64,000 nt of DNA. Origin: an uncultured Chlamydiae bacterium (GTDB lineage: Bacteria; Chlamydiota; Chlamydiia; Chlamydiales; JAJFMB01). The translations under genes and the position numbers were made by a program. The stretch is taken from positions 2,592,001 through 2,656,000 of the forward strand of contig CAVOJR010000001.1 of NCBI GenBank assembly GCA_963696295.1, read 5' to 3'. The notes beneath the pieces are model-generated. The model saw nothing but the letters and a program-made list of their open reading frames with translations. It searched no databases and had not been told where the DNA came from. Shown piece after piece: positions 1 to 64,000 of this stretch (the stretch's first letter is position 1; every line of letters starts with the position of its first letter).

Positions 1-309
1 AGCTTGCCTACCCTCCATCATGGCCCCGCCGAAGCCCCTGCAGCACAGACTGCGGAAAAAAAAGAACAAAAAGTTGCCAATGTGATCACGTCGCCCATGG
101 TGGGCACCTTCTACGCCTCTCCTTCTCCCGATGACCCTGCTTTTGTCAAGGTAGGGGATAAAATTGAGAAAGAAACGGTAGTATGCATCATTGAGGCCAT
201 GAAAGTGATGAATGAGGTGAAAGCAGGAATCTCAGGCAGAGTGGAGGAGATACTGGTGGAAAGCGGTCACCCGGTAGAATTTGGCACAAAACTTTATCGA
301 ATCAGTTAA
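1..309 (+). CDS. accB: Acetyl-CoA carboxylase biotin carboxyl carrier protein (5' truncated by window)
   Basis: SPMVGTFY and the EAMKVMN biotinylation motif; directly upstream of accC. Confidence 0.95.
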
Positions 310-312
310 TGC

Positions 313-1677
313 ATGAAAAAAATACTTATTGCTAATCGCGGCGAAATTGCTGTCAGAATAATACGCGCCTGCCATGATATGGGGTTGCAAACCGTCGCCA
401 TCTATTCCGATGTGGACAGCGAAGCTCTGCATGTTTTGCATGCCGATGAAGCCATTTGCATTGGCGAGGCAAAGGCAAACCGCTCCTACTTAAAAATTCC
501 CAATATCCTGTCCGCCTGCGAGATAACCGGCGCAGACGCTTTACATCCCGGCTATGGCTTTTTGTCTGAGAACGCCAATTTCGCATCAATATGTGAAAGC
601 TGCGGCCTGACATTCATCGGCCCTCCCTCCTCCGCCATATCCCTTCTGGGCGATAAATCCAAGGCGAAGTCGGTGGCCAAAAAAGCAGGCTGTCCGGTCA
701 TTCCCGGTACCAACGGCATCATATCCGATCCAAAAGAAGCCCTCGAGGAAGCGAAAAAGCTCGGTTTTCCCATATTCATCAAGGCGGCAGCCGGCGGCGG
801 TGGCCGCGGGATTCGCATCGCCTATGAGGAAAAAGAATTTTTAAAACAATTTTCTGCAGCAAGAGCGGAAGCGGAAGTGAGCTTCGGCAATCTGGATATC
901 TATTTAGAGAAGATGATCATGAATCCCCGCCACATCGAAGTGCAGGTGATAGGAGATCAATATGGAAATTATGTCCACCTCGGCGAGCGCGACTGCACTA
1001 CTCAAAGGCGCAGGCAAAAATTGATTGAAGAAAGCCCAAGCCCCGTACTCACCAATAAGCTGCGCGATAAAATAGGTAAAGCGGCCATTAGCGTTGTTAA
1101 AGCGGCCAAATACCACTCTTTAGGCACCGTGGAGTTTTTGCTTGATAAAGACCAGCAATTTTATTTCATGGAGGTCAATACGCGCGTTCAAGTGGAGCAT
1201 ACGGTGACTGAGGAACTGACTGGGATTGACCTTGTCAGGGAGCAAATCAGAGTGGCCATGGGCGAAAAGCTTAGCTTCCAGCAAAAAGACATTACTTTTA
1301 AGGGGCATGTCATACAGTTCCGCATCAATGCCGAGAACCCAAAAACCAACTTTTCTCCATGTCCCGGCAAGTTGGAGTATTACCTTCCTCCTGGCGGACC
1401 TCACGTGCGCGTCGATAGCGCCTGTTATTCAGGATATCATGTGCCCCCTTATTACGATCCGATGATTGCCAAATTAATCGTTAAAGGGTGCGACCGCGAG
1501 GAAGCGATGGCGGTAGGCAGAAGGGCTCTTCGCGAGTTTCATATCGGCGGGGTGTCGACCACGATTAATTTTCACCGCTACATGCTTGAGGACCCCAATT
1601 TTCAAAACTGCACTTTTGATCTCAATTACATAGATCAGCTCGTTGAAGAGGGTTGTGATTTTGACGTAGAGGGTTAA
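313..1677 (+). CDS. accC: Biotin carboxylase
   Basis: KILIANRGEIAVR, HPGYGFLSEN, GGGGRG and EVNTRVQVEH motifs. Confidence 0.97.
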   Translation: MKKILIANRGEIAVRIIRACHDMGLQTVAIYSDVDSEALHVLHADEAICIGEAKANRSYLKIPNILSACEITGADALHPGYGFLSENANFASICESCGLTFIGPPSSAISLLGDKSKAKSVAKKAGCPVIPGTNGIISDPKEALEEAKKLGFPIFIKAAAGGGGRGIRIAYEEKEFLKQFSAARAEAEVSFGNLDIYLEKMIMNPRHIEVQVIGDQYGNYVHLGERDCTTQRRRQKLIEESPSPVLTNKLRDKIGKAAISVVKAAKYHSLGTVEFLLDKDQQFYFMEVNTRVQVEHTVTEELTGIDLVREQIRVAMGEKLSFQQKDITFKGHVIQFRINAENPKTNFSPCPGKLEYYLPPGGPHVRVDSACYSGYHVPPYYDPMIAKLIVKGCDREEAMAVGRRALREFHIGGVSTTINFHRYMLEDPNFQNCTFDLNYIDQLVEEGCDFDVEG

Positions 1678-1678
1678 A

Positions 1679-2869
1679 ATGGACGTTCACAGCATCCTGA
1701 TTCAGCTTGCTGTAATACTGCTTTTAGCTAGAATATTTGGTGATATCTCCGCTTATTTTAAAGCGCCTTCTGTTATTGGGGAACTCCTTGCCGGAGTTGT
1801 GATCGGTCCGAGCGTTTTAGGACTCATCGAGATAAGCCATCCCATCCAATTAATGGCTCAGATTGGAATTATTTTACTCCTTTTTGAAGTGGGTTTAGAG
1901 ACAGATATCGGGCATCTTTCTGCTGCAGGAGGTAAAGCGGTTATCGTCGCTCTAGGGGGTGTCCTTTTACCTTTTATATTAGGTTTTTTTTTAAGCTATT
2001 CTCTCTTTCACTTTACGTTGCTGGCCAGTCTGTTCATTGCCAGCACTCTTACGGCTACAAGCATTGGCATTACCCTAAGGGTTCTTCAGGATCTGAAAAA
2101 GCAAAATAGCGATGAAGCGCAGATCATTATAGGCGCTGCCATTTTTGATGACATCATCGGAATTGTCCTTCTCTCCGTTCTCTATGACTTTTCGATGATT
2201 GGCCGGGTAGATTTATTTAGTGCAGGTAGGGTGTTGCTGTATATCATCCTATTTTTCCTGATCTCCCCCTTCCTGGCCAAGGGGGTATCGAAAATCATAA
2301 AAAAATGGGATAAAAGAAGCGAAATCCCAGGCTTGCTGCCAACCGCAATTGTTTCCCTGATTTTGTTTTTCGGCTGGTTGGCTCACTATTTAGGCGCGCC
2401 TGAGCTTTTGGGAGGATTTGTTGTCGGTCTTGCTTTTTCAGGACAGTTTTTCTTTAATGTTCCCCTCTTACAGGAATCGAAAGGCTTTAACCATCGCGTT
2501 AAAGAGCAAATGGAGCCTATTATACATTTATTCACCCCCATTTTTTTTGTGGCTATCGGACTGGAGCTTAACCTTAAAGCGGTAGACTGGAGTTCCCCAA
2601 CCTTTTGGGCGGTCAGTATTTCTCTAACCCTAGCGGCTATTATAGGAAAACTGTTCTCCGCCTTTTTCTTAAAAGGAGAAAGCCTTCAAAAGCGGCTTAT
2701 TATCGGAACGGCAATGATTCCTCGAGGAGAGGTCGGTTTGATTTTTGCCAATATTGGACTGACTTCCTGTGTATTTAATAATGATATTTATGCAGCCATT
2801 ATCCTTGTTATCGCGATAACTACTTTAATGGCACCCTTTACCTTAAGAGAACTTTACAAAGATGTTTAA
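1679..2869 (+). CDS. CPA2-family cation/H+ antiporter (NapA/KefB-like)
   Basis: About 12 hydrophobic segments; ATSIGIT, AIFDDIIG and MIPRGEVG motifs. Confidence 0.9.
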   Translation: MDVHSILIQLAVILLLARIFGDISAYFKAPSVIGELLAGVVIGPSVLGLIEISHPIQLMAQIGIILLLFEVGLETDIGHLSAAGGKAVIVALGGVLLPFILGFFLSYSLFHFTLLASLFIASTLTATSIGITLRVLQDLKKQNSDEAQIIIGAAIFDDIIGIVLLSVLYDFSMIGRVDLFSAGRVLLYIILFFLISPFLAKGVSKIIKKWDKRSEIPGLLPTAIVSLILFFGWLAHYLGAPELLGGFVVGLAFSGQFFFNVPLLQESKGFNHRVKEQMEPIIHLFTPIFFVAIGLELNLKAVDWSSPTFWAVSISLTLAAIIGKLFSAFFLKGESLQKRLIIGTAMIPRGEVGLIFANIGLTSCVFNNDIYAAIILVIAITTLMAPFTLRELYKDV

Positions 2870-3671
2870 ATTCCTTTTAGTCTGTGTTTTTTGCTTTTTA
2901 GGCGTAGTTCAGGGTGACAAAGTACCAAAAACGCTTGTCTTGATAATCTGCTCCGATGATCTTCCCGAATATGCCGGATTTCAACGGTCTTGGAGTTCCT
3001 ATATGCATCTTGATCCTGACTATTTTGAGTGCTATTTTATTAGAGCAAACCCCGACATGAAAACGAATTTTCAGATAGACAAAGACATCATTTGGTCTAA
3101 AACTCAAGAAAATTTGGTGCCCGGCATTCTCAATAAGACACTATTATCTCTTGAAGCGATGCTCCCGAGGCTGGATGAATTTGATTATGTATTGCGTACA
3201 AATTTATCATCCTTTTTCATTTTTCCAAGGCTGAAGAATTTTCTGTTAAACGCCCCCAGGAGGAATTTTTTTTGTGGGATTCATCATCTTTTGGGTGAAG
3301 ACTGGCAGCCAGAAGGATGGATTTGCGGAGCCGGGATGATTATGTCCAGAGATCTTATCAAACTTTTATTAGTTAATAAGTGGAAGTTATTTGATTTAAA
3401 TAAAAAAATGCTAATAACTGAAAGTAGGATGCTTATTGATGATGTGGCGATTTCACGCTTCTTTGTAAAGAAGGGGGTGAAGATCCAATCTGGAAAGTCT
3501 GTGGAAATCTACAGTCTCGAGGACTGGAATGGCGTAAAGGAGAACATCCCCGAAGATATATTCCATTTCAGAATCAGAACTCTTCCCCCCCAGACAAGGG
3601 ATTTGGATCTTATCATTCATGAGACATTGCTGGAGATGTTTTACAATCAATCCATTAATTTAACAGAATGA
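2862..3671 (+). CDS. Exported hypothetical protein, probable GT-A (GT31-like) glycosyltransferase
   Basis: Signal-like N-terminus; FDYVLRTNLSS, CGAGMIMSRD and IDDVAIS motifs. Confidence 0.5.
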   Translation: MFKFLLVCVFCFLGVVQGDKVPKTLVLIICSDDLPEYAGFQRSWSSYMHLDPDYFECYFIRANPDMKTNFQIDKDIIWSKTQENLVPGILNKTLLSLEAMLPRLDEFDYVLRTNLSSFFIFPRLKNFLLNAPRRNFFCGIHHLLGEDWQPEGWICGAGMIMSRDLIKLLLVNKWKLFDLNKKMLITESRMLIDDVAISRFFVKKGVKIQSGKSVEIYSLEDWNGVKENIPEDIFHFRIRTLPPQTRDLDLIIHETLLEMFYNQSINLTE

Positions 3672-4246
3672 AGAGATGTTTTGGCGAAGGCGCCGGCAAA
3701 GAATTTTATGCGGAATATCACGATAACGAGTGGGGTGTTCCCGCGCATGAGGATCGCCATTTATTTGAAATGCTTATCCTTGAGGGGGCACAGGCTGGTT
3801 TAAGCTGGGAGACTATTCTTAAGCGACGGCAGGGGTATCGCAAGGCCTTTCATCAATTTGATCCTAAGAAGGTCGCTCTGATGGGCGATGCCGAGCTTGA
3901 GAGGCTCTGTCAAAATCCTGACATCATCCGCAACCGTTTGAAAATATTTTCCGCCCGTCAAAATGCTCAAGTCTTTCTCAAAATCCAGGCTGAGTTCGGG
4001 ACTTTTGACCGCTATGTGTGGGGGTTTGTCAATGGCGCTCCCATTATCAACCATTGGAGAGATATTCATGAAGCTCCAGCAACAACACCTATCAGCGAGG
4101 CTCTTTCCAAGGATCTGAAGAAAAGGGGCATGAATTTCGTCGGCTCAACGATCATCTACGCGTTCATGCAGGCCGTCGGCATGGTGAATGACCACACTAC
4201 TGATTGTTGGAAAAGTCAGCCGGAAGAAAACCGGAAGGGCCTATAA
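3668..4246 (+). CDS. tag: DNA-3-methyladenine glycosylase I
   Basis: YHDNEWG, LEGAQAGLSW, IIRNRLKI and GMVNDH..C motifs. Confidence 0.95.
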   Translation: MKRCFGEGAGKEFYAEYHDNEWGVPAHEDRHLFEMLILEGAQAGLSWETILKRRQGYRKAFHQFDPKKVALMGDAELERLCQNPDIIRNRLKIFSARQNAQVFLKIQAEFGTFDRYVWGFVNGAPIINHWRDIHEAPATTPISEALSKDLKKRGMNFVGSTIIYAFMQAVGMVNDHTTDCWKSQPEENRKGL

Positions 4247-4613
4247 TCACGCTGGCAATCTGATGATCTAACTTAGGCGAGCTTATAGGACTCAATTTGA
4301 CGCCAATAAGGCATTCTTTCAAATTTAACCTCAGGTCCGAATTTTCGCGGATTTTCCCGGGTACGACAGTTTGAAATTGAGAGGTATCATCAATCAGTTT
4401 ATCATAGGTTTGAAGTTTGCCTTTTAGGAGATTAGATATACGCCGCTTTTCCTTTTCTGCCCGTTTTATCTGATGCTTGGAGATTTCAGGGCTTTGTTGA
4501 AACAATATCCAGGCATTATGTGCCTTCAGAATTTGTAAATTTGTGGCTTTCCTCCCTTTCAATTCGGAGGCGGTTTCGAGTTTACTAGAAAACATTCGAC
4601 CAGATATTTGCAT
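4197..4613 (-). CDS. Hypothetical protein
   Basis: ATG 2 nt after the acpS stop, preceded by an AAGGGA SD-like sequence; no recognised motif. Confidence 0.4.
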   Translation of the reverse strand: MQISGRMFSSKLETASELKGRKATNLQILKAHNAWILFQQSPEISKHQIKRAEKEKRRISNLLKGKLQTYDKLIDDTSQFQTVVPGKIRENSDLRLNLKECLIGVKLSPISSPKLDHQIASVIIGPSGFLPADFSNNQ

Positions 4614-4615
4614 AA

Positions 4616-4993
4616 TTATCCCTTTTTTGACCAGATAACAACGGCCGTAGCGTATTCGCGGCAATGGCTTATGGAAAGGAAAAATTGGGAGGGGCTGGTC
4701 CAGTCCATGATTCGCTGCGAAACCTCTATATGAGGTTTCCCATGGGGATCGTTCAGGATCTCTATGTCTAACCACGATATTCCTTCGCGAAATCCGGTTC
4801 CAATCGCTTTAACAAGAGCTTCTTTAGCCGCAAAACGGCCCGCAAAGTTTTTTTCCGATTCTTTATGCTGAAGACAATATTTTTGTTCCTCGGCCGTGAA
4901 TAAACGGTCGAGAAATCGGGCGCCAAAGCGATCGATATCGTTTTTAATTCGCTCTATCTCGATGATATCGGTGCCAACCCCTAAAATTGTCAT
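4616..4993 (-). CDS. acpS: Holo-ACP synthase
   Basis: GVGTDIIEIERI, AGRFAAKEA and LSISH motifs. Confidence 0.96.
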   Translation of the reverse strand: MTILGVGTDIIEIERIKNDIDRFGARFLDRLFTAEEQKYCLQHKESEKNFAGRFAAKEALVKAIGTGFREGISWLDIEILNDPHGKPHIEVSQRIMDWTSPSQFFLSISHCREYATAVVIWSKKG

Positions 4994-6087
4994 TATAAAG
5001 CAAAATAACTTTTGTTAGGATCTTCTATATTACCTGAATGAGCAAATTCTTCCCCATCGGTTTCTTCACAGGCATTGCAAAAGATCATTCGCCCGGAAGA
5101 GGTATGCTTTACAGACAGGACCTGTGTTTTGATCATATCGCCGATATAGTCAGCTCCGCCGTTGACCACCACCATTGTGCCGTCATCCAGATAGCCCACT
5201 CCTTGGCGCGCCTCTTTACCGTAGCGTTGAATTTTGATACTTAGAAACTCACCCGATTGAGTCAGGGGTTTCAGGGCATTTGAAAGCGAGTGCAAGTTTA
5301 TGACTCTTACGCCTTCGATCATCGATTGCTGGATGCGGTTGATGTCGGTCGTAATGATATTGGCTTCGATGATGCGTGCCAGGTGAACGAGTTTTGAAAT
5401 CGGGTCTTTGAACTCCTGGAAATCTGTCTCGGAGAACCGGAGGTTGAGGTGGGGTAAACTCTCCAATTTTTTAATCACTTCCAGGCAGCGGCGCGCTTTG
5501 GCTTTTTCCCCGTCATCGCCATTTTCTGCGGCGTCATATAATTCGCAAAGAGTAAATCTTGGAATAACTAAGTGGTTGTCAAAAAGTCCGGATGACGACA
5601 GATCGATGATTCTAGAATCCATCATTACTGAGGAGTCTAATAAAATATCGCGTTTTTTTTCGTTATTCGGCTGGAAGCGGAGAAACGGCAGACTGACATA
5701 AATTTCCTCGGATGCACGCAGGGTCATCATCATGCCTAAATAAGCTGCGCTCAACACAATGCCCAGCCGGATGGTACGGGAAACTTCAAGTGAAAGCGCT
5801 ATGGTATCTGTTTCTTGAAGTAATTGGAAAATGAGCAAAACGCCCTCTCCCAGTAAATACCCGAAAAATAATCCGAGAGTGGCTGTATTAAAGGATCTTA
5901 GATTGACTTGTTTGAAGTAAGACTCCAGACGTATCATGATGAGGCCGAAACTAAGGCCTGCGCCGATACCCATTGAAAGCCTCATCCAGAAGGCAAATTC
6001 AGAGAGTGACGCCGTGGCAAATAAGGTCACAAATAAGGTGCATAGGCATAAAAAGAAGACTCTGATAAATGAAATTGAGGTGTTCAT
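4993..6087 (-). CDS. Membrane PIN/TRAM domain protein (YacL-like)
   Basis: N-terminal TM helices; LDSSVMMD PIN start; GKEARQGVGYLDDGTMVVV and TSSGRMIF TRAM motifs. Confidence 0.9.
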   Translation of the reverse strand: MNTSISFIRVFFLCLCTLFVTLFATASLSEFAFWMRLSMGIGAGLSFGLIMIRLESYFKQVNLRSFNTATLGLFFGYLLGEGVLLIFQLLQETDTIALSLEVSRTIRLGIVLSAAYLGMMMTLRASEEIYVSLPFLRFQPNNEKKRDILLDSSVMMDSRIIDLSSSGLFDNHLVIPRFTLCELYDAAENGDDGEKAKARRCLEVIKKLESLPHLNLRFSETDFQEFKDPISKLVHLARIIEANIITTDINRIQQSMIEGVRVINLHSLSNALKPLTQSGEFLSIKIQRYGKEARQGVGYLDDGTMVVVNGGADYIGDMIKTQVLSVKHTSSGRMIFCNACEETDGEEFAHSGNIEDPNKSYFAL

Positions 6088-6288
6088 TGCACATTTCCTT
6101 GTCGGTTTTTCATTAGTGATCCAGAGAGGTTTTATAATGAATTTCAGCTTTTTTTGTCCATATGAACCTTTGCGCTATCTATTCCTCAATTACCGAACAT
6201 TATATCAGTCAAGGAGATAAGTTCGTGTGAAAATTTTTGTTATTCCTGCGGAAATGGCCCTCATAGATATCTGACAGGAGCTTTTTGA

Positions 6289-6699
6289 TCAGTTTCTTGG
6301 CAAGACAAGGCTTTTGCAATTTTTTGGCTTGAGATAATCCAGAATGTATTTCTCAAATTTTTCATAGGAGCAGTTTTCACCGCAAGTGAAAAGATCGATG
6401 AAACAGGCGTTATGCTCAGGGTATGTATGAATGCTGGCATGGCTTTCGGAAAGAAGCCAGACCATAGTCAATCCGTCCGGCAAAAAAACGTAGTCGGTGG
6501 AAGAGAGAATGGTCGCCCCGGACAGCTCAATTGCCTTGTGCATTGTTTGGCGCAAGCGGCTTAAATCTGTTAGCGCATCGTGATCGCAATCGTAGAAACT
6601 GGCGAGATAATGGCTGCCGGCAAAATGATACTCCTCAGCAACCAGAGTGAAAATAGAGGAAAATATGAAGAAAGCAATCAAGGTCCTTAACTTTTCCAT
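6289..6699 (-). CDS. speD: Pyruvoyl-dependent S-adenosylmethionine decarboxylase-family proenzyme
   Basis: LLSESHASIHTYPEH self-cleavage motif and DLFTCG; alternative start at 6717. Confidence 0.85.
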   Translation of the reverse strand: MEKLRTLIAFFIFSSIFTLVAEEYHFAGSHYLASFYDCDHDALTDLSRLRQTMHKAIELSGATILSSTDYVFLPDGLTMVWLLSESHASIHTYPEHNACFIDLFTCGENCSYEKFEKYILDYLKPKNCKSLVLPRN

Positions 6700-6819
6700 T
6701 CTGAAAATCCTGAACATTCACGAAGTGACGTACTATAGCTGAGAGGGGACTTTTTCGCAACTTTTTTTGAAAAAAAAATCTTTTGAATAGAAAAGACATA
6801 TTTGATAGAATTGAGTCTT

Positions 6820-7272
6820 ATGAAAATCAGGCACAATCCACTTATAATTTTTTCTGGCATGCTATGGTTGTTAGCGGGCGTATCCCTGCTCAACCTGGGG
6901 CTAAAGTTATTGACCCAGTCAAATGATTTTTCCGGCTTCTTCAGCTTCTTTGGTGCGAAAGAGGAAGGGGTGACCTTATTGATTGCCACCGCTCTCCTGG
7001 TTGGCATAGTGAAGGGCAAATACATTTTAAAAAAGTCGGCGGTACAGATGCTGACGCGCATTTATTCATTGCCGAATCCCGTTCCTGTCGCGCAGGCTTA
7101 TAGCAGAAAATATCTTGTTTTATTAGCCGGCATGATTTCTCTTGGAATGATAATTAAATATTTAGCTATCCCGAACGATATCCGCGGTTTTATCGATGTC
7201 GCAATCGGCGCTGCGCTGATTCAGGGTTCAACGCACTATTTCCGCGCTATTTTAATGGTCAAGAGAATCTGA
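6820..7272 (+). CDS. Hypothetical membrane protein
   Basis: Four hydrophobic segments. Confidence 0.75.
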   Translation: MKIRHNPLIIFSGMLWLLAGVSLLNLGLKLLTQSNDFSGFFSFFGAKEEGVTLLIATALLVGIVKGKYILKKSAVQMLTRIYSLPNPVPVAQAYSRKYLVLLAGMISLGMIIKYLAIPNDIRGFIDVAIGAALIQGSTHYFRAILMVKRI

Positions 7273-7273
7273 A

Positions 7274-7696
7274 TCACTTGTGATATTGTGATCCTTTTAT
7301 AATTTCAGTCGCGCGGTAAATTTGCTCGATCAGGATCAAACGCGCAATCTGATGGGTAAAAGTCAAAGGGGAAAGGCTGATCAGCGGGTAATTCCGCCTC
7401 ATCTCATCGCTAAGACCCTCCGCACCTCCAATCACAAAGCTCAGGCGGGCGCCTCCCTTTTCCAGCTGCTGCTGAAAAAAAAGGGCGAACTGTTCGCTAT
7501 TCAGGCATTTGCCGTTGGGATCTAAGCAAATGACATTTTTTTCTTTGAGGGCGAATTGGGCAAGCTGACTATTGTCTTGCGCCCAGACGCATTCGACATC
7601 CAAAATAGGTCGCAAGCGTTTGATGTACTCGCTTAAGGCTTCTTCTAACCATTTCTCTTTATTTTTGCCGACGGAGATGAGTTTAACTTTGGGCAT
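7274..7696 (-). CDS. rlmH: 23S rRNA pseudouridine-1915 N3-methyltransferase
   Basis: FVIGGAEGL, SLSPLTFTHQIARLILIEQIYRA and terminal YHK. Confidence 0.95.
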   Translation of the reverse strand: MPKVKLISVGKNKEKWLEEALSEYIKRLRPILDVECVWAQDNSQLAQFALKEKNVICLDPNGKCLNSEQFALFFQQQLEKGGARLSFVIGGAEGLSDEMRRNYPLISLSPLTFTHQIARLILIEQIYRATEIIKGSQYHK

Positions 7697-8135
7697 TTTT
7701 CATCGCGCGCTCTATGTGGCGCTTTTCCTCTTTCTCTTTCAAAGCTTCCCGCTTATCTCCCTTTTTCTTTCCCTTTGCCGAGCCGATTTTGACCTTGACG
7801 CGCCCGTTTTTAAGGTACAGCGCCAGAGGAATTAAAGTGATTCCTTTCTCTTGCGTTTCCGATTTTAAGCGGGCGATCTCTCTTTTATGCAAAAGCAGTT
7901 TGCGGTCGCGCCTTTCCTCGTGGTTATACACATTGCCAAATTTATAGGGAGCGATATAGCTGCCGATAAGCCAGACTTCGTTTTTAAGAATCTTGACGTA
8001 GGCTTCCTGCAGGCTTGCATCATGATTGCGCAAAGATTTGATTTCCGTCCCGGTCAAAACCACTCCGGCCTCAACAGTGTCGAGGATTTCATAGTCGTGA
8101 AAGGCCTTGCGGTTGGAAACCAGATCTTTATTCAT
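7683..8135 (-). CDS. smpB: SsrA-binding protein
   Basis: NRKAFHDYEI, GTEIKSLR and RKLLLHKREI; start reassigned to MNKDL. Confidence 0.96.
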   Translation of the reverse strand: MNKDLVSNRKAFHDYEILDTVEAGVVLTGTEIKSLRNHDASLQEAYVKILKNEVWLIGSYIAPYKFGNVYNHEERRDRKLLLHKREIARLKSETQEKGITLIPLALYLKNGRVKVKIGSAKGKKKGDKREALKEKEEKRHIERAMKNAQS

Positions 8136-8183
8136 GGTTTCAGTATACCCGATCCACCAATAAATTGGGTAACAGAAAAACAC

Positions 8184-8213
8184 TTGACAAGGGGCTGAAA
8201 GCTGGCGTATTTT
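8184..8213 (+). promoter_or_regulatory. Sigma66/70-like promoter for dnaN-recF
   Basis: TTGACA-N18-TATTTT. Confidence 0.5.
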
Positions 8214-8247
8214 ATCAGGTAATTTTCTGTAGATAAAGGGACGACTA

Positions 8248-9375
8248 ATGAAATTTGTTATTGCCACTCAAGAGCTCAATTACTTAATCAGCAAATGCTT
8301 AAACGTGATTTCGAATAAACCGCCCATCCCTTTGTTATCCAATTTTTTGATTGAGGCGAAGAACGGGGAGCTGATCATTACCGCAACCGACTTGGCAGTG
8401 GGCATCAGATGCTACACCGAAGCGAAAATTTTGCAGGAAGGTTCCGTGGCTTTGCCGGCCAAGTGCCTGGCTCAGCTTATTCGGGAGCTGACGGCCGCTA
8501 ACGTGGAGATTACGGTCAGCGAAAACTTTATCGCTGAAATTCTCGCGGGCACCTCAAAGTTTGTATTACGCGGCATGAATGGCAACCAGTTTCCCAATTT
8601 GCCCGATATGCAGGGAGCCATTCAATTCTCTTTGCCGCAAAATGTATTCCGTGATCTGCTTTACCGCACCTCATTTGCCGTGGCCCGCGATGACACCAGC
8701 CGGCAGGCCTTAACCGGGCTCAACATGCAGATCGCGAACGGCCAGGTGTTTTTCGTGGGCACAGATGGACGGTTGTTGGCGCGCGCCCACATCAATGTGG
8801 GGTTAGATCCCGCTCTTTCGGGAAGTTATACTTTTCCTTTGAAGTCGGTCGAGGAATTTGCGAAGAATCTGTCCGATGACAGCGATGCCAGGATCTCCCT
8901 GCTGCCCGATAAAGTTTCGCTGCAAACTGCAGACACCCTGATCGTTTCCAACTTGCTTGTGGGTGATTATCCCGACGTCCTGCGCGTGATCCCGGAAACG
9001 GCCAGCACCGTAGTCACTTTGCACCGGGATGAGCTGATGACGCTGCTGAAGCAAATATCCCTCTTTATGGCCAATCCGCAGCACGCCGTCTGCTTTTCAT
9101 TCGGCAATGGGGAGCTGCGCATCAAGGCCAATTCGATGGCGGTCGGCGAGGGCGATGTGAGCATGCCGGTCAACTACCACGGTTCCCAGTTTGATATCGC
9201 CTTTAATCCGGGCTATTTTTTGGATGTCTTAAAGCATAGCAAAGAGGAGGCTGTGACCATGGGATTGATCGATTCCTACAATCCCGGCGTGATTATTGAT
9301 AAGGACAATGTGACGGCTGTGAATCCCTCCTTAAGCCCCTTATTTGTCCTGATGCCTATGCGTCTAAATCAGTAA
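8248..9375 (+). CDS. dnaN: DNA polymerase III beta clamp
   Basis: ATDLAVGI, GTDGRLL and C-terminal VLMPMRL. Confidence 0.96.
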   Translation: MKFVIATQELNYLISKCLNVISNKPPIPLLSNFLIEAKNGELIITATDLAVGIRCYTEAKILQEGSVALPAKCLAQLIRELTAANVEITVSENFIAEILAGTSKFVLRGMNGNQFPNLPDMQGAIQFSLPQNVFRDLLYRTSFAVARDDTSRQALTGLNMQIANGQVFFVGTDGRLLARAHINVGLDPALSGSYTFPLKSVEEFAKNLSDDSDARISLLPDKVSLQTADTLIVSNLLVGDYPDVLRVIPETASTVVTLHRDELMTLLKQISLFMANPQHAVCFSFGNGELRIKANSMAVGEGDVSMPVNYHGSQFDIAFNPGYFLDVLKHSKEEAVTMGLIDSYNPGVIIDKDNVTAVNPSLSPLFVLMPMRLNQ

Positions 9376-9379
9376 GCCG

Positions 9380-10438
9380 ATGTTTATACGCTCTCTCTAT
9401 CTCCACCATTTCCGCGCCTATCGAGAAGAGCTTATCACCTTTTGTCCCCATCTCAATTTCATTTACGGCGCCAACGCTCTCGGCAAAACGACTTTATTGG
9501 AAGCGATCCATTTTCTGATCATGGGCCGCTCATTTCGCACGGCGCAAACCCGCGAGCTCATTGAAAAAGGGGCCGATTTTTTTTATTTAGAGGCGCAATT
9601 TGTCAAATACGGCGTCGAACAGCGTTTGAAGGTCACTTGCCGCGGCAATGAGCGCAAAGTGGTTTACAACGACACCGTGTGCCCCTCCAACGCCAGCCTG
9701 CTCGGTTTGATGCAGGGAGTGGTGGTGACGCCGGACGATGTGGCTTTAGTCAAAGGCGCGCCCGGCTTGCGAAGGCATCTTCTCGATATTCAGATCGCCC
9801 AGGCCGATCCCCTTTACGTGCATCATTTGACGAGATACCTCCGCGCGATGCGGCAGCGCAACCATCTCTTGCGCGCAAAAAACCTCCTGACCATCGAAAG
9901 CTGGGAGCATGAAATGGCGAACTCCGCGGCTTACGTCACCGTGCAGCGCAAGAAAGCCGTCGGTGAGCTCCAGGCCCTGGCGGGCAAATTTTACGCCCAG
10001 TTCAGCGGTGAGAGCGACCCCTTGAAGCTGCACTATAAGTCCGCCGCCCAAGAAGTCAAGGATGGGGAGCTGACGCGCTATTACATCGAACAGTTTGCCA
10101 GGTGCCGCCCCAAAGAGGCCCTGCTCGGCTTCACCTTTGCCGGACCCCACAAAGATGATTTGCTCATGAGTTTAGGGGATAAAGAGGTGCGGCTTTATGC
10201 GAGCGAAGGGCAGAAGCGGAGCGTCGTCGTCGCCCTCAAGTTCGCCGAGTGGCAGCGCCTCTCCGCCCTGGCCGACGAGACGCCCCTCATGCTGCTCGAC
10301 GACGTCGGCATGGGGCTCGATGAGAAGCGCAAAGAGCGCCTCTTTTCCCATGTTTCCCATTTGAAGCAGGTGTTTATCACCTCGACGCAAGACTATCCCT
10401 TTAGCGGCGAATGCCGCCGGATCTATAGGGAATCCTAG
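9380..10438 (+). CDS. recF: DNA replication/repair protein RecF
   Basis: GANALGKTTLLEAI, GPHKDD, ASEGQKRS and LLDDV. Confidence 0.96.
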   Translation: MFIRSLYLHHFRAYREELITFCPHLNFIYGANALGKTTLLEAIHFLIMGRSFRTAQTRELIEKGADFFYLEAQFVKYGVEQRLKVTCRGNERKVVYNDTVCPSNASLLGLMQGVVVTPDDVALVKGAPGLRRHLLDIQIAQADPLYVHHLTRYLRAMRQRNHLLRAKNLLTIESWEHEMANSAAYVTVQRKKAVGELQALAGKFYAQFSGESDPLKLHYKSAAQEVKDGELTRYYIEQFARCRPKEALLGFTFAGPHKDDLLMSLGDKEVRLYASEGQKRSVVVALKFAEWQRLSALADETPLMLLDDVGMGLDEKRKERLFSHVSHLKQVFITSTQDYPFSGECRRIYRES

Positions 10439-10554
10439 CTCCCGCTAGAAAATTCCTGCTGCGCAATATCTGCCTTTTTCCGATTGATAATCTTTATAAT
10501 TTATTGTTTAAATTGATTAAATAAATGTTATAATAAGTATAAAATGAGGTTTTT

Positions 10555-11316
10555 ATGAATAAACAAGATTTGTCAAATTTTATTCATGAGGAAATCAATC
10601 CTATCTTGGAAGAGCTGCTTCGTTTGAGGATTGATCAAAAAATAGAGCAGGAGGAGTTTATACCGAGCGATCTTTTGCCCATAGAAGCCCAAAAAGCAAA
10701 ACGGAGAGAAGAACTTTTGAAAATGCTTAATATTGAGGATAAGGAGAAAGCATTTGCGAACGGATTAGAAGTCTTTGAACGACTTTATCCGACCGTGCTT
10801 GACATGGATGAGCAGAAGCGTTTTGAGGAGGAAATGAGCGAAGTTCAAAAAAGAATCATAGCAACTATGGCCACAATCCCATCAAGTGACGATTCCATAG
10901 CAAAGCTTTACGGGATTTCCCCTTTCATGCTGGCCTGCATGTGGAGAGTGGCCAATGTGGCCTTTACAAACAACAATCTTGAAGAGGCTTTAGCTATCTA
11001 CGACACTATTCTCAATATAGATGAAAACCTCGATGCCGTGTGGGTCACTTATGCCGATTGCCTGTTGAATGCCGGACGCATTGACGAAGCTATCGCGGCA
11101 TACAATAACGCCAAAAGCTTAAATGGTGAAAATCCCAAGCCATTATTTGGCCTGATTCAAAGTGCCTCCATGCAAAATCATGAGCATGAAGCCTTCAATA
11201 ATCTTGACGTTCTCAAGGAATTGCTTACTAGAACGGGAAAGATGGAGGAATATCAGGAAATGTTGGCTTTATTAAGTGACCATATAAACAAACAATTTGA
11301 GAAGGAGGTGTTATGA
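10555..11316 (+). CDS. TPR protein, SycD/LcrH-like secretion chaperone
   Basis: Acidic protein with three TPR-like repeats in the C-terminal half; extended -10 TGtTATAAT at 10526-10534. Confidence 0.6.
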   Translation: MNKQDLSNFIHEEINPILEELLRLRIDQKIEQEEFIPSDLLPIEAQKAKRREELLKMLNIEDKEKAFANGLEVFERLYPTVLDMDEQKRFEEEMSEVQKRIIATMATIPSSDDSIAKLYGISPFMLACMWRVANVAFTNNNLEEALAIYDTILNIDENLDAVWVTYADCLLNAGRIDEAIAAYNNAKSLNGENPKPLFGLIQSASMQNHEHEAFNNLDVLKELLTRTGKMEEYQEMLALLSDHINKQFEKEVL

Positions 11317-11873
11317 ACCCACTGGATGATAGAGGGAGCACTGCACATTACCCACTAAACGAGCTTGGAAGAGCATACCAGGGCCAGGGGACTAAATTAA
11401 CCGTAGCGGAAACTGGTGGCTCTCAGACTAAAACAATACGAATGAAGGGATTTGATGATCCTTATACTCGTGAATACACTGTGCGCCACTCAGATGTTCC
11501 GAAAACTATAGGCCAGCTTGACGCTGCAATACAAGAACGTGAAAAATTTGAAAAAGAGCATAAATTAGCAGCAAAAATTGATAATTTTTTTGGGTTTAGT
11601 GATATAGGAAGATTTTTTAAAAGAGTAGGCGCAACATTGTCCTTGGCATTTGAGAAAACGATAGGAGGGGGTAATTCCTCCTTGATCGAAAGCGACTTAG
11701 CAGGGTACAACAATTTAAGCGAAAGGGCATCTTTGAATGATTTAAGGAGTTTAAGAACCCAATTAAATAAGTACATGACCGATCAAATAAATCTTAATGA
11801 AGAAAAAAATCCAACTATCATCCAGCCAATAAAGCAACAAGGTCAGCTATATCGGGGACACCATGTTTTCTAG
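11313..11873 (+). CDS. Hypothetical protein, candidate T3SS substrate
   Basis: ATGA overlap with the TPR gene; AGGAGG SD; AT-rich. Confidence 0.55.
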   Translation: MNPLDDRGSTAHYPLNELGRAYQGQGTKLTVAETGGSQTKTIRMKGFDDPYTREYTVRHSDVPKTIGQLDAAIQEREKFEKEHKLAAKIDNFFGFSDIGRFFKRVGATLSLAFEKTIGGGNSSLIESDLAGYNNLSERASLNDLRSLRTQLNKYMTDQINLNEEKNPTIIQPIKQQGQLYRGHHVF

Positions 11874-11932
11874 ATCTGATCCATAGAGAATCGTAGCATT
11901 TATTTATCCAATTCGTTATAATTACTGCCTTT

Positions 11933-12667
11933 ATGGAAGAAACTGTACGCATTTCCAAACTTTTATCCGAAAGAGGCGTTTGCTCAAGACGGGAAGCCGA
12001 CCGGCTGATCACCGCCAAGCAAGTGCTGCTCAACGGGCAGATCGTCTCGGAGCTTGGGACCAAGTGCTTGCCCACCGATGAATTGACTTTGCGGCCGTTT
12101 GCCCAGAAGATGCAGCAGGAAAAGGTAACGCTTATTTTGAATAAGCCCGTTGGCTTTGTCTCTTGCCAGCCCGAGAAGGGGTATCGGGAAGCTAAAGAAT
12201 TACTTGTCGCTGAAGCACAGCTGATAGGTCCTGACAATAAGAGGTGGGAGTCTTACCATTTGAAAAAGCTCTCGGTGTGCGGCCGCCTCGATATTGACTC
12301 CAAAGGACTGCTGGTTTTCACCCAGGACGGAGTGATCGCGAAGCAGCTGATCGGGCAGGATAGTGCGATTGAAAAGGAATATCTGGTTGCTTATCAAGGC
12401 GAAGCAACACCGCAAGCCCTTAATCTCCTGCGCTTTGGATTGGAACTGGACGGCAAGCCTTTGAAAAGGGCGGAAGTGAAGCTGAAAAGACCGGGATTAT
12501 TATCGATCACTCTTCGGGAAGGGCGGAAACGCCAGATCAGAAGGTGCATGGATATGGTCGGTTTACAGGTTTTGTCGCTGATCCGCATCAGGGTTGGCCG
12601 CGTTCTGCTGGGCACGCTTCCTTTGGGACACTTTAGATTTTTAGGTCCCAACGAATTTTTTGGTTAG
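11933..12667 (+). CDS. rRNA pseudouridine synthase (RluB/RluF family)
   Basis: S4 domain CSRREAD, GRLDIDSKGLL and EGRKRQIRR. Confidence 0.92.
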   Translation: MEETVRISKLLSERGVCSRREADRLITAKQVLLNGQIVSELGTKCLPTDELTLRPFAQKMQQEKVTLILNKPVGFVSCQPEKGYREAKELLVAEAQLIGPDNKRWESYHLKKLSVCGRLDIDSKGLLVFTQDGVIAKQLIGQDSAIEKEYLVAYQGEATPQALNLLRFGLELDGKPLKRAEVKLKRPGLLSITLREGRKRQIRRCMDMVGLQVLSLIRIRVGRVLLGTLPLGHFRFLGPNEFFG

Positions 12668-14079
12668 TCTTCGCCGAAAGTGTCTTGTCCAAAGGATGTG
12701 ACGCGGAAGACGAGCTTCTCTTTGTGCATCCCAATGGCCACCATGCCGCATTCAAACAATCGTCCGGAGATCGTCTCCTTGATAATCTGTTCGTCCGTTT
12801 CGGTGTAGTGGGAGCGGGTGTAGCTCCAGCGCTTCCCTTTATGCTTCAGCATGACCTCTTCCGTATCGCCGATTTGGGAGGTAAAGCCCTTCATAAAGTC
12901 CTCAAAATAAATCCAGCCGGTATGGAGGATGCGGCGCAGGTTCTTTTCCACTTCGCGCAAATCGCGTTCGGTGTAGGAAATGGAGAGGCGCTCGAGTGTG
13001 CGAAAACAGCTGCCGGGGTGGCGATAGAGAATCATCGCCTGTTCTTCCAGGGTCTTTTCCTGCCACTCTTCGGCTTTATGGTGGGAAGTCAGCCGATTTC
13101 CCTCCAAACGAGCCAGTTTTAATTGCAAAAGCTTGGCAATGAGATTTTTCACATGCACTTTCGGAGAAGAGAGCTGGGAATAATGGGGGAGGATGGAGAT
13201 GGAGTCTTCCTCATTTAAAAAGTAATCCTGATTATCCTCTTCTATGACCAAAGAACGGTTTTCCAATACTTTGAGAATCAGCCCCATGTCTTTTGTAAAG
13301 CCGAACTCATCAGGATGGTAGAGCTTGACGGGTTCTTTGACAGGCGCCGGGGTTGTATCCCTTTGGAAGAGCAGAAAATCGTGCCATTCGGCAAAAGGGG
13401 TGAGCAGCTCTTCCCATTGGTTTCCATTTTTCTGATATGTGGTGCAGGCGACAAGATGGTATTCCAGATTTAAGGCGTAGGCGGCGAATTGCTCAATAGA
13501 AAGATTGTATTTTTTTATGATATCCCGGCTCTTAAGGCAATAATCCTCGGCGCTGTAAATATCGATAAAAATTTCGTTTAAAATGGGATCCTCAAACGTA
13601 AGCTGTTTCAAATAAGAACTATACATTTTTGGAGTGTTCATATATTTTTCTAATATCGACAGAAAAATGTGATCGGAGGTTTTAGGAATGGCATACCAAA
13701 TAGGAAGGACGTGCAAAGGGATCTTATTCAGCAGGCCCTGCAAAAAATCGAGGCAGGGTTTGAACCCCTCTTCGAATTTCATAATATGCGTTTCAAAATA
13801 TTTGCGCAGTTCTTTGTCGACGAAGACCATTTTGTCCTGCCGCTGAATGAGGTGGATTTCCACGAATTTGTCCAAAACGGGGCAAACCAGGTTTGCATCG
13901 ATTTCCAGGTCGTCGGCAATCTGTTCGAGGTTGGTTGTTAAGGAGCCGTCAATGATTTCATGCAAAACTTTTGTCTCGAAGACGCTTAAGTTAGAGAGAA
14001 ACAGACGGTGCTGAATATCTCTTTGGTAGTTGTAGTCTTCCAGTAGGATCCGGTTTTTTCTAGGTTGATTAATAATCAT
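12664..14079 (-). CDS. Hypothetical protein
   Basis: 471-aa ORF with possible winged-helix segments. Confidence 0.75.
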   Translation of the reverse strand: MIINQPRKNRILLEDYNYQRDIQHRLFLSNLSVFETKVLHEIIDGSLTTNLEQIADDLEIDANLVCPVLDKFVEIHLIQRQDKMVFVDKELRKYFETHIMKFEEGFKPCLDFLQGLLNKIPLHVLPIWYAIPKTSDHIFLSILEKYMNTPKMYSSYLKQLTFEDPILNEIFIDIYSAEDYCLKSRDIIKKYNLSIEQFAAYALNLEYHLVACTTYQKNGNQWEELLTPFAEWHDFLLFQRDTTPAPVKEPVKLYHPDEFGFTKDMGLILKVLENRSLVIEEDNQDYFLNEEDSISILPHYSQLSSPKVHVKNLIAKLLQLKLARLEGNRLTSHHKAEEWQEKTLEEQAMILYRHPGSCFRTLERLSISYTERDLREVEKNLRRILHTGWIYFEDFMKGFTSQIGDTEEVMLKHKGKRWSYTRSHYTETDEQIIKETISGRLFECGMVAIGMHKEKLVFRVTSFGQDTFGED

Positions 14080-14322
14080 ATCAGATTCATCACCAATTGG
14101 TTAAGGGTTCTACGGTTAAATAGTGCAATTGGCGGTATCATTCTGTGATTCAATTAAATGACTTAACAGTGTTCAGAACTTTACGATCTCTTTACAGTTT
14201 ATTACACCCCCCGTTTTAACGCAACCTTAATAATAGATTTATTTTTTTGGGGATTTTTTATAAAAATCTTTTATATTTTCGCTGTATCCTATATAATCAT
14301 ATTTAGAAAGTGTGGAGGGGAT

Positions 14323-14568
14323 ATGGATATAGGTAGAGTGGATTCAAAAGATATAAGTCCTTTTCAGGCAGGAATCTACAGCGATTTTACGGTGCTAAAG
14401 CCAGAGTTGCCTCTTACCGGAGGCGAGCCGGTGGCATCAAACAGTGCGTTGCATAATATTTTACAACAAAGGATAACCGGCAATTATCATCTGGAGGGTT
14501 TGACCGGGGATCAGGCGGATCAAGTCTTATGCGACATCATTAATGGATTATGGGGGAAAGGGTTATGA
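14323..14568 (+). CDS. Small hypothetical protein, candidate T3SS-associated
   Basis: GGAGG SD; first gene of a 3-gene unit ending in a SycD-like chaperone. Confidence 0.55.
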   Translation: MDIGRVDSKDISPFQAGIYSDFTVLKPELPLTGGEPVASNSALHNILQQRITGNYHLEGLTGDQADQVLCDIINGLWGKGL

Positions 14569-14825
14569 AAAAAAAGAATCAAAAAGTGCAGCTGGCTCTG
14601 ATGCCAAGCCCGGAGTTGGAGCAGTCGATCGAAAATCTCGCTGATCTCGTTATAGAAAATTTGAAAAGCGGACCCCATCCCGAGTATGAGCCTTTTGAAG
14701 TGTACTCACAAAAAGTGCGTATGCACATTTATGAAAATATTCATGAATTCCGGCAGCGTTTTGTGCATGGGTATGAAGTTCTATTAGAAGAGATTATCAA
14801 GGAAAGAGAGCAAAAAAAACCGTAG
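14565..14825 (+). CDS. Small hypothetical protein
   Basis: ATGA overlap with the preceding ORF. Confidence 0.55.
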   Translation: MKKKNQKVQLALMPSPELEQSIENLADLVIENLKSGPHPEYEPFEVYSQKVRMHIYENIHEFRQRFVHGYEVLLEEIIKEREQKKP

Positions 14826-14832
14826 GGTCATT

Positions 14833-15345
14833 ATGGAACCTATTGAAGAAATGGAAGAATTCAGGATTCCAAAGGAAGCTTTGGAAAAGTTGAAAGATCC
14901 GGAGCTCCTGCGCCGCAAGATCAACGAAGGCAAGGTGCTGCAGGAGATCATCGGCTATACCCCTGAGACGATGGAGAAGTTTTACCAGATTGCGTACAAA
15001 CTTTTTCAGCATCAGCAGTATCAGGAGGCTGGCGACGCTTTCATTTTTCTAACGACTTTAAACCCTTATGTTTACAACTATTGGCTCGGGCTTGGGATGA
15101 GCGAGCAGCTCTGCAACAAGTTTGACGGGGCGCTGATAGCCTACGCCACTTCCATTTTGATCAAAGTGGAAAATCCCATTTCCCACTATCATTCCGCCAC
15201 CTGCTACACAGCCTTAAAAGATTACGGGAACGCCATTGCGTCCCTGGATCTCGCCATTATGTATGCGGGTGACCATCCTGAGTACGCCTCGATCAAAAAG
15301 CACGCTTTGGAGACAAAAGAGGCCCTGAAGCGAAAGGGCGTATGA
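14833..15345 (+). CDS. SycD/LcrH-family type III secretion chaperone
   Basis: FIFLTTLNPYVYNYWLGLG and ENPISHYHSATCY TPR pattern. Confidence 0.85.
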   Translation: MEPIEEMEEFRIPKEALEKLKDPELLRRKINEGKVLQEIIGYTPETMEKFYQIAYKLFQHQQYQEAGDAFIFLTTLNPYVYNYWLGLGMSEQLCNKFDGALIAYATSILIKVENPISHYHSATCYTALKDYGNAIASLDLAIMYAGDHPEYASIKKHALETKEALKRKGV

Positions 15346-15346
15346 A

Positions 15347-16303
15347 TTACGCTTGAAGGAGCCAAAATTGGATCTCGGGATGAATTTCCTGCACCCTAAG
15401 CGCCCACTCTTTTGCTTCCTCAACCGTCGGGAATATCATCGCGGCCGTCGCTAAGCCATCCGCCACGGCGCAGGTGGGGGCGAGGACGCTTGCGCTTGAG
15501 ATCGCTTTCGCATGGACCCGCAAGGGTTTGAGGGAATGGGGGTCGATGATATGGCAATAGGTTATTCCGTCCACAGTCCAGTTCTGCAGGTAATCGCCGC
15601 TCGTGGCAATCGCTTTGTCTTGCAGGGGAAGGGTGTCGATGGCATTGATTGCCCTTATGTCGCCAAAGCGGCTGATGAAGATGGTCCAGGGGCGCCCTTC
15701 GGGATGCTTTCCCGTCGCGCGGATCTCTCCGCCCCATTCGACAAAAATGTGGGTTAAGTTCAGGCGGTCCCGCAATCTTTCGAGAATGAGATCGATGGCG
15801 TATCCTTTGGCTATGCCGCTCAAATCGAGGGAGCATTCGGCGTGCTCTTTCCAGAAGAGGCCGTCTGCAAAGTGGATCTTTTTCCAGCCGACAAATTTGG
15901 CAGGAGATTCATCAGCGGGCAATATTCCCTGCAGCAGGGCGGCTCTCCACACCTTTTGCAGAGGTTCAATGGTGGGATCGAACCGCCCTTCAGTCAGGTG
16001 GTAGATCTCGTCGGTGATCTGGAGGAGGCGGAGGAGCTTTTCTGAAATGGGAACTTGGGTATTGGCCGTTAATTGGTTGAGGCGGGAGATTTCGGAAGCG
16101 GGATTCCACTTGTTATAAATCTGGTCGACCTCGGCAAAGCAGGCCTCAATGATCGCTTGGACAGCTTTTTTTTGGGCGGAGCTCAAATTTTCGCCAATGA
16201 GGATCCGGTAATCCATGGTCATGGCATTACCCGTGAATCGGGTGGTATTTTTTTGACATCCAAAGAGAATGAAGAGCAGGAAAACTTTAAGGATGTAATT
16301 CAT
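15347..16303 (-). CDS. apbE: FAD:protein FMN transferase (lipoprotein)
   Basis: LFGC lipobox; DLSGIAKGYAID, ATSGDY, HIIDP and ADGLATA. Confidence 0.93.
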   Translation of the reverse strand: MNYILKVFLLFILFGCQKNTTRFTGNAMTMDYRILIGENLSSAQKKAVQAIIEACFAEVDQIYNKWNPASEISRLNQLTANTQVPISEKLLRLLQITDEIYHLTEGRFDPTIEPLQKVWRAALLQGILPADESPAKFVGWKKIHFADGLFWKEHAECSLDLSGIAKGYAIDLILERLRDRLNLTHIFVEWGGEIRATGKHPEGRPWTIFISRFGDIRAINAIDTLPLQDKAIATSGDYLQNWTVDGITYCHIIDPHSLKPLRVHAKAISSASVLAPTCAVADGLATAAMIFPTVEEAKEWALRVQEIHPEIQFWLLQA

Positions 16304-17153
16304 AGCTTTGAAGCGTGTTTTGCAGAAGCATGGCGATAGTCATGGGGCCAACCCCTTTGGGAACCGGGGTGATAAAGCTGCATTTATGCTGAACCTGTTC
16401 AAAATCGACGTCTCCGACCAGGCGAAACCCTTTGGGATGGGCGGGGTCGGCGATTTTATTGATGCCGACATCAATGACCACGGCTCCTTCCTTAATCATA
16501 TCCGCCGTGATATACCTCGGCTGGCCGATAGCGGCGATCACGATGTCGCTCATCTTGCAAAGCTCTTTGAGCTGTCTGGAGTAGCGATGAGCTACTGTGA
16601 CAGTGGCGTTGCCGAAAGGGTGGTTTTGCATCAGCATCGCAGCCATGGGCTTGCCCACGATATTGCTGCGGCCGATGACGAGCGCGTGCTTTCCGGTCAC
16701 TTCGATGTTCAGCCGTTCAAAAATCATGCGGATGCCTAAAGGGGTGCAGGGGATGAAGCCGTCGGTGTCCCCGATCAGCAGTTTGCCGATATTGATCGGG
16801 TGGAAGCCGTCCACATCCTTCAAGGGATCGATCCTGTTGATCACTTGCATGGGGTTGATCTGCATGGGCAGGGGCAGCTGAACCAGTATGCCGTCCACGG
16901 CAGGATCTTGATTGAGCTGATCTACCTCTTGCAAAAGGTGCTCTTCCGAGATAGTCGGAGGCAGCTCCCTTTTGATGGAGATGATGCCCGCTTCTTTGCA
17001 CGCTTCGATTTTGCGCGTCACATAAATTTGCGAGGCGGGGTGATTGCCGACCAGAATAACGGCAAGACAAGGTCTTCTGCCGGGAAATTGCTCTATGGTC
17101 CGCTTGATTTCCGTCTGAATCTGTTTAGCTATGGCCGTGCCGTCTATGATCAT
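16287..17153 (-). CDS. folD: Methylenetetrahydrofolate dehydrogenase/cyclohydrolase
   Basis: DGILVQLPLP, KDVDGFHP, GRSNIVGKP and ITPVPKGVGPMT. Confidence 0.97.
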   Translation of the reverse strand: MIIDGTAIAKQIQTEIKRTIEQFPGRRPCLAVILVGNHPASQIYVTRKIEACKEAGIISIKRELPPTISEEHLLQEVDQLNQDPAVDGILVQLPLPMQINPMQVINRIDPLKDVDGFHPINIGKLLIGDTDGFIPCTPLGIRMIFERLNIEVTGKHALVIGRSNIVGKPMAAMLMQNHPFGNATVTVAHRYSRQLKELCKMSDIVIAAIGQPRYITADMIKEGAVVIDVGINKIADPAHPKGFRLVGDVDFEQVQHKCSFITPVPKGVGPMTIAMLLQNTLQSYELHP

Positions 17154-17259
17154 GATACCCACCATAACACAAATTCAGGAATAGATCCAGATTTTGGAAG
17201 AAATTTTTTTCCGGATCGTGTATTGTGGGAAATCATTAGGATTTCCTGAGGAGGAAAAA

Positions 17260-17721
17260 GTGAATCTCAAAAAATTATTTTGCTTAACAGCTCTTTGTTT
17301 ATTTTCTATTTTGTCTGCAGAAGAGGGTAATAAAGAATTGCTTCTGGCATATTTTCCCAGTCCCTTTGTTGAGGAGACGCTGCAGCGTTTCGATGTCCCC
17401 AAGGATAAGTGGGAAGTTATCAATCAGGAGCTTTCTTCGAAAGATGACGAAGTGATCCGTCTGGTAGATGAGAAAGCTTCAAAGATGGATCCCAATCCTC
17501 TTTTGGATGGGGGTCAAAAACAGGTGGCGGCTAAATTGTTCCGGGAGACGCTTTATCATGTCTTTTCCGAGGTGATGTTTGCCCACGGAGTGTCAGACGC
17601 TCAAAAGGTTCAGGAAATGCTCGACTGCATTCAGCAGTTAAAAGCGGAGCGATTCTATCAATGCATGCAAAATCGTAAAGTTCAGATTTCGCCTATTCCG
17701 GATGAAGAGCTTCCCGGATAG
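17260..17721 (+). CDS. Exported hypothetical protein
   Basis: GAGGAGG SD, GTG start and signal peptide. Confidence 0.7.
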   Translation: MNLKKLFCLTALCLFSILSAEEGNKELLLAYFPSPFVEETLQRFDVPKDKWEVINQELSSKDDEVIRLVDEKASKMDPNPLLDGGQKQVAAKLFRETLYHVFSEVMFAHGVSDAQKVQEMLDCIQQLKAERFYQCMQNRKVQISPIPDEELPG

Positions 17722-17768
17722 TGGTTCGAGGGGTTTTTCTTGAGTCGGGCCTGAAAAACAAGGGTTTT

Positions 17769-19019
17769 TCAGGGACGACTCTTTTGTCTCAAACGCTCGA
17801 AAAACTCCTTCCTCTTTTTCATCTCCCTTTCAAAACCCCTCTCCACAGGCTTGTAAAATTCCTGCCGCTCCATCTGTTCCGGAAAATAGTGCTGCCCTGA
17901 AAAGGCATGAGCTTCCTCATGGTCGTACCGGTAATCTTTACCGTAGCCTAATTCTTTCATCAATTTTGTGGGGGCGTTCAAAATGGTCGAAGGGGGATTG
18001 AGCTGCGAGGTCTGCTTTGCCAGCTCCCTCGCTTTTCCAAAAGCGGTGTAAACGGCGTTGCTTTTCGGGGATAAACATAAGTAAACCAGCGCCTCGGCCA
18101 AGGCCAATTCCCCCTCAGGCGAGCCCAGCATTTGATAGGCGTCCCGCGCGGCGATCGCTAAATTGAGCGCTTGCGGATCGGCTAGCCCGATATCTTCTGT
18201 CGCCATCCGGATGATTCTTCTCGCGAGAAATAGGGGATCTTCACCCCCCTCTAATATCCTGGCAAACCAGTAGAGGGCGGCATCGGGATCGGAACCTCTC
18301 ACCGATTTATGCAGGGCGGAGATTAAATTATAGTGCTGATCATCCCCCCGGTCAAACAGTGGAGCTCTTTTTTGCAGGATTTGCTTCAAAGAAGTTTCAT
18401 CGATTTCAGTCAGGGTGTGAAGATTTTCGATGAGATTGTAAAGGTAGCGCCCGTCGCCTTGCGCATACTTTAGCAATTCAAGTTTGGCCTCTTTAGAGAG
18501 ATTTAAAGGGGTATGCGCCGCTTCGTAGCGGGTGAGCAGCTTTTCTAACTCATCGTCATTTAATGAGTTAAGCGTCAGCACGCGCATGCGCGACAGCAGG
18601 GCGTTATTGAGATAGAAGGAGGGGTTTTCGGCAGTTGCCCCGATCAGGATGAGGGTGCCGTCTTCGATAAAGGGCAAAAAGGCGTCTTGCTGAGCCTTGT
18701 TGAAGCGGTGGATTTCATCGACAAAGAGGACGGCGCTGCTTTGAAACAGGGGTGTTTGTTTGACTTCCAGCACAATTTTTTTGAGGTCGCTGATCCCGCT
18801 GAAGGTCGCATTCAAATTGTGAAATGGCAGGGCAAAAGCTTTGGCATAGAGTCTCGCGATCGATGTTTTGCCGCAGCCGGGAGGGCCCCAGAGAATCATT
18901 GAGAGAGGTTTTTTGGAACGGATCGACTGTCTGATCACACCGCTCTCATTGAGCAGATGCTCTTGTCCGACAATTTCATCGATCGATTGGGGCCTTAGTT
19001 GTTCTGCCAGGGGTCTCAT
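17769..19019 (-). CDS. rarA: Replication-associated recombination protein A
   Basis: PLAEQLRP, WGPPGCGKT, DEIHRFNKAQQD and SALHKSVRGSDPDAA. Confidence 0.95.
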   Translation of the reverse strand: MRPLAEQLRPQSIDEIVGQEHLLNESGVIRQSIRSKKPLSMILWGPPGCGKTSIARLYAKAFALPFHNLNATFSGISDLKKIVLEVKQTPLFQSSAVLFVDEIHRFNKAQQDAFLPFIEDGTLILIGATAENPSFYLNNALLSRMRVLTLNSLNDDELEKLLTRYEAAHTPLNLSKEAKLELLKYAQGDGRYLYNLIENLHTLTEIDETSLKQILQKRAPLFDRGDDQHYNLISALHKSVRGSDPDAALYWFARILEGGEDPLFLARRIIRMATEDIGLADPQALNLAIAARDAYQMLGSPEGELALAEALVYLCLSPKSNAVYTAFGKARELAKQTSQLNPPSTILNAPTKLMKELGYGKDYRYDHEEAHAFSGQHYFPEQMERQEFYKPVERGFEREMKKRKEFFERLRQKSRP

Positions 19020-19537
19020 GATAAAAAATAATCCTTGCCCCTGCGCGGCCTTCCCCCAATCAAAACGGCCGGGGCGATATAAAAGATAAAGGCGTTTGCG
19101 GCATCGAACAGGGGCATGATGATCGCATCGGTAGCCATCCAGTGCCACGAAAAGGGGAGCGGTTTTTCAAAAGCCTGCTGAATGAGGTAGTGCACAAAGA
19201 GGGAAAGGGTGGAAAAACAAAAGGTCATCAGGGGCAATGTGCTGAGCCGGTCAGCGAAAAAATGTCTTTTTTGGGGGTAGAGGATAAAAGCGCAGAGGAC
19301 GTAGTTGAAGGCCGTGATGCCGAAGCGGTGATAGGAGGAGAGAAGATCTATCAGAAGACCGAGAAAAAGAGCCCATAGAAGACAAATTTTCAAGGGGCGC
19401 TGATAGAATGTGACAATGAGAAAAGGGGCGAAGAACATCAACCTTGCCGAAGGGAGCAGGATCGGTGAAAAAAGGGTGAACAATAAAGAGATCAAAAATG
19501 TCGGTTTAAGCCCTTTGTAAGCGAGGTTGAAGGTCAT
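19016..19537 (-). CDS. mreD: MreD-like membrane protein
   Basis: Hydrophobic 173-aa protein with GLLIDLLS..FG pattern. Confidence 0.6.
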   Translation of the reverse strand: MTFNLAYKGLKPTFLISLLFTLFSPILLPSARLMFFAPFLIVTFYQRPLKICLLWALFLGLLIDLLSSYHRFGITAFNYVLCAFILYPQKRHFFADRLSTLPLMTFCFSTLSLFVHYLIQQAFEKPLPFSWHWMATDAIIMPLFDAANAFIFYIAPAVLIGGRPRRGKDYFLS

Positions 19538-20160
19538 CAGTAGGCATCTTTGGAGTTGATTATTTCAGGAATCGTCTTGATGATGAGTTTCAGATCCTGC
19601 CTTAAAGAGAGGGAGTCGACATATTTTTCATCGAGCTGAAGCCTGTGGGCATAGGAGAGGCGGCTTCTTCCGGAGGTTTGCCAAATGCCTGTGATTCCGG
19701 GGCGGACGGAGAAAATTTTCTTTGCGCGCAACCCAAAGTGTTTTTCGATCTCCTCGCGCACAACCGGGCGGGGGCCGACGACGCTCAAATCGCCTTTGAG
19801 CACATTCCAGAATTGAGGCAGCTCATCGAGAGAGGTTTTCCGTAAAAATTTTCCGATCGGTGTGATCCTCGGATCGTGCGTTAGCTTTCTTCGCTCCTCC
19901 CACTCTTTTTTCAAATCGGGATTCTTTTCCAAAATCTCTTTTAAACGCTCATCAGCGTCGGGGTGCATGGTGCGAAATTTATAGCAGCGGAAAGGTTTGC
20001 AGCCCAGGCCGATCCTTTCATGGGCATAGATCACTTTGGGATTGCGGGTCGTGATAAAGATAAATAAACCTGCGATGAGGAAAATAGGGGCAGTGATGAT
20101 GAGGGCTAAGAGACTAAAACAAATATCAAAGGCTCTTTTTATTTTCCTGCGGTTCATCAT
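19537..20160 (-). CDS. Undecaprenyl-phosphate glycosylphosphotransferase (WcaJ/WbaP C-domain)
   Basis: KRAFDI, YKFRTM, SLDELPQFWNVLKGDLSVVGPRP and PGITGIWQ. Confidence 0.92.
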   Translation of the reverse strand: MMNRRKIKRAFDICFSLLALIITAPIFLIAGLFIFITTRNPKVIYAHERIGLGCKPFRCYKFRTMHPDADERLKEILEKNPDLKKEWEERRKLTHDPRITPIGKFLRKTSLDELPQFWNVLKGDLSVVGPRPVVREEIEKHFGLRAKKIFSVRPGITGIWQTSGRSRLSYAHRLQLDEKYVDSLSLRQDLKLIIKTIPEIINSKDAY

Positions 20161-21038
20161 TAACTCTTCCGGTTAATCATTTTGTCTGCAATCTCTCTCA
20201 GCAGCCCGGTGTCGTAGGGGAGGCTTGAGAGATGAGCGAGAGCTTCCTCATGCAGCTCGCGGGCAAGGGAGAGGGCCCGGTCGACCCCGAGGAGGGTGGC
20301 GTAGGTGGTTTTGTTGTTTTGGTTATCGGACGATCGGCCGTGTTTTTCGTGGCTTGCGGTGACATCCAGGGTGTCATCGATGATTTGAAAAATCAATCCC
20401 ACGCTTTTGCCAAACTTTTTTAAGATCTCGATCTCTTCTTTTGCCGCTTTGGCAATGATTCCGCCAAAGGTAAAGGCCGCTTCGAGAAGCGCGGACGTTT
20501 TCCGGTTATGGATCATTTCCAGGGAGGCTAGAGTCAGTTCTTTGCCGTTTGCTTCCAGGTCCATCACTTGCCCTCCGATCATGCCCTCCGAACCTCCGGC
20601 GACCGAAAGGGTCCTGATCAGCTCGATTTTTTGATCGTTGGAGAGCCCCGGGCTTTGAGCGAGCACTTCAAAAGAATAGTTTAGAAGGAAATCTCCGGTT
20701 AAAATGGCATGAGCTTCGGGGTAAACCTTATGCAGCGTCGGTTTGCCCCTTCTGAAATCGTCGTTATCCATTGCAGGCAGATCATCGTGGATCAAAGAGT
20801 AGGCGTGCACCAATTCGAGCGCGCAGGCGGGGTCCAGAGCAGCTTCTTGATCTCCCCGCAGCGCTTCTGTAGCGGCCAGGACTAAAAGAGGGCGGAGGCG
20901 CTTTCCACCGCCGAGAAGGGAGTAGCGCGCTGCGGAAAATAGTGTGTTTTTTTCAGGGATGAGCTCGCCTAATCTCCTATTGATCAGCTCTCTCTTTGAG
21001 AGAAGATAGTCATCGATATGGGTGTTAAGCTTCAACAT
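20160..21038 (-). CDS. ispA: Polyprenyl (farnesyl/geranylgeranyl) diphosphate synthase
   Basis: GGKRLRP, SLIHDDLPAMDNDDFRRG and FQIIDD. Confidence 0.92.
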   Translation of the reverse strand: MLKLNTHIDDYLLSKRELINRRLGELIPEKNTLFSAARYSLLGGGKRLRPLLVLAATEALRGDQEAALDPACALELVHAYSLIHDDLPAMDNDDFRRGKPTLHKVYPEAHAILTGDFLLNYSFEVLAQSPGLSNDQKIELIRTLSVAGGSEGMIGGQVMDLEANGKELTLASLEMIHNRKTSALLEAAFTFGGIIAKAAKEEIEILKKFGKSVGLIFQIIDDTLDVTASHEKHGRSSDNQNNKTTYATLLGVDRALSLARELHEEALAHLSSLPYDTGLLREIADKMINRKS

Positions 21039-22380
21039 GTTCCTTCATTCTACTGATGGCAGGAGGTCTTCCCACGCTGAAATAATCGAATCCTTTGTCC
21101 GCCATCTCCTGGCAGGAGTATTGATTGCGCGCATCGAAAAAGGCCTTGCCCTTCATTTTTTGCAAAATTCCGGAGAAATTGAGAAAGCGGAACTGTTTCC
21201 AGTCGGTCATCAAAACAATGGCGTCGGCGTTTTCCGCAGCTTCCAGCTCGCTCTCGCACCAGGTGATGTCAGGGGTGTCGGGAATGTGCTTTTTGGCGTT
21301 TGGCATGGCGACGGGGTCAAACAGGCGCAAATGAGCGTCGAGTTTCAAAAGCTGGGAAATCAGAGTCAGAGCAGGCGATTCCCGCATATCATCTGTTTCG
21401 GCTTTAAAAGCCAAGCCGAGAATGGCTATGGTGAGACCGTTTTGCCCCTCGAAATAATGTTTGATTTTATTTCCGATGGAGAGGCGCTGCTGCAAGTTCA
21501 CCTTTTCCACGGCATCGACAATCTGCAGGCGGTGGCCGAATTGTTCCGCCTGGTATAGAATTCCTTTTATGTCTTTTGGCAGGCATGATCCCCCAAATCC
21601 GGGCCCGGCATACAGGTATTGGTAGCCGATCCGCTTGTCTGCGCCCATTCCGATGCGGATATTGTTGATATCGGCGCCCGTTCTTTCGCAGAGCTCTGCG
21701 AGCTCATTCATGAATGAGATGCGGGTGGCCAGCATCGCGTTCGAGGCGTATTTGGTGAGTTCGGCAGAGGGGATATCCATGATGAGAAAACGTTCATGGC
21801 TCAACATAAAAGGGGAATAGATTTTTTTCATCAGCTCGATGGCCTCCGGGCTGTCGGAGCCGATGATCACTCTATCCGGTTTCATGAAGTCATTGAGGGC
21901 GTTGCCCTCTTTTAAAAACTCAGGGTTTGAGACGACGTCGAAGGGGATATCGCGCCCTTTCTCTTCCAGGGTCTTTTGGATGATTTCCCTGACGAGTTTA
22001 GCTGTTCCGACAGGCACCGTCGATTTGTTGACGATGACCCGGTACTCGGGCATATGTTCCGCAATCGCTTTTGCGACGCTAGTGACGTAAGTTAAGTTCG
22101 GCTCCCCTTCAGGCCCCACCGGTGTGTCAACAGTAATGAAGCAAATCACCGAATCTTTCACGCATTTGGCATAATCGGTGGAGAAGGTGAGCCTTTTGGC
22201 TTTCACATTGCGCAGGACCATCTCTTCGAGGCCAGGTTCATAGATCGGGATGACCCCCCGGTTGAGAAGGTCTATTTTTGCTTTATCGATATCGAGACAT
22301 GTGACAAGGTGGCCCATTTCAGCCATGCAAGTTCCCGTGACAAGACCTACATAACCTGTACCGATGACAAGTATTTTCAT
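21025..22380 (-). CDS. ugd: UDP-glucose 6-dehydrogenase
   Basis: GTGYVGL, KSTVPVGT, SNPEFLKEG and GFGGSCLPKD. Confidence 0.95.
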   Translation of the reverse strand: MKILVIGTGYVGLVTGTCMAEMGHLVTCLDIDKAKIDLLNRGVIPIYEPGLEEMVLRNVKAKRLTFSTDYAKCVKDSVICFITVDTPVGPEGEPNLTYVTSVAKAIAEHMPEYRVIVNKSTVPVGTAKLVREIIQKTLEEKGRDIPFDVVSNPEFLKEGNALNDFMKPDRVIIGSDSPEAIELMKKIYSPFMLSHERFLIMDIPSAELTKYASNAMLATRISFMNELAELCERTGADINNIRIGMGADKRIGYQYLYAGPGFGGSCLPKDIKGILYQAEQFGHRLQIVDAVEKVNLQQRLSIGNKIKHYFEGQNGLTIAILGLAFKAETDDMRESPALTLISQLLKLDAHLRLFDPVAMPNAKKHIPDTPDITWCESELEAAENADAIVLMTDWKQFRFLNFSGILQKMKGKAFFDARNQYSCQEMADKGFDYFSVGRPPAISRMKEHVEA

Positions 22381-22424
22381 TCAACATCTCTTATGTTTTG
22401 GCTTGGTGGAATTATACCACAAAG

Positions 22425-24557
22425 TTAAAACTCAACGCAAGGGGGCAGATTGCGGAATCTCTTTTCGCTGGGCCGTTTCATGCCGAGGGAAAAGGAGAAG
22501 GCAAAGCGGTCGTCATGCTCAAGGTGCTGATAGGTAAAACGCAAATTCCATGAGGAGCGGATCGTTCCCATGAGGTCCACTTCATATTCAATATACTTAG
22601 GCTCTATCTCCCTGTTCCAGCCCTGCCTTGAGGAAAACTCCAGGACCCAGCAAGGGTGAAAACGGTAGTAAAGATGGACGAGGATCGTGTCGCGGCGGTC
22701 GGAAAGCGAGGAGTGCCTTAGCTCCTCTTCGCTGCGGTAGGAGTCCAAAATAAAGTTAAAATAATCCACTTTGCGCCAATCCCAGGCGTTGCGGTGCCGG
22801 TACTCTGCCGCTATCGCAAAGTCATCATCGAGGGTCCAATCGAGGCGCCAATTCAAATGCGCGATCTGGTTGCGTTGAAAATCCCACGCGGACTCAATGG
22901 TATTTCTAACGCGCGGTGAATATTGATAGCATAGATCGGCGTAGGCTCTCGGAACCGGAAGATCGATCGTCTTTGTATCGATAAAGGCATAGGCATAGAC
23001 ATCCAGCATAAAATTGCGGAAGATACAGCCGCCAACTTCTTTGTCATAGATATTTTGCAGCACGCCAAAACGCAGGGTATTAAGGCGATACCAGCCGTCT
23101 TCAATGTCAAAGATATAGTGCTGATTCGGTTTGGAAGTCGGGAAAGTGTAGTATGAGTATTTGATGTAAGGTTTTATCTGGTGCTTGCTCGCCTGGTAGT
23201 AGCGATGAAAATAGGTGTTGAGTTCGGCGTCGAAAAGTCCGGCGGCCAGAAATTGCGGCTTAAGCTCGGGTGAGTTTTGGTAATAAATGGCCAATCCCCC
23301 GATTTGCGGGGTGAAGGTGACATATTTATGGGAAAAGGGTCTGTAAAGTTGTGTGATGTATTGCACGCGCATCGAGCTGTAATCGCGCACGTTCGGCAGC
23401 TTGTTCGTGTAATCAAAGTCCAAGTAGGAGGCTCTAAAATCGTTATTAATAATAATCGACGTGTTGCCGAGAGTCAGGGGGCGGATATTCGTTTCTATCG
23501 TCGGGAGCTCCTGCTTTAATGTTTGAAAGGTATTGACTCTTGGCCTTGTAATCAAATTGGTAAGCCAAAAGAAATCCTGCCTTCTTATAATCAGCTGAGT
23601 CCTTTCGGCAATGGCAATCTTGAGCTTAATATCTTCATAATCGGTGGCCATATCCTTGTCGCTTAATTTATCGTAATTCAGATTGATGCTGACCTTCTCA
23701 TTCAAAAGAAAATTGCAGTAAGATCCCTGGAACCGGTAGCGGAACCTTTGGCTGAGGTTGCTGATGGAGTTGTCGCGGGCGGCGTAATTGATCATATCAA
23801 AACGCTCCCTTTGGTCGGGAGATTTGTAGTGCACTTCAAAGCCTCCCCCGGGTCCCCGAAATAGGCGGTAATCCAGGCGGAGATAAGTTTTCCAGCAGCC
23901 CCAGCGGAATAGGTCGTACTGGATGCCGAATCGGGTGCCGCGGGTTCCGCCTACGCCGATATAATACCGGATGGGGGTGTCGAAAATAAAATCTAAATTG
24001 ATGTTAAAACAGGGCATTTGGAAGATGGTTTTATTGAAAATGCGGATTTGCAGGTTTTTCGCGCTAAGATAGCAGCCGTTTGTGATCGTCGCTTCTTCAG
24101 CGAGGATTTGCCAGTCATTTTTGATATCTTCCGATGTTGTGAAATAGGCTGCGCGCATTTTGTAGGTGCCGTCGCTGCAAAGGGCGACTCTTTCTCCTCC
24201 GAAATACCAGGGATACATGATCCCTCGGCCGTTTTCGATGATGCCGGTTTTAGTAAGGAAGTCATACTCGATCTTATCCCCGACAATAATGTCGCTGCCA
24301 TATTCGCAGATGACATCCCCTTCCGCTACGACCCGGTGTGTCAGGGTCTGGCGCGTATAGTTGATCCTCCTGGCTTGAAGGCGGATGCCCGGTCCGGTGA
24401 TGACTCCTCCCCGGGACGTTCTGATTTCTCCGTTTGAAATTGTCGGTTCGCGCAAATCGATCGTCACCCCTTCGGTCAGCACAGATTCCAGCAAAGAGGC
24501 ATCGCAGGCATTACGGAAACTGATGAGCAGGAGAAAAATTAGGAAGTAACGCATCAT
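22425..24557 (-). CDS. LptD-like outer-membrane beta-barrel protein
   Basis: Signal peptide; N-terminal OstA-like jellyroll; aromatic beta-strand-rich C-terminus. Confidence 0.65.
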   Translation of the reverse strand: MMRYFLIFLLLISFRNACDASLLESVLTEGVTIDLREPTISNGEIRTSRGGVITGPGIRLQARRINYTRQTLTHRVVAEGDVICEYGSDIIVGDKIEYDFLTKTGIIENGRGIMYPWYFGGERVALCSDGTYKMRAAYFTTSEDIKNDWQILAEEATITNGCYLSAKNLQIRIFNKTIFQMPCFNINLDFIFDTPIRYYIGVGGTRGTRFGIQYDLFRWGCWKTYLRLDYRLFRGPGGGFEVHYKSPDQRERFDMINYAARDNSISNLSQRFRYRFQGSYCNFLLNEKVSINLNYDKLSDKDMATDYEDIKLKIAIAERTQLIIRRQDFFWLTNLITRPRVNTFQTLKQELPTIETNIRPLTLGNTSIIINNDFRASYLDFDYTNKLPNVRDYSSMRVQYITQLYRPFSHKYVTFTPQIGGLAIYYQNSPELKPQFLAAGLFDAELNTYFHRYYQASKHQIKPYIKYSYYTFPTSKPNQHYIFDIEDGWYRLNTLRFGVLQNIYDKEVGGCIFRNFMLDVYAYAFIDTKTIDLPVPRAYADLCYQYSPRVRNTIESAWDFQRNQIAHLNWRLDWTLDDDFAIAAEYRHRNAWDWRKVDYFNFILDSYRSEEELRHSSLSDRRDTILVHLYYRFHPCWVLEFSSRQGWNREIEPKYIEYEVDLMGTIRSSWNLRFTYQHLEHDDRFAFSFSLGMKRPSEKRFRNLPPCVEF

Positions 24558-24561
24558 AAAA

Positions 24562-26391
24562 TTATTGCGCAGCGCGGATCAAAAGGCCTGCGAGCGCGTA
24601 TTTATTTTTTTTGTTGCCTTCGCGGATGGCGTTTAAGAGAATATCAAGACTCTCTTTTTCTTGCATTTGGGCCAACGCTTCAAAGGCTTCGATGAGAAGC
24701 AGGGAAGTTTCTTCCGGGGTTAACTGGTGGGAGGATACTATTTCATTGGAGTTTCTGGGGACGATCGGCCGGAAGCGGATCAGTTCGTTCGTTTGCTCCT
24801 GGGCCACCCATTTTTTCAGGTTTTCCAGATAGGGTCCCGGTTCTTTCAAGCGGTAAAGCGCCAGATTGCAGTAATTGCGAATGAGGGGAGCGCCGGCTTT
24901 TTGCTGATAGGTTTTAAGCATCTGAATCGAGCCCGGCGTTTGCAGTTTTTCCAGCAAATGGACGAGAGTCGGTATCAGCGGGCTTTGATGAGTTTCAAAT
25001 ATCGTGTAAGCCAGATCGAGAAAATCTTTTTCCGGTAAAGCTACCGCTCTCGTTAAGACTTTTTCTTTCAGATGCAAAGAAAGTTCTTTGCTTATGGGGT
25101 CCTCTTTAAAATTCTCCGTGGCAGAGGGAATGATCTTATAAGCTGAGAGGGTTTTGCCTAAAGAGGAAATGGGGGAAAGGCCTAAATCTTTAGAGTCTTT
25201 TAAGAGAAGGTCGCAAAGAGTGGGCAGACAGCGGGCATCCTCCTGTTCGAGCAGGGCTAATGCGGCGTTGAATCGCACTTGCAGATTTGAACTCCTCATC
25301 AAATCCGCCAAAGTTTGGTGCGCTTCCGGAATATGGCCTAAAAGAGCGATAGCAAATAAATTGTGGGAGTTCGCTCCGGCTTCTATCTCTTTCAGCGTTT
25401 CTTTTCTACCGAGCGACCAAAGAGAATTTAAGGCGGCCAGGCGAATGCCGGGAGCGTTGCCCTTAGCCAATTTTTCCAGCTGCGGCACGGAGTATTCATC
25501 TTTCATAATACCTAGGGCGTAGGCGCACACCTCTTGCTGGGCAGGGCTATGATGGGTAGCGAGCTTTCTGATTTTATCGATCAGGTCATCCCTGCCATGC
25601 CTGGCAATGCTCCTTATTGTCTCAATGCGCACCTCTTCATTGGGATTAAAGAGCATTTTTTTCAAAACCTTCATCGCGTCAGCCGTGCCGACGAGGGCGA
25701 ACAACTGCGGAAAAGCGGGATGGATCTCTTTGGGCACCTTATGCATCAGCGCCTCGGCCTGATCGACGACGGTCGGGTACTTTTTTTCCGCGAGAATCAG
25801 GGCGGCTTCCAGGCGTGTGAGAAGGAAATCGGAGGCCATGGCGCTATTGATCGCGCGGTCGGCCAGATCGTTTTGGTAATGGGATAAAAAGTTAAGCGAG
25901 GCGAGTTGAATATCGGGAGAGGGGCTGGCGAGACCCTGCTCAAGCAGTCCTATCATTTTTTCGTTTAACGAGATGCCTGCGCCGAAGATGGCCAGGAGCT
26001 GTTTTTCCGGATCGCTCGAGGTAAAGCCCTCCCTCAAAATGGCAAGGGAGATAGCCTGAACCAATTCGCAGTCATGAAAGCTCTTGAAATTCTCTTTGTA
26101 AGTTTGTATCGCCTGATCGGTAAATCCCCGCTGCAGGTAGTAGAGGATGCGGCTCGACACTTCCTGGTCGATAATTTTGTCAGGAACCACAACGGCAGTT
26201 TCAATTTTGTCAGGAACCACAACGGCAGTTTCAATTTTGTCAGGAACCTCAGCCGCGGTTTCAATATTGTCAGGAAACACATCTGTTATAGATTTCTCTT
26301 TAACAGCGTCATCTGCGGGCGAAATCTCCTCCATGGCAAATAAAGAAAAAGGCAGCAGCAGAAGTAATATTACTCTTTTACATAGTTCCAT
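24562..26391 (-). CDS. Exported HEAT-repeat protein
   Basis: Repeated VR..A..AL helical motifs; signal-like N-terminus. Confidence 0.8.
   Translation of the reverse strand: MELCKRVILLLLLPFSLFAMEEISPADDAVKEKSITDVFPDNIETAAEVPDKIETAVVVPDKIETAVVVPDKIIDQEVSSRILYYLQRGFTDQAIQTYKENFKSFHDCELVQAISLAILREGFTSSDPEKQLLAIFGAGISLNEKMIGLLEQGLASPSPDIQLASLNFLSHYQNDLADRAINSAMASDFLLTRLEAALILAEKKYPTVVDQAEALMHKVPKEIHPAFPQLFALVGTADAMKVLKKMLFNPNEEVRIETIRSIARHGRDDLIDKIRKLATHHSPAQQEVCAYALGIMKDEYSVPQLEKLAKGNAPGIRLAALNSLWSLGRKETLKEIEAGANSHNLFAIALLGHIPEAHQTLADLMRSSNLQVRFNAALALLEQEDARCLPTLCDLLLKDSKDLGLSPISSLGKTLSAYKIIPSATENFKEDPISKELSLHLKEKVLTRAVALPEKDFLDLAYTIFETHQSPLIPTLVHLLEKLQTPGSIQMLKTYQQKAGAPLIRNYCNLALYRLKEPGPYLENLKKWVAQEQTNELIRFRPIVPRNSNEIVSSHQLTPEETSLLLIEAFEALAQMQEKESLDILLNAIREGNKKNKYALAGLLIRAAQ
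26173..26278 (-). repeat. 30-bp in-frame tandem repeat (about 3.5 copies, VPDKIETAVV)
   Basis: aattttgtcaggaaccacaacggcagtttc repeated. Confidence 0.9.
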
Positions 26392-26957
26392 AGATCAATT
26401 CCATGCTTTTGCAACAGCTTTTGTACGGCATTTATGGGAAAACCCATGACATTGTAAAAACAGCCTTCAATTCTGTTCACCAGTAACCCGCCGCATTTTT
26501 GAATGCCGTAGCCTCCGGCTTTGTCGATCCAGATTTTATGAGCCAGATACTGTTCGATTTCAGGCGTTGTGAGGGAATTCAGCAACACTTTCGTCCTTTC
26601 ACAGGCGAAATCGCACCTGTTGTTGCCCAGCAAAGTGATGCCTGAGTAAACTTCATGCCATTTGCCCTGCAATGAGATTAAAGTTTCAAAGGCTTGCAGC
26701 TCATCTTTGGGGATGCCGAAAATTTTACCTTCCTGAAAGACGATGGTATCCGCGGTGAGAATCATTCTATGCGGATATTTAGCCGCCAAATCTTCCGCTT
26801 TACCCCTCGCAATATCAATGACATAGCGGCCGGGATCCCCAAGAAAAGGGACCGACTCCTCTTGGAAAGAAGAGGATATTTGCTCAAAAGGGAGGGAGTA
26901 AAAGCCCAGGATCTCTTTTCGTCTGGGAGAGCGTGAGCCGAGAATCAATGCGTCCAT
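26370..26957 (-). CDS. maf: Maf-family nucleotide pyrophosphatase
   Basis: LGSRSPRR, TADTIV, DKAGGYGIQ and NVMGFP. Confidence 0.93.
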   Translation of the reverse strand: MDALILGSRSPRRKEILGFYSLPFEQISSSFQEESVPFLGDPGRYVIDIARGKAEDLAAKYPHRMILTADTIVFQEGKIFGIPKDELQAFETLISLQGKWHEVYSGITLLGNNRCDFACERTKVLLNSLTTPEIEQYLAHKIWIDKAGGYGIQKCGGLLVNRIEGCFYNVMGFPINAVQKLLQKHGIDLWNYVKE

Positions 26958-26983
26958 AGTGAGATAGGTTATCAGAGCTAACG

Positions 26984-28081
26984 TTAAAAACCCACTATTT
27001 TTAGCCGCTTTTTTCTAAGCTCCCGAGGATCGAGGTGCAGCTCATCTTCCCTTTTTGCCGCCAGCTGTCCGCAGCCTCCGCTGATATCCTGCCCCCGGCT
27101 GTATCGCACCGGAGCTGCGATCGACCGCTCGGTCAGATAGCTTTGGAATTGCCGGATTGGTTCAGCATCAGAGGGATGCATTTCAATACCCGGGAAATTG
27201 TTAATGGGGATCAAATTGACTTTTGCCTTTAATCCGTGCAGAAACTTTACCAATTTTTTGGCATGCTGCAGCGAGTCGTTCACCCCTTTGATCATTACAT
27301 ACTCAAAAGTAATGCCGTATCTCTTTGGCGCCGGATAGGTTAGTAGCACTTTTTTTAATTCTTCCAGGGGGTATTTCCGGTTGACCGGCATCATCTTGCT
27401 TCTTTGCTCCTCATCTGCCGAATGGAGGGAGATCGCCAGGCGGACGGGCAAATCCTTTGCCAGCCGCTCAATTTCCGGTATGAGGCCCGAAGTGGAGATG
27501 GTGACCTTCGATTTGGAGAGGGCAAAGGCTTTTTCATCGATCATGATAGAGCAGGCTTTGACCACTTCATCGTAGTTGTCAAGGGGTTCTCCCATGCCCA
27601 TGAAGACGACATTTGTGATAGGCTCCAACCCAAGCTTTTTTAAACCCGTATTGGCCAACACGATCTGGGCGAGAATCTCGCCGCTGCTCAAATTGCGCTT
27701 GAGCCCCAGCTTGCCGGTTTGGCAAAAAGTGCACCCCATCTTGCATCCAACCTGGCAGCTCAGGCACAAAGTGGAGCGGTTTTCATAGGGCATGACCACC
27801 ATTTCAATCAAAAGATTGTCATGGGTTTTGAGCAGATATTTTTGACTCGAGTCCAGGGAGGTGAGGTGGGAGTCGATAGCGGGCAAGGACCAGTCAAAGT
27901 TATCCTTTAACATTTGCCGGATGGGTTGGGCGAGATTGGTGAAGGTCAGAGGGTCAAGATTCTCCTTTTGAAAAATCCATTGATAGATTTGCAGGGCCGC
28001 AAAGGGGGGAAGATTATTTTGGAGACACCAGTTTTTCCAGTTATCCAAAGAAAAATCTAACGAATAGGGTTTAATTAACAT
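26984..28081 (-). CDS. rlmN: Radical SAM 23S rRNA/tRNA methyltransferase
   Basis: CQVGCKMGCTFC, MGMGEP and DISGGCGQL. Confidence 0.95.
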   Translation of the reverse strand: MLIKPYSLDFSLDNWKNWCLQNNLPPFAALQIYQWIFQKENLDPLTFTNLAQPIRQMLKDNFDWSLPAIDSHLTSLDSSQKYLLKTHDNLLIEMVVMPYENRSTLCLSCQVGCKMGCTFCQTGKLGLKRNLSSGEILAQIVLANTGLKKLGLEPITNVVFMGMGEPLDNYDEVVKACSIMIDEKAFALSKSKVTISTSGLIPEIERLAKDLPVRLAISLHSADEEQRSKMMPVNRKYPLEELKKVLLTYPAPKRYGITFEYVMIKGVNDSLQHAKKLVKFLHGLKAKVNLIPINNFPGIEMHPSDAEPIRQFQSYLTERSIAAPVRYSRGQDISGGCGQLAAKREDELHLDPRELRKKRLKIVGF

Positions 28082-28145
28082 GGAGGTCGTTTTTTAAATT
28101 ATAGTAACAAATTCTATCAACTTCTTTTTTTTTCGTCAATCATTT

Positions 28146-28176
28146 AAAAAAAAAGGCCCCGCTTTTGGCGAGGCCT
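28146..28176 (-). terminator. Intrinsic terminator after omcB
   Basis: Minus strand AGGCCTCGC-CAAAA-GCGGGGCC followed by T9. Confidence 0.85.
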
Positions 28177-28200
28177 CTAGAGTAAGAAAAATTAAACTGT

Positions 28201-29748
28201 TTAATAGACTTGCGTGCTTTCCTGTTGCGTTATCGGCGTGGTGATTGTTTCGGAGCTGACTTCGACAACCACGCGGCCTTCACCCGATTCTTTACCTTTG
28301 CCATCGACTCTCAAGTTGAGGCATTGTTTTGGCCACATCGTGGCAACGTGGAAAGTGACTGTATTTCCCGATACAGTTCCTTTAATATCTCCAGTAACTC
28401 CTATAGGCTGAACCTCTTTTGGGAAGCGGACGACCGCTTTCACATTAGAGTCCGGCTCAGGGCCCTGGTTTGTCAATTGGATATTATAGCTTGTCGAATC
28501 ATTGATGCAGATCGGGTCTTCTGTATCGCTGATGCGGACATGCAGGGAAGGGCGCCCTTTCCAACGGGTTGTCAGATCTGCGCAGCCATTGACTCCTTCA
28601 TAGGTATTAACAGTAGCCCGGTTTGTGACACAGCCCGGTGTGCAGGTTGTCAATGTGATGCCGAAAGTCACTTTCTCTCCGGGCTTCAGCTCTTTCAATT
28701 TCCAGACAGCCTGGTTGCCGCGAACCGTGGCGCCGTTAGCGGACACAATGGAAGTCGAATTAGCTGCGCTATCGCTTACAATAACGTTAGTGAGCGGCAG
28801 ATCTCCCTCATTTGTGACTGTGATTTGATAATCGGCATTTTTACCTAAAGTTTGCTCTTTTGGTCCCGTTTTGGCAATTTTCACATCGCAGCAGCAGATC
28901 GTAGTGCATGCCTGGCAGGATGCGGAATCCGCGTTGCAGGCAGTCACAACCGCCGTATTGCAGATATTACCTCTTTTTTTAGCGCAAAGAGTGATATCGA
29001 CACTTTTGCTTTCGCAAGGGGCAACGGTGCCAAAATTGTAGCAAACAGCCTTTTGGCCGCTGGAGTGCTCAAGACCGTCAGGAATATTATTCGTTAAAAC
29101 AACATTTTCTGCAGCGCAGCTGCCTTTATTTGTAACGGTGAAATGATAGGTGATCATTTCGCCCGGACCCGCTTTGGCAGGTCCGCAATTTTGGCAAACC
29201 AGTCTTGGCTTGGCGCAAACTAAAGAGCAGAAGCTGACAGGAGTCGCTTTTCCGCAGAAAGAAGCGCACAGTTCCCCTTCACACTCGCATTTGATCCATA
29301 CTTTTGCCAAAATACATTGACCGCATTTCATGGGGCCTATGTTCCATGTCAATACACTTCCTTCCGCTTTGGCCTCCGGAGCGCTCTTTATATAAGTCAC
29401 GCCTTCCGGTAATTGAGCATTAACCACGACGTCGCAAACGTCCTCGCAAGCTCTAATTTCAAATTCCAGCGGATACTGATCTCCCAGCAGGCACATTTTT
29501 GGGTTGGTGGCACGTATGATCAGGCCGTCGCGGCATTTCATTTCATTGACGTTAGGAAAACGGCATTTTGTGGAAGCCGGACAGAGCTCGTCGCAAACGA
29601 CGGGAGGCGCTTGATATTGGGTTTGATAAACAGGCTGAGAGCAGTTATTATAACTGCATCGCCCTTTATTGGATGCATTCCCCGACCATAACATGGTTGT
29701 TGTCACCATGATAAGCAGAGATGCGAATGTTACGATATATTTCTTCAT
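28201..29748 (-). CDS. omcB: Large cysteine-rich outer-membrane complex protein
   Basis: Very Cys-rich; DUF11-like repeats; DTEDPIC; C-terminal ESTQVY; downstream of omcA. Confidence 0.9.
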   Translation of the reverse strand: MKKYIVTFASLLIMVTTTMLWSGNASNKGRCSYNNCSQPVYQTQYQAPPVVCDELCPASTKCRFPNVNEMKCRDGLIIRATNPKMCLLGDQYPLEFEIRACEDVCDVVVNAQLPEGVTYIKSAPEAKAEGSVLTWNIGPMKCGQCILAKVWIKCECEGELCASFCGKATPVSFCSLVCAKPRLVCQNCGPAKAGPGEMITYHFTVTNKGSCAAENVVLTNNIPDGLEHSSGQKAVCYNFGTVAPCESKSVDITLCAKKRGNICNTAVVTACNADSASCQACTTICCCDVKIAKTGPKEQTLGKNADYQITVTNEGDLPLTNVIVSDSAANSTSIVSANGATVRGNQAVWKLKELKPGEKVTFGITLTTCTPGCVTNRATVNTYEGVNGCADLTTRWKGRPSLHVRISDTEDPICINDSTSYNIQLTNQGPEPDSNVKAVVRFPKEVQPIGVTGDIKGTVSGNTVTFHVATMWPKQCLNLRVDGKGKESGEGRVVVEVSSETITTPITQQESTQVY

Positions 29749-29940
29749 TATAAAAACTCCTTAGTCAAGGGAAAGTGTCTGCAGATTGACAAACACTTAT
29801 ACTCAAGTAACCTTAGGCTCCCAAAAAGACTTCGTTCTGTTATAGCTTTTTGAGATCCACCGAGGCAAGAAAGGGTTTTCTTGGCTGGGTGGACCAACAT
29901 GCCGGAGCATGTTGGCTGTAAGCTTAACTTCTGCTCACAA

Positions 29941-30162
29941 TTAACGGCAGCAGCCGCCGCATGGTTGGCATGGTTGTGGGCATACATTGCATGATGGAGC
30001 GCATGGTGCTGGGCAAGCGCATGGACATGGATCACATGAACATGGTTGTGGGCAGCAAGAAGGTGCGCATGTGTCGCAGCAAGAGCCGCAACCACGATCA
30101 GAACAGCAGCTTGTTAAAGCAAATGCAGTCATAGCAATAGCTAAAATGTTAAACAGTTTCAT
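29941..30162 (-). CDS. omcA: Small cysteine-rich outer-membrane lipoprotein
   Basis: ALTSC lipobox followed by a Cys/Pro-rich chain; AAGGAG SD. Confidence 0.9.
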   Translation of the reverse strand: MKLFNILAIAMTAFALTSCCSDRGCGSCCDTCAPSCCPQPCSCDPCPCACPAPCAPSCNVCPQPCQPCGGCCR

Positions 30163-30453
30163 AACTTAACTCCTTATATTGGTTGTTTATAGGTAGTGAA
30201 AAAAAAATTTCTCTACTTTTTTTTCCATAATGATAACGAGGGGGCCTATAAGCCTTCGTTGCCACTATGGAATGGTTTACTTCCACTAGATACGCTTTTC
30301 CGTAATAATATGGCTAGAGAAAATTAAAAAAATTTCTGATTTTTTTTCTTTTCCTTCCATTTCTCGCGGGTCGTTCGTATTCCAGCGATCTTGCCATCTA
30401 AACATTTTGATAAGAAACTTTAGGAATTTGGTAAAGAAAAATCTTTGCTTTTT

Positions 30454-31296
30454 TTATCTGCGGAGAGTTCCTGCCCACCCAAGTTTGGTGCGCAAAGTGG
30501 AGTAATAATCGTGATGGCCGAGGCTGACAAGCCTGAATTTGCGCTCGGACAGGCTGATATGAAACATCTCTCCTGTCGCAATGGTATATCCCGAAAAGCC
30601 GTCATAAAAAACTTCGATCGGTTGATATTCGCTGAGGTATTGCACCTGTATCTCATGTTTCGGCATTAAGACAATCGGCCGGTTGGAAATGGTATGAGGG
30701 CTGATCGGCGTTAAGACAAACGCCTCCAGTTCAGGAGCTAAAATGGGCCCCCCTGCGGCCAGGGAATAGGCCGTCGATCCGCTCGGCGTGGCAATAATCA
30801 CACCGTCAGCGGAAAAAGTATTTAAGTACTTGCCGTCCACGTGGATAGCTACGTCGACAAGCGTAGGATTCCTGGACCGGTGGAAGGTGATTTCATTGAC
30901 CGCGACGCACGTTTCATTGCCTATGGATTTCCCCTGCATCATGATCCGGTTCTGGATGCGGTAGTTGCCGTCGATCAAATCTTGCAGGCTCGGATATACT
31001 TCCGTGACGGGAATATCCGCCATAAAGCCGAGGCTGCCCAGGTTGACGCCCAAAATAGGGGCGTTGAGATTCAAATTTTCCTGGACCAGGCGCAGGATGG
31101 TTCCATCGCCCCCAAGAGAAATCACGAAATCGACCTCTTCAGGATTGACGCTGGAAAGGGGAGGGGCCCCCACTTCTTTTGCTTCGCGGTCTTCGACGAC
31201 GACAGTCACATTTTGGCTGGTCAGATATTCCCGGATGCCTATGGCGATGCTTTTGGATTGGCTTTTAAAAAGATTGGGAAAAAGGGCGATAATCAT
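30454..31296 (-). CDS. nadK: NAD kinase
   Basis: LGGDGT, GSLGF, NE and [15 protein letters not shown]. Confidence 0.95.
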
Positions 31297-33182
31297 ACGG
31301 GCACCAGGGGATTCAAGGCGAATTGATGGATAATTTTTTCAGTAATCGCCCGGGGGACAAGGCCAATTTCTTCGAGCAGATCTTTATAATCTCCCTGCCC
31401 GATAAAAAATTCCGGCACACCGAAGTTCATCACGCGAACATTGTGGTGGCCTTTTGAGAGCAAAAAGTGGTTCAGGATGGCGCCAAGGCCGCATACCGCC
31501 GAGTGCTCTTCGATGGTGACAATGTGCGAGTGAGTCAATAGCAGCTCGTCTAATAATGCGCTGTCGAGCGGTTTTAAGAACACAGGATCCATCACAGTCG
31601 CGGTGATGCCGTACTTTTTTAATTCTTCCCTCACTTCCAGGGCGGTATCGTTCATCGTTCCAAGGCCCAAGATCAGCAGGTGTTCTCCCTTTGCCAATAC
31701 CTCTCCTTTGCCGATTTGGCGAAAAGCCACCGGCTCGCCGGAGTCTTCTGTGGGCAAATTGGGGTAGCGGATCGAGACAGGCTGCTTCCAGGTGAAAGCC
31801 GATTCCAGAAGTTCTTTCAGGATGTGGCCGTTTCTCGGCTGGGTTATGATCATATTGGGCATGGCATTCAAAAAGGAGATGTCGTAGATTCCGTGGTGGG
31901 TCGATCCGTAGGGCGGCGCGAGACCCGCGCGGTCCAGGCAGAATACCACAGGCAGTTTTTGCAGGCAGACGTCGTGGAATAAGTTATCGAAAGCCCGCTG
32001 TAAAAAGGTGGCGTAAATGGAGGCTACCACTTTTTTCCCTTCGAAGGCCAGACCTCCGCAAAAGGTGATGGAATGGGACTCGGCAATGCCGACATCGAAG
32101 CCGCGGTCGGGGAATCTCTCTATAAATTCATCCAGGCAGGAGCCTGCCGACATGGCGGGGGTGACCACGACCAGATCGGGATCGCGCTCAGCCATTTTGA
32201 TCAGGTGTTTGCCGAAAATTTTCGGGAAGCTAGGCTTGGGGTTTTGCGCAGGGAAAAATTTCCCCGTTTCGAGGTTGAAAGGTTTTGCGCCATGGTAAGA
32301 GACGGGGTCTTGCACAGCTTTCTCCATCCCTTTCCCCTTCTTCGTGAGAACGTGGATTACGACTGGCCAGCTGGAGTCTTTCACCCCTTCTAAAACATCG
32401 ATCAGCTTTTTGATATCATGCCCATCGACCGGTCCGATATAGGAAACCCCGTACTGTTCGAAGTAGGCCGCCGGGCTGACAAGGTTTTTTAGGGAGCCGG
32501 TAATTTTTTGCCCCTGTTTTGACAAAAGCTCGCCGTAGGCCGGGATCTTGGAGACGAGCGTGTCGATTTCCTGATAAAGCTTATTCGTAGTGGGATTGCT
32601 CAGCATCCGGCTCAATATGCCCGTAATGGCTCCCACGTTTTTTGAAATCGACATGGCGTTGTCATTGAGGATGATGATAAAGCGCTTCAAATGGCGCGAA
32701 ATATTGTTGAGCGCTTCCAGCGACATCCCGCAGGTTAAAGTCGCATCGCCGATAATCGGAATGACGTAGTTTTGCCCCTGGTTCAAATCGCGGGCCCTGG
32801 CCACTCCCAACGATAGGGAGAGGGCTGTGCCGGCATGTCCGGCGTGAAAGTGGTCGTATTCCGATTCGTCGGGATTCGTGAAGCCGCAAAATCCCTGATA
32901 TTTCCACAGTTTGGGAAAAAGCTCATTGCGGCCCGTCAACAGCTTGTGCGTATAGGCCTGGTGGCCGACATCCCAAATCAGACGGTCTTTCGGGGAATCG
33001 AAGACAGTGTGCAGCGCCAGGGTAAGCTCTACCACCCCCAGATTGGAAGCCAGATGGCCGCCGTTTGCGGAGACGACTTCGATGATCCGTTTTCTCACTT
33101 CTTCCGCTAATTGCTCCAGCTCGGCAATGGATAAATGCTTAATGTCGTGAGGAGTTGTGATGGAGCCTAAGAGATCGCTCAT
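31293..33182 (-). CDS. dxs: 1-deoxy-D-xylulose-5-phosphate synthase
   Basis: [23 protein letters not shown] and [10 protein letters not shown]. Confidence 0.96.
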
Positions 33183-33196
33183 GTAATTTCCAATAT

Positions 33197-33460
33197 TTAT
33201 GATTTGGAGGCGAATTCAAACTCTTGCAGGATAGGCTTATTTTCATCATCCGTGGCCAGTTCACCGCTTCTTTTTTTAGTGAGAAGTTCGATTTTGCGCT
33301 CGGCATCGCTTAAACGCTGCTGGCATAGATGGATTAGTTTATCTGCTTCTTCGTACAAAAGAATGGCGGCATCTAAGCTCGTTTGACCGGAATTCATCTT
33401 TTCCAAAATCTCCTCGAGCCTGGCAAAAGCCGTTTCAAAGTCAGTTTCTTTTTTACTCAT
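33197..33460 (-). CDS. xseB: Exodeoxyribonuclease VII small subunit
   Basis: [18 protein letters not shown] pattern; next to xseA. Confidence 0.92.
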
Positions 33461-34928
33461 TTAATTCTCTTATTTCTGCTACCATTTTTCCATCAGCTAA
33501 TAGCGCTACAATCCCTTCGCCGACATTTACATCATGAATAGAAGTTATAACGGAATTTTTCTTTTCGGAAAAGAGAATACTATAACCTTTTTTCAAGAGA
33601 TGTTTAGGGTCGATAGATCCCAGTCTTTTGACAAGATTATCCAGACGCTCTTCTTTTAAGGCAAGCAGTCTTTCCCAGATCCTGTTAAGCTGCATCTGTT
33701 TGGCGGGCAATGAAAAAAGTTTTACACTGTTTTCCACTTTGAGGCTGGCTGCCCGGCCAATCAAAACCCTTTTCTCCTGCACCATTTTTCTGTTATTTAT
33801 CAGACGTGCTTGCAGGGCCTGGTCCATCCCTTTTTGCCAGTCGGTCAGCTTATTCCGATAATGGGCAAGCTGGAGAGTCGGCTTCAGGCTCGCCAAATGT
33901 TTATGCCGCATGGCCAGGAGCTGTTCTTTAAGCAAAAACTTTTGCTTCATGGTTTTATCGAGCTCGGCGCTCAACCCGTCGATCTTTTGCATCCAGGGCC
34001 CGAGAAGGGCGTAAGGGGAGAGGAACAGAGGCTGCTTCTTTAAACTGTTGAGCCGGCTTTGCCCGTTCCGCATCAGATGCTGCAGCGTTTGGGCCATGCG
34101 CTTTTGCGATTGTTCCAGATATTTTAGCTGCTGCTCTTTTTCTGCGATCACAATTTCGGCGGCGGCGGAGGGGGTCGGAGCTCTGACGTCGGCGACGTAG
34201 TCGGCAATGCAATGATCCGTTTCATGCCCGACCGCCGAGATGATGGGGATGGCGCTCCGGAAAATCGCCGCCGCCACGACCTCCTCATTAAACGCCCATA
34301 AATCTTCAATGCTCCCGCCGCCCCGGCCGACAATCAGCACATCGACGAGCTGATAGCGGTTCATTTCATCGATCGCCTGGGCTATCTCGGCCGCGGCGCC
34401 CTCTCCTTGAACTTTAACCGGGTAGAGGATCAGATGAAACCCGGAAAAGCGGCGGTTTAAAATATTGAGGATATCCTGGATGGCGGCGCCGGTCGGGCTG
34501 GTGACGACGCCGATTTTCTTAGGGAATTTAGGCAGGGGCTTTTTGTGCTTTTGGCTGAACCAGCCCAGTTTGTGCAGTTTGGCCTTTAACTCCTCCAATT
34601 TGAGCAGCAAATCTCCTAACCCCATAAGCTTTAGCTGCTTAATCACAATTTGGTATCGCCCGCCCGGTGGGTAGACGTTGAGTTCGCCGGTTGCGATAAT
34701 CTGATCGCCGTCTTTTAGCTTATTTTTTAACTGGAGGACATCCTGCCGAAACATGACCGCAGAAATTTGCGCGTGAGCATCTTTTAGGGAAAAGTAGAGA
34801 TGGCCGGAGGATTGCTGTTTGAAATTGCTCACTTCCCCTTGAAGCTGTACCATAGGGAAAGCCGACTCCAAATTGGCTTTGATTTTATGGGTGAGTTCGG
34901 AAACAGTGAGGACATTTTGATCATTCAT
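33453..34928 (-). CDS. xseA: Exodeoxyribonuclease VII large subunit
   Basis: [30 protein letters not shown] and [10 protein letters not shown]. Confidence 0.96.
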
Positions 34929-35007
34929 ATCCAACCACGATAGGGAAAATTGTATTGAATTTCAAGTGTTGACAAAGTATCTTTAACAGAAAAAGCAGGA
35001 AAACGAC

Positions 35008-35766
35008 ATGACCCGGCCGGTAGTGATCACAGGTAATTGGAAAATGCACAAGACAATTGAGGAGGCGCTGGCTTTTGTCAAAGGTCTTATTCCAAAAGTG
35101 GCCGCCTCGCCTGTCAAGGTCTGTCTGGCGGTGCCCTTCACGGCCATCAAACCCGTGGCCGAACTGTTGCAGGGCACCAATATCGCTATCGGCGCGCAGA
35201 ATATGAACGACGCTTCCGAGGGGGCATTCACCGGCGAAGTGGCGGGGACTATGCTGAAGGAGGCCGGGGCTCAATTTGTGCTTTTAGGCCACTCGGAAAG
35301 ACGGCGCATCTTTCATGAATCCAACGCCTTCATCAACCGCAAAGTGAAGCGGGCTTTACAAGACGGCCTGCAGCCGGTCCTATGCATAGGAGAAACTCTG
35401 CAGGAACATGAAGCCGATCAGCGGGACGAGGTTTTGACCGCCCAGCTGACTGAGAGCCTGGAAGGGGTGACAGATGAGCAGCTCTCTTCGATGATTTTGG
35501 CGTATGAACCAGTGTGGGCGATCGGGACAAACCTCTCTGCGACCCCGGAGCAGGCCGAGAGCGCGCACCAATTTATCCGGTCATTGGTCGCCGCCAAGTG
35601 GAACGAAGAGACGGCAAACAGCCTGGTGATCCAGTACGGCGGCTCCGTGCAGCCTAAAAACGCAAAATCTTTACTTGAAAAATCCGATATAGACGGTCTT
35701 TTAGTTGGGGGAGCATCACTTAATCTTGATTTTTTTGCTCAAATAGTGAATGATAATTCTTTCTAA
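35008..35766 (+). CDS. tpiA: Triosephosphate isomerase
   Basis: GNWKM, GHSERR, AYEPVWAIGT and YGGSV. Confidence 0.97.
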   Translation: MTRPVVITGNWKMHKTIEEALAFVKGLIPKVAASPVKVCLAVPFTAIKPVAELLQGTNIAIGAQNMNDASEGAFTGEVAGTMLKEAGAQFVLLGHSERRRIFHESNAFINRKVKRALQDGLQPVLCIGETLQEHEADQRDEVLTAQLTESLEGVTDEQLSSMILAYEPVWAIGTNLSATPEQAESAHQFIRSLVAAKWNEETANSLVIQYGGSVQPKNAKSLLEKSDIDGLLVGGASLNLDFFAQIVNDNSF

Positions 35767-35781
35767 CAAGAGGTTAGCCTT

Positions 35782-36078
35782 ATGATGATGTTTCTCTATT
35801 TCACTTCGATTTTCTTTTTTTTACTGCTGTGCGTAGTCCTTTGTTTTGTCGTCCTGATCCAAGAGGGTAAAAGCGGCGGCGGCATCATGGGCATGGCCGG
35901 AGGCGATTCCAGCAATTCTCTTTTTGGCACCGCCACATCGGATGTCTTGAAAAAGTTCACCGGCTGGTTAATTTTCATATTTTTGGCATCCTGCGTGCTG
36001 CTCTCCCTGTGGACAGCCTCGCTCGGCCGCACATCCCAGCAAAACGCCAATCCGGCTTCTGTCGAAGAAGTGAGCTGA
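35782..36078 (+). CDS. secG: Preprotein translocase subunit SecG
   Basis: Two TM helices; LIQEGKSGG linker; follows tpiA. Confidence 0.9.
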   Translation: MMMFLYFTSIFFFLLLCVVLCFVVLIQEGKSGGGIMGMAGGDSSNSLFGTATSDVLKKFTGWLIFIFLASCVLLSLWTASLGRTSQQNANPASVEEVS

Positions 36079-36111
36079 AGCCCAGCTTCTTCAGTTCCTC
36101 TTCCTAAGCCT

Positions 36112-36274
36112 ACTTTGGAGCCTCGCTCGGCCGCACAGCAAAATGCCGGCTTATGAGGCGCTTCCTCTTCCTAAGGTGCGACTTTGGAGCCTCGCTCGGC
36201 CGCACAGCAAAATGCCGGCTTATGAGGCGCTTCCTCTTCCTAAGGTGCGACTTTGGAGCCTCGCTCGGCCGCAC
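36112..36274. repeat. 69-bp tandem repeat (2 full copies plus 1 partial)
   Basis: Units start at 36112, 36181 and 36250. Confidence 0.92.
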
Positions 36275-36287
36275 TTCCGAAGAAGCC

Positions 36288-36761
36288 CTATTTCTTCACT
36301 TCCTCACCCGTAAGAGCCCGCTTAAAGAGCGCGTCGAAGGAAAATAGCCCGGGTCCAAACGCTAACAGCACAAGCGTAGCGATTAAAAACGGAACAGGCG
36401 TCTGGCTTAAGAAGCCGGCAGGATCGGACAAAATGGCCTGGGAGGCTTTAAGATGCACTGTTGCCAGCGCCCCAATCAAAATAATGGAAAGGGGAATGGC
36501 GACGACCCGGGTGAGAAGTCCCAGGAAGAGAAAAATCCCGCCCAGGGTTTCTATCCAGGCGACGGCATGAGCGGCGTATAAAGCATGCGGAATGCCTTGA
36601 GCTGTGAAAAGTTCGACTAACTGGTTCATATTGCCAAGTTTTGACAGGCCCCCTTCGAAAAACTGCCAACCGAAGAACAGCCGCAATGCGAGCAGCAAGA
36701 ACGGCTGAATGATTTTACCTAACCAAATAAACACCATATAGGCTTTAGCTAAAGCTTTCAT
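36288..36761 (-). CDS. DoxX family membrane protein
   Basis: LRLFFGWQF..G..K, E.LGG..L.LGLLTR and GPG.FS.D. Confidence 0.88.
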   Translation of the reverse strand: MKALAKAYMVFIWLGKIIQPFLLLALRLFFGWQFFEGGLSKLGNMNQLVELFTAQGIPHALYAAHAVAWIETLGGIFLFLGLLTRVVAIPLSIILIGALATVHLKASQAILSDPAGFLSQTPVPFLIATLVLLAFGPGLFSFDALFKRALTGEEVKK

Positions 36762-36970
36762 AAAACCTTCCTTTAGAGCAAAAATCCGTCGGACGGACCT
36801 CTGCCTGTTTTTTACCCTTATAACATCACCATAAATTAAATATTTCAAAACATCAAGCGGTTTAAATAAAAATGAAATAAACGAAGTCATTATTAATAAA
36901 ATCTTTACACGGCCAATTTGCAAATATATATATATTGGTATATGTATAATGAGGGAAAAGGGAGATCGTC

Positions 36971-37240
36971 ATGAGAGTTAAGCCTGTAACTTATACCATT
37001 CCTGAACAGTTGGATGCTATTTTACACGCAAAGGTTGGCCGAGGCCGAATGAGTAAGTTTGTCACTCAAGCTTTATGGGATGCTTTAAGAAAAGAAGAGG
37101 AAGCTTTATTAATGGAGTTTCTTGAAGCGGATAAAGATCCTGGAAATATCGAGGCAAAACAAAGCTTTTCCGCGATTGAGGGAGGGGATTTCATTGGTTT
37201 AGAAGACTTTAATTTCGAAGAGCCTGAAAATGAAGAATGA
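36971..37240 (+). CDS. Putative antitoxin (RHH-like N-terminus, acidic C-terminus)
   Basis: Overlaps the downstream PemK/MazF toxin gene. Confidence 0.7.
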   Translation: MRVKPVTYTIPEQLDAILHAKVGRGRMSKFVTQALWDALRKEEEALLMEFLEADKDPGNIEAKQSFSAIEGGDFIGLEDFNFEEPENEE

Positions 37241-37568
37241 TTTTCCGAAAAAAGGTGATATTTATTGGGTTCGATTAGATCCAACAGATGGAAATGAAAT
37301 TAATAAAACTCGTCCTTTGCTTGTTATTTCCAGCGATGTGGCTAATCGGTCTGAACTTATTGTCATTGCTCCTATCACTAGTCACGTAGAACGCATTTTT
37401 CCTAGAATTGAAATAAAAATTAATTTAAATGGAAAGCCTGGGAAAATCATGCCGAGACAGATGAGATCTATAGATAGAACAAAAAGGCTAGGAAAGAAGA
37501 TTGGTGCATTATCAGCAGAAGAAATGAAGCTCACCGATGAAGCAATACGTCTGATTTTAGGCTTATAG
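37230..37568 (+). CDS. PemK/MazF-family endoribonuclease toxin
   Basis: KGDIYWVRLDPTDGNEINKTRPLLVIS, APITS and QMRSIDRTKRL. Confidence 0.92.
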   Translation: MKNDFPKKGDIYWVRLDPTDGNEINKTRPLLVISSDVANRSELIVIAPITSHVERIFPRIEIKINLNGKPGKIMPRQMRSIDRTKRLGKKIGALSAEEMKLTDEAIRLILGL

Positions 37569-37573
37569 CATTC

Positions 37574-37849
37574 TATACCCAAACAACTTGAAGAGTTGGT
37601 TTTGGTCTCGGTTTTATACCCAAACAACTTGAAGAGTTGGTTTTGGTCTTCGTCGGTTTTATACCCAAACAACTTGAAGAGTTGGTTTTGGTCTTCGTCG
37701 GTTTCATACCCAAACAACTGAAGAGTTGGTTTTGGTCTTCGTCGGTTTTACCTTCAATTTTTCGTCCTCACTCGTGCCTTGCCTACCGGCAATGGTCACT
37801 CGCTGCGGACACTTGTCCAATTCCCAACTCTTCAAGTTGTTTGGGTATA
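37574..37849. mobile_element. ERIC/MITE-like element with tandemly amplified left end
   Basis: TATACCCAAACAACTTGAAGAGTTGG at 37574, 37615 and 37660, a variant at 37705, and its exact reverse complement at 37824-37849. Confidence 0.7.
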
Positions 37850-38069
37850 TTTCACCTGTTCTCGTTTTTATTTCACAGTATATTTGAAATATGGTAAAAT
37901 TGTTAAGATTTCATTGTGAAAATTGAGAAAATCAAAAAAAATAATATATTAATATTTTCTTAATACGGCCTTAACTTCCGTAGGCCACAATGAGCCCATG
38001 AATTTGCAAATGCCCTAAAATCAGGTTATTTGCTGGATTTATAAAAGTAAATTAACAAAGGACGAAAAA

Positions 38070-38822
38070 ATGTATAAGAAACTATTGTTAGGAGTTATTT
38101 GTGCAGGATTTTTAATGGGGCCTCTTTGTGCCGCTGAGGAAGAAAATGAAAAGGGTTCAAAGGTAGAAAGAGTGGGCTCCCTCGATGATATGCTCGCTGA
38201 TCGGGAAAAGCGCGCCGCTGAGGCAAATAAGGATGAGTCAACTTCTGAGGAATCAGCTTCTGAAAACAAAGAATCTGTTTCTGAAAAAGAAGGTTCCGAC
38301 GAAGAAAGAGTCACAAACGACATCAAGTTTATCAGAAGACACCCAGGCGCTGAACACCATGCTCTGCAAGTGACCTACTATGGTGATTTTGTGGAAATGG
38401 AAGATGGTTCGATCTGGGCCGTTAAGGAAATTGACCGCGCTAAAGTATTAGACTGGAGACCTTCAGATGTTATCGCTATCGCTCCTAACGTTTATTGGTT
38501 TTCCGATTGCCCTTTTTGCATGATCAACACGGCAACAGATGCAGTTGTAGAAGTTAAACTCTATGCCAATCCTTTGACCAATAGCCCCTATACCCTCAAT
38601 ATCGTCGATATAGACTATCGCTCATGCCGAGTCTATCTGAGCGATAACACCTATTGGATGCTGCCTGTTATGAATCGCGCCAAACTAAATGATTGGCTGA
38701 TCGGCGATTGCGTGATCGTAGGAACCAATATCGGTTTCTTTGCAGACGGCTACTATCCAGATTTGTTGCTGAATGTCTCAAAATCAGCAATTCCAAGCAT
38801 CCCAGGCAGATACTACCAATAA
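38070..38822 (+). CDS. Exported hypothetical protein with duplicated beta-domain
   Basis: Signal peptide; acidic linker; two similar segments EMEDGSIW..DW and YLSDNTYW..DW. Confidence 0.75.
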   Translation: MYKKLLLGVICAGFLMGPLCAAEEENEKGSKVERVGSLDDMLADREKRAAEANKDESTSEESASENKESVSEKEGSDEERVTNDIKFIRRHPGAEHHALQVTYYGDFVEMEDGSIWAVKEIDRAKVLDWRPSDVIAIAPNVYWFSDCPFCMINTATDAVVEVKLYANPLTNSPYTLNIVDIDYRSCRVYLSDNTYWMLPVMNRAKLNDWLIGDCVIVGTNIGFFADGYYPDLLLNVSKSAIPSIPGRYYQ

Positions 38823-38845
38823 CTAAAGAAACAGGAGATTTCAAA

Positions 38846-39445
38846 ATGTCATATTTTCCAGATCGCAATGCACCAAGAGAAGGGTTTAGACAAACTGGCG
38901 GTTTCGGCGCACAAGGCGCCGCAGCCGGAGGTTTCGGAGCGCAAGGTGCCGCAGCCGGAGGTTTCGGAGTGCAAGGCGTCCGAGGACCGACAGATGTCGT
39001 CATGGGCGGCAATAACACGAGACAAGCCACTTTTCAAGGCAGAACGGTGACTTTGATACTCGTCGGCAACGTGGAGCAGCAGTTCCGCAACTTGTTAGTT
39101 GGCGGAGTGACTGAAACTCTATTGTTGAATGCCCTCGCTGCTGTTGCGATTTTCGAGGTTGTAACTCCTAATTATGAGATTACTGCCCAGACTCTCAATC
39201 GCTTAACCCAGGTTATTAACTCTCAAGTTAGCGCAAGAACAACCCAAAGGGACGCCATGGAAAATATTTACCGGACTCCGGATAGATATTTGACTCGGCC
39301 GATGGGTGGTTTTGGCGGCGGCGCAAGAGAGCAGGTGCGCGATACCGTCATGGGATCGAATGCCCCCGTTTTTGGCGGCGGAAGAGAGCAGGTGCGCGAT
39401 GCGACGATGGGTAGACAAAATCCTACAAATCGCCAATTCTATTAA
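38846..39445 (+). CDS. Hypothetical Gly-rich repeat protein (GGFG repeats)
   Basis: AGGAG SD then ATG at 38846; GGFGAQGAAA repeats; REQVRD x2. Confidence 0.7.
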   Translation: MSYFPDRNAPREGFRQTGGFGAQGAAAGGFGAQGAAAGGFGVQGVRGPTDVVMGGNNTRQATFQGRTVTLILVGNVEQQFRNLLVGGVTETLLLNALAAVAIFEVVTPNYEITAQTLNRLTQVINSQVSARTTQRDAMENIYRTPDRYLTRPMGGFGGGAREQVRDTVMGSNAPVFGGGREQVRDATMGRQNPTNRQFY

Positions 39446-39446
39446 T

Positions 39447-40388
39447 TTAAGTTTCTTTAAGAGCAGCTTGATAAAAGCTGCTCTTTTTTTTTGTCTCCCA
39501 CAAACCCAAAGCTCCCCTCCTGTTCAATGGAGTGCCGAAGAGCAGTTCCCGGTTCTTAAGGATCTCTTCAATCTTTTGTTCCGTCAAATAAATCCCAAGC
39601 CCCCTTTCAGGGGAAAATTCTGAAGCGGCCGCAATGGCTTTTCGCTGATTGTGAGGGCACACATCCTGACAGATGTCGCACCCGAAGATATAGCCCGGGT
39701 TTTTTGTGGCGATCTCTTGAGGGAGCTCTTTTTTTGATTCTATCAAGTGATAGGAGAGGCATTTGCGCGCGTCGAGCTGATAGGGGGAAACAAACGCTTG
39801 CGTCGGACAGGCGTCCAGGCATTTTTGGCAGGAGCCGCAGCGGGGCAGCCGTAAATTTGGGGCAACGGTTGTCGCAAACTCTAAAGTGGTGAAGAGTCCC
39901 GAAAGGAGCGTAAACGTGCCAAAACGGCGGTGGATGAGCAGCGTGTTTTTGCCGAACCAGCCAAGGCCGGCCTGAACCGCCAGGGCTTTTTCCAAGACGG
40001 GGGTTGAGTCGCTGAAGCCCTTTGCGATATTTATTTTTCCGCTCTTCTCCTCCAGCCACCGGATCATTTTTTTTAAGCGCTTATGGTGCACGTTGTGATA
40101 GTCGCGCCCGCGGGCATAAGAGGCAATCAGCCCTTTATCCGCCTGGAATTCCTCTTTTGGCTGTTTGTAGTAGCTGATGAAAATAACGGCCGTTTTTGCC
40201 CCGGGCAAGAGCTTTTCCGGATAACACCTGAGCTCATTTTCCATATAGGCCAAATCGCCCTGGTAGCTATTGTTCAGCCACTCCCGATAGGCGAGGATAT
40301 CTTCTTCGGGGATTATTGCCGAGGTGATGCCGACATCGTCAAACCCAAGCCTAAGCGCTTCGGCTTTCAGCTCTTCATTTGAGATCAT
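39447..40388 (-). CDS. queG: Epoxyqueuosine reductase
   Basis: YARGRDYH, AGLGWFGKN, CGSCQKCLDACPT and FGCDICQDVCP. Confidence 0.94.
   Translation of the reverse strand: MISNEELKAEALRLGFDDVGITSAIIPEEDILAYREWLNNSYQGDLAYMENELRCYPEKLLPGAKTAVIFISYYKQPKEEFQADKGLIASYARGRDYHNVHHKRLKKMIRWLEEKSGKINIAKGFSDSTPVLEKALAVQAGLGWFGKNTLLIHRRFGTFTLLSGLFTTLEFATTVAPNLRLPRCGSCQKCLDACPTQAFVSPYQLDARKCLSYHLIESKKELPQEIATKNPGYIFGCDICQDVCPHNQRKAIAAASEFSPERGLGIYLTEQKIEEILKNRELLFGTPLNRRGALGLWETKKKSSFYQAALKET
39459..39492 (+). terminator. Intrinsic terminator, overlapping the queG 3' end
   Basis: AAGAGCAGCTT-gata-AAGCTGCTC followed by T9. Confidence 0.75.
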
Positions 40389-40390
40389 TG

Positions 40391-41329
40391 TTAAGCCGGG
40401 CCGACCGGTTTGATGATTTGAGACATGAGCCGCTCCATGCGCGTCTGCCCTTTTTGAACCCCTTTGCCATGGGTGCCGTAGGAGACTTCATGCAGGTTTT
40501 CGATGGCGATGAAGGCGACCGGGTCCTCGCGATGAATCAGTTCCTTGAGCTCGGCGAGCTGCAAGCGCTCAGCGATGACATAGAGCACCTCCTGATCTTC
40601 GCCGGAATATCCCCCGCGCCCATAAAAGACGGTCAGGCCAAGGCCGATTTCGTGAATAATGCTGTCGGCAATGGCTTTTGATTTTTTGGAGATAATCAGC
40701 ATCGATTTGGTCTCATCCAAGCCGACGATCACCGCGTCCATCACTTTGATCACCACCATATAGGTGATGAGAGAGAGGATAGGAGGATGCCAGTCCTGGA
40801 AAACCAGTCCCGCTGCGCTAAAAATAAAGACGTTGCAAACTAGAACTACCTGGCCGACGGTGATGCCGGTGCGGCGGTTGACGATAATGCCTAAAATCTC
40901 CGTGCCATCCAAACAGCCGCCATAGCGGATTATCAGCCCGATTCCGATGCCTAATATGGCGCCGCCGATAACGACCACTTCCAAACTTTCGCCGATGAAT
41001 TCCAGCTCAAGCACATGCTGGAAGAGCAAAAGGGAGGCGGCAAAAACAATTACCGAGAAGAGCATATGGGCGACAAATACTTTTCCGAGCGAGCGATAGG
41101 CCAGATAAATAAAAGGGAGGTTGAAGAGAACGATAAAAAAGGAGATATAATTGACCCCGAAAATATTTCCCAAAATCATGGCGATACCGACAATGCCGCC
41201 GTCGATCAAGCGGTTGGGTATCAGGAAAACTTCAATGGCAAAAGCAAAAAGGAAAGCCCCTAAGCCCATAAAAAAATAGCTGAAGAGAATCGATGTAAGG
41301 GATTTTGTAGGGGGTTGGGACAAATGCAT
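40391..41329 (-). CDS. YitT family membrane protein
   Basis: IDGGIVG, GGCLDGTEI and DUF2179-like GGYSG..DP.AFI. Confidence 0.9.
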   Translation of the reverse strand: MHLSQPPTKSLTSILFSYFFMGLGAFLFAFAIEVFLIPNRLIDGGIVGIAMILGNIFGVNYISFFIVLFNLPFIYLAYRSLGKVFVAHMLFSVIVFAASLLLFQHVLELEFIGESLEVVVIGGAILGIGIGLIIRYGGCLDGTEILGIIVNRRTGITVGQVVLVCNVFIFSAAGLVFQDWHPPILSLITYMVVIKVMDAVIVGLDETKSMLIISKKSKAIADSIIHEIGLGLTVFYGRGGYSGEDQEVLYVIAERLQLAELKELIHREDPVAFIAIENLHEVSYGTHGKGVQKGQTRMERLMSQIIKPVGPA

Positions 41330-41434
41330 AATGCTTACCCTTGATAAGATTGCCCATATACTAACAGAATTAAGGGAAAAAATCGATAGAAAAAACAGTT
41401 AATTTGCTACTCGATTTCTTTTTTAAAAGAAATT

Positions 41435-41508
41435 CGCGGGAGACGGGACTTGAACCCGCAACTTCCGACGTGACAGGCCGGTGCTCTAACCAATTGAACT
41501 ACTCCCGC
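41435..41508 (-). tRNA. tRNA-Asp(GTC)
   Basis: Cloverleaf GCGGGAGTAGTTCAATTGG..CTGTCAC..GTTCAAGTC. Confidence 0.95.
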
Positions 41509-41522
41509 AAAAGAGTATTATT

Positions 41523-41595
41523 TGGGCGCAACAGGACTCGAACCTATGACCGCCTGTGTGTAAGACAGGAGCTCTACCAACTGAGCTATACGCCC
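41523..41595 (-). tRNA. tRNA-Val(TAC)
   Basis: Cloverleaf GGGCGTATAGCTCAG..CTTACAC..GTTCGAGTC. Confidence 0.95.
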
Positions 41596-41674
41596 GAAAT
41601 AAGCATTAAATGTATAGGGTGGCCGGATTTTTGACAAGCAAATTAACGCGCTTTTGTGATATTTTCTATTTCTT

Positions 41675-42115
41675 ATGAGAAAAATTGTGATTTTCATTGT
41701 CGGTTTGTTCCTGCTCACAGGATGCGGTGGGCGTTCTTTTGAGAATTTTCGTGGGCAAGGGGAGGGTATTACCCGTTCGCTTATTCAAGAGATGCAGAAG
41801 ATTCGCACGCGTGAGGAGCTGCTTGCGGCGGGCCCGGAATTAACGTCTCTTTTTTTAGAGCTTGCATCGGTGATGCAAAAAGCGAAGGCCTACCAATTGC
41901 AGCACCCCAAGGAGGAGGCGCCGCCGTTTACGGAATTCAATCACGCCTTGAGCGATCAGCTGCGCCAGGAGTTAAACCGGCTGTACGCGATAGATGGGGG
42001 AAGGGAGGTTATGGAGGGGTATCAGAGGGAGGGGTTAGAGGCGCTAAGAAGCGGGAGCATTACGAGCGGCACAAGCAGCACTAGCGGCACTGCAAGCAGT
42101 ACGAGCGTCGGGTAG
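41675..42115 (+). CDS. Hypothetical lipoprotein
   Basis: LLTGC lipobox; Ser/Thr-rich tail. Confidence 0.8.
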   Translation: MRKIVIFIVGLFLLTGCGGRSFENFRGQGEGITRSLIQEMQKIRTREELLAAGPELTSLFLELASVMQKAKAYQLQHPKEEAPPFTEFNHALSDQLRQELNRLYAIDGGREVMEGYQREGLEALRSGSITSGTSSTSGTASSTSVG

Positions 42116-42245
42116 AAGGCGAGGGGCGATCTTCTTTCGAAGGAGCGAGGGGGAACGTTCCCCCTCGCGCTCCCCCTGCTCCCGCCTTCAGGTAACGACC
42201 CCGGGTTTGTGTCGATTGTAACTTGTTGGGGGTGGGTTCATTACC

Positions 42246-42600
42246 TTCAGTTGGGGTATATTTTTCTTTAGAATGAAGCTTGGTTGGTTTGGAGCCGAGG
42301 GGGAAGGTTTATTCAGTTGGGGTATTTTTTTCTTTAGAAGGAAGCTTGGTTGGTTTGGGGGTAGGGGGGGGAGGTTTCTTCAGTTGGGGTATATTTTTCT
42401 TTAGAAGGAAGCTTGGTTGGTTTGGGGGTAGGGGGGAGGTTTCTTCAGTTGGAGTATATTTTTCTTTAGAAGGAAGCTTGGTTGGTTTGGGGGTAGGGGG
42501 AGGTTTCTTCAGTTGGGGTATATTTTTCTTTAGAAGGAAGCTTGGTTGGTTTGGGGGTAGGGGGGGAGGTTTCTTCAGTTGGGGTGTATTTTTTTTTAGA
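42246..42600. repeat. G-rich tandem repeat of about 66 bp (5 full copies plus 1 partial)
   Basis: Units start at 42246, 42312, 42379, 42444, 42508 and 42574; length differences lie in G runs. Confidence 0.9.
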
Positions 42601-42635
42601 AAGAAGTCGGTGGCTAAATTTTTCTTTTGAAGTCT

Positions 42636-43424
42636 TTAAGAGGGAGTGTGAAACTGATTCTCAAAATGATCCCTTTTGTCTGCCAAATGCTCATGATCCG
42701 TCAACTCCCCCACATGGATCGGCACCGCCGTCATATACCCCTTCTGCAACCAAGCCACATCACTGTCCTGATGCTCCAGATACTCTTTCAACTTGACCCC
42801 AATCCAATAATACTCCCTCTCCATACCAGGATGCTTCCGCTTATCCGGATTCTCACCCCAGTACTGCTTCCCTTGCCGTGTAAATTTAAAACCTTTTATC
42901 GGCCCATGACTACTAGATGGGAAATTGACATTTAAGAATGTACCCTCAGGCATCGGATGATCCAATACATGCCTGACCACTTTCAAAATATGCCTTTCCG
43001 CCTCAGCATAGTTGGGATTTTCAAAGTCATAACAGGAAAAAGCTATGCCAGGTATATCATGCATCACTCCTTCTATAACTCCACCCACTGTCCCGCTATA
43101 AAGCACATTGCGGCCGGAATTGGCGCCGCGATTAATCCCCGATACAATCAAATCAGGGGGACTCTCCATCACATACGCCAACGCTAACTTGACGCAGTCC
43201 GCCGGTGTGCCGTTGACGCTATAAGCTCTAGCCTCTAAGGGCCAATTCACCTTCACTAAATTTAACGGGGTATGGCAGCTGACGCATAATCCAACTCCCG
43301 ATTGCTCATGTGCAGGCGCTGTAATCGTTACATTATAGAAATCTTTTAACGCATTCCAGAGATGGTAGATGCCAGGAGTCTGAATCCCGTCATCATTGGT
43401 GATTAATATATGGGGTTTTTTCAT
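42636..43424 (-). CDS. surE: 5'/3'-nucleotidase SurE
   Basis: ILITNDDG, GTPADCV, SGINRGAN and YSGTVG. Confidence 0.96.
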   Translation of the reverse strand: MKKPHILITNDDGIQTPGIYHLWNALKDFYNVTITAPAHEQSGVGLCVSCHTPLNLVKVNWPLEARAYSVNGTPADCVKLALAYVMESPPDLIVSGINRGANSGRNVLYSGTVGGVIEGVMHDIPGIAFSCYDFENPNYAEAERHILKVVRHVLDHPMPEGTFLNVNFPSSSHGPIKGFKFTRQGKQYWGENPDKRKHPGMEREYYWIGVKLKEYLEHQDSDVAWLQKGYMTAVPIHVGELTDHEHLADKRDHFENQFHTPS

Positions 43425-43432
43425 AGATACTA

Positions 43433-44509
43433 TTATACCTCAAATGGCATTTGAAAATCAAACAAGAGTTGTTGATATTCTTCTTTTGAGAAATGGCTGG
43501 TGGTGATCCCAACCAGCCTTACTTTAATCCTGCCGGCTTCGGTCTTGTGCAATAAATGCCTGGCAAGGGCAAAAATAGTCTCTTTATCCTGAAACGGGTA
43601 ATCCAAAGTCCGTGATCTGGTCAGGGTTATAAAGTTAAAATAACGGAGTTTTAACGTGACAGTTTTGCAAAATAAATTTTTTTTCCTTAGGTCCTGTTCC
43701 AGCTCATCTGCCAGATCCTCCAGCACTTCATAGAGTGTGCCTATTTCGAGGATATCGGACTGAAAGGTCGTTTCAGTGCCGAGCGACTTTCTGATCCGGA
43801 GGGGGTTTACCGGCCGGTCGTCTTGACAATGGGCCATTTTGAAGAAAAAATGTCCGATTTTCCCAAAGTTTTTGATCAATTTTTCCAGGCCGGCTTCTTT
43901 CAGGTCTTTCCCGGTATGGATCCCTAAAGCGGCCATTTTCTCCTCGGTGACCTGCCCTATCCCGTGGAATTTTTTGATCGGCAGGGCGTCAATGAATTGG
44001 GGGGCTAGCTCGGGGGTGATGACGGTCAGGCCGTCCGGTTTTTGCCATTCGGAGGCGATTTTGGCGAGAAACTTGTTAAACGAGACTCCGGCCGAGGCTT
44101 TCAGTTCCAGCTCCCTGAAAATTTGATTTTTCAGCTCTTTTGCCAAGTGGGTGGCGGAATGGGCGTGGGTGACGTCGAGGTAGGCTTCATCAAGCGAGAG
44201 GGGCTCTATCAGGTCGGTGTGTTGCTTGAAAATGGTGCGGATTTGGCCGGATACGGCCGAGTAAACGGAAAATCTGGGTGTGATAAAGATTCCTGAGGGG
44301 CAGAGTTTATAGGCTTGTCTCGAGGGCATGGCTGAGCGCACGCCAAACTTGCGCGCTTCATAGGAGCAGGTAGCCACCACCCCTCTTTGATCGGGAGGGG
44401 AGCTGACGATGACCGGCTTGCCTCTCAAGTGGGGGTTGTCCCTCTGCTCGACTGAAGCGTAAAAGGCGTCCATGTCTACATGAATGATTTTTCTAGTAAA
44501 TGTACTCAT
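43433..44509 (-). CDS. dinB: DNA polymerase IV
   Basis: HVDMDAFYASVE, SYEARKFGVRSAM and SLDEAYLD. Confidence 0.96.
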   Translation of the reverse strand: MSTFTRKIIHVDMDAFYASVEQRDNPHLRGKPVIVSSPPDQRGVVATCSYEARKFGVRSAMPSRQAYKLCPSGIFITPRFSVYSAVSGQIRTIFKQHTDLIEPLSLDEAYLDVTHAHSATHLAKELKNQIFRELELKASAGVSFNKFLAKIASEWQKPDGLTVITPELAPQFIDALPIKKFHGIGQVTEEKMAALGIHTGKDLKEAGLEKLIKNFGKIGHFFFKMAHCQDDRPVNPLRIRKSLGTETTFQSDILEIGTLYEVLEDLADELEQDLRKKNLFCKTVTLKLRYFNFITLTRSRTLDYPFQDKETIFALARHLLHKTEAGRIKVRLVGITTSHFSKEEYQQLLFDFQMPFEV

Positions 44510-46307
44510 CGGCTATTTGACGTTTATCATATCCGTCTAAAACGTGAAAAGCTCGAATTTTGTTGATCTTGATCGGTGAGAGCTGGCCGATGGGCAAAAA
44601 GACGATTTTCTTACCGTAGCGGCTCGCGAAACTTTTGAAGGCCGTGCGCGGGGGCTTGCTCGCCACATAGACAATCAGGGGCTTTACGGCGTAATCGATG
44701 GCAGCCATCAACAGCACTTCCGGTTTGGAGCGGCATGTTTCGTAATCGGGATCTGACCAGACATCGAACAGGCGGCGGGGAGGGTATGACATCATAAAAC
44801 CCCCATACTCACAGCGGCTGATGCCCGGTCCTACCACATTGGCCTGGACCGAGGTGGCGTAAAAGGCCATATCCGATTCTTGCGTATGCTCCCCGAGCCA
44901 AGTCGTTTTCCAGGGGTATTTCTCATCGTATTTTTTCCCTTCTTCCTGGGAATCCTCGTCAAAAATGATCACAATCGAGCCGACCCCGCCGGGAGGTTTG
45001 CCCCGGACCTTGACATAGATTTTCTTTTCGTGCCAGTGGCGGATCGTTTCCCTTGTGTCAATGCCATCTTCAATGCTTGTGCTGAAAGGAACCGTTCGAG
45101 CGGCGTCATCGGTGAAAATTTGCGTCCCTTTCTTTTTTAAAAACTCGGCAAAACCTTCCACCACCAAATCTTCGGGAGGATAGGAGCAGATGGCAAAGGG
45201 GCCGGGAGGGGTGAAGCGGATTTGAGAGCGGTCTTTACCCCGCTTCCTGAAGCCAAAGGGCTTGCGGCTTTGCTCTTTGCGGTGGAAGCGGATGATTTTG
45301 CTTTTGCCCCAGACATCTTCGACGGTCAAGTTGAGCTCCTGGAGATTGTCGGTATTTTTCCGGTAGGGGTATTCGGTGGCGATATTCCAGACTTCATAGG
45401 CAAAATTGTGGTCGACGCATCCCTTGGAGGCGGATAGAATTTGGAACAGATCGGGCATGAGCTGGTGGTTGATCAGGGCGTAATTGCGCAGGAATTTCAT
45501 GATATTGCGATAATTGTAGCGGGGGAACGGGTTTCCGGTCGCTTGCACATATTTATCGGCTGCTTCATTGAGCAAATGGAGGATCAGTTTTTGCCTGTCG
45601 GGTAGTTTAGCCATCTCCTCACGTTCATTTTCATACTGGCAGGTCATCCAGGGAAATTCAGCCATCACTTCTCTGCAGGAGGCTTCCGACAAAGTACATA
45701 ATTGAACGCTTTCGCGGCTGACGGGGTTCAGAGTCGGAAAATGGTTTCTGTCGATAAGTTCCAAAATGCGCGCGATATGGGCCATGCCGCCGACGAACAA
45801 AACGGAATCGTGAAGAAGCGACAGCTCCTTCAGCCTCTTGGCCATATACATTTCCCGTTCGGCGTCGTGATGGGTTTTAATCACTCCGTGGGTGCGGCAA
45901 TGATTCTGATAGGCTTCGTAGAAGCTCTTAAGGCCAACCCTTTGAATCGCATAAGGATCTGGAATAGGTTCTCTGATATTGGGGTACTGGTCGACGTCCA
46001 GATCGATGCAATAGGCGGGAATGCCCCTTTCAAGAGCCGAGCGCAACCCCTCGAAAGCCGCTTCGCAGGGCTCGGCGAGATAAAACTGGGGAGCCCCCTG
46101 GGCGCTTTCCATCATCACAATGCTGATGTCGGGGAGCCTTGAGGCGGCGTGCAGCAATGGCAGTTGGATTGTTTCAGCGAGTTCAACAGCGACGCAGGCC
46201 GGTTTCAGCTCCAAAAAGGCAAGCCGGACTTGCGCCGCCATTTCCATATTGTAGTGGGTGACGGGAACGGCGTAGATGTTGTTCTTCTGAATGTAAAAAG
46301 GTTTCAT
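44493..46307 (-). CDS. Hypothetical protein (TraB/Tiki-like N-terminus), partner of the MoxR-like ATPase
   Basis: VAVEL; REMYMAKRL..VLFVGGMAH; GIDTRETIRH; ATGA-coupled to the AAA gene. Confidence 0.6.
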   Translation of the reverse strand: MKPFYIQKNNIYAVPVTHYNMEMAAQVRLAFLELKPACVAVELAETIQLPLLHAASRLPDISIVMMESAQGAPQFYLAEPCEAAFEGLRSALERGIPAYCIDLDVDQYPNIREPIPDPYAIQRVGLKSFYEAYQNHCRTHGVIKTHHDAEREMYMAKRLKELSLLHDSVLFVGGMAHIARILELIDRNHFPTLNPVSRESVQLCTLSEASCREVMAEFPWMTCQYENEREEMAKLPDRQKLILHLLNEAADKYVQATGNPFPRYNYRNIMKFLRNYALINHQLMPDLFQILSASKGCVDHNFAYEVWNIATEYPYRKNTDNLQELNLTVEDVWGKSKIIRFHRKEQSRKPFGFRKRGKDRSQIRFTPPGPFAICSYPPEDLVVEGFAEFLKKKGTQIFTDDAARTVPFSTSIEDGIDTRETIRHWHEKKIYVKVRGKPPGGVGSIVIIFDEDSQEEGKKYDEKYPWKTTWLGEHTQESDMAFYATSVQANVVGPGISRCEYGGFMMSYPPRRLFDVWSDPDYETCRSKPEVLLMAAIDYAVKPLIVYVASKPPRTAFKSFASRYGKKIVFLPIGQLSPIKINKIRAFHVLDGYDKRQIADEYIY

Positions 46308-47158
46308 GTCGCATACACTAGCGCTTCGTCGCCAAGGGTCATGACGATGGCCTGCCTAAGCAGATTATCGACCTGATTGTGGCCGGTATTTAAGCTTTTG
46401 ATTCTTTTGGCCGCATACCTTGCGATATTGATTCCGTCTCTGATCGTGTAATTTTCGTGGCTCATATGGGCGCGCTGCAAAAAGTTGACGATATAGTCCA
46501 TGATATAGTCATCGACGAAGGGGAGATTTTCGTGCAGGATGCGCCGCTCTTCGTCCGCTTCGGGGAAGTCGAGGTAAATCTGCGGCTGCAGGCGGCTGTG
46601 GATATATTCCGGGATTTCGAAAGTCGAGGCATCGTCGTTCATGGTGACGCAAATGCGGAAATCGTCATGCGCCGAAACTTTCAGGCCAGCGACGATCGAC
46701 TCGATGTAGCGCCTCGTATCCAAGAGGGGAGCTAGCGAGGCCCACGATTTTTCGCTCATCCGGTTTGCTTCGTCGAGGATGCAGACGCCCCCTTTGATCA
46801 TCGCGGTGACTAAAGCGGAGGCGACGTAGCGGATGCCCCCGTTTTTGTCGACGACAGGAGTGATAAGCAGGTCTTCAGGCCTTGTGTCCATCGTGCATTG
46901 AAAGATATAGACTTCCCGATGCAGTCTTTTGGCGGCGGCATAGGCCAAAGTGGTTTTGCCGACGCCCGGCTTTCCGATCAATCTCGGGTTTAAAGGGATA
47001 TCATCCGGGTCGATCACGAGCCAGGAAGCCAGCAGCTGGTCCATCACATCCTGCTGTCCAATCCATTCGAATTTGAGTTCATCCGGGAATCCAAGAGCCA
47101 GTTCGACCCCTTGGATAGTGATGCGGCTTTCATGTTCGTTCGGGTTTGGATTTCGCAT
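46304..47158 (-). CDS. MoxR-like AAA+ ATPase (AAA_5)
   Basis: GKPGVGKT, ILDEANR and FRICVTMN. Confidence 0.88.
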   Translation of the reverse strand: MRNPNPNEHESRITIQGVELALGFPDELKFEWIGQQDVMDQLLASWLVIDPDDIPLNPRLIGKPGVGKTTLAYAAAKRLHREVYIFQCTMDTRPEDLLITPVVDKNGGIRYVASALVTAMIKGGVCILDEANRMSEKSWASLAPLLDTRRYIESIVAGLKVSAHDDFRICVTMNDDASTFEIPEYIHSRLQPQIYLDFPEADEERRILHENLPFVDDYIMDYIVNFLQRAHMSHENYTIRDGINIARYAAKRIKSLNTGHNQVDNLLRQAIVMTLGDEALVYAT

Positions 47159-47209
47159 AAGTAGCTCCTGAAATTATATAGACAAATGATGATAGCACGC
47201 GGTCTAATT

Positions 47210-47950
47210 TCAGGGAACTACTGCTTTTTTTGAGCCGTATCTCAAACCGGCGTTGGCGATGTTTTCCCGGGCATTAGGATAGAGCTCTTCAATTTCACTC
47301 AGCAGCTGATCCACCTTTTTCCGCATCGAATTTTGTCCTACGGGGCATTGACAGGTGATGCGGCGGAACTGATGCTGGCCGGCGAAAGTGGCGATCTCTT
47401 TTTCTTCCACATAGATGAGCGGGCGGATAATGGTGATGCCGTAATCGGTCATTTCCAGTTTCGGCAAATTGCCGGCGAATTCCCCTTTGTGGAGCAGGTT
47501 CATCAAAATCGTCTGGGCGTTGTCGTCCCGGTGATGTCCGAAGGCCACGGTCGTCGCTCCCACTTCCCTGGCTGCCTCGAAGATTAAAGAGCGCCTTTTT
47601 CGCGAGCAGCTGTAGCATTCGAGCTTATCCAGGCTTTGGTCGGCGTGGCGGCGTAAATAGGGGACTTCCAATTCATCGCAGATGCTTTTCAGATAGTCCT
47701 GATTGAGTCCAGCTCCGCAGGAGAAGGCGCCGGACACATGAATGGCGAAAAGTTCGCAGTCGGGAAAGCCCCGGCCTAAAATGGCTTTCAGCATAAAGAG
47801 CAGAGTGAGGCTGTCTTTCCCGCCGCTTAGGGCGATGGCGAGTTTGGAGACTCCTTCGAGCATCTTAAAGTCAAATAAAGATTTCCTTATTTTGCTTTCG
47901 ATGAGTTTGCCAAGCTTTGTCCATGGGGGTCTGGCTACGGGCAGCTGCAT
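47210..47950 (-). CDS. ttcA: tRNA 2-thiocytidine synthesis protein (PP-loop)
   Basis: SGGKDS, CYSC, GHHRDD, IIRPL and CQCP. Confidence 0.88.
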   Translation of the reverse strand: MQLPVARPPWTKLGKLIESKIRKSLFDFKMLEGVSKLAIALSGGKDSLTLLFMLKAILGRGFPDCELFAIHVSGAFSCGAGLNQDYLKSICDELEVPYLRRHADQSLDKLECYSCSRKRRSLIFEAAREVGATTVAFGHHRDDNAQTILMNLLHKGEFAGNLPKLEMTDYGITIIRPLIYVEEKEIATFAGQHQFRRITCQCPVGQNSMRKKVDQLLSEIEELYPNARENIANAGLRYGSKKAVVP

Positions 47951-48032
47951 AAAAGTCCTTTAAAAAAATGATAAGTTATTTTATACTTTGGTAACTCTAA
48001 AGTCAAGATGAACAAAGGTTTGAAAAAAAATT

Positions 48033-48260
48033 ATGTCAGAAAAAATTGGAAGAAACGATCCTTGTCCATGCGGATCGGGAAAAAAATATAAGCAGTGCTG
48101 CCTGGCGAAGAAGAAGATGGGATTGAAGGGGATGAATGTGAAGTGGCTGAGCAAGCCTCAGGACAAAACGCCTCCGAATTTGCTTGAAAGAACCTTCGGA
48201 AAGGCGATTGAGGGGACGAAAGAGAGCGAGTATGAACAAAAAAATGAGGCAAGTGAGTAA
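48033..48260 (+). CDS. SEC-C motif small protein
   Basis: [18 protein letters not shown]. Confidence 0.85.
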
Positions 48261-48308
48261 AATACTTGTATCAAAATTTCCCATTTTGATATAACTTGCG
48301 CTTAATCG

Positions 48309-48381
<73 letters not shown>

Positions 48382-48389
48382 ACCCATCA

Positions 48390-48471
48390 GGGGGTGTCGC
48401 ATAGCGGCAATTGCAAGGGACTGTAAATCCCTCGACTTCGGTCTTCGCTGGTTCGAGTCCAGCCGCCCCCA
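48390..48471 (+). tRNA. tRNA-Tyr(GTA), probable integration site
   Basis: Anticodon loop CTGTAAA; long variable arm; integrase about 285 bp downstream. Confidence 0.95.
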
Positions 48472-48755
48472 ATCCCTTGATAAACTAAGACTTAAGACAC
48501 AAATAAGTTACCAGTTTTTCGTTCTAAAGTGTGGAAATTCCCCACTTTTTCCCCAATGACACACAACAAAACGCGACAAAGTACAAACCTTTCGGAATCG
48601 CATGTTGTTAGTAAGTTTCTATTTTAGTGTGGAAAAATTGGGGAAAACCACTATTCTTCCCCCCATTGAAACATGTTTTTACGAGACAAAATCTTTCAAC
48701 AAGCAAGGGAATCGTAATCCCTTGACCGTGTTTTTTTGAGGAAAAAGGAGAAGAA

Positions 48756-49814
48756 ATGGCTTCGATCAAAATGAAAAAAGATAAAGATGGAAAAGTGCGC
48801 TTTTATGTGCAAGTGCGCATAAAAGGGTATCCCCAGCAAAATGCGGCATTTACAAGAAAGACCGATGCTGAAAGGTGGATTCAACAAACTGAGGCCGCGA
48901 TCCGGGAGGGTCGCCACTTTAAGACAGTGGAAGCGAAAAAGCATAGCGTTGGCCAAATGATCGATCGCTACATCAGAGATGTTCTGCCTACCAAGAAAAG
49001 GTCGGAGAAAAAGCAAACATCACAGCTTAACTGGTGGAAGGAGCGGATCGGCCATTGCCTATTATCTGATGTGACGCCAGCATTGATCGCCGAGCAAAGA
49101 GATTTTTTGCTTAAGGGCAAGACTATGAGAGGCAGTATCAGGAGCTCATCCACAGTTGTGCGGTATATGGCAGCTCTTTCCCACTCCTTTTCGATTGCGA
49201 TGAGAGAATGGGGTTGGATAGAAGATTCACCCTGCCGGAAAGTTTCAAAGCCCAAAGAGCCTCGCGGAAGAGTTCGCTTCCTCAACGAAGAAGAGAGGAT
49301 TTCATTGCTCCAAGCTTGTCGAGATAGTGAGAATCCCTATCTTTTCATCATCGTGGTTTTGACGCTTTCATGCGGCTTTAGGCAAGCAGAAGTGATGAAT
49401 TTGAAATGGAGCGCTATCGACCTGCAAAGGGGGCGCATAGTGCTGCACGAAACTAAAAATGGCGAAATTCGACAAGCGCCACTCGCCGGACTTGCTCTTG
49501 AATTGGTTGCTGCACTAGATAAAGTTAGAAGAATCGATACCCAGCTGCTATTTCCTGGGAAGTTTCCTAAGAAACCCATCATTATCCGCACTGCGTGGCT
49601 AAATGCATTGAAAAAAGCAAACATCGAGGACTTTCGATTTCATGACTTACGCCATTCGACAGCAAGTTATTTAGCCATGAATGGCGCAACCTTAGCTGAA
49701 ATTGCCGAGGTGCTCGGACATAAGACCTTGGCGATGGTCAAAAGATACGCTCACATTTCGGATACTCACACCTCGAAAGTGGTAGCTGATATGAATCAAA
49801 AAATATTTGGATAA
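48756..49814 (+). CDS. int: Tyrosine recombinase/integrase
   Basis: CGFRQAEV, TKNG, FHDLRH, LGHK and RY catalytic residues; AAGGAG SD. Confidence 0.95.
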   Translation: MASIKMKKDKDGKVRFYVQVRIKGYPQQNAAFTRKTDAERWIQQTEAAIREGRHFKTVEAKKHSVGQMIDRYIRDVLPTKKRSEKKQTSQLNWWKERIGHCLLSDVTPALIAEQRDFLLKGKTMRGSIRSSSTVVRYMAALSHSFSIAMREWGWIEDSPCRKVSKPKEPRGRVRFLNEEERISLLQACRDSENPYLFIIVVLTLSCGFRQAEVMNLKWSAIDLQRGRIVLHETKNGEIRQAPLAGLALELVAALDKVRRIDTQLLFPGKFPKKPIIIRTAWLNALKKANIEDFRFHDLRHSTASYLAMNGATLAEIAEVLGHKTLAMVKRYAHISDTHTSKVVADMNQKIFG

Positions 49815-49818
49815 AGAA

Positions 49819-50691
49819 ATGGAAAGCAAATATTTACTGATACCTCCTTCGTTCAAAGAACTTTTGAATCTGGAATATATTGGGATTCACGAGGCTGCGT
49901 TCCTGCTTTGTGACTGGCCAACACATGAGGGTGAACATTACTTCCCAAATCCCATGGAGCCGTTTAACCCTAAGGAATATGACGGCCGATTTAACCTGAT
50001 TTTCAGCGAGCTGAATAATGCTGTCACCTATAGAGAACTTCACTGCAAAAGATATACTGCTATCCTCGGGGTAGCTTTAAGTGTGAGGCCATACGATGTG
50101 ATTATCTGGGCTCTTCTTAAGAATAAGATTTTGCCAAAACCACTTCAAGCGGTCCTTGGACTTTCCCAGATGCCAAGCTCTGACTTCAATAGATCACGGA
50201 ATGCCTTTATCAACAAAGTTATCTTCCAATGTCTTTTTGTATCAGCTGCAGACGATCAAAGAGAAGACTTGCGCTACTACATTGATCATCCTTGGCTGCA
50301 AAAGAGGGGCTATATGGATGAAATAGAAAAGAAAGCACTCAAGGGACATCTGTTTGAGGCAATCAATTTTAAAGCAGATAAAGGGGGAAAATTGTCGAAG
50401 TATCTGTTGTCGATCACCAGGCTTGAAGAGGTTTTGAATCCTTTGGGGGAATACAACATCCTGGCATTGAAATTACTTATTGAAATTGTCTGCAATTTTG
50501 TTTTGCTTAAAGAAGTGGAGTTCACTCAAGAATCATTTGCGAAGGAAATCCACAATTACTCTGTATGCGCCCCTTATTTCAAGGAAGCCCCGCCTATTTT
50601 ACACAGGATACTAGTGATGATTTGCAAGGAGTTTGTCTGGAAAAGTCCAGTCGTGTATCAACCTGAACATAAACGAAAATTGGAGGAATGA
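49819..50691 (+). CDS. Hypothetical protein
   Basis: About 290-aa ORF directly after int. Confidence 0.7.
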   Translation: MESKYLLIPPSFKELLNLEYIGIHEAAFLLCDWPTHEGEHYFPNPMEPFNPKEYDGRFNLIFSELNNAVTYRELHCKRYTAILGVALSVRPYDVIIWALLKNKILPKPLQAVLGLSQMPSSDFNRSRNAFINKVIFQCLFVSAADDQREDLRYYIDHPWLQKRGYMDEIEKKALKGHLFEAINFKADKGGKLSKYLLSITRLEEVLNPLGEYNILALKLLIEIVCNFVLLKEVEFTQESFAKEIHNYSVCAPYFKEAPPILHRILVMICKEFVWKSPVVYQPEHKRKLEE

Positions 50692-50788
50692 TTTACCATG
50701 AGATGTCTATTCTTAGAAAGTTGCTGGGTGTTGTATTTTGTTTTGCAGAGCTTTGAATTGTTTCAGGGCTAAGAAAAGGAGAAGAAGA

Positions 50789-51010
50789 ATGACAGAAAAA
50801 AATAGATTTTTGACATGTGCGCAATGGGTTAAGGAGCATAGTTGGCCACCGGCTGGCGGCTTAAGACATTTGATTTTTTTTGCAGAACAAAATGGCTTCA
50901 GCAAAGTCATTCGGCGCGTTGGCCGGAGGGTGCTGATCAGTGAAAAAGACTTTTTTGAATGGATGGAAACAAGCAACCACGATAAGGAGCAATTATCCGC
51001 AATAAAGTAA
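50789..51010 (+). CDS. Excisionase/AlpA-like small DNA-binding protein
   Basis: AAGGAG SD; GLRHLIF..IRRVGRRVLI..FFEW winged-helix pattern. Confidence 0.65.
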   Translation: MTEKNRFLTCAQWVKEHSWPPAGGLRHLIFFAEQNGFSKVIRRVGRRVLISEKDFFEWMETSNHDKEQLSAIK

Positions 51011-51123
51011 TAGGGAATACATTTTTTAGTTGAAAAAGATAAATATTTTCTTATGTAAAAAAATTGAAATTTGATAAAATATAATAATTTAATAAGGAGT
51101 GGTTCATGCAGGGTGATGCAGAG

Positions 51124-51200
51124 AAAAAAAAGCCATGAAGAAGTTACAGCTTCATCATGGCGCGAAAAGATACCGAACGTATTCTTTCTCTGCCTCAGAT
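51124..51200 (-). ncRNA. Predicted antisense RNA of about 77 nt
   Basis: Minus-strand TGCTATAAT (51207-51215) and a terminator hairpin followed by T8 (51124-51161). Confidence 0.55.
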
Positions 51201-51275
51201 TAACATATTATAGCAATCGATTCAATTCGAATCATTACTCACCCCTGCATGGATCTCTTTTAAAAAGAGGTGACC

Positions 51276-51515
51276 ATGTCAACAGAAACCAATATTTTTC
51301 TTGATCGTCTCGAGAAGATTTCCCAAGAAAGGCCCTTTCTTACGAGCAAAGAGCTAGTGGAAGTGAGGGTTTTCGAAACCCTTCAAGATGCCCGAACAGC
51401 TAGGCTAAGCGGGCAAATTGCATTTTGGGAAATGTCCCCAAAATTTTTTGTCTGTCCCATTTCAGAAGTAGTTCGTTATTTGCTTGCGCGTCAAGGATAT
51501 AAGATCAATGAATAA
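51276..51515 (+). CDS. Small hypothetical protein, possibly HTH/Xis-like
   Basis: AAGAGG SD; FLTSKEL..F..P..EV..YL pattern. Confidence 0.6.
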   Translation: MSTETNIFLDRLEKISQERPFLTSKELVEVRVFETLQDARTARLSGQIAFWEMSPKFFVCPISEVVRYLLARQGYKINE

Positions 51516-51573
51516 GAGAAACATTTTGAGGCAATAAAAATGGCGCCCCTGGCGCCAAAGGAATATTTAACCG

Positions 51574-54251
51574 ATGATTGATCAAATCGTAAAGGAATTT
51601 GAAAAAAAAGTAAACGAAAATGGATATAATTATTTAAAAAAGCTTCATGATAATGCTAGAAATTTTCTACTGCAAAATGGAATTGAATATGATGGCGAAT
51701 TTTACGAAACGGCCGAAAATGAGATCATTAAGTTTAAGGTTCCACATCCCGAAAGCTCAAGAAAGCTAATTCAATGCTGGCTTAAGTGCTCATATCTTGA
51801 GCGCAAAAATGGAGATCCCGGCTTATGCATAACCTACGGTGCCTTCCACCCTACCCTACCGCAACATGACACAAAAACTTTTTGGATGGATGAAACCTTT
51901 CATCTTAGCGACGAGGAGCGGGCTGCTATTCAAGAGAGGCTGGCGATCAGTAGGCAAATGGCTGATGAGCGGGCAAAAGAGGAGAAAAAAATCGCCGATG
52001 CAAAAGCAGATTGGTGCGTCGAAAAATATCGAGGTGCCTCTCCACAAGGTCACAGTCCTTACTTTGACAGGAAAGGGATCACCCCGAGCGACATCCGATA
52101 TGAGGTTCGTCGCACTTATGCAGAGGATGGAACTGTTGCGGAAGAGACGATCGCTTTAATCCCCCTTAGGAATATTTCTGGAAAAATTCAAGGGCTTCAA
52201 GAGATTTACCCGACAAAAAGGCGCTTCGGTGATGATCCCAAGCCACGCGATAAAAACACCAATGGCACCTATACCTCCTGTTTCTTCACATTCGGCAAAA
52301 TCGAAGATGGCAAACCCATTTGCTTGGCCGAAGGCTATGCGACTGCAGGATCGATTTTCCAATCGATAAATACCACTACCCTAATGACAGTCTCCCGAGT
52401 CAACATTCAAAATGTCGTCAAGGCACTGAAACGGAAATATCCAAACAGCAATATCACCATATGCGCTGATGCCGACCCCGATGGTCTCAAAGATGCAACT
52501 GAGGCGGCGCGAAAGCTCAAATGCAAGTTAGCGGTGCCTAAATTCCCGGAAGGCAGAGACAAAGACGCGGAAGGAAATAGCCATAAAGATTTTAACGATT
52601 TGATGCTGGTGGCCGGCCGGGAAGAAGTTTCAAAACAAATTGAGGAAGCTGCCACCTTTGTAGAAGCCGAAATTGAAGGATCAAAGGTCCCAGAGATACG
52701 GCAAATTCCAGAGAATGGACTTCCTGTGATTAGGGTAACACCTGGCCAGCTCCATGTTATCGTGGACCTTTGCCAAACCGTTTTGCTCAATAACAGCCTG
52801 GGATTATTTCAACGAGGAGGTCAACTTGTCCGAATTATATCAGAAATTAATAAGCCTAAAAAAAATAAGCTCTTAGATAGGAACGGACGCGAAATTATTA
52901 AGCGTGACTCAGATTCACTATTAATTGCTGAAGTTGATCAAACATATCTAACTGAGTTACTGGGAAAATTTGCAAATTGGGCGACGTTTAACGCAAGAGC
53001 TGGAGAATGGTTTATCCGTGATCCATCCGAGAAGGCGGCAAAGACATTGCTTGCAAGAAGGGAATGGGATTTCCCGGTTTTGAGTGGGTTTATAAGAGCC
53101 CCTACGCTTCGTCCTGATGGAACAATACTGGATCGTGAAGGATATGATGAAGGAACAGGTTTATTTTTCGATGCGGGAGCCACTCAATTTGACCCCATCC
53201 CCGTTAACCCCAGCGAAGAAGACGCTCTTATTGCATTGTCGGTATTACAAGAACTACTTAAAGATTTTCCTTTTGAAAACGAAGAAAGTCAATCGGTCGC
53301 TTTATCCGCTATTTTGACCGGACTTGTGCGAAAATCGATTAGAACCGCACCTTTGCACGCATTTACCGCTCCAAAAATGGGAAGCGGTAAAAGTCTTCTA
53401 TGCGACGCGGTCGGCCTTATATGCACAGGCAGAAACAACAGCGTCCTTCCTCAGGCAAGCGATGAAGCAGAGGAAACCAAAAGACTTTTGGCGGTCCTTG
53501 CGGAAGGGGATCCTATTATTTGTTATGACAACGTTGAACGGCCAATTGAAAGCGCTGCCCTTTGTGCAGTATTGACTCAAGAGTTTTTCAAAAATAGAAT
53601 TTTAGGAAAAAGCAGCAATTTGACTGTGCCCACAAACGTACTCTTCATGGCCAACGGGAACAATTTAACTTTCGTTGGCGATATTTCAACAAGAGCTCTT
53701 CTTTGCAATCTTGATCCGCAATGTGAACGGCCAGAAGAACGATCATTTGTCATGGATTTGCGTGCACATATTTCTCAAAACCGGGCTTTATTTGTAAAAG
53801 CGGCTTTAACCATTCTGAGAGCTTACCATTGCGCAGGCAGACCACCCAGAATATTCCGCCATTCGGTCGGTTTGAACAATGGTCAGAATGGGTCAGGTCC
53901 AGTTTGGTTTGGCTGGGAATGAGGGATCCGTGTGCAACAAGAGAGCAAATAGAATGTGGTGATTTCGTTCGGCAGAAATTGGGAGATTTTCTTGCAGCTT
54001 GGTACGAACTTGTTGGCGACCTGAGTATCAAAACAAAAGACATCATCAGAAAAGTGGAGGGATCAGAAAACGAGTTTTTGAAAGAACATTTCAAAGATTT
54101 TGAAAAGAAAGATGGAAAAGTTTGCTCAATTAAATTGGGAGTCCATTTGAAAAAAATCAGCAAACGAATCGAAAACGGTTTTCGTCTTGAAAATAGCGGA
54201 AAATCACAAGGCTTTGATTTATGGAGGGTTAGAAAAATTGTGCTCAAATAA
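51574..54251 (+). CDS. TOPRIM primase fused to P-loop helicase, split by a -1 frameshift near 53846
   Basis: AEGYATA, ADAD and KDFNDL (TOPRIM); GSGKS, CYDNV and ANGNN (helicase); continues as QNIPPFGRFEQWSEWVR..WLG.RDP in the other frame. Confidence 0.85.
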
Positions 54252-54255
54252 AAAG

Positions 54256-54463
54256 TATTACTTCTGTGAGGGTTGTGAGGGATGTGAGGGTCTGGCATCA
54301 GGTCTAGAGTGTTTAGCAAAAGAAAAAAAAGTGCGGACATGTTCGTTTTTTTATGTATTCTTTTCTTTAAAACGTGCATCTTTTTGTAAAAATTTTCCCG
54401 TGCTAAACACTCTGGACCTAACGTACAACCCTCACATCCCTCACAACCCTCACAGAAGTAATA
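54256..54463. promoter_or_regulatory. Putative replication origin (inverted iteron arrays)
   Basis: Perfect 36-bp inverted repeat with 3x TGTGAGGG per arm, an inner 19-bp inverted repeat and an AT-rich centre. Confidence 0.7.
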
Positions 54464-54502
54464 TGAAATATTTCAATTTTTAAACATAAAAAAGGACTTA
54501 AA

Positions 54503-54811
54503 ATGGAAATTCAAAATTTCAAGTTGATAAACAAGGGCTACGTGGTAGCTCGATTTGACCTGCACATCGCCGAATGGGGCGGCATGACCATCAAGGAATG
54601 CACGCTCTTTGACAAAAACGGCAGTAAATGGGTTGCACCGCCACAGCGCAGTTTTGAGGCTGAAGGCAAAAAAGGCTATGTGTCTCTAGTTACATTCAGG
54701 AAGGAAATTTTCGAGAAAATTCAGGCGAAAGCAATAGAGCTTTTGGAGCAGGAAATGTCGAGTCCTTTATCCCCAAAAAATCAAGATGAACAGTTGGAGC
54801 TTCCATTTTGA
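54503..54811 (+). CDS. SpoVG-like nucleic-acid-binding protein
   Basis: VARFDL..MTIKECTL..NGSKWVAPPQR beta pattern; acidic LELPF tail as in SSBs. Confidence 0.55.
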   Translation: MEIQNFKLINKGYVVARFDLHIAEWGGMTIKECTLFDKNGSKWVAPPQRSFEAEGKKGYVSLVTFRKEIFEKIQAKAIELLEQEMSSPLSPKNQDEQLELPF

Positions 54812-56161
54812 AAATAAAACTGAACGCCAATATCGAAAATTCAGAAGCCGACGAAGAACTGCGCAGGCTCATCGTCAATGAAAACACCTTCGACAATCCC
54901 ATTTTCATTTCTAATGAGGAACAGGGGCGTTGGAACGGTGGCACGGAACCAACAATTAGAACGTATAAACGCGGAGACGATGGACGTTTGATACTGCCCC
55001 GTGGCTATGCGCGTACATTGCTGCTCCATTGTAAGGATCAGGAGATAAATCCTGAAATTGTCGATGAAAGAGTGACCACACCTCTTTCTTTTCCACCAGG
55101 ATTGAAAGGCGTGGAACTGCGTCCCTATCAAAACCGCTGTATCGAAGCGGCGATGAAATATGATCAAGGGCTTGTCGTTGTGCCAACGGGCGGTGGTAAA
55201 ACTCTTATCGCCCTCGAGTTAATTCGTTTGCGCCGCCAGAAAGCCATGGTAATCGTTCACCGGCGTGAGCTTTTAAAGCAATGGTGTGCTGTTATTGAGG
55301 AGCGCCTCGGTCTGAAAGCAGGTGTTATAGGTGAGGGGGAGTTTGATATAGGAGCCGAAATCTCGGTGGCGATGGTACAAACCCTAAATTCTTGTTCAGA
55401 TGAGACAAAAAAGATCGTAAATGATTTTGGTTTAATTATTTTGGATGAGGCCCATCACGCTCCAGCCTCCACCTTTTTTGATGTCATAGCTCAATTTCCG
55501 GCAAAATATCGTTACGGTGTCAGCGCAACGCCAACCCGTCGAGATTCTCTTGAGATGCTCATTTTCTACTCAATCGGGCCGATACTACAAGAAGTTACCC
55601 GCAGAGAAGTTGAAAGTGTTGGAGCAGTTGTTCCGGCAAAAATCCTCGTTCTCGACACAAAATTTAAGCCAAAGAGTTGTAATAGCTGGCATGAGTATAT
55701 GTCCATGCTTTCAGCAAATGGTGAAAGAAATAAGTTTATTGTCGATCTAGTTTGCAAAGATGATAAGCCGGTTTTGATCCTTTCCGATCGCGTGAGTCAT
55801 GTCGAGTTGATATCGGAATTTTTAAACAAACGAGGCATTGTCCATGTGGTCGCGCATGGGTCGCTTAAAGATCGCGATGACATCGTGCAGAGAATGAAAG
55901 AGTGCAGAATGACTGTTGCGACGGTCGGATTGCTCGGCGAGGGTGTCGATATTTCGCATTGGGAAAAGGTTATTCTAGCGTCCCCTTTTTTCTTCCGAAG
56001 TGAAGCTAATTCAAGCGATTGGTAGGGCGGTGAGGGCCGCGCCTGGGAAGACGGAAGCCACTATTTTTGATCTCAAAGATGACTGCGGCTTTGCCGGCGC
56101 GAGCTTTAAAAAGCGACACGAAATTTATCGAAAACATGGAATTAAAGTTTTTTTCAATTAA
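54808..56161 (+). CDS. SF2 DExH helicase (RadD/UvsW/XPB-like), split by a +1 frameshift at about 55990
   Basis: LRPYQ, PTGGGKT, LDEAHH, SATP and GEGVD; motif VI QAIGRAVR lies in the shifted frame. Confidence 0.85.
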
Positions 56162-56170
56162 GGAACTAAC

Positions 56171-56656
56171 ATGGAAATAAAAATTAGAGAATTTTATCCG
56201 CTCGTGGTAGGCGACGGCCGTATATCAGGGACCATGCGCGTGCTTGTCGAAAATCTCGGGTTGGAATTGCTCGGCGTATTCATCACGAAGAACAAAAATG
56301 GCTGGATTGTACAGTTGCCTCAGCAGCGATCTCTCCATCATGTGACAGGAGATCCAGTCCGATTTCCCATCCTCAGCTTTGTCGATACCATAAAGCAAAA
56401 TGCTCTTGTGGGAGCCATTAGAAAGCAGGCTCCAGCCTTCATTGAGGCATGGATAAAAGCCAAAGGTCCCGGCTATGTCTTTAAGCAGAAAAAAACCGAC
56501 CTCACCAAAACAATTCCAACGAAAGAAAAACAGCAGCAACAAGAAAAGGCGCAGCCAGCCCTTGCAAATGCAACTGAGGGCAAGCAAATGGTCTCCAGCG
56601 CGTTATCAGGAGAGTGGAGGGATCCACCGAAAAAGAAAACCACAAAAAGGAGATAA
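56171..56656 (+). CDS. Second SpoVG-like protein with basic tail
   Basis: LGLELLGVFITKNKNGWIVQLPQQ resembles the 54503 ORF pattern. Confidence 0.5.
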   Translation: MEIKIREFYPLVVGDGRISGTMRVLVENLGLELLGVFITKNKNGWIVQLPQQRSLHHVTGDPVRFPILSFVDTIKQNALVGAIRKQAPAFIEAWIKAKGPGYVFKQKKTDLTKTIPTKEKQQQQEKAQPALANATEGKQMVSSALSGEWRDPPKKKTTKRR

Positions 56657-56658
56657 AA

Positions 56659-57414
56659 ATGTTTTTTGACTATGAATTGACAAATGTTGAAGAAAAAATG
56701 TTAACGGATATTGTTAGTAAAAACAATGTTAAGTCGAATAGGGCAAAAATAATCTTGCTTATGAGAGGAAAATATAGAAAAGGATTTAATCATGTAATAT
56801 CTAAACAATTAAGTTTGAGTGTTACTTATATTATGAATACAGTCCAAAAATTTCGAAAAAAAAGAATGGGAATATTCGAAACCGAGGGACCGGGTTCTGG
56901 AAGAAAACAAGGCTCTGTAAGAGTGAATGATGCAAAACTAATAGATCTATTCGAAAAAGGTATGACTCTTTCAGAAATTTCTAATGAAGTGGGATATGGT
57001 ATCTCTATAGTTAGCCGTAGATTTAAAAAATTGGGGATTAAACCAATAAGAAAAAGAAAAGTAGGAAGTAAATATAAAACGAAAAAAAATTATTACCATG
57101 TAACATGTCCAAATCGTTTGATTTCTATCCTTAATGAAGGATTAAAGCCAAATGAGCATAATGAAATATTTTTGTTCGACAATAAAAAAGACGCTTTAAA
57201 TATTGCAGTGAATCAATGTATTATTTTAAGCGATTATGCGCTCTTAAAAGTTAAATTATTTGAAGACATGTTAGAGGAAGATAATGTAGCTGAATTAATA
57301 ACTGGAAAACAATATTTATTGAAAAATGTTGCAATACCAAAAAAGCAAATTAAACTTGTTGATTGTTATAAAATATTTGATCTAGTAACCAGCAACAAAA
57401 GAGCTGCACGATGA
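56659..57414 (+). CDS. HTH protein with C-terminal ADP-ribosyltransferase-like (Tpt1/KptA-like) domain
   Basis: Two HTH-like segments; YYHVT..RLISILNEGLKP..IFLF..A..YALLKV..IP..I; very AT-rich. Confidence 0.5.
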   Translation: MFFDYELTNVEEKMLTDIVSKNNVKSNRAKIILLMRGKYRKGFNHVISKQLSLSVTYIMNTVQKFRKKRMGIFETEGPGSGRKQGSVRVNDAKLIDLFEKGMTLSEISNEVGYGISIVSRRFKKLGIKPIRKRKVGSKYKTKKNYYHVTCPNRLISILNEGLKPNEHNEIFLFDNKKDALNIAVNQCIILSDYALLKVKLFEDMLEEDNVAELITGKQYLLKNVAIPKKQIKLVDCYKIFDLVTSNKRAAR

Positions 57415-57443
57415 GACAGCGAATAGAATAACTCTCCACAATA

Positions 57444-58019
57444 ATGATAAAGAATATGACTAAAACAATCCCGATCAAAGAGATAATGGACGACCTCCCC
57501 CTCACCCGGGAACAGGTGGCAGCCAAGATAAAGGAGATCGAAGACGATACGGCAGAATTATATGGTTCTATTGTCCGCGCCAGCGTCGATCAAACGCTTG
57601 CTTTAGTGCACGCCATTGGCGCAAAAAATCAACCCCGCCTCTTGCAGCATATTGTCGGTGAAATGGATAATGACATCCTGACGCGCCTTGAGAAAATAGC
57701 GATTGCCCTATCATGTGAGGAGGTGGAAAGTGTCAGCGAAATATTTAATCAGTCGTACGGCTTTCAGCCCCCTTCAGCAGAAACAATCGCCCAGGCCACC
57801 GAATTCCTCAAAAAAATTGTTTCTCTAGATGATGATCCTGAAGCAAAAGCACATCAACTGGCAGCTCATGCCCGGGATATATATTTCCTAGCGAGCGCCA
57901 TAGCTATCGCGAATCTCGGGGAAAATTATAGGCTGGCGACGTTCGATCGGATATGCCAATTGCCTTTAGGGGATATTCAGAAGATGATAAAACTTTTTGA
58001 CGAGCTTGTTGTAAAATGA
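57444..58019 (+). CDS. Hypothetical helical protein
   Basis: 191-aa ORF co-oriented within the element. Confidence 0.7.
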   Translation: MIKNMTKTIPIKEIMDDLPLTREQVAAKIKEIEDDTAELYGSIVRASVDQTLALVHAIGAKNQPRLLQHIVGEMDNDILTRLEKIAIALSCEEVESVSEIFNQSYGFQPPSAETIAQATEFLKKIVSLDDDPEAKAHQLAAHARDIYFLASAIAIANLGENYRLATFDRICQLPLGDIQKMIKLFDELVVK

Positions 58020-58059
58020 GAATAGCTTTACTATAAATAATTTAAACACAAAGGTTTTT

Positions 58060-58368
58060 ATGACGAAAAGAAAATCTATCGATAGTTTATTGCGCGAATT
58101 GAAATTCGCATCGGACGAATGCTGGCAAGCCAAACTTGCGACAAATGACGTAGCCAAGCGACACGCCCCGCTCTGTGCTCAAATTGTTGAGGTGCTAGGT
58201 GTTCCGGCTTTAATCAACCAACGGCTAGCGTTAAGGACAAAAGAGACAGATGGTCGTCCGGTCACTTCCGCTGATTTTTGGGAAAATGAGGACATGATCA
58301 TCGCTCTTTACGAGCACTACTTGGATGCGATCGAATTTGTAAAGGAGGGAGCTGATGGGAGCACCTAA
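58060..58368 (+). CDS. Hypothetical protein
   Basis: 102-aa ORF overlapping terS. Confidence 0.65.
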   Translation: MTKRKSIDSLLRELKFASDECWQAKLATNDVAKRHAPLCAQIVEVLGVPALINQRLALRTKETDGRPVTSADFWENEDMIIALYEHYLDAIEFVKEGADGST

Positions 58369-58795
58369 AGGGCATGCGCCCTATCCCGGTTGCGAAACAG
58401 GTGGAAGACCAAAGAAGTACACGCCGGAATTCATTGAATCTGAAGCTGATGCTCTCATTGAGTGGTTAAAGAAGGGGGATTTTATTTGGTTTGAACGGTT
58501 TGCGCTGCAGCGAGGTTATGATGCCAATTTATTAAGCCTTTGGGCTTCTGAAAATAAAAAGTTTTCGGGAGCGTATGAATTAGCTAAAACACATCAGAAG
58601 ATTTTGTTAATAGAAAAAGGTCTAAAGAAACAATATTGTTACAATATGGTTCAACTTTTATTAGGTCACCATTATCAGATATTCTCAAAGCAGGAGACGA
58701 AGCTTTCTGGAGATGCGCAGAACCCCCTTCAATTCATCCTCTCAAATATCGACGGCTCTACAAAGGACCTAGTGAATGACGTTGAAGCAGAGTGA
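58355..58795 (+). CDS. terS: Terminase small subunit
   Basis: MGAPKG..GGRPKKYTPE N-terminus; overlaps terL. Confidence 0.75.
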   Translation: MGAPKGHAPYPGCETGGRPKKYTPEFIESEADALIEWLKKGDFIWFERFALQRGYDANLLSLWASENKKFSGAYELAKTHQKILLIEKGLKKQYCYNMVQLLLGHHYQIFSKQETKLSGDAQNPLQFILSNIDGSTKDLVNDVEAE

Positions 58796-60299
58796 TATCC
58801 AGCTGGCCCAAAAGTGTCTTGCAGATCCGCTGTGGCGAATAAACCACTTGTACCACATAGTCGACAAGAGGGGTCAACAGGTAGTATTTCGACTTAATTG
58901 GGCGCAAGAAGAACTGTATAATAATATGTGGTTTTGCAATGTCATTTTAAAGGCACGTCAATTGGGAATATCGACTTTTATTTGTCTTTTATTTCTCGAT
59001 CGCTGCATTTTTAATTCCAATGTCTCCGCCGGGATCATCGCCCACACCCTAGAGGACGGGCAGCAGATGTTTCGTAGAGTAAAGCACGCCTATGATTGCT
59101 TGCCTGCAGAAATCCGCGCCCTGGTCACGGCCGACAATGACACGGCGGGGATGCTCAAGTTCTCCAATGGATCCTCACTACGTGTTGCGACATCCCTCCG
59201 CTCTTCAACAGTGCAATATTTGCACGTTAGCGAATTTGCGAAGATTTGCAGCCGCTACCCGGAAAAGGCAAGGGAGGTCATGACCGGCGCGCTCAATACG
59301 ATCAGTAGCGACCAGTATGTTTTCGTCGAATCGACGGCGGAAGGTCGCGAGGGGTCTTTTTTCGACATGGTACAGCGGGCTAGGGCACTTCAGGAATCTG
59401 GTGAGAGGCTCACTTCGTTGGACTATAAATTTTTCTTCTTCCCTTGGCATCGCTGCCCTGAGTACACGCTACGAGATAACGTCATCATACCCCCGGAAAC
59501 AGCTAAATACTTCGAGGAATTGGAGGCTAAGGGGATCCGTCTTTGGCCCGCACAAAAACATTGGTACGTTAAAAAACAGGAGACACAACAATCGGATATG
59601 ATGCGGGAGTATCCATCCGATCCCGACGAGTCCTTCCACACCTCCCTTGAAGGCGCGTACTATTCCCGGCAATTGATGCAGGCGAGGACCGAGAAGCGCA
59701 TCTGTTTTCTGCCTCATGACCCGAATTTGCCCGTGTCTACCTCTTGGGATTTGGGCTTCGGCGACTCTACGAGCATTTGGTTTTTCCAGATTTACGAAAA
59801 AGAGATCCGGTTTATCGAGTACTATGAGAACAGCGGTGAGCCGCTTACTTTTTACCTCAAACTGCTTCAAGATCGGCCGTATCAATACCACAAGCATTTA
59901 GTGCCGCATGACGCTGGTGTGCATGAATTTAGTACCGGCCTATCACGTGTGGAGGTGGCGAGGAAACTTGGTTTCACCTTTACGAAGGTGCCTGATATTG
60001 GCTTGGACTCGGGCATCGATGCGGTCAGGAATGTGCTTTCGCGCTGCTTCTTTGACAAAGAGAAGTGTGCCGGAGGGATCAAGTGCTTGGAGTCATATCG
60101 CAGGGCCTGGAATGATGCTCATGGCTGTTGGTCCAGCAAACCGCATCATGACAAATTCTCCCATGGGGCCGATGCTTTTCGCATGATGGCAGTGGGGCTT
60201 CGCTTGGTCGAGAGGAGCATGAGCTATGATCAGTCAGATGGCGGGCGCACGCTTGGCTACACACCATATCCCGGCGGAAAACCGAAATCGATTTTCTGA
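58776..60299 (+). CDS. terL: Terminase large subunit
   Basis: ILKARQLGIST (Walker A), LHVSEFA (Walker B), ESTAEG, SWDLGFGD and SHGADAFR nuclease motifs. Confidence 0.93.
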   Translation: MTLKQSDIQLAQKCLADPLWRINHLYHIVDKRGQQVVFRLNWAQEELYNNMWFCNVILKARQLGISTFICLLFLDRCIFNSNVSAGIIAHTLEDGQQMFRRVKHAYDCLPAEIRALVTADNDTAGMLKFSNGSSLRVATSLRSSTVQYLHVSEFAKICSRYPEKAREVMTGALNTISSDQYVFVESTAEGREGSFFDMVQRARALQESGERLTSLDYKFFFFPWHRCPEYTLRDNVIIPPETAKYFEELEAKGIRLWPAQKHWYVKKQETQQSDMMREYPSDPDESFHTSLEGAYYSRQLMQARTEKRICFLPHDPNLPVSTSWDLGFGDSTSIWFFQIYEKEIRFIEYYENSGEPLTFYLKLLQDRPYQYHKHLVPHDAGVHEFSTGLSRVEVARKLGFTFTKVPDIGLDSGIDAVRNVLSRCFFDKEKCAGGIKCLESYRRAWNDAHGCWSSKPHHDKFSHGADAFRMMAVGLRLVERSMSYDQSDGGRTLGYTPYPGGKPKSIF

Positions 60300-60408
60300 T
60301 CCTACAGGAACAGTATTAATCAAAAATAATTCGTTTTTTCCTATGAAAATGCCTCAAAATATAGTAAAATTAAGGATTTAATTCATCTGTTTTTTTTGGA
60401 GTTAAATC

Positions 60409-61485
60409 ATGGTCCAAGTTTTGCCATCACGAGAACAAAGCTTTCTACAATCCTTATTCGGAGGCGCGGCAGCCGGAGCGGAGGCGACGGGCAAAATGCT
60501 TCCACAGTTGCAGCAGATGCAACAGCAGAAACAGCGGGCGCAGGACTACAGCAAAGCCCTTGGAGGCATCGAAAAGATCTACGCCAACCCCGATTTGACC
60601 GAGCAACAAAAGCTGATTTCAGCCTATAAAGAGCTCGGCTCACACCCAGAACTTGCGCCGCACCTGGGTAGCCAGCTGACACGGGCAGGAGCTCAGCAAG
60701 AGAGTTTCAAAGACAAGCTGATGAAACAGCAGCAATTGGATCAGTCCTTCCAGAAGATTCAGCAAATGTACGCCGATCCCAACCTCACCGACGAGCAGAA
60801 GGTTTTCGGGGTCTATCAAGAGCTTGCGCAGAATCCTACCTTGGCCGCCAGTCTGACCAGTGCCATGCAGAAACCGGCAAAGACCCGCGGCGAAGACATA
60901 GCAGGCCAGCAGTATGCCCGGGGCTACGATGCGATAGTTTCCGGTGATACTTCTGCCCTCAACGAAGTCCTGCACGATCCGGAAACATCCTACGCCGTAA
61001 AAAGGCAGCTTACCGACCTTCGCGACAAGTATGAGACCCGAAAAGGGGTGCAGTCCAGGGAGCTTCGACAACGTCAGTCGATGGTCCAAAAAAGCTACAA
61101 GCAAGCCATTGAGGCTCAGAAAAAGATTTTGGACAATGTCTATACCGACGACAAAGAGAAGCCAGCGATTAGGAAAGAGATCAAGCGCCTGGAAGCCCTG
61201 GAAAAACATGATTTGAAGAAACTGACCAAGAACCCCGACAGTTACCCCTCCCTCGCCCTCTGGAACAATCTGGATCCCGACTACTTTCCTGAAGAGACCG
61301 AAGAAGAAGAGGAGCTCTTCACAGAAAGAGAGCAACCAGCTGAGGAGAAAAGCGATGTCGATGAGCGCGTCGAGTTTTTGAATGGGACTTTTCCCCCTCT
61401 TCAGTTCAAGGGTAAGAAAAAGCAGGACAAATCAGGCAGAGTATATGAATCGGACGGTAAGACATGGCGACTAGTACAAGGATAG
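60409..61485 (+). CDS. Putative internal virion/ejection-like protein
   Basis: Gly/Ala N-terminus; Gln-rich helices; internal repeat (IYANPDLTEQQK / MYADPNLTDEQK); C-terminal YESDGKTW. Confidence 0.5.
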   Translation: MVQVLPSREQSFLQSLFGGAAAGAEATGKMLPQLQQMQQQKQRAQDYSKALGGIEKIYANPDLTEQQKLISAYKELGSHPELAPHLGSQLTRAGAQQESFKDKLMKQQQLDQSFQKIQQMYADPNLTDEQKVFGVYQELAQNPTLAASLTSAMQKPAKTRGEDIAGQQYARGYDAIVSGDTSALNEVLHDPETSYAVKRQLTDLRDKYETRKGVQSRELRQRQSMVQKSYKQAIEAQKKILDNVYTDDKEKPAIRKEIKRLEALEKHDLKKLTKNPDSYPSLALWNNLDPDYFPEETEEEEELFTEREQPAEEKSDVDERVEFLNGTFPPLQFKGKKKQDKSGRVYESDGKTWRLVQG

Positions 61486-64000
61486 GGTTGGATGAGTTCA
61501 CGGACCTATCCGATGAATTCACCGATTTTGAACCAACTCCACAGGCAAAACCACAATTTTCCATGGAAAAAGGTGGTAAAGCATCACGTTTTGCCAATGA
61601 ATTTACGGACTTTTCCGACGAATTCAGCGATATTGAGTCAAATGAGCCAAATGAGTCAATCGCTAAGCGGGCAGCGCACACCCCCTACGACGTGCCGGAG
61701 CTTACTCCTGAGCAGACAAAGAAGATGTCGCCGGCAGAGCGGCTACAATATGTGAAAGACTTGGCTACCGAGCGGGAATACAGACAGAGCAAAGGGGTGA
61801 CTAAGGGTCTTTTATCCGGCGCAACCCTTGGCCTATCTGAGAAGATTCCAGGACTTGCCCCGGAAGAAGGTGACTTTCTTATGGGCTTCGGTGAATTTAT
61901 GGGGAGTGCCCTTCCAATTAGCAAGCTTTACAGCGTCCTTGGCGGCCCCTTGGTCAAACTGGCTGCAAAGAGCCCTAAGTATGCCAATGCCCTCCAATCT
62001 CTCGCCCGCATGACCGGCTTTGGTTTAACCGGCGCGACGTATGAAGGTGCCAAGGAGACCATTAAGACCGGCGAAGTGCCGTCCCCCGATGAGCTGGTCA
62101 AGTATGGCGCGCAGTGGGCTGCCTTTGATGGAGCGCTTCAGCTATTGGGTAAAGCAGCCGCCCCCTTTCTCAACAAAATGAAGAGTGTGGCTGAAACCAA
62201 TAAGATCCCCGAGCGAGAAGTGCTGAATACCGTGATGGACAGCTTGGCCGATCGCAAGATCAGCATTGAAGAGGATCCAGCAGCAGCGATAAAAGCGGCC
62301 GAGGACATCCTTGCCGACTACCCCCGCAAGATGCAATCGGCAAGGGAGGAGCGCATCTCCGCCTTGAAGGCCAAAGAGGCCGAAGCCGAAGCCAAGATCA
62401 CCGAGCCTTTCAAGCAAAAGATTGAGAATGTGGAAGGGCAGCAAAAGCATGTGATTGAAGGGCGCAAAGAAGAGGTGAAAAGGGCCGAGGAATCCTTTGA
62501 TAAAAAAAGAGAACAGCTACAAGAAAGATCCACAGACCTTGACAGGGAAATAGACACTAAGCTGGAGACCTTTGCCGAAAAGGAAGAGGCAATCACCTCC
62601 CAGTTTGAATCGCAAAAAGAGCAGCAGATCGACAAACTTCGCAAGCAGTCCGAAAAGGAGCTTTCCGCTAAGACCCGCGACATTGAGAAGACGATCACCA
62701 CCTTGGAAAAAGAAATTGATAAGCGCAAAGCGAAGTCTGTGAAAGAAGTGGCGGCCGTCGAATCCCAAATTGTGAAAGCCAAGGAAAAGGGGCAGCCCAC
62801 AAAGCGCCTTGAGAACGCAAAAGACTCCCTGCAAAACAAAGCTGACAGGCACATTGAATCTCTGCAAAGTGCAATAGACAAACAGCAGCAGCGCATCGAT
62901 GTCTTCAGGGATAAAGCAGCCGCGGCCCTGGAAACAAAGATTGATAAAATAGCCGCCAAGGACCTCCCTTCCTCTGCCCTGGCTCCCATCGAAAAGGGGA
63001 TGAACACCCTTGAGAAGGAGATCGCCAAGAAAAAGAAGATCATTGCCGACTCAGAAACACAGCTGGCTAAAGAGAAAAACCTCAAAATCGCCGAACTTAA
63101 AAAAGACGCAGAGGCCAAGCTGAAGCAGCTGGAAGGTAAGAAGGGGGAGATCGAAGCCAAACAGGCTGAACGCTTGAAATTACAGCGCGCTAAAGTATAC
63201 CGCGAGCGCCACCCCGAGATCAAAGTGACTGCCGGCAAAAAACTCCCGGCTGTACGTGCCCAGGCCGTCACCGAGCCCATTATCGAAACTACCGGCAAAG
63301 GTGCAGCTGAGCGCATCGAGCATCCGAAAAAGGGAATCGATAAGATCATCGAGAAGATGAATAATTTCGTTCAGGCAGCCAAAACCCCTAAGCAGAGCTT
63401 AAAGCGCCTTGGAGAGGGAATAAACGAGGCTGTGTTCAATGCTTTGGCCCCGCTTGAGAAAGCCGAAGCGGGAGTGCCCGTTCCTGAACGCGTTTCGACC
63501 AAAATTAAGCTTGCCCAATCCGTTGCATCTGAGATTGACTCCGTGCTTGAGAATGGCATCTTCAGCAACCTCACCGGCAAGTTTGAGCATGGCGGCTTAA
63601 AGGAAGCCTATGGCGATCTGACTTGGAAAAAGCTGTCAAAGGGCCTCAAGGAAGGGGAATTCAGTCTTGAGGATCTCGATGCCTACCGCACCTCTAAAAT
63701 TGCCCTGAAGCGCCAATCTGAGGGCAAGAAAACGGGGATAGACACTAAGAAATCTGTCCAAGATATCGCCCGGCTAAAGAGCAAATACGAGCCCATTGAC
63801 AAACGGATCCGCGATTTCCAGAAAGCGACACTGGTCACCTACGGCAAGGATCTACTCGGCAAGGACCTGATTGCCGATTGGAACAAAGACTACTACAGCC
63901 CCCTTTATCGCATCATGGAAGAAGGCAAGGATGCCATACTTTCCGCCGGATCTCTCAAGCCAAAGCAACCATTCAAAAAGATGGTTGGCAGTGAGCGCAA
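61464..64000 (+). CDS. Large coiled-coil protein of more than 845 aa, putative ejection/polyvalent protein (3' truncated)
   Basis: Manual translation from ATG 61464 (MATSTRIGLDEFTDLSDEF..) shows no stop before the window end; absent from the ORF track. Confidence 0.85.
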   Translation, partial: MATSTRIGLDEFTDLSDEFTDFEPTPQAKPQFSMEKGGKASRFANEFTDFSDEFSDIESNEPNESIAKRAAHTPYDVPELTPEQTKKMSPAERLQYVKDLATEREYRQSKGVTKGLLSGATLGLSEKIPGLAPEEGDFLMGFGEFMGSALPISKLYSVLGGPLVKLAAKSPKYANALQSLARMTGFGLTGATYEGAKETIKTGEVPSPDELVKYGAQWAAFDGALQLLGKAAAPFLNKMKSVAETNKIPEREVLNTVMDSLADRKISIEEDPAAAIKAAEDILADYPRKMQSAREERISALKAKEAEAEAKITEPFKQKIENVEGQQKHVIEGRKEEVKRAEESFDKKREQLQERSTDLDREIDTKLETFAEKEEAITSQFESQKEQQIDKLRKQSEKELSAKTRDIEKTITTLEKEIDKRKAKSVKEVAAVESQIVKAKEKGQPTKRLENAKDSLQNKADRHIESLQSAIDKQQQRIDVFRDKAAAALETKIDKIAAKDLPSSALAPIEKGMNTLEKEIAKKKKIIADSETQLAKEKNLKIAELKKDAEAKLKQLEGKKGEIEAKQAERLKLQRAKVYRERHPEIKVTAGKKLPAVRAQAVTEPIIETTGKGAAERIEHPKKGIDKIIEKMNNFVQAAKTPKQSLKRLGEGINEAVFNALAPLEKAEAGVPVPERVSTKIKLAQSVASEIDSVLENGIFSNLTGKFEHGGLKEAYGDLTWKKLSKGLKEGEFSLEDLDAYRTSKIALKRQSEGKKTGIDTKKSVQDIARLKSKYEPIDKRIRDFQKATLVTYGKDLLGKDLIADWNKDYYSPLYRIMEEGKDAILSAGSLKPKQPFKKMVGSER

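Follow-up and report, generated by a model that had tools for sequence, protein, structure and literature searches.

Which kind of element occupies the tRNA-Tyr locus of G000, the genome of an environmental chlamydia, and how might it travel? The window analysed here is a stretch of 64,000 nucleotides of this genome, the carrier of the element studied, which takes up the part from position 48390 onward. We consider it quite probable that this 17.8-kb tRNA-Tyr island is a PICI-like satellite spreading in hijacked particles of 40-kb short-tailed phages, themselves probably infecting chlamydiae, and that it brings its own motor and two predicted ejection genes. The argument starts from direct observations, which are the boundaries and gene content of the element, its lack of detectable structural genes, the orthology of ORF1479, the selection on the large terminase (TerL) across relatives and a circular relative.

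Integration site and host genome

The element is bounded by a tRNA gene and a duplicate of its 3′ part:

48390..48471, + strand: tRNA-Tyr(GTA), integration target (ARAGORN)
48419..48472, + strand: attL core, 54 bp, the 3′ part of tRNA-Tyr
G000:C1:2658221-2658274, outside the window: attR, partner of attL

The initial annotation proposed that such a duplicate be sought, and had not noticed that the element ends 2.2 kb past the end of the window. The duplicate was found 17,802 bp downstream of attL and is identical to it (54/54 bp), which sets the length of the element at 17.8 kb. The exact 54-bp core has no match in IMG/VR. An integrase together with an att duplication, one of the criteria for PICI, is thus present.

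The window contains an OmcB-like ORF (28204-29748, 515 aa, 35 Cys) and a SycD-like ORF (14833-15342), which we take to be such from their sequences, in agreement with the chlamydial host assigned earlier. A contig that is chimeric at the tRNA is unlikely, because the tRNA-Thr/tRNA-Tyr neighbourhood of G000 is also present in the relatives G194, G276 and G277. The assembly of G000 is 97% complete, in 2 contigs, and holds three islands of this design, one of them at tRNA-Thr; another, at tRNA-Leu, has a different TerL type and a fused ejection-like gene.

Integration and replication genes

The left half of the element and the genes upstream of terS are the following:

48756..49814, + strand: tyrosine integrase, 352 aa (PF00589, 1.4e-29; phrog_1, 5e-62)
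49807..50691, + strand: ORF294, variable slot after int, without Pfam or PHROG match
50738..51010, + strand: xis/AlpA-like small HTH protein (PF12728, HTH_17, weak; homologs in related elements)
51270..51515, + strand: ORF81, second small HTH-like ORF (30% match in the tRNA-Thr element of G000)
51574..54251, + strand: Toprim primase-helicase, pieces of 782 aa and 140 aa (phrog_29234, phrog_2249), frame change near 53850
54256..54463, no strand: inverted iteron-like repeats directly after the primase, predicted replication origin
54503..54811, + strand: ORF102a, small protein common to complete podophages
54808..56161, + strand: SF2 helicase, pieces of 405 aa and 53 aa (phrog_16, 1e-68, on both pieces), frame change near 55990
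56171..56656, + strand: ORF161, common to related elements and podophages
56614..57414, + strand: ORF266, HTH-containing (weak HTH matches)
57444..58368, + strand: ORF191 and ORF102b, upstream of terS (homologs in relatives)

All named genes, from the integrase through the xis-like gene, the primase-helicase, the origin and the SF2 helicase to TerS, TerL and the virion-like genes, are co-oriented on the + strand behind tRNA-Tyr, as initially described. The xis-like assignment is weak (E 0.012), with homologs at the matching position in relatives; the Pfam/PHROG scan of the element ORFs gives no match to the AlpA family, so that the only regulator signal is this HTH_17 match. An HTH_17 ORF similar in size to ORF81 lies upstream of the primase in the relative G405, and ORF294 has no homolog among the loci compared.

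The primase-replicase module, another PICI criterion, is frameshifted in this assembly and whole in the relative L484: the two pieces cover positions 349-721 and 721-861 of phrog_29234, and L484 has a single ORF of 900 aa. The SF2 helicase is likewise unbroken in L484 (a single 499-aa ORF). These frame changes, which escaped the initial annotation, may be assembly errors or signs of decay. As proof of decay they were rejected, since the same assembly also breaks 4/122 of the host loci tested, among them the single EF-Tu gene.

The predicted origin is an inverted repeat with arms of 71 nt, 86% complementary and composed of short repeated units. It far exceeds the other inverted pairs of the region in length (62 pairs in all, the next with 31 nt), and comparable inverted repeats made of other units follow the primase in 5/7 relatives inspected.

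ORF102a has matches of 28-40% in G401, G408, G409, G411 and the G149 phage contig, and ORF161 matches of 28-36% in G405, G095, G401, G284 and G149. ORF191 and ORF102b are possibly helper-interference genes: among the loci compared, their homologs occur only in relatives that are capsid-less or whose portal status is unknown (G095; G112, L384, L484). The ESM Atlas score of ORF102b (0.79) is below the reliable level.

Terminase and predicted ejection proteins

The right half of the element contains four genes:

58355..58795, + strand: small terminase TerS, 146 aa (phrog_3064, 4e-6; PF16677, P22 gp3, E 0.011)
58776..60299, + strand: large terminase TerL, 507 aa, intact (phrog_2, 3e-32)
60409..61485, + strand: ORF358, predicted second ejection protein (profile comparison, gene position)
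61464..64000, + strand: 5′ part of ORF1479, which runs on to G000:C1:2657903, LPD38 protein, predicted third (large) ejection protein (PF18857, 7e-22)

A TerS homolog lies beside TerL in 26/26 regions, and the ATPase and nuclease residues of TerL (K59, E153, E185, D325, D379 and D466) are invariant in 21 sequences. TerL of the G000 type has matches in 62/401 genomes of the phylum; 22 genomes other than G000 hold 26 nearly full-length copies (50-62%). At an identity of at least 60%, none was found on a plasmid or in a cultured phage, the best of the matches listed reaching 47-49%. TerL is under purifying selection in the related elements (dN/dS 0.057-0.088 in the 5 unsaturated pairs out of 14); in pairs that include G000 itself, synonymous sites are saturated (pN 0.27-0.29, pS 0.78-0.88).

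In the TerL tree, the sequences of elements and phages are intermixed, with 5 label changes of which at least 4 are forced, which points to repeated capture or exchange of the module. A single ancient origin of the element TerLs was rejected (AU test, p 2e-56; 28/66 rows, those of known context plus two outgroups), with groups set by gene content, though after viewing two FastTree trees.

In hhalign, the N-terminal profile of ORF358 matches the gene found at the second ejection position in 7 phages that are complete or nearly so (86.5%, E 4.6e-6), against less than 1% for neighbouring-position controls. Its structural model has a pTM of 0.35; the top PDB rows are the cyanophage A4 pre-ejectosome (E 0.12 and 0.54, TM 0.17), and neither PDB nor BFVD gives a significant match. 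The ESM Atlas returns viral clusters at 0.88 and an ejection-protein cluster at rank 29 (0.83), both below reliable scores.

ORF1479 is orthologous to the gene that closes the virion cluster in complete podophages, judging from G410 (44% over 934 aa) and G411 (42% over 874 aa). The N-terminal profile of its family has no match to the third-position genes of four other phages, and a structure search with residues 681-1479 gives no significant match in PDB or VIA wide. In IMG/VR, the C-terminus of ORF1479 has 0 matches with a single-protein query and 2 with an alignment query; it was not found in 5 records with a close TerL, hence TerL kinship is no predictor of the ejection-gene type. The second and third of the ejection genes that follow the tail nozzle in podovirus prophages are therefore present by homology, and the first was not found in the G000 element. 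The pair is accessory, since only 2/12 att-bounded elements with the G000 TerL type carry it (G000 and G388).

In the ORF1479 tree, 8/16 other members of the G000 clade lie on contigs of 16.7-18.9 kb and 0 on contigs of 37-43 kb; outside this clade, 16/31 database proteins lie on contigs of 37-43 kb and one on 18.9 kb. The corresponding Fisher p (8e-6) is overstated, because kin are not independent. The 16.7-18.9-kb contigs are known by their size alone, and att repeats can make an integrated element assemble separately.

Shell and tail genes

Among the 17 ORFs between attL and attR, no portal, capsid or tail gene was found with Pfam and PHROG, nor any match to head-tail adaptor or connector families, to a capsid-morphogenesis family or to Sid, Psu and Delta. 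The portal, scaffold, capsid, tail tube and nozzle genes that define a podovirus prophage are thus lacking in the element. Across the whole 97% complete genome, phrog_156, phrog_1357, PF05065, PF04860 and four local profiles have no match, and no portal, capsid, tube or nozzle gene was found anywhere. A standard portal-capsid-tail cluster downstream would have spoken for a described prophage; what follows the large virion-like gene is attR, 318 bp after the end of ORF1479. The element is therefore not a compact prophage, and of the two identities suggested initially, an undescribed satellite class or a compact podovirus-type prophage, only the former is supported. The podovirus link is real otherwise: the terminase and the two last genes are common to complete podophages.

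The same holds for relatives. An att duplicate encloses terS-terL in 11/15 fetched regions that have a tRNA (span 10.0-24.1 kb), and these eleven other chlamydial elements keep TerS and TerL without a capsid. In the 12 att-bounded elements, 0/130 ORFs match a capsid, portal or tail family, aside from one NUDIX protein that matches the C-terminal end of a portal PHROG. A 362-aa cargo ORF of L484 scores weakly against the local portal profile (no filters); it matches the cargo of other elements and was not counted.

Related elements occupy different tRNAs; their occurrence is patchy and their content variable. Behind terL, many have cargo of a defence type (type I restriction-modification-like genes, HNH, toxin-antitoxin), and other cargo includes potassium transport and acetyltransferase genes. 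This makes the family a candidate vehicle of gene flow in environmental chlamydiae. G405, an IMG/VR record of 18,194 bp with direct terminal repeats and a junction inside a gene, is a capsid-less relative assembled as a circle, with TerS, TerL and three ejection-position genes. Its toxin-antitoxin genes share 93/83% identity with genes of chlamydial chromosomes. Comparison with the chlamydial loci used here located no tRNA-like attP in G405.

Probable helper phages

Genes of dsDNA phages have already been published in chlamydiae (a terminase/tail group on two plasmids, and terL in a tRNA-Thr island). Chlamydiamicroviruses are small ssDNA phages. The isolated phages of chlamydiae belong to this group (PMC5010888). 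Our comparisons add complete candidate tailed phages: G410, G411, G401 and the G284 prophage.

G410 and G411 are complete podophages of about 40 kb that carry the ORF1479 ortholog. Their capsid shares 43-44% identity with the capsid of a phage embedded in chlamydial host genes. G284 has a full portal-capsid-tail-ejection cluster surrounded by genes of a chlamydial host; neither an attachment site nor an integrase was found for this phage. G410, G411 and G401 probably have a chlamydial host, judging from gene sharing only, and phage-only contigs in bins may be misbinned. The podophages that share the terminase and the last two genes with the element are probably its helpers. No helper phage is resident in G000. 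Portal genes occur in 15/381 genomes, 0 of which have a full-length element TerL (G388 is probably outside the 381).

Proposed mechanism and alternatives

Motor genes and predicted injection genes without shell or tail genes suggest that the element travels by hijacking podophage particles. Upon infection by a helper, Xis and Int would excise the element, and the circle would replicate from the inverted-repeat origin using its own primase and helicase. Its TerS and TerL would then start at a pac site in element DNA, dock on the helper portal and fill helper heads, with about two copies of the element per 40-kb headful unless a small-head gene exists. ORF358 and ORF1479 would be loaded into the head instead of, or alongside, the proteins of the helper and form the conduit for DNA delivery, which could allow passage through entry exclusion aimed at the ejection proteins of the helper, or spoil helper particles. 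Finally, the DNA would integrate at a tRNA of the next host.

Alternatively, the element could be the decaying remnant of an integrated podophage after loss of the portal, the first ejection gene and everything between them. terL and the ejection genes are in phage order, 109 bp apart, as a single deletion would leave them, two replication genes are frameshifted, and the element TerLs are mixed among phage TerLs; repeated prophage decay would likewise yield non-monophyletic element TerLs. We nevertheless regard this as unlikely for G000, and as already largely refuted for the family as a whole. The left half (int, xis, primase, helicase, iteron origin) is unlike that of complete phages, which have an O-like initiator and RecT/Erf; the att copies are identical; 12 att-bounded elements, at different tRNAs and with TerL dN/dS under 0.09, have this same design without a capsid; a circular capsid-less relative exists; and none of the element regions yielded portal or capsid remnants.

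It is slightly less likely again that the terminase and ejection proteins act mainly against incoming podophages, whose assembly they would poison to the protection of the host, spread being a side effect. The defence-type cargo fits this idea, as does the finding that phage conflict involves the ejection proteins of P22-like phages as targets that can be exchanged (PMC10883804), but a decoy would not need invariant ATPase and nuclease residues, and integration, replication and the circular form speak for self-mobilisation. Interference is compatible with piracy. Less probable still is a transducing device that serves the host, in which packaging starts on the integrated element and helper heads hold mainly the downstream chromosome, as in PICI lateral transduction. 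PICIs do package in situ and move DNA downstream of attB, as described in PMC12829572, an own TerS and TerL would give independence from the helper's motor, and G000 has three such islands; the patchy occurrence, different tRNA sites and variable content show no sign of domestication, however, and transduction would more plausibly follow from the satellite cycle than be what that cycle is for. A chimeric phage-host join made by the assembly, which does have indel errors, is very improbable: the 54-bp tRNA fragment occurs at both ends, the corresponding tRNA-Tyr locus of G194 and G276 is likewise occupied by elements of this family, and the gene order from the helicase through the LPD38 gene recurs in L484.

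Returning to particle hijacking, we lean, by a little, towards a broader proposal, in which the G000 element would serve as type member for a satellite family, undescribed so far, that is widespread in Chlamydiota. The podophage would supply the empty shell and tail only, and the element its motor and, in one branch, the ejectosome too; the helpers would be unrecognised tailed dsDNA phages of about 40 kb infecting intracellular chlamydiae, and the two would jointly enable these bacteria to exchange genes by headful transduction. That many chlamydial islands keep a terminase under selection suggests that chlamydiae meet tailed phages within their eukaryotic hosts often enough for parasites of those phages to persist. 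If the hijacking reading is true, the element is a phage parasite of undescribed design and a third division of labour: PICI bring TerS only and cf-PICI the head, and the G000 element would bring the motor and DNA-delivery proteins. The swap of ejection proteins could be a route around entry exclusion.

Relation to known systems

By their membership criteria, the element is outside PICI, cf-PICI and P4. P4-like satellites are defined by Sid, Psu and Delta and use the terminase of their helper; unlike them, the element has no match to these proteins and has its own TerS and TerL. The likeness lies in the tRNA-targeting integrase, the small regulator and the primase-helicase followed by an iteron origin (see also PMC10085698).

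As far as the account in PMC10085698 goes, PICI and SaPI resemble the element in the order of integrase, small regulator, primase-replicase and terS, in a length of 10-24 kb, in lacking tail and holin genes and in needing a helper. The PICI regulator is an alpA, merR or stl homolog, a capsid-morphogenesis gene is frequent, not universal, other structural genes are typically absent, and TerL is, in that account, a feature that separates cf-PICI from PICI. The element differs from PICI by an intact TerL and two virion-internal (ejection-type) genes, the lack of a detected capsid-morphogenesis gene, podophages as probable helpers and Chlamydiota as host phylum. cf-PICI also have their own TerS and TerL, borrow part of the virion from the helper (PMC10085698) and acquired phage-derived hijacking genes more than once (PMC10085698, 10.1101/2025.02.11.637232). 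They build their own heads (capsid, portal, head-tail connector, adaptor) and take helper tails, according to PMC10085698, whereas the element, without head genes, would depend on the helper for heads as well as tails and contribute the motor and internal injection proteins.

P22-like and phi24B-like podophages, G410, G411, G401 and the G284 prophage share with the element TerS-TerL, the ORF102a and ORF161 families and the second and third ejection-position genes, including LPD38. They differ in having about 36-41 kb, a portal, scaffold, capsid, tube, nozzle and O-like initiator, whereas the element is 17.8 kb, att-bounded and shell-less.

We found no description of such a satellite family in the literature covered, subscription journals being mostly outside it. 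Two published elements are similar in part. Protochlamydia PnaK_GI2, an island of 15,175 bp that begins immediately behind tRNA-Thr and holds cargo and a putative large terminase subunit, matches the element in anatomy; the part of PMC5010888 that deals with it reports a genomic island only, with no satellite reading, family, helper or ejection genes. The putative satellite G8 from cryoconite differs from the element by a listed phage tail gene and ParB, and by a description which, in the portion of PMC4490671 concerned, includes no chlamydial link or ejection module; it is like the element in being a circular form of 15.8 kb with a prim-pol, a P4-type integrase and a terminase.

The tRNA-Tyr element and its boundaries

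The initial annotation described co-oriented int, xis-like, primase-helicase, SF2 helicase, TerS, TerL and virion-like genes behind a tRNA-Tyr gene, and all of these are present. The window covers C1:2592001-2656000 of the source genome G000 (two contigs, 97% complete), and a search for attR beyond it found a duplicate of the 3' end of this tRNA gene, 54 bp long and 100% identical, at C1:2658221-2658274.

48390-48471, tRNA-Tyr(GTA)

This identical copy gives the element a length of 17,802 bp and places its end 2.2 kb beyond the window. Downstream of TerL the element contains only ORF358 and ORF1479, the latter with an LPD38 domain (PF18857, 7e-22). The stretch from int to terS has a G+C content of 0.42, and terL together with the final two genes one of 0.50-0.51, which suggests that the element consists of two modules with different histories. 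A 71-nt inverted repeat lies directly past the primase gene, and the same position holds unrelated repeat units in five of the seven relatives inspected, the pattern expected if such repeats are putative origins paired with their own primase. Outside attR, low-G+C genes (a phrog_1244 ORF, an HTH gene, and genes for an HNH nuclease and an AlbA_2/Schlafen protein, G000:C1:2658461-2664186) may be left over from previous insertions at this locus.

G000 has unbroken reading frames for the integrase, TerS, TerL and the two ejection-type proteins, and the att copies are identical. In both the primase and the SF2 helicase gene the reading frame shifts at a short run of one nucleotide and divides the gene in two; each is a single ORF in L484, a related locus. 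It may be that these breaks are assembly errors: the assembly breaks 4 of the 122 host loci tested, including what we take to be the genome's single EF-Tu gene and two genes next to it. These three essential genes are frameshifted in a patch of indel errors (G000:C1:2140381-2143037), and the patch can lead other analyses of this genome astray.

A family of elements in Chlamydiota

TerL matches were found in 62 of 401 genomes of the phylum, with 26 near-full-length copies (50-62% identity) in 22 genomes other than G000. Among the 25 relative regions fetched, 15 include a tRNA gene, whose end is duplicated around terS-terL in 11 cases (the weakest repeat, in G276, is 42 bp at 86%). These relatives occupy tRNA-Ser, Met, Thr, Leu, Tyr, Asn, Phe and Lys genes, with repeats 10.0-24.1 kb apart, and their usual gene order is int, a variable ORF, a small HTH gene, a primase/helicase of one of several types, terS, terL and cargo. 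The ATPase and nuclease residues of TerL, whose roles are assigned from known motifs and a match to T4 gp17, are retained across relatives, and TerL dN/dS is 0.057-0.088 in 5 of 14 element pairs, those with unsaturated synonymous sites.

The cargo past terL varies. In the pair G234:C1:2799178-2806106 and G147:C1:1997680-2006565, one element has what is presumably a Kdp-like set for potassium transport and sensing, and the other what we take to be a type I restriction-modification-like set. The element at G186:C28:13364-30750 (L054) carries, according to PHROG matches, acetyltransferase-family genes, genes for ABC transporters and an ORF resembling nucleotidyltransferases. These are candidate resistance-type genes.

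Absence of virion shell genes

Capsid, portal and tail families have no match among the ORFs of the element. Genome-wide searches of G000 with phrog_156, phrog_1357, PF05065 and PF04860, and with local profiles of portal, capsid, tube and nozzle, gave no match either (the control for phrog_1357 gave no signal anywhere, yet this family matches the capsids of G401 and of the podophage in G284); a search of G000 for TerL genes yielded just two. A further scan took in 119 ORFs (90 aa or longer) of the 11 relatives, TerS, TerL and integrase clusters being removed, together with 11 ORFs of a tRNA-Leu element of G000: among the best five families per protein there was no capsid, portal or tail family, except for a NUDIX protein that aligns to the C-terminus of a portal PHROG.

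The element had been proposed to be either satellite-like or a compact podovirus-type prophage. Since no shell genes were detected in the element or in G000, the prophage half of this proposal is unsupported, and the other half is supported: the element is real and complete, and is likely a new form of phage satellite.

Predicted ejection genes

G410 (40,573 bp) and G411 (40,286 bp) are complete, terminally repeated podophages in which TerL is followed by portal, a scaffold-sized gene, capsid, tube, nozzle and three more genes. The third post-nozzle gene encodes an LPD38 protein that matches ORF1479 (44% over 934 aa, 42% over 874 aa). Compared by N-terminal profile, five ORF358-type proteins match the second-position gene products of seven phages (86.5%, E 4.6e-6), versus less than 1% for first- or third-position genes; one of the seven phages was initially spotted by a similar profile, and its gene position is the same. 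LPD38 is described as restricted to phage-type polyvalent proteins (PMC5512222), and phi24B gp47, which carries it, was detected in virions and proposed to be an ejection protein (10.64898/2026.04.10.717836). The DNA conduit of P22 is reported to consist of three ejection proteins, and changes in two of them escape SieA exclusion (PMC10883804). From homology and gene position, ORF358 and ORF1479 are predicted to be the second and third ejection proteins. Structure prediction of both, followed by structure searches, did not confirm this role.

Capsid-less contexts in G388, G095, G322, G088, L484 and G405 likewise contain ejection-type genes. These genes are accessory in the family: of the 12 att-bounded elements whose TerL is of this type, 2 carry them, and the C-terminus of ORF1479 matched 4 of 400 genomes. 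A second LPD38 lineage (L049:4952-9661; L195:5320-9351; L484:10861-15825), about 23% identical to ORF1479, is 68-81% identical between elements of different chlamydial families, which suggests that the ejection module has spread horizontally in recent times.

Probable helper phages and free forms

The portal family phrog_156 matched 15 of 381 genomes of the phylum, and the capsid of G284 matched 8 of 401.

G284:C1:42000-79000 (L061, L062, L074), apparently complete podophage with chlamydial host genes around it; TerL in two ORFs about 3.5 kb apart

This cluster encodes TerS, the split TerL (of the same family as that of the element), portal, capsid (43-44% identical to those of G410 and G411), tail and three post-nozzle genes. 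It is flanked by host genes in a 137-kb contig, many of them 23-70% identical to those of G000; a search for an integrase or att site of this phage found none. G171 and G086 also have capsid or portal remnants on contigs with host genes, and most of the remaining matches are on small or phage-only contigs, where misbinning is possible. The same holds for a P22-type portal gene (G157:C8:9202-10953, L495) in a 1.2-Mb genome of the sample's small-genome family (f4), whose 19-kb contig has no host genes linking it to the bin. G409 (L480-L483), a 73.5-kb IMG/VR record with two portal-capsid-tail clusters, is probably two phages or tandem prophages.

Complete or partial podophages from IMG/VR and metagenomes have TerLs 52-58% identical to that of the element and placed within the chlamydial TerL clade; the 41-kb podophage G401 also has the proteins ORF102a and ORF161 in common with the element. 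On an IQ-TREE tree of 28 TerLs (known context or outgroup), the capsid-less label changes five times, at least four of them forced, and a single grouping of the 13 capsid-less TerLs is rejected (p-AU 2e-56). The terminase module has thus moved several times between phages and elements, in one or both directions. The helpers are probably tailed phages in Chlamydiota.

In a tree of 48 close database homologs of ORF1479 (one fragment dropped), the clade of G000 has 8 of its 16 members on 16.7-18.9-kb contigs and none on 37-43-kb contigs; 16 of the remaining 31 are on 37-43-kb contigs and one is on 18.9 kb. An element-sized lineage thus appears nested among phage-sized ones, as far as contig sizes tell; att repeats can make an integrated element assemble separately. 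For the circular record G405 (18,194 bp, 127-bp terminal repeat), a loop formed from att repeats is unlikely because the junction appears to lie within a gene. G405 encodes two integrases, primase, helicase, TerS, TerL (71% to that of G234) and three ejection-position genes, no capsid, and a toxin-antitoxin pair 93/83% identical to chlamydial-chromosome genes.

Proposed mechanism and alternatives

We consider it likely that the element is a satellite that uses podophage particles with its own motor and ejection proteins. What was observed in this respect is its boundaries, its gene content, no detectable shell genes, selection, phage orthologs and a circular relative. Infection by a helper would lead to excision, the circle would replicate from the inverted repeats, the element's TerS and TerL would package its DNA into helper heads, its ejection proteins would be loaded into the helper particle, and the DNA would reintegrate at a tRNA gene. 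By headful packaging, slightly more than two copies would fit per head (17.8 kb versus about 40 kb); no small-head gene was identified in the element, and ORF191 and ORF102b, upstream of terS, are candidates. Packaging in situ could carry downstream chromosome along too, as described for PICIs (PMC12829572).

Prophage decay is unlikely, and interference as the main role of the element is slightly less likely than that. Transduction that serves the host is more doubtful again. That the element is an artefact is very improbable, considering its identical att copies and its relatives.

The element resembles a PICI in its mode of action but falls outside the published core definition, having TerL and structural-type genes, and it differs from cf-PICIs in having no capsid, portal, adaptor or connector (PMC10085698). 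It is not P4-like either. A Protochlamydia tRNA-Thr island with terL (PMC5010888) and two chlamydial plasmids with a terminase/tail gene group are in print, with no satellite interpretation in the accessible text, and a report on cryoconite describes a putative satellite that is circular and has a terminase (PMC4490671). Our literature search found no prior description of such a capsid-less chlamydial satellite family.

Other elements in G000

G000 has two more elements. The third, with the same backbone, is at tRNA-Thr(CGT) (G000:C1:1453891-1474522; 46-bp repeat, 20.6 kb), is riddled with insertion sequences and has no terminase. The second is att-bounded at tRNA-Leu (G000:C1:2157070-2174329, L208; 62-bp repeat, 17.2 kb), and has no capsid. 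Its helicase is DnaB-like, and its TerL is of another type, with 39-43% identity to the G149 and G395 phage contigs and matches in 10 of 391 genomes. Its fused 940-aa ejection-like protein has 78% in common with ORF358 over the first 37 residues and matches a phage protein (E 1e-49).
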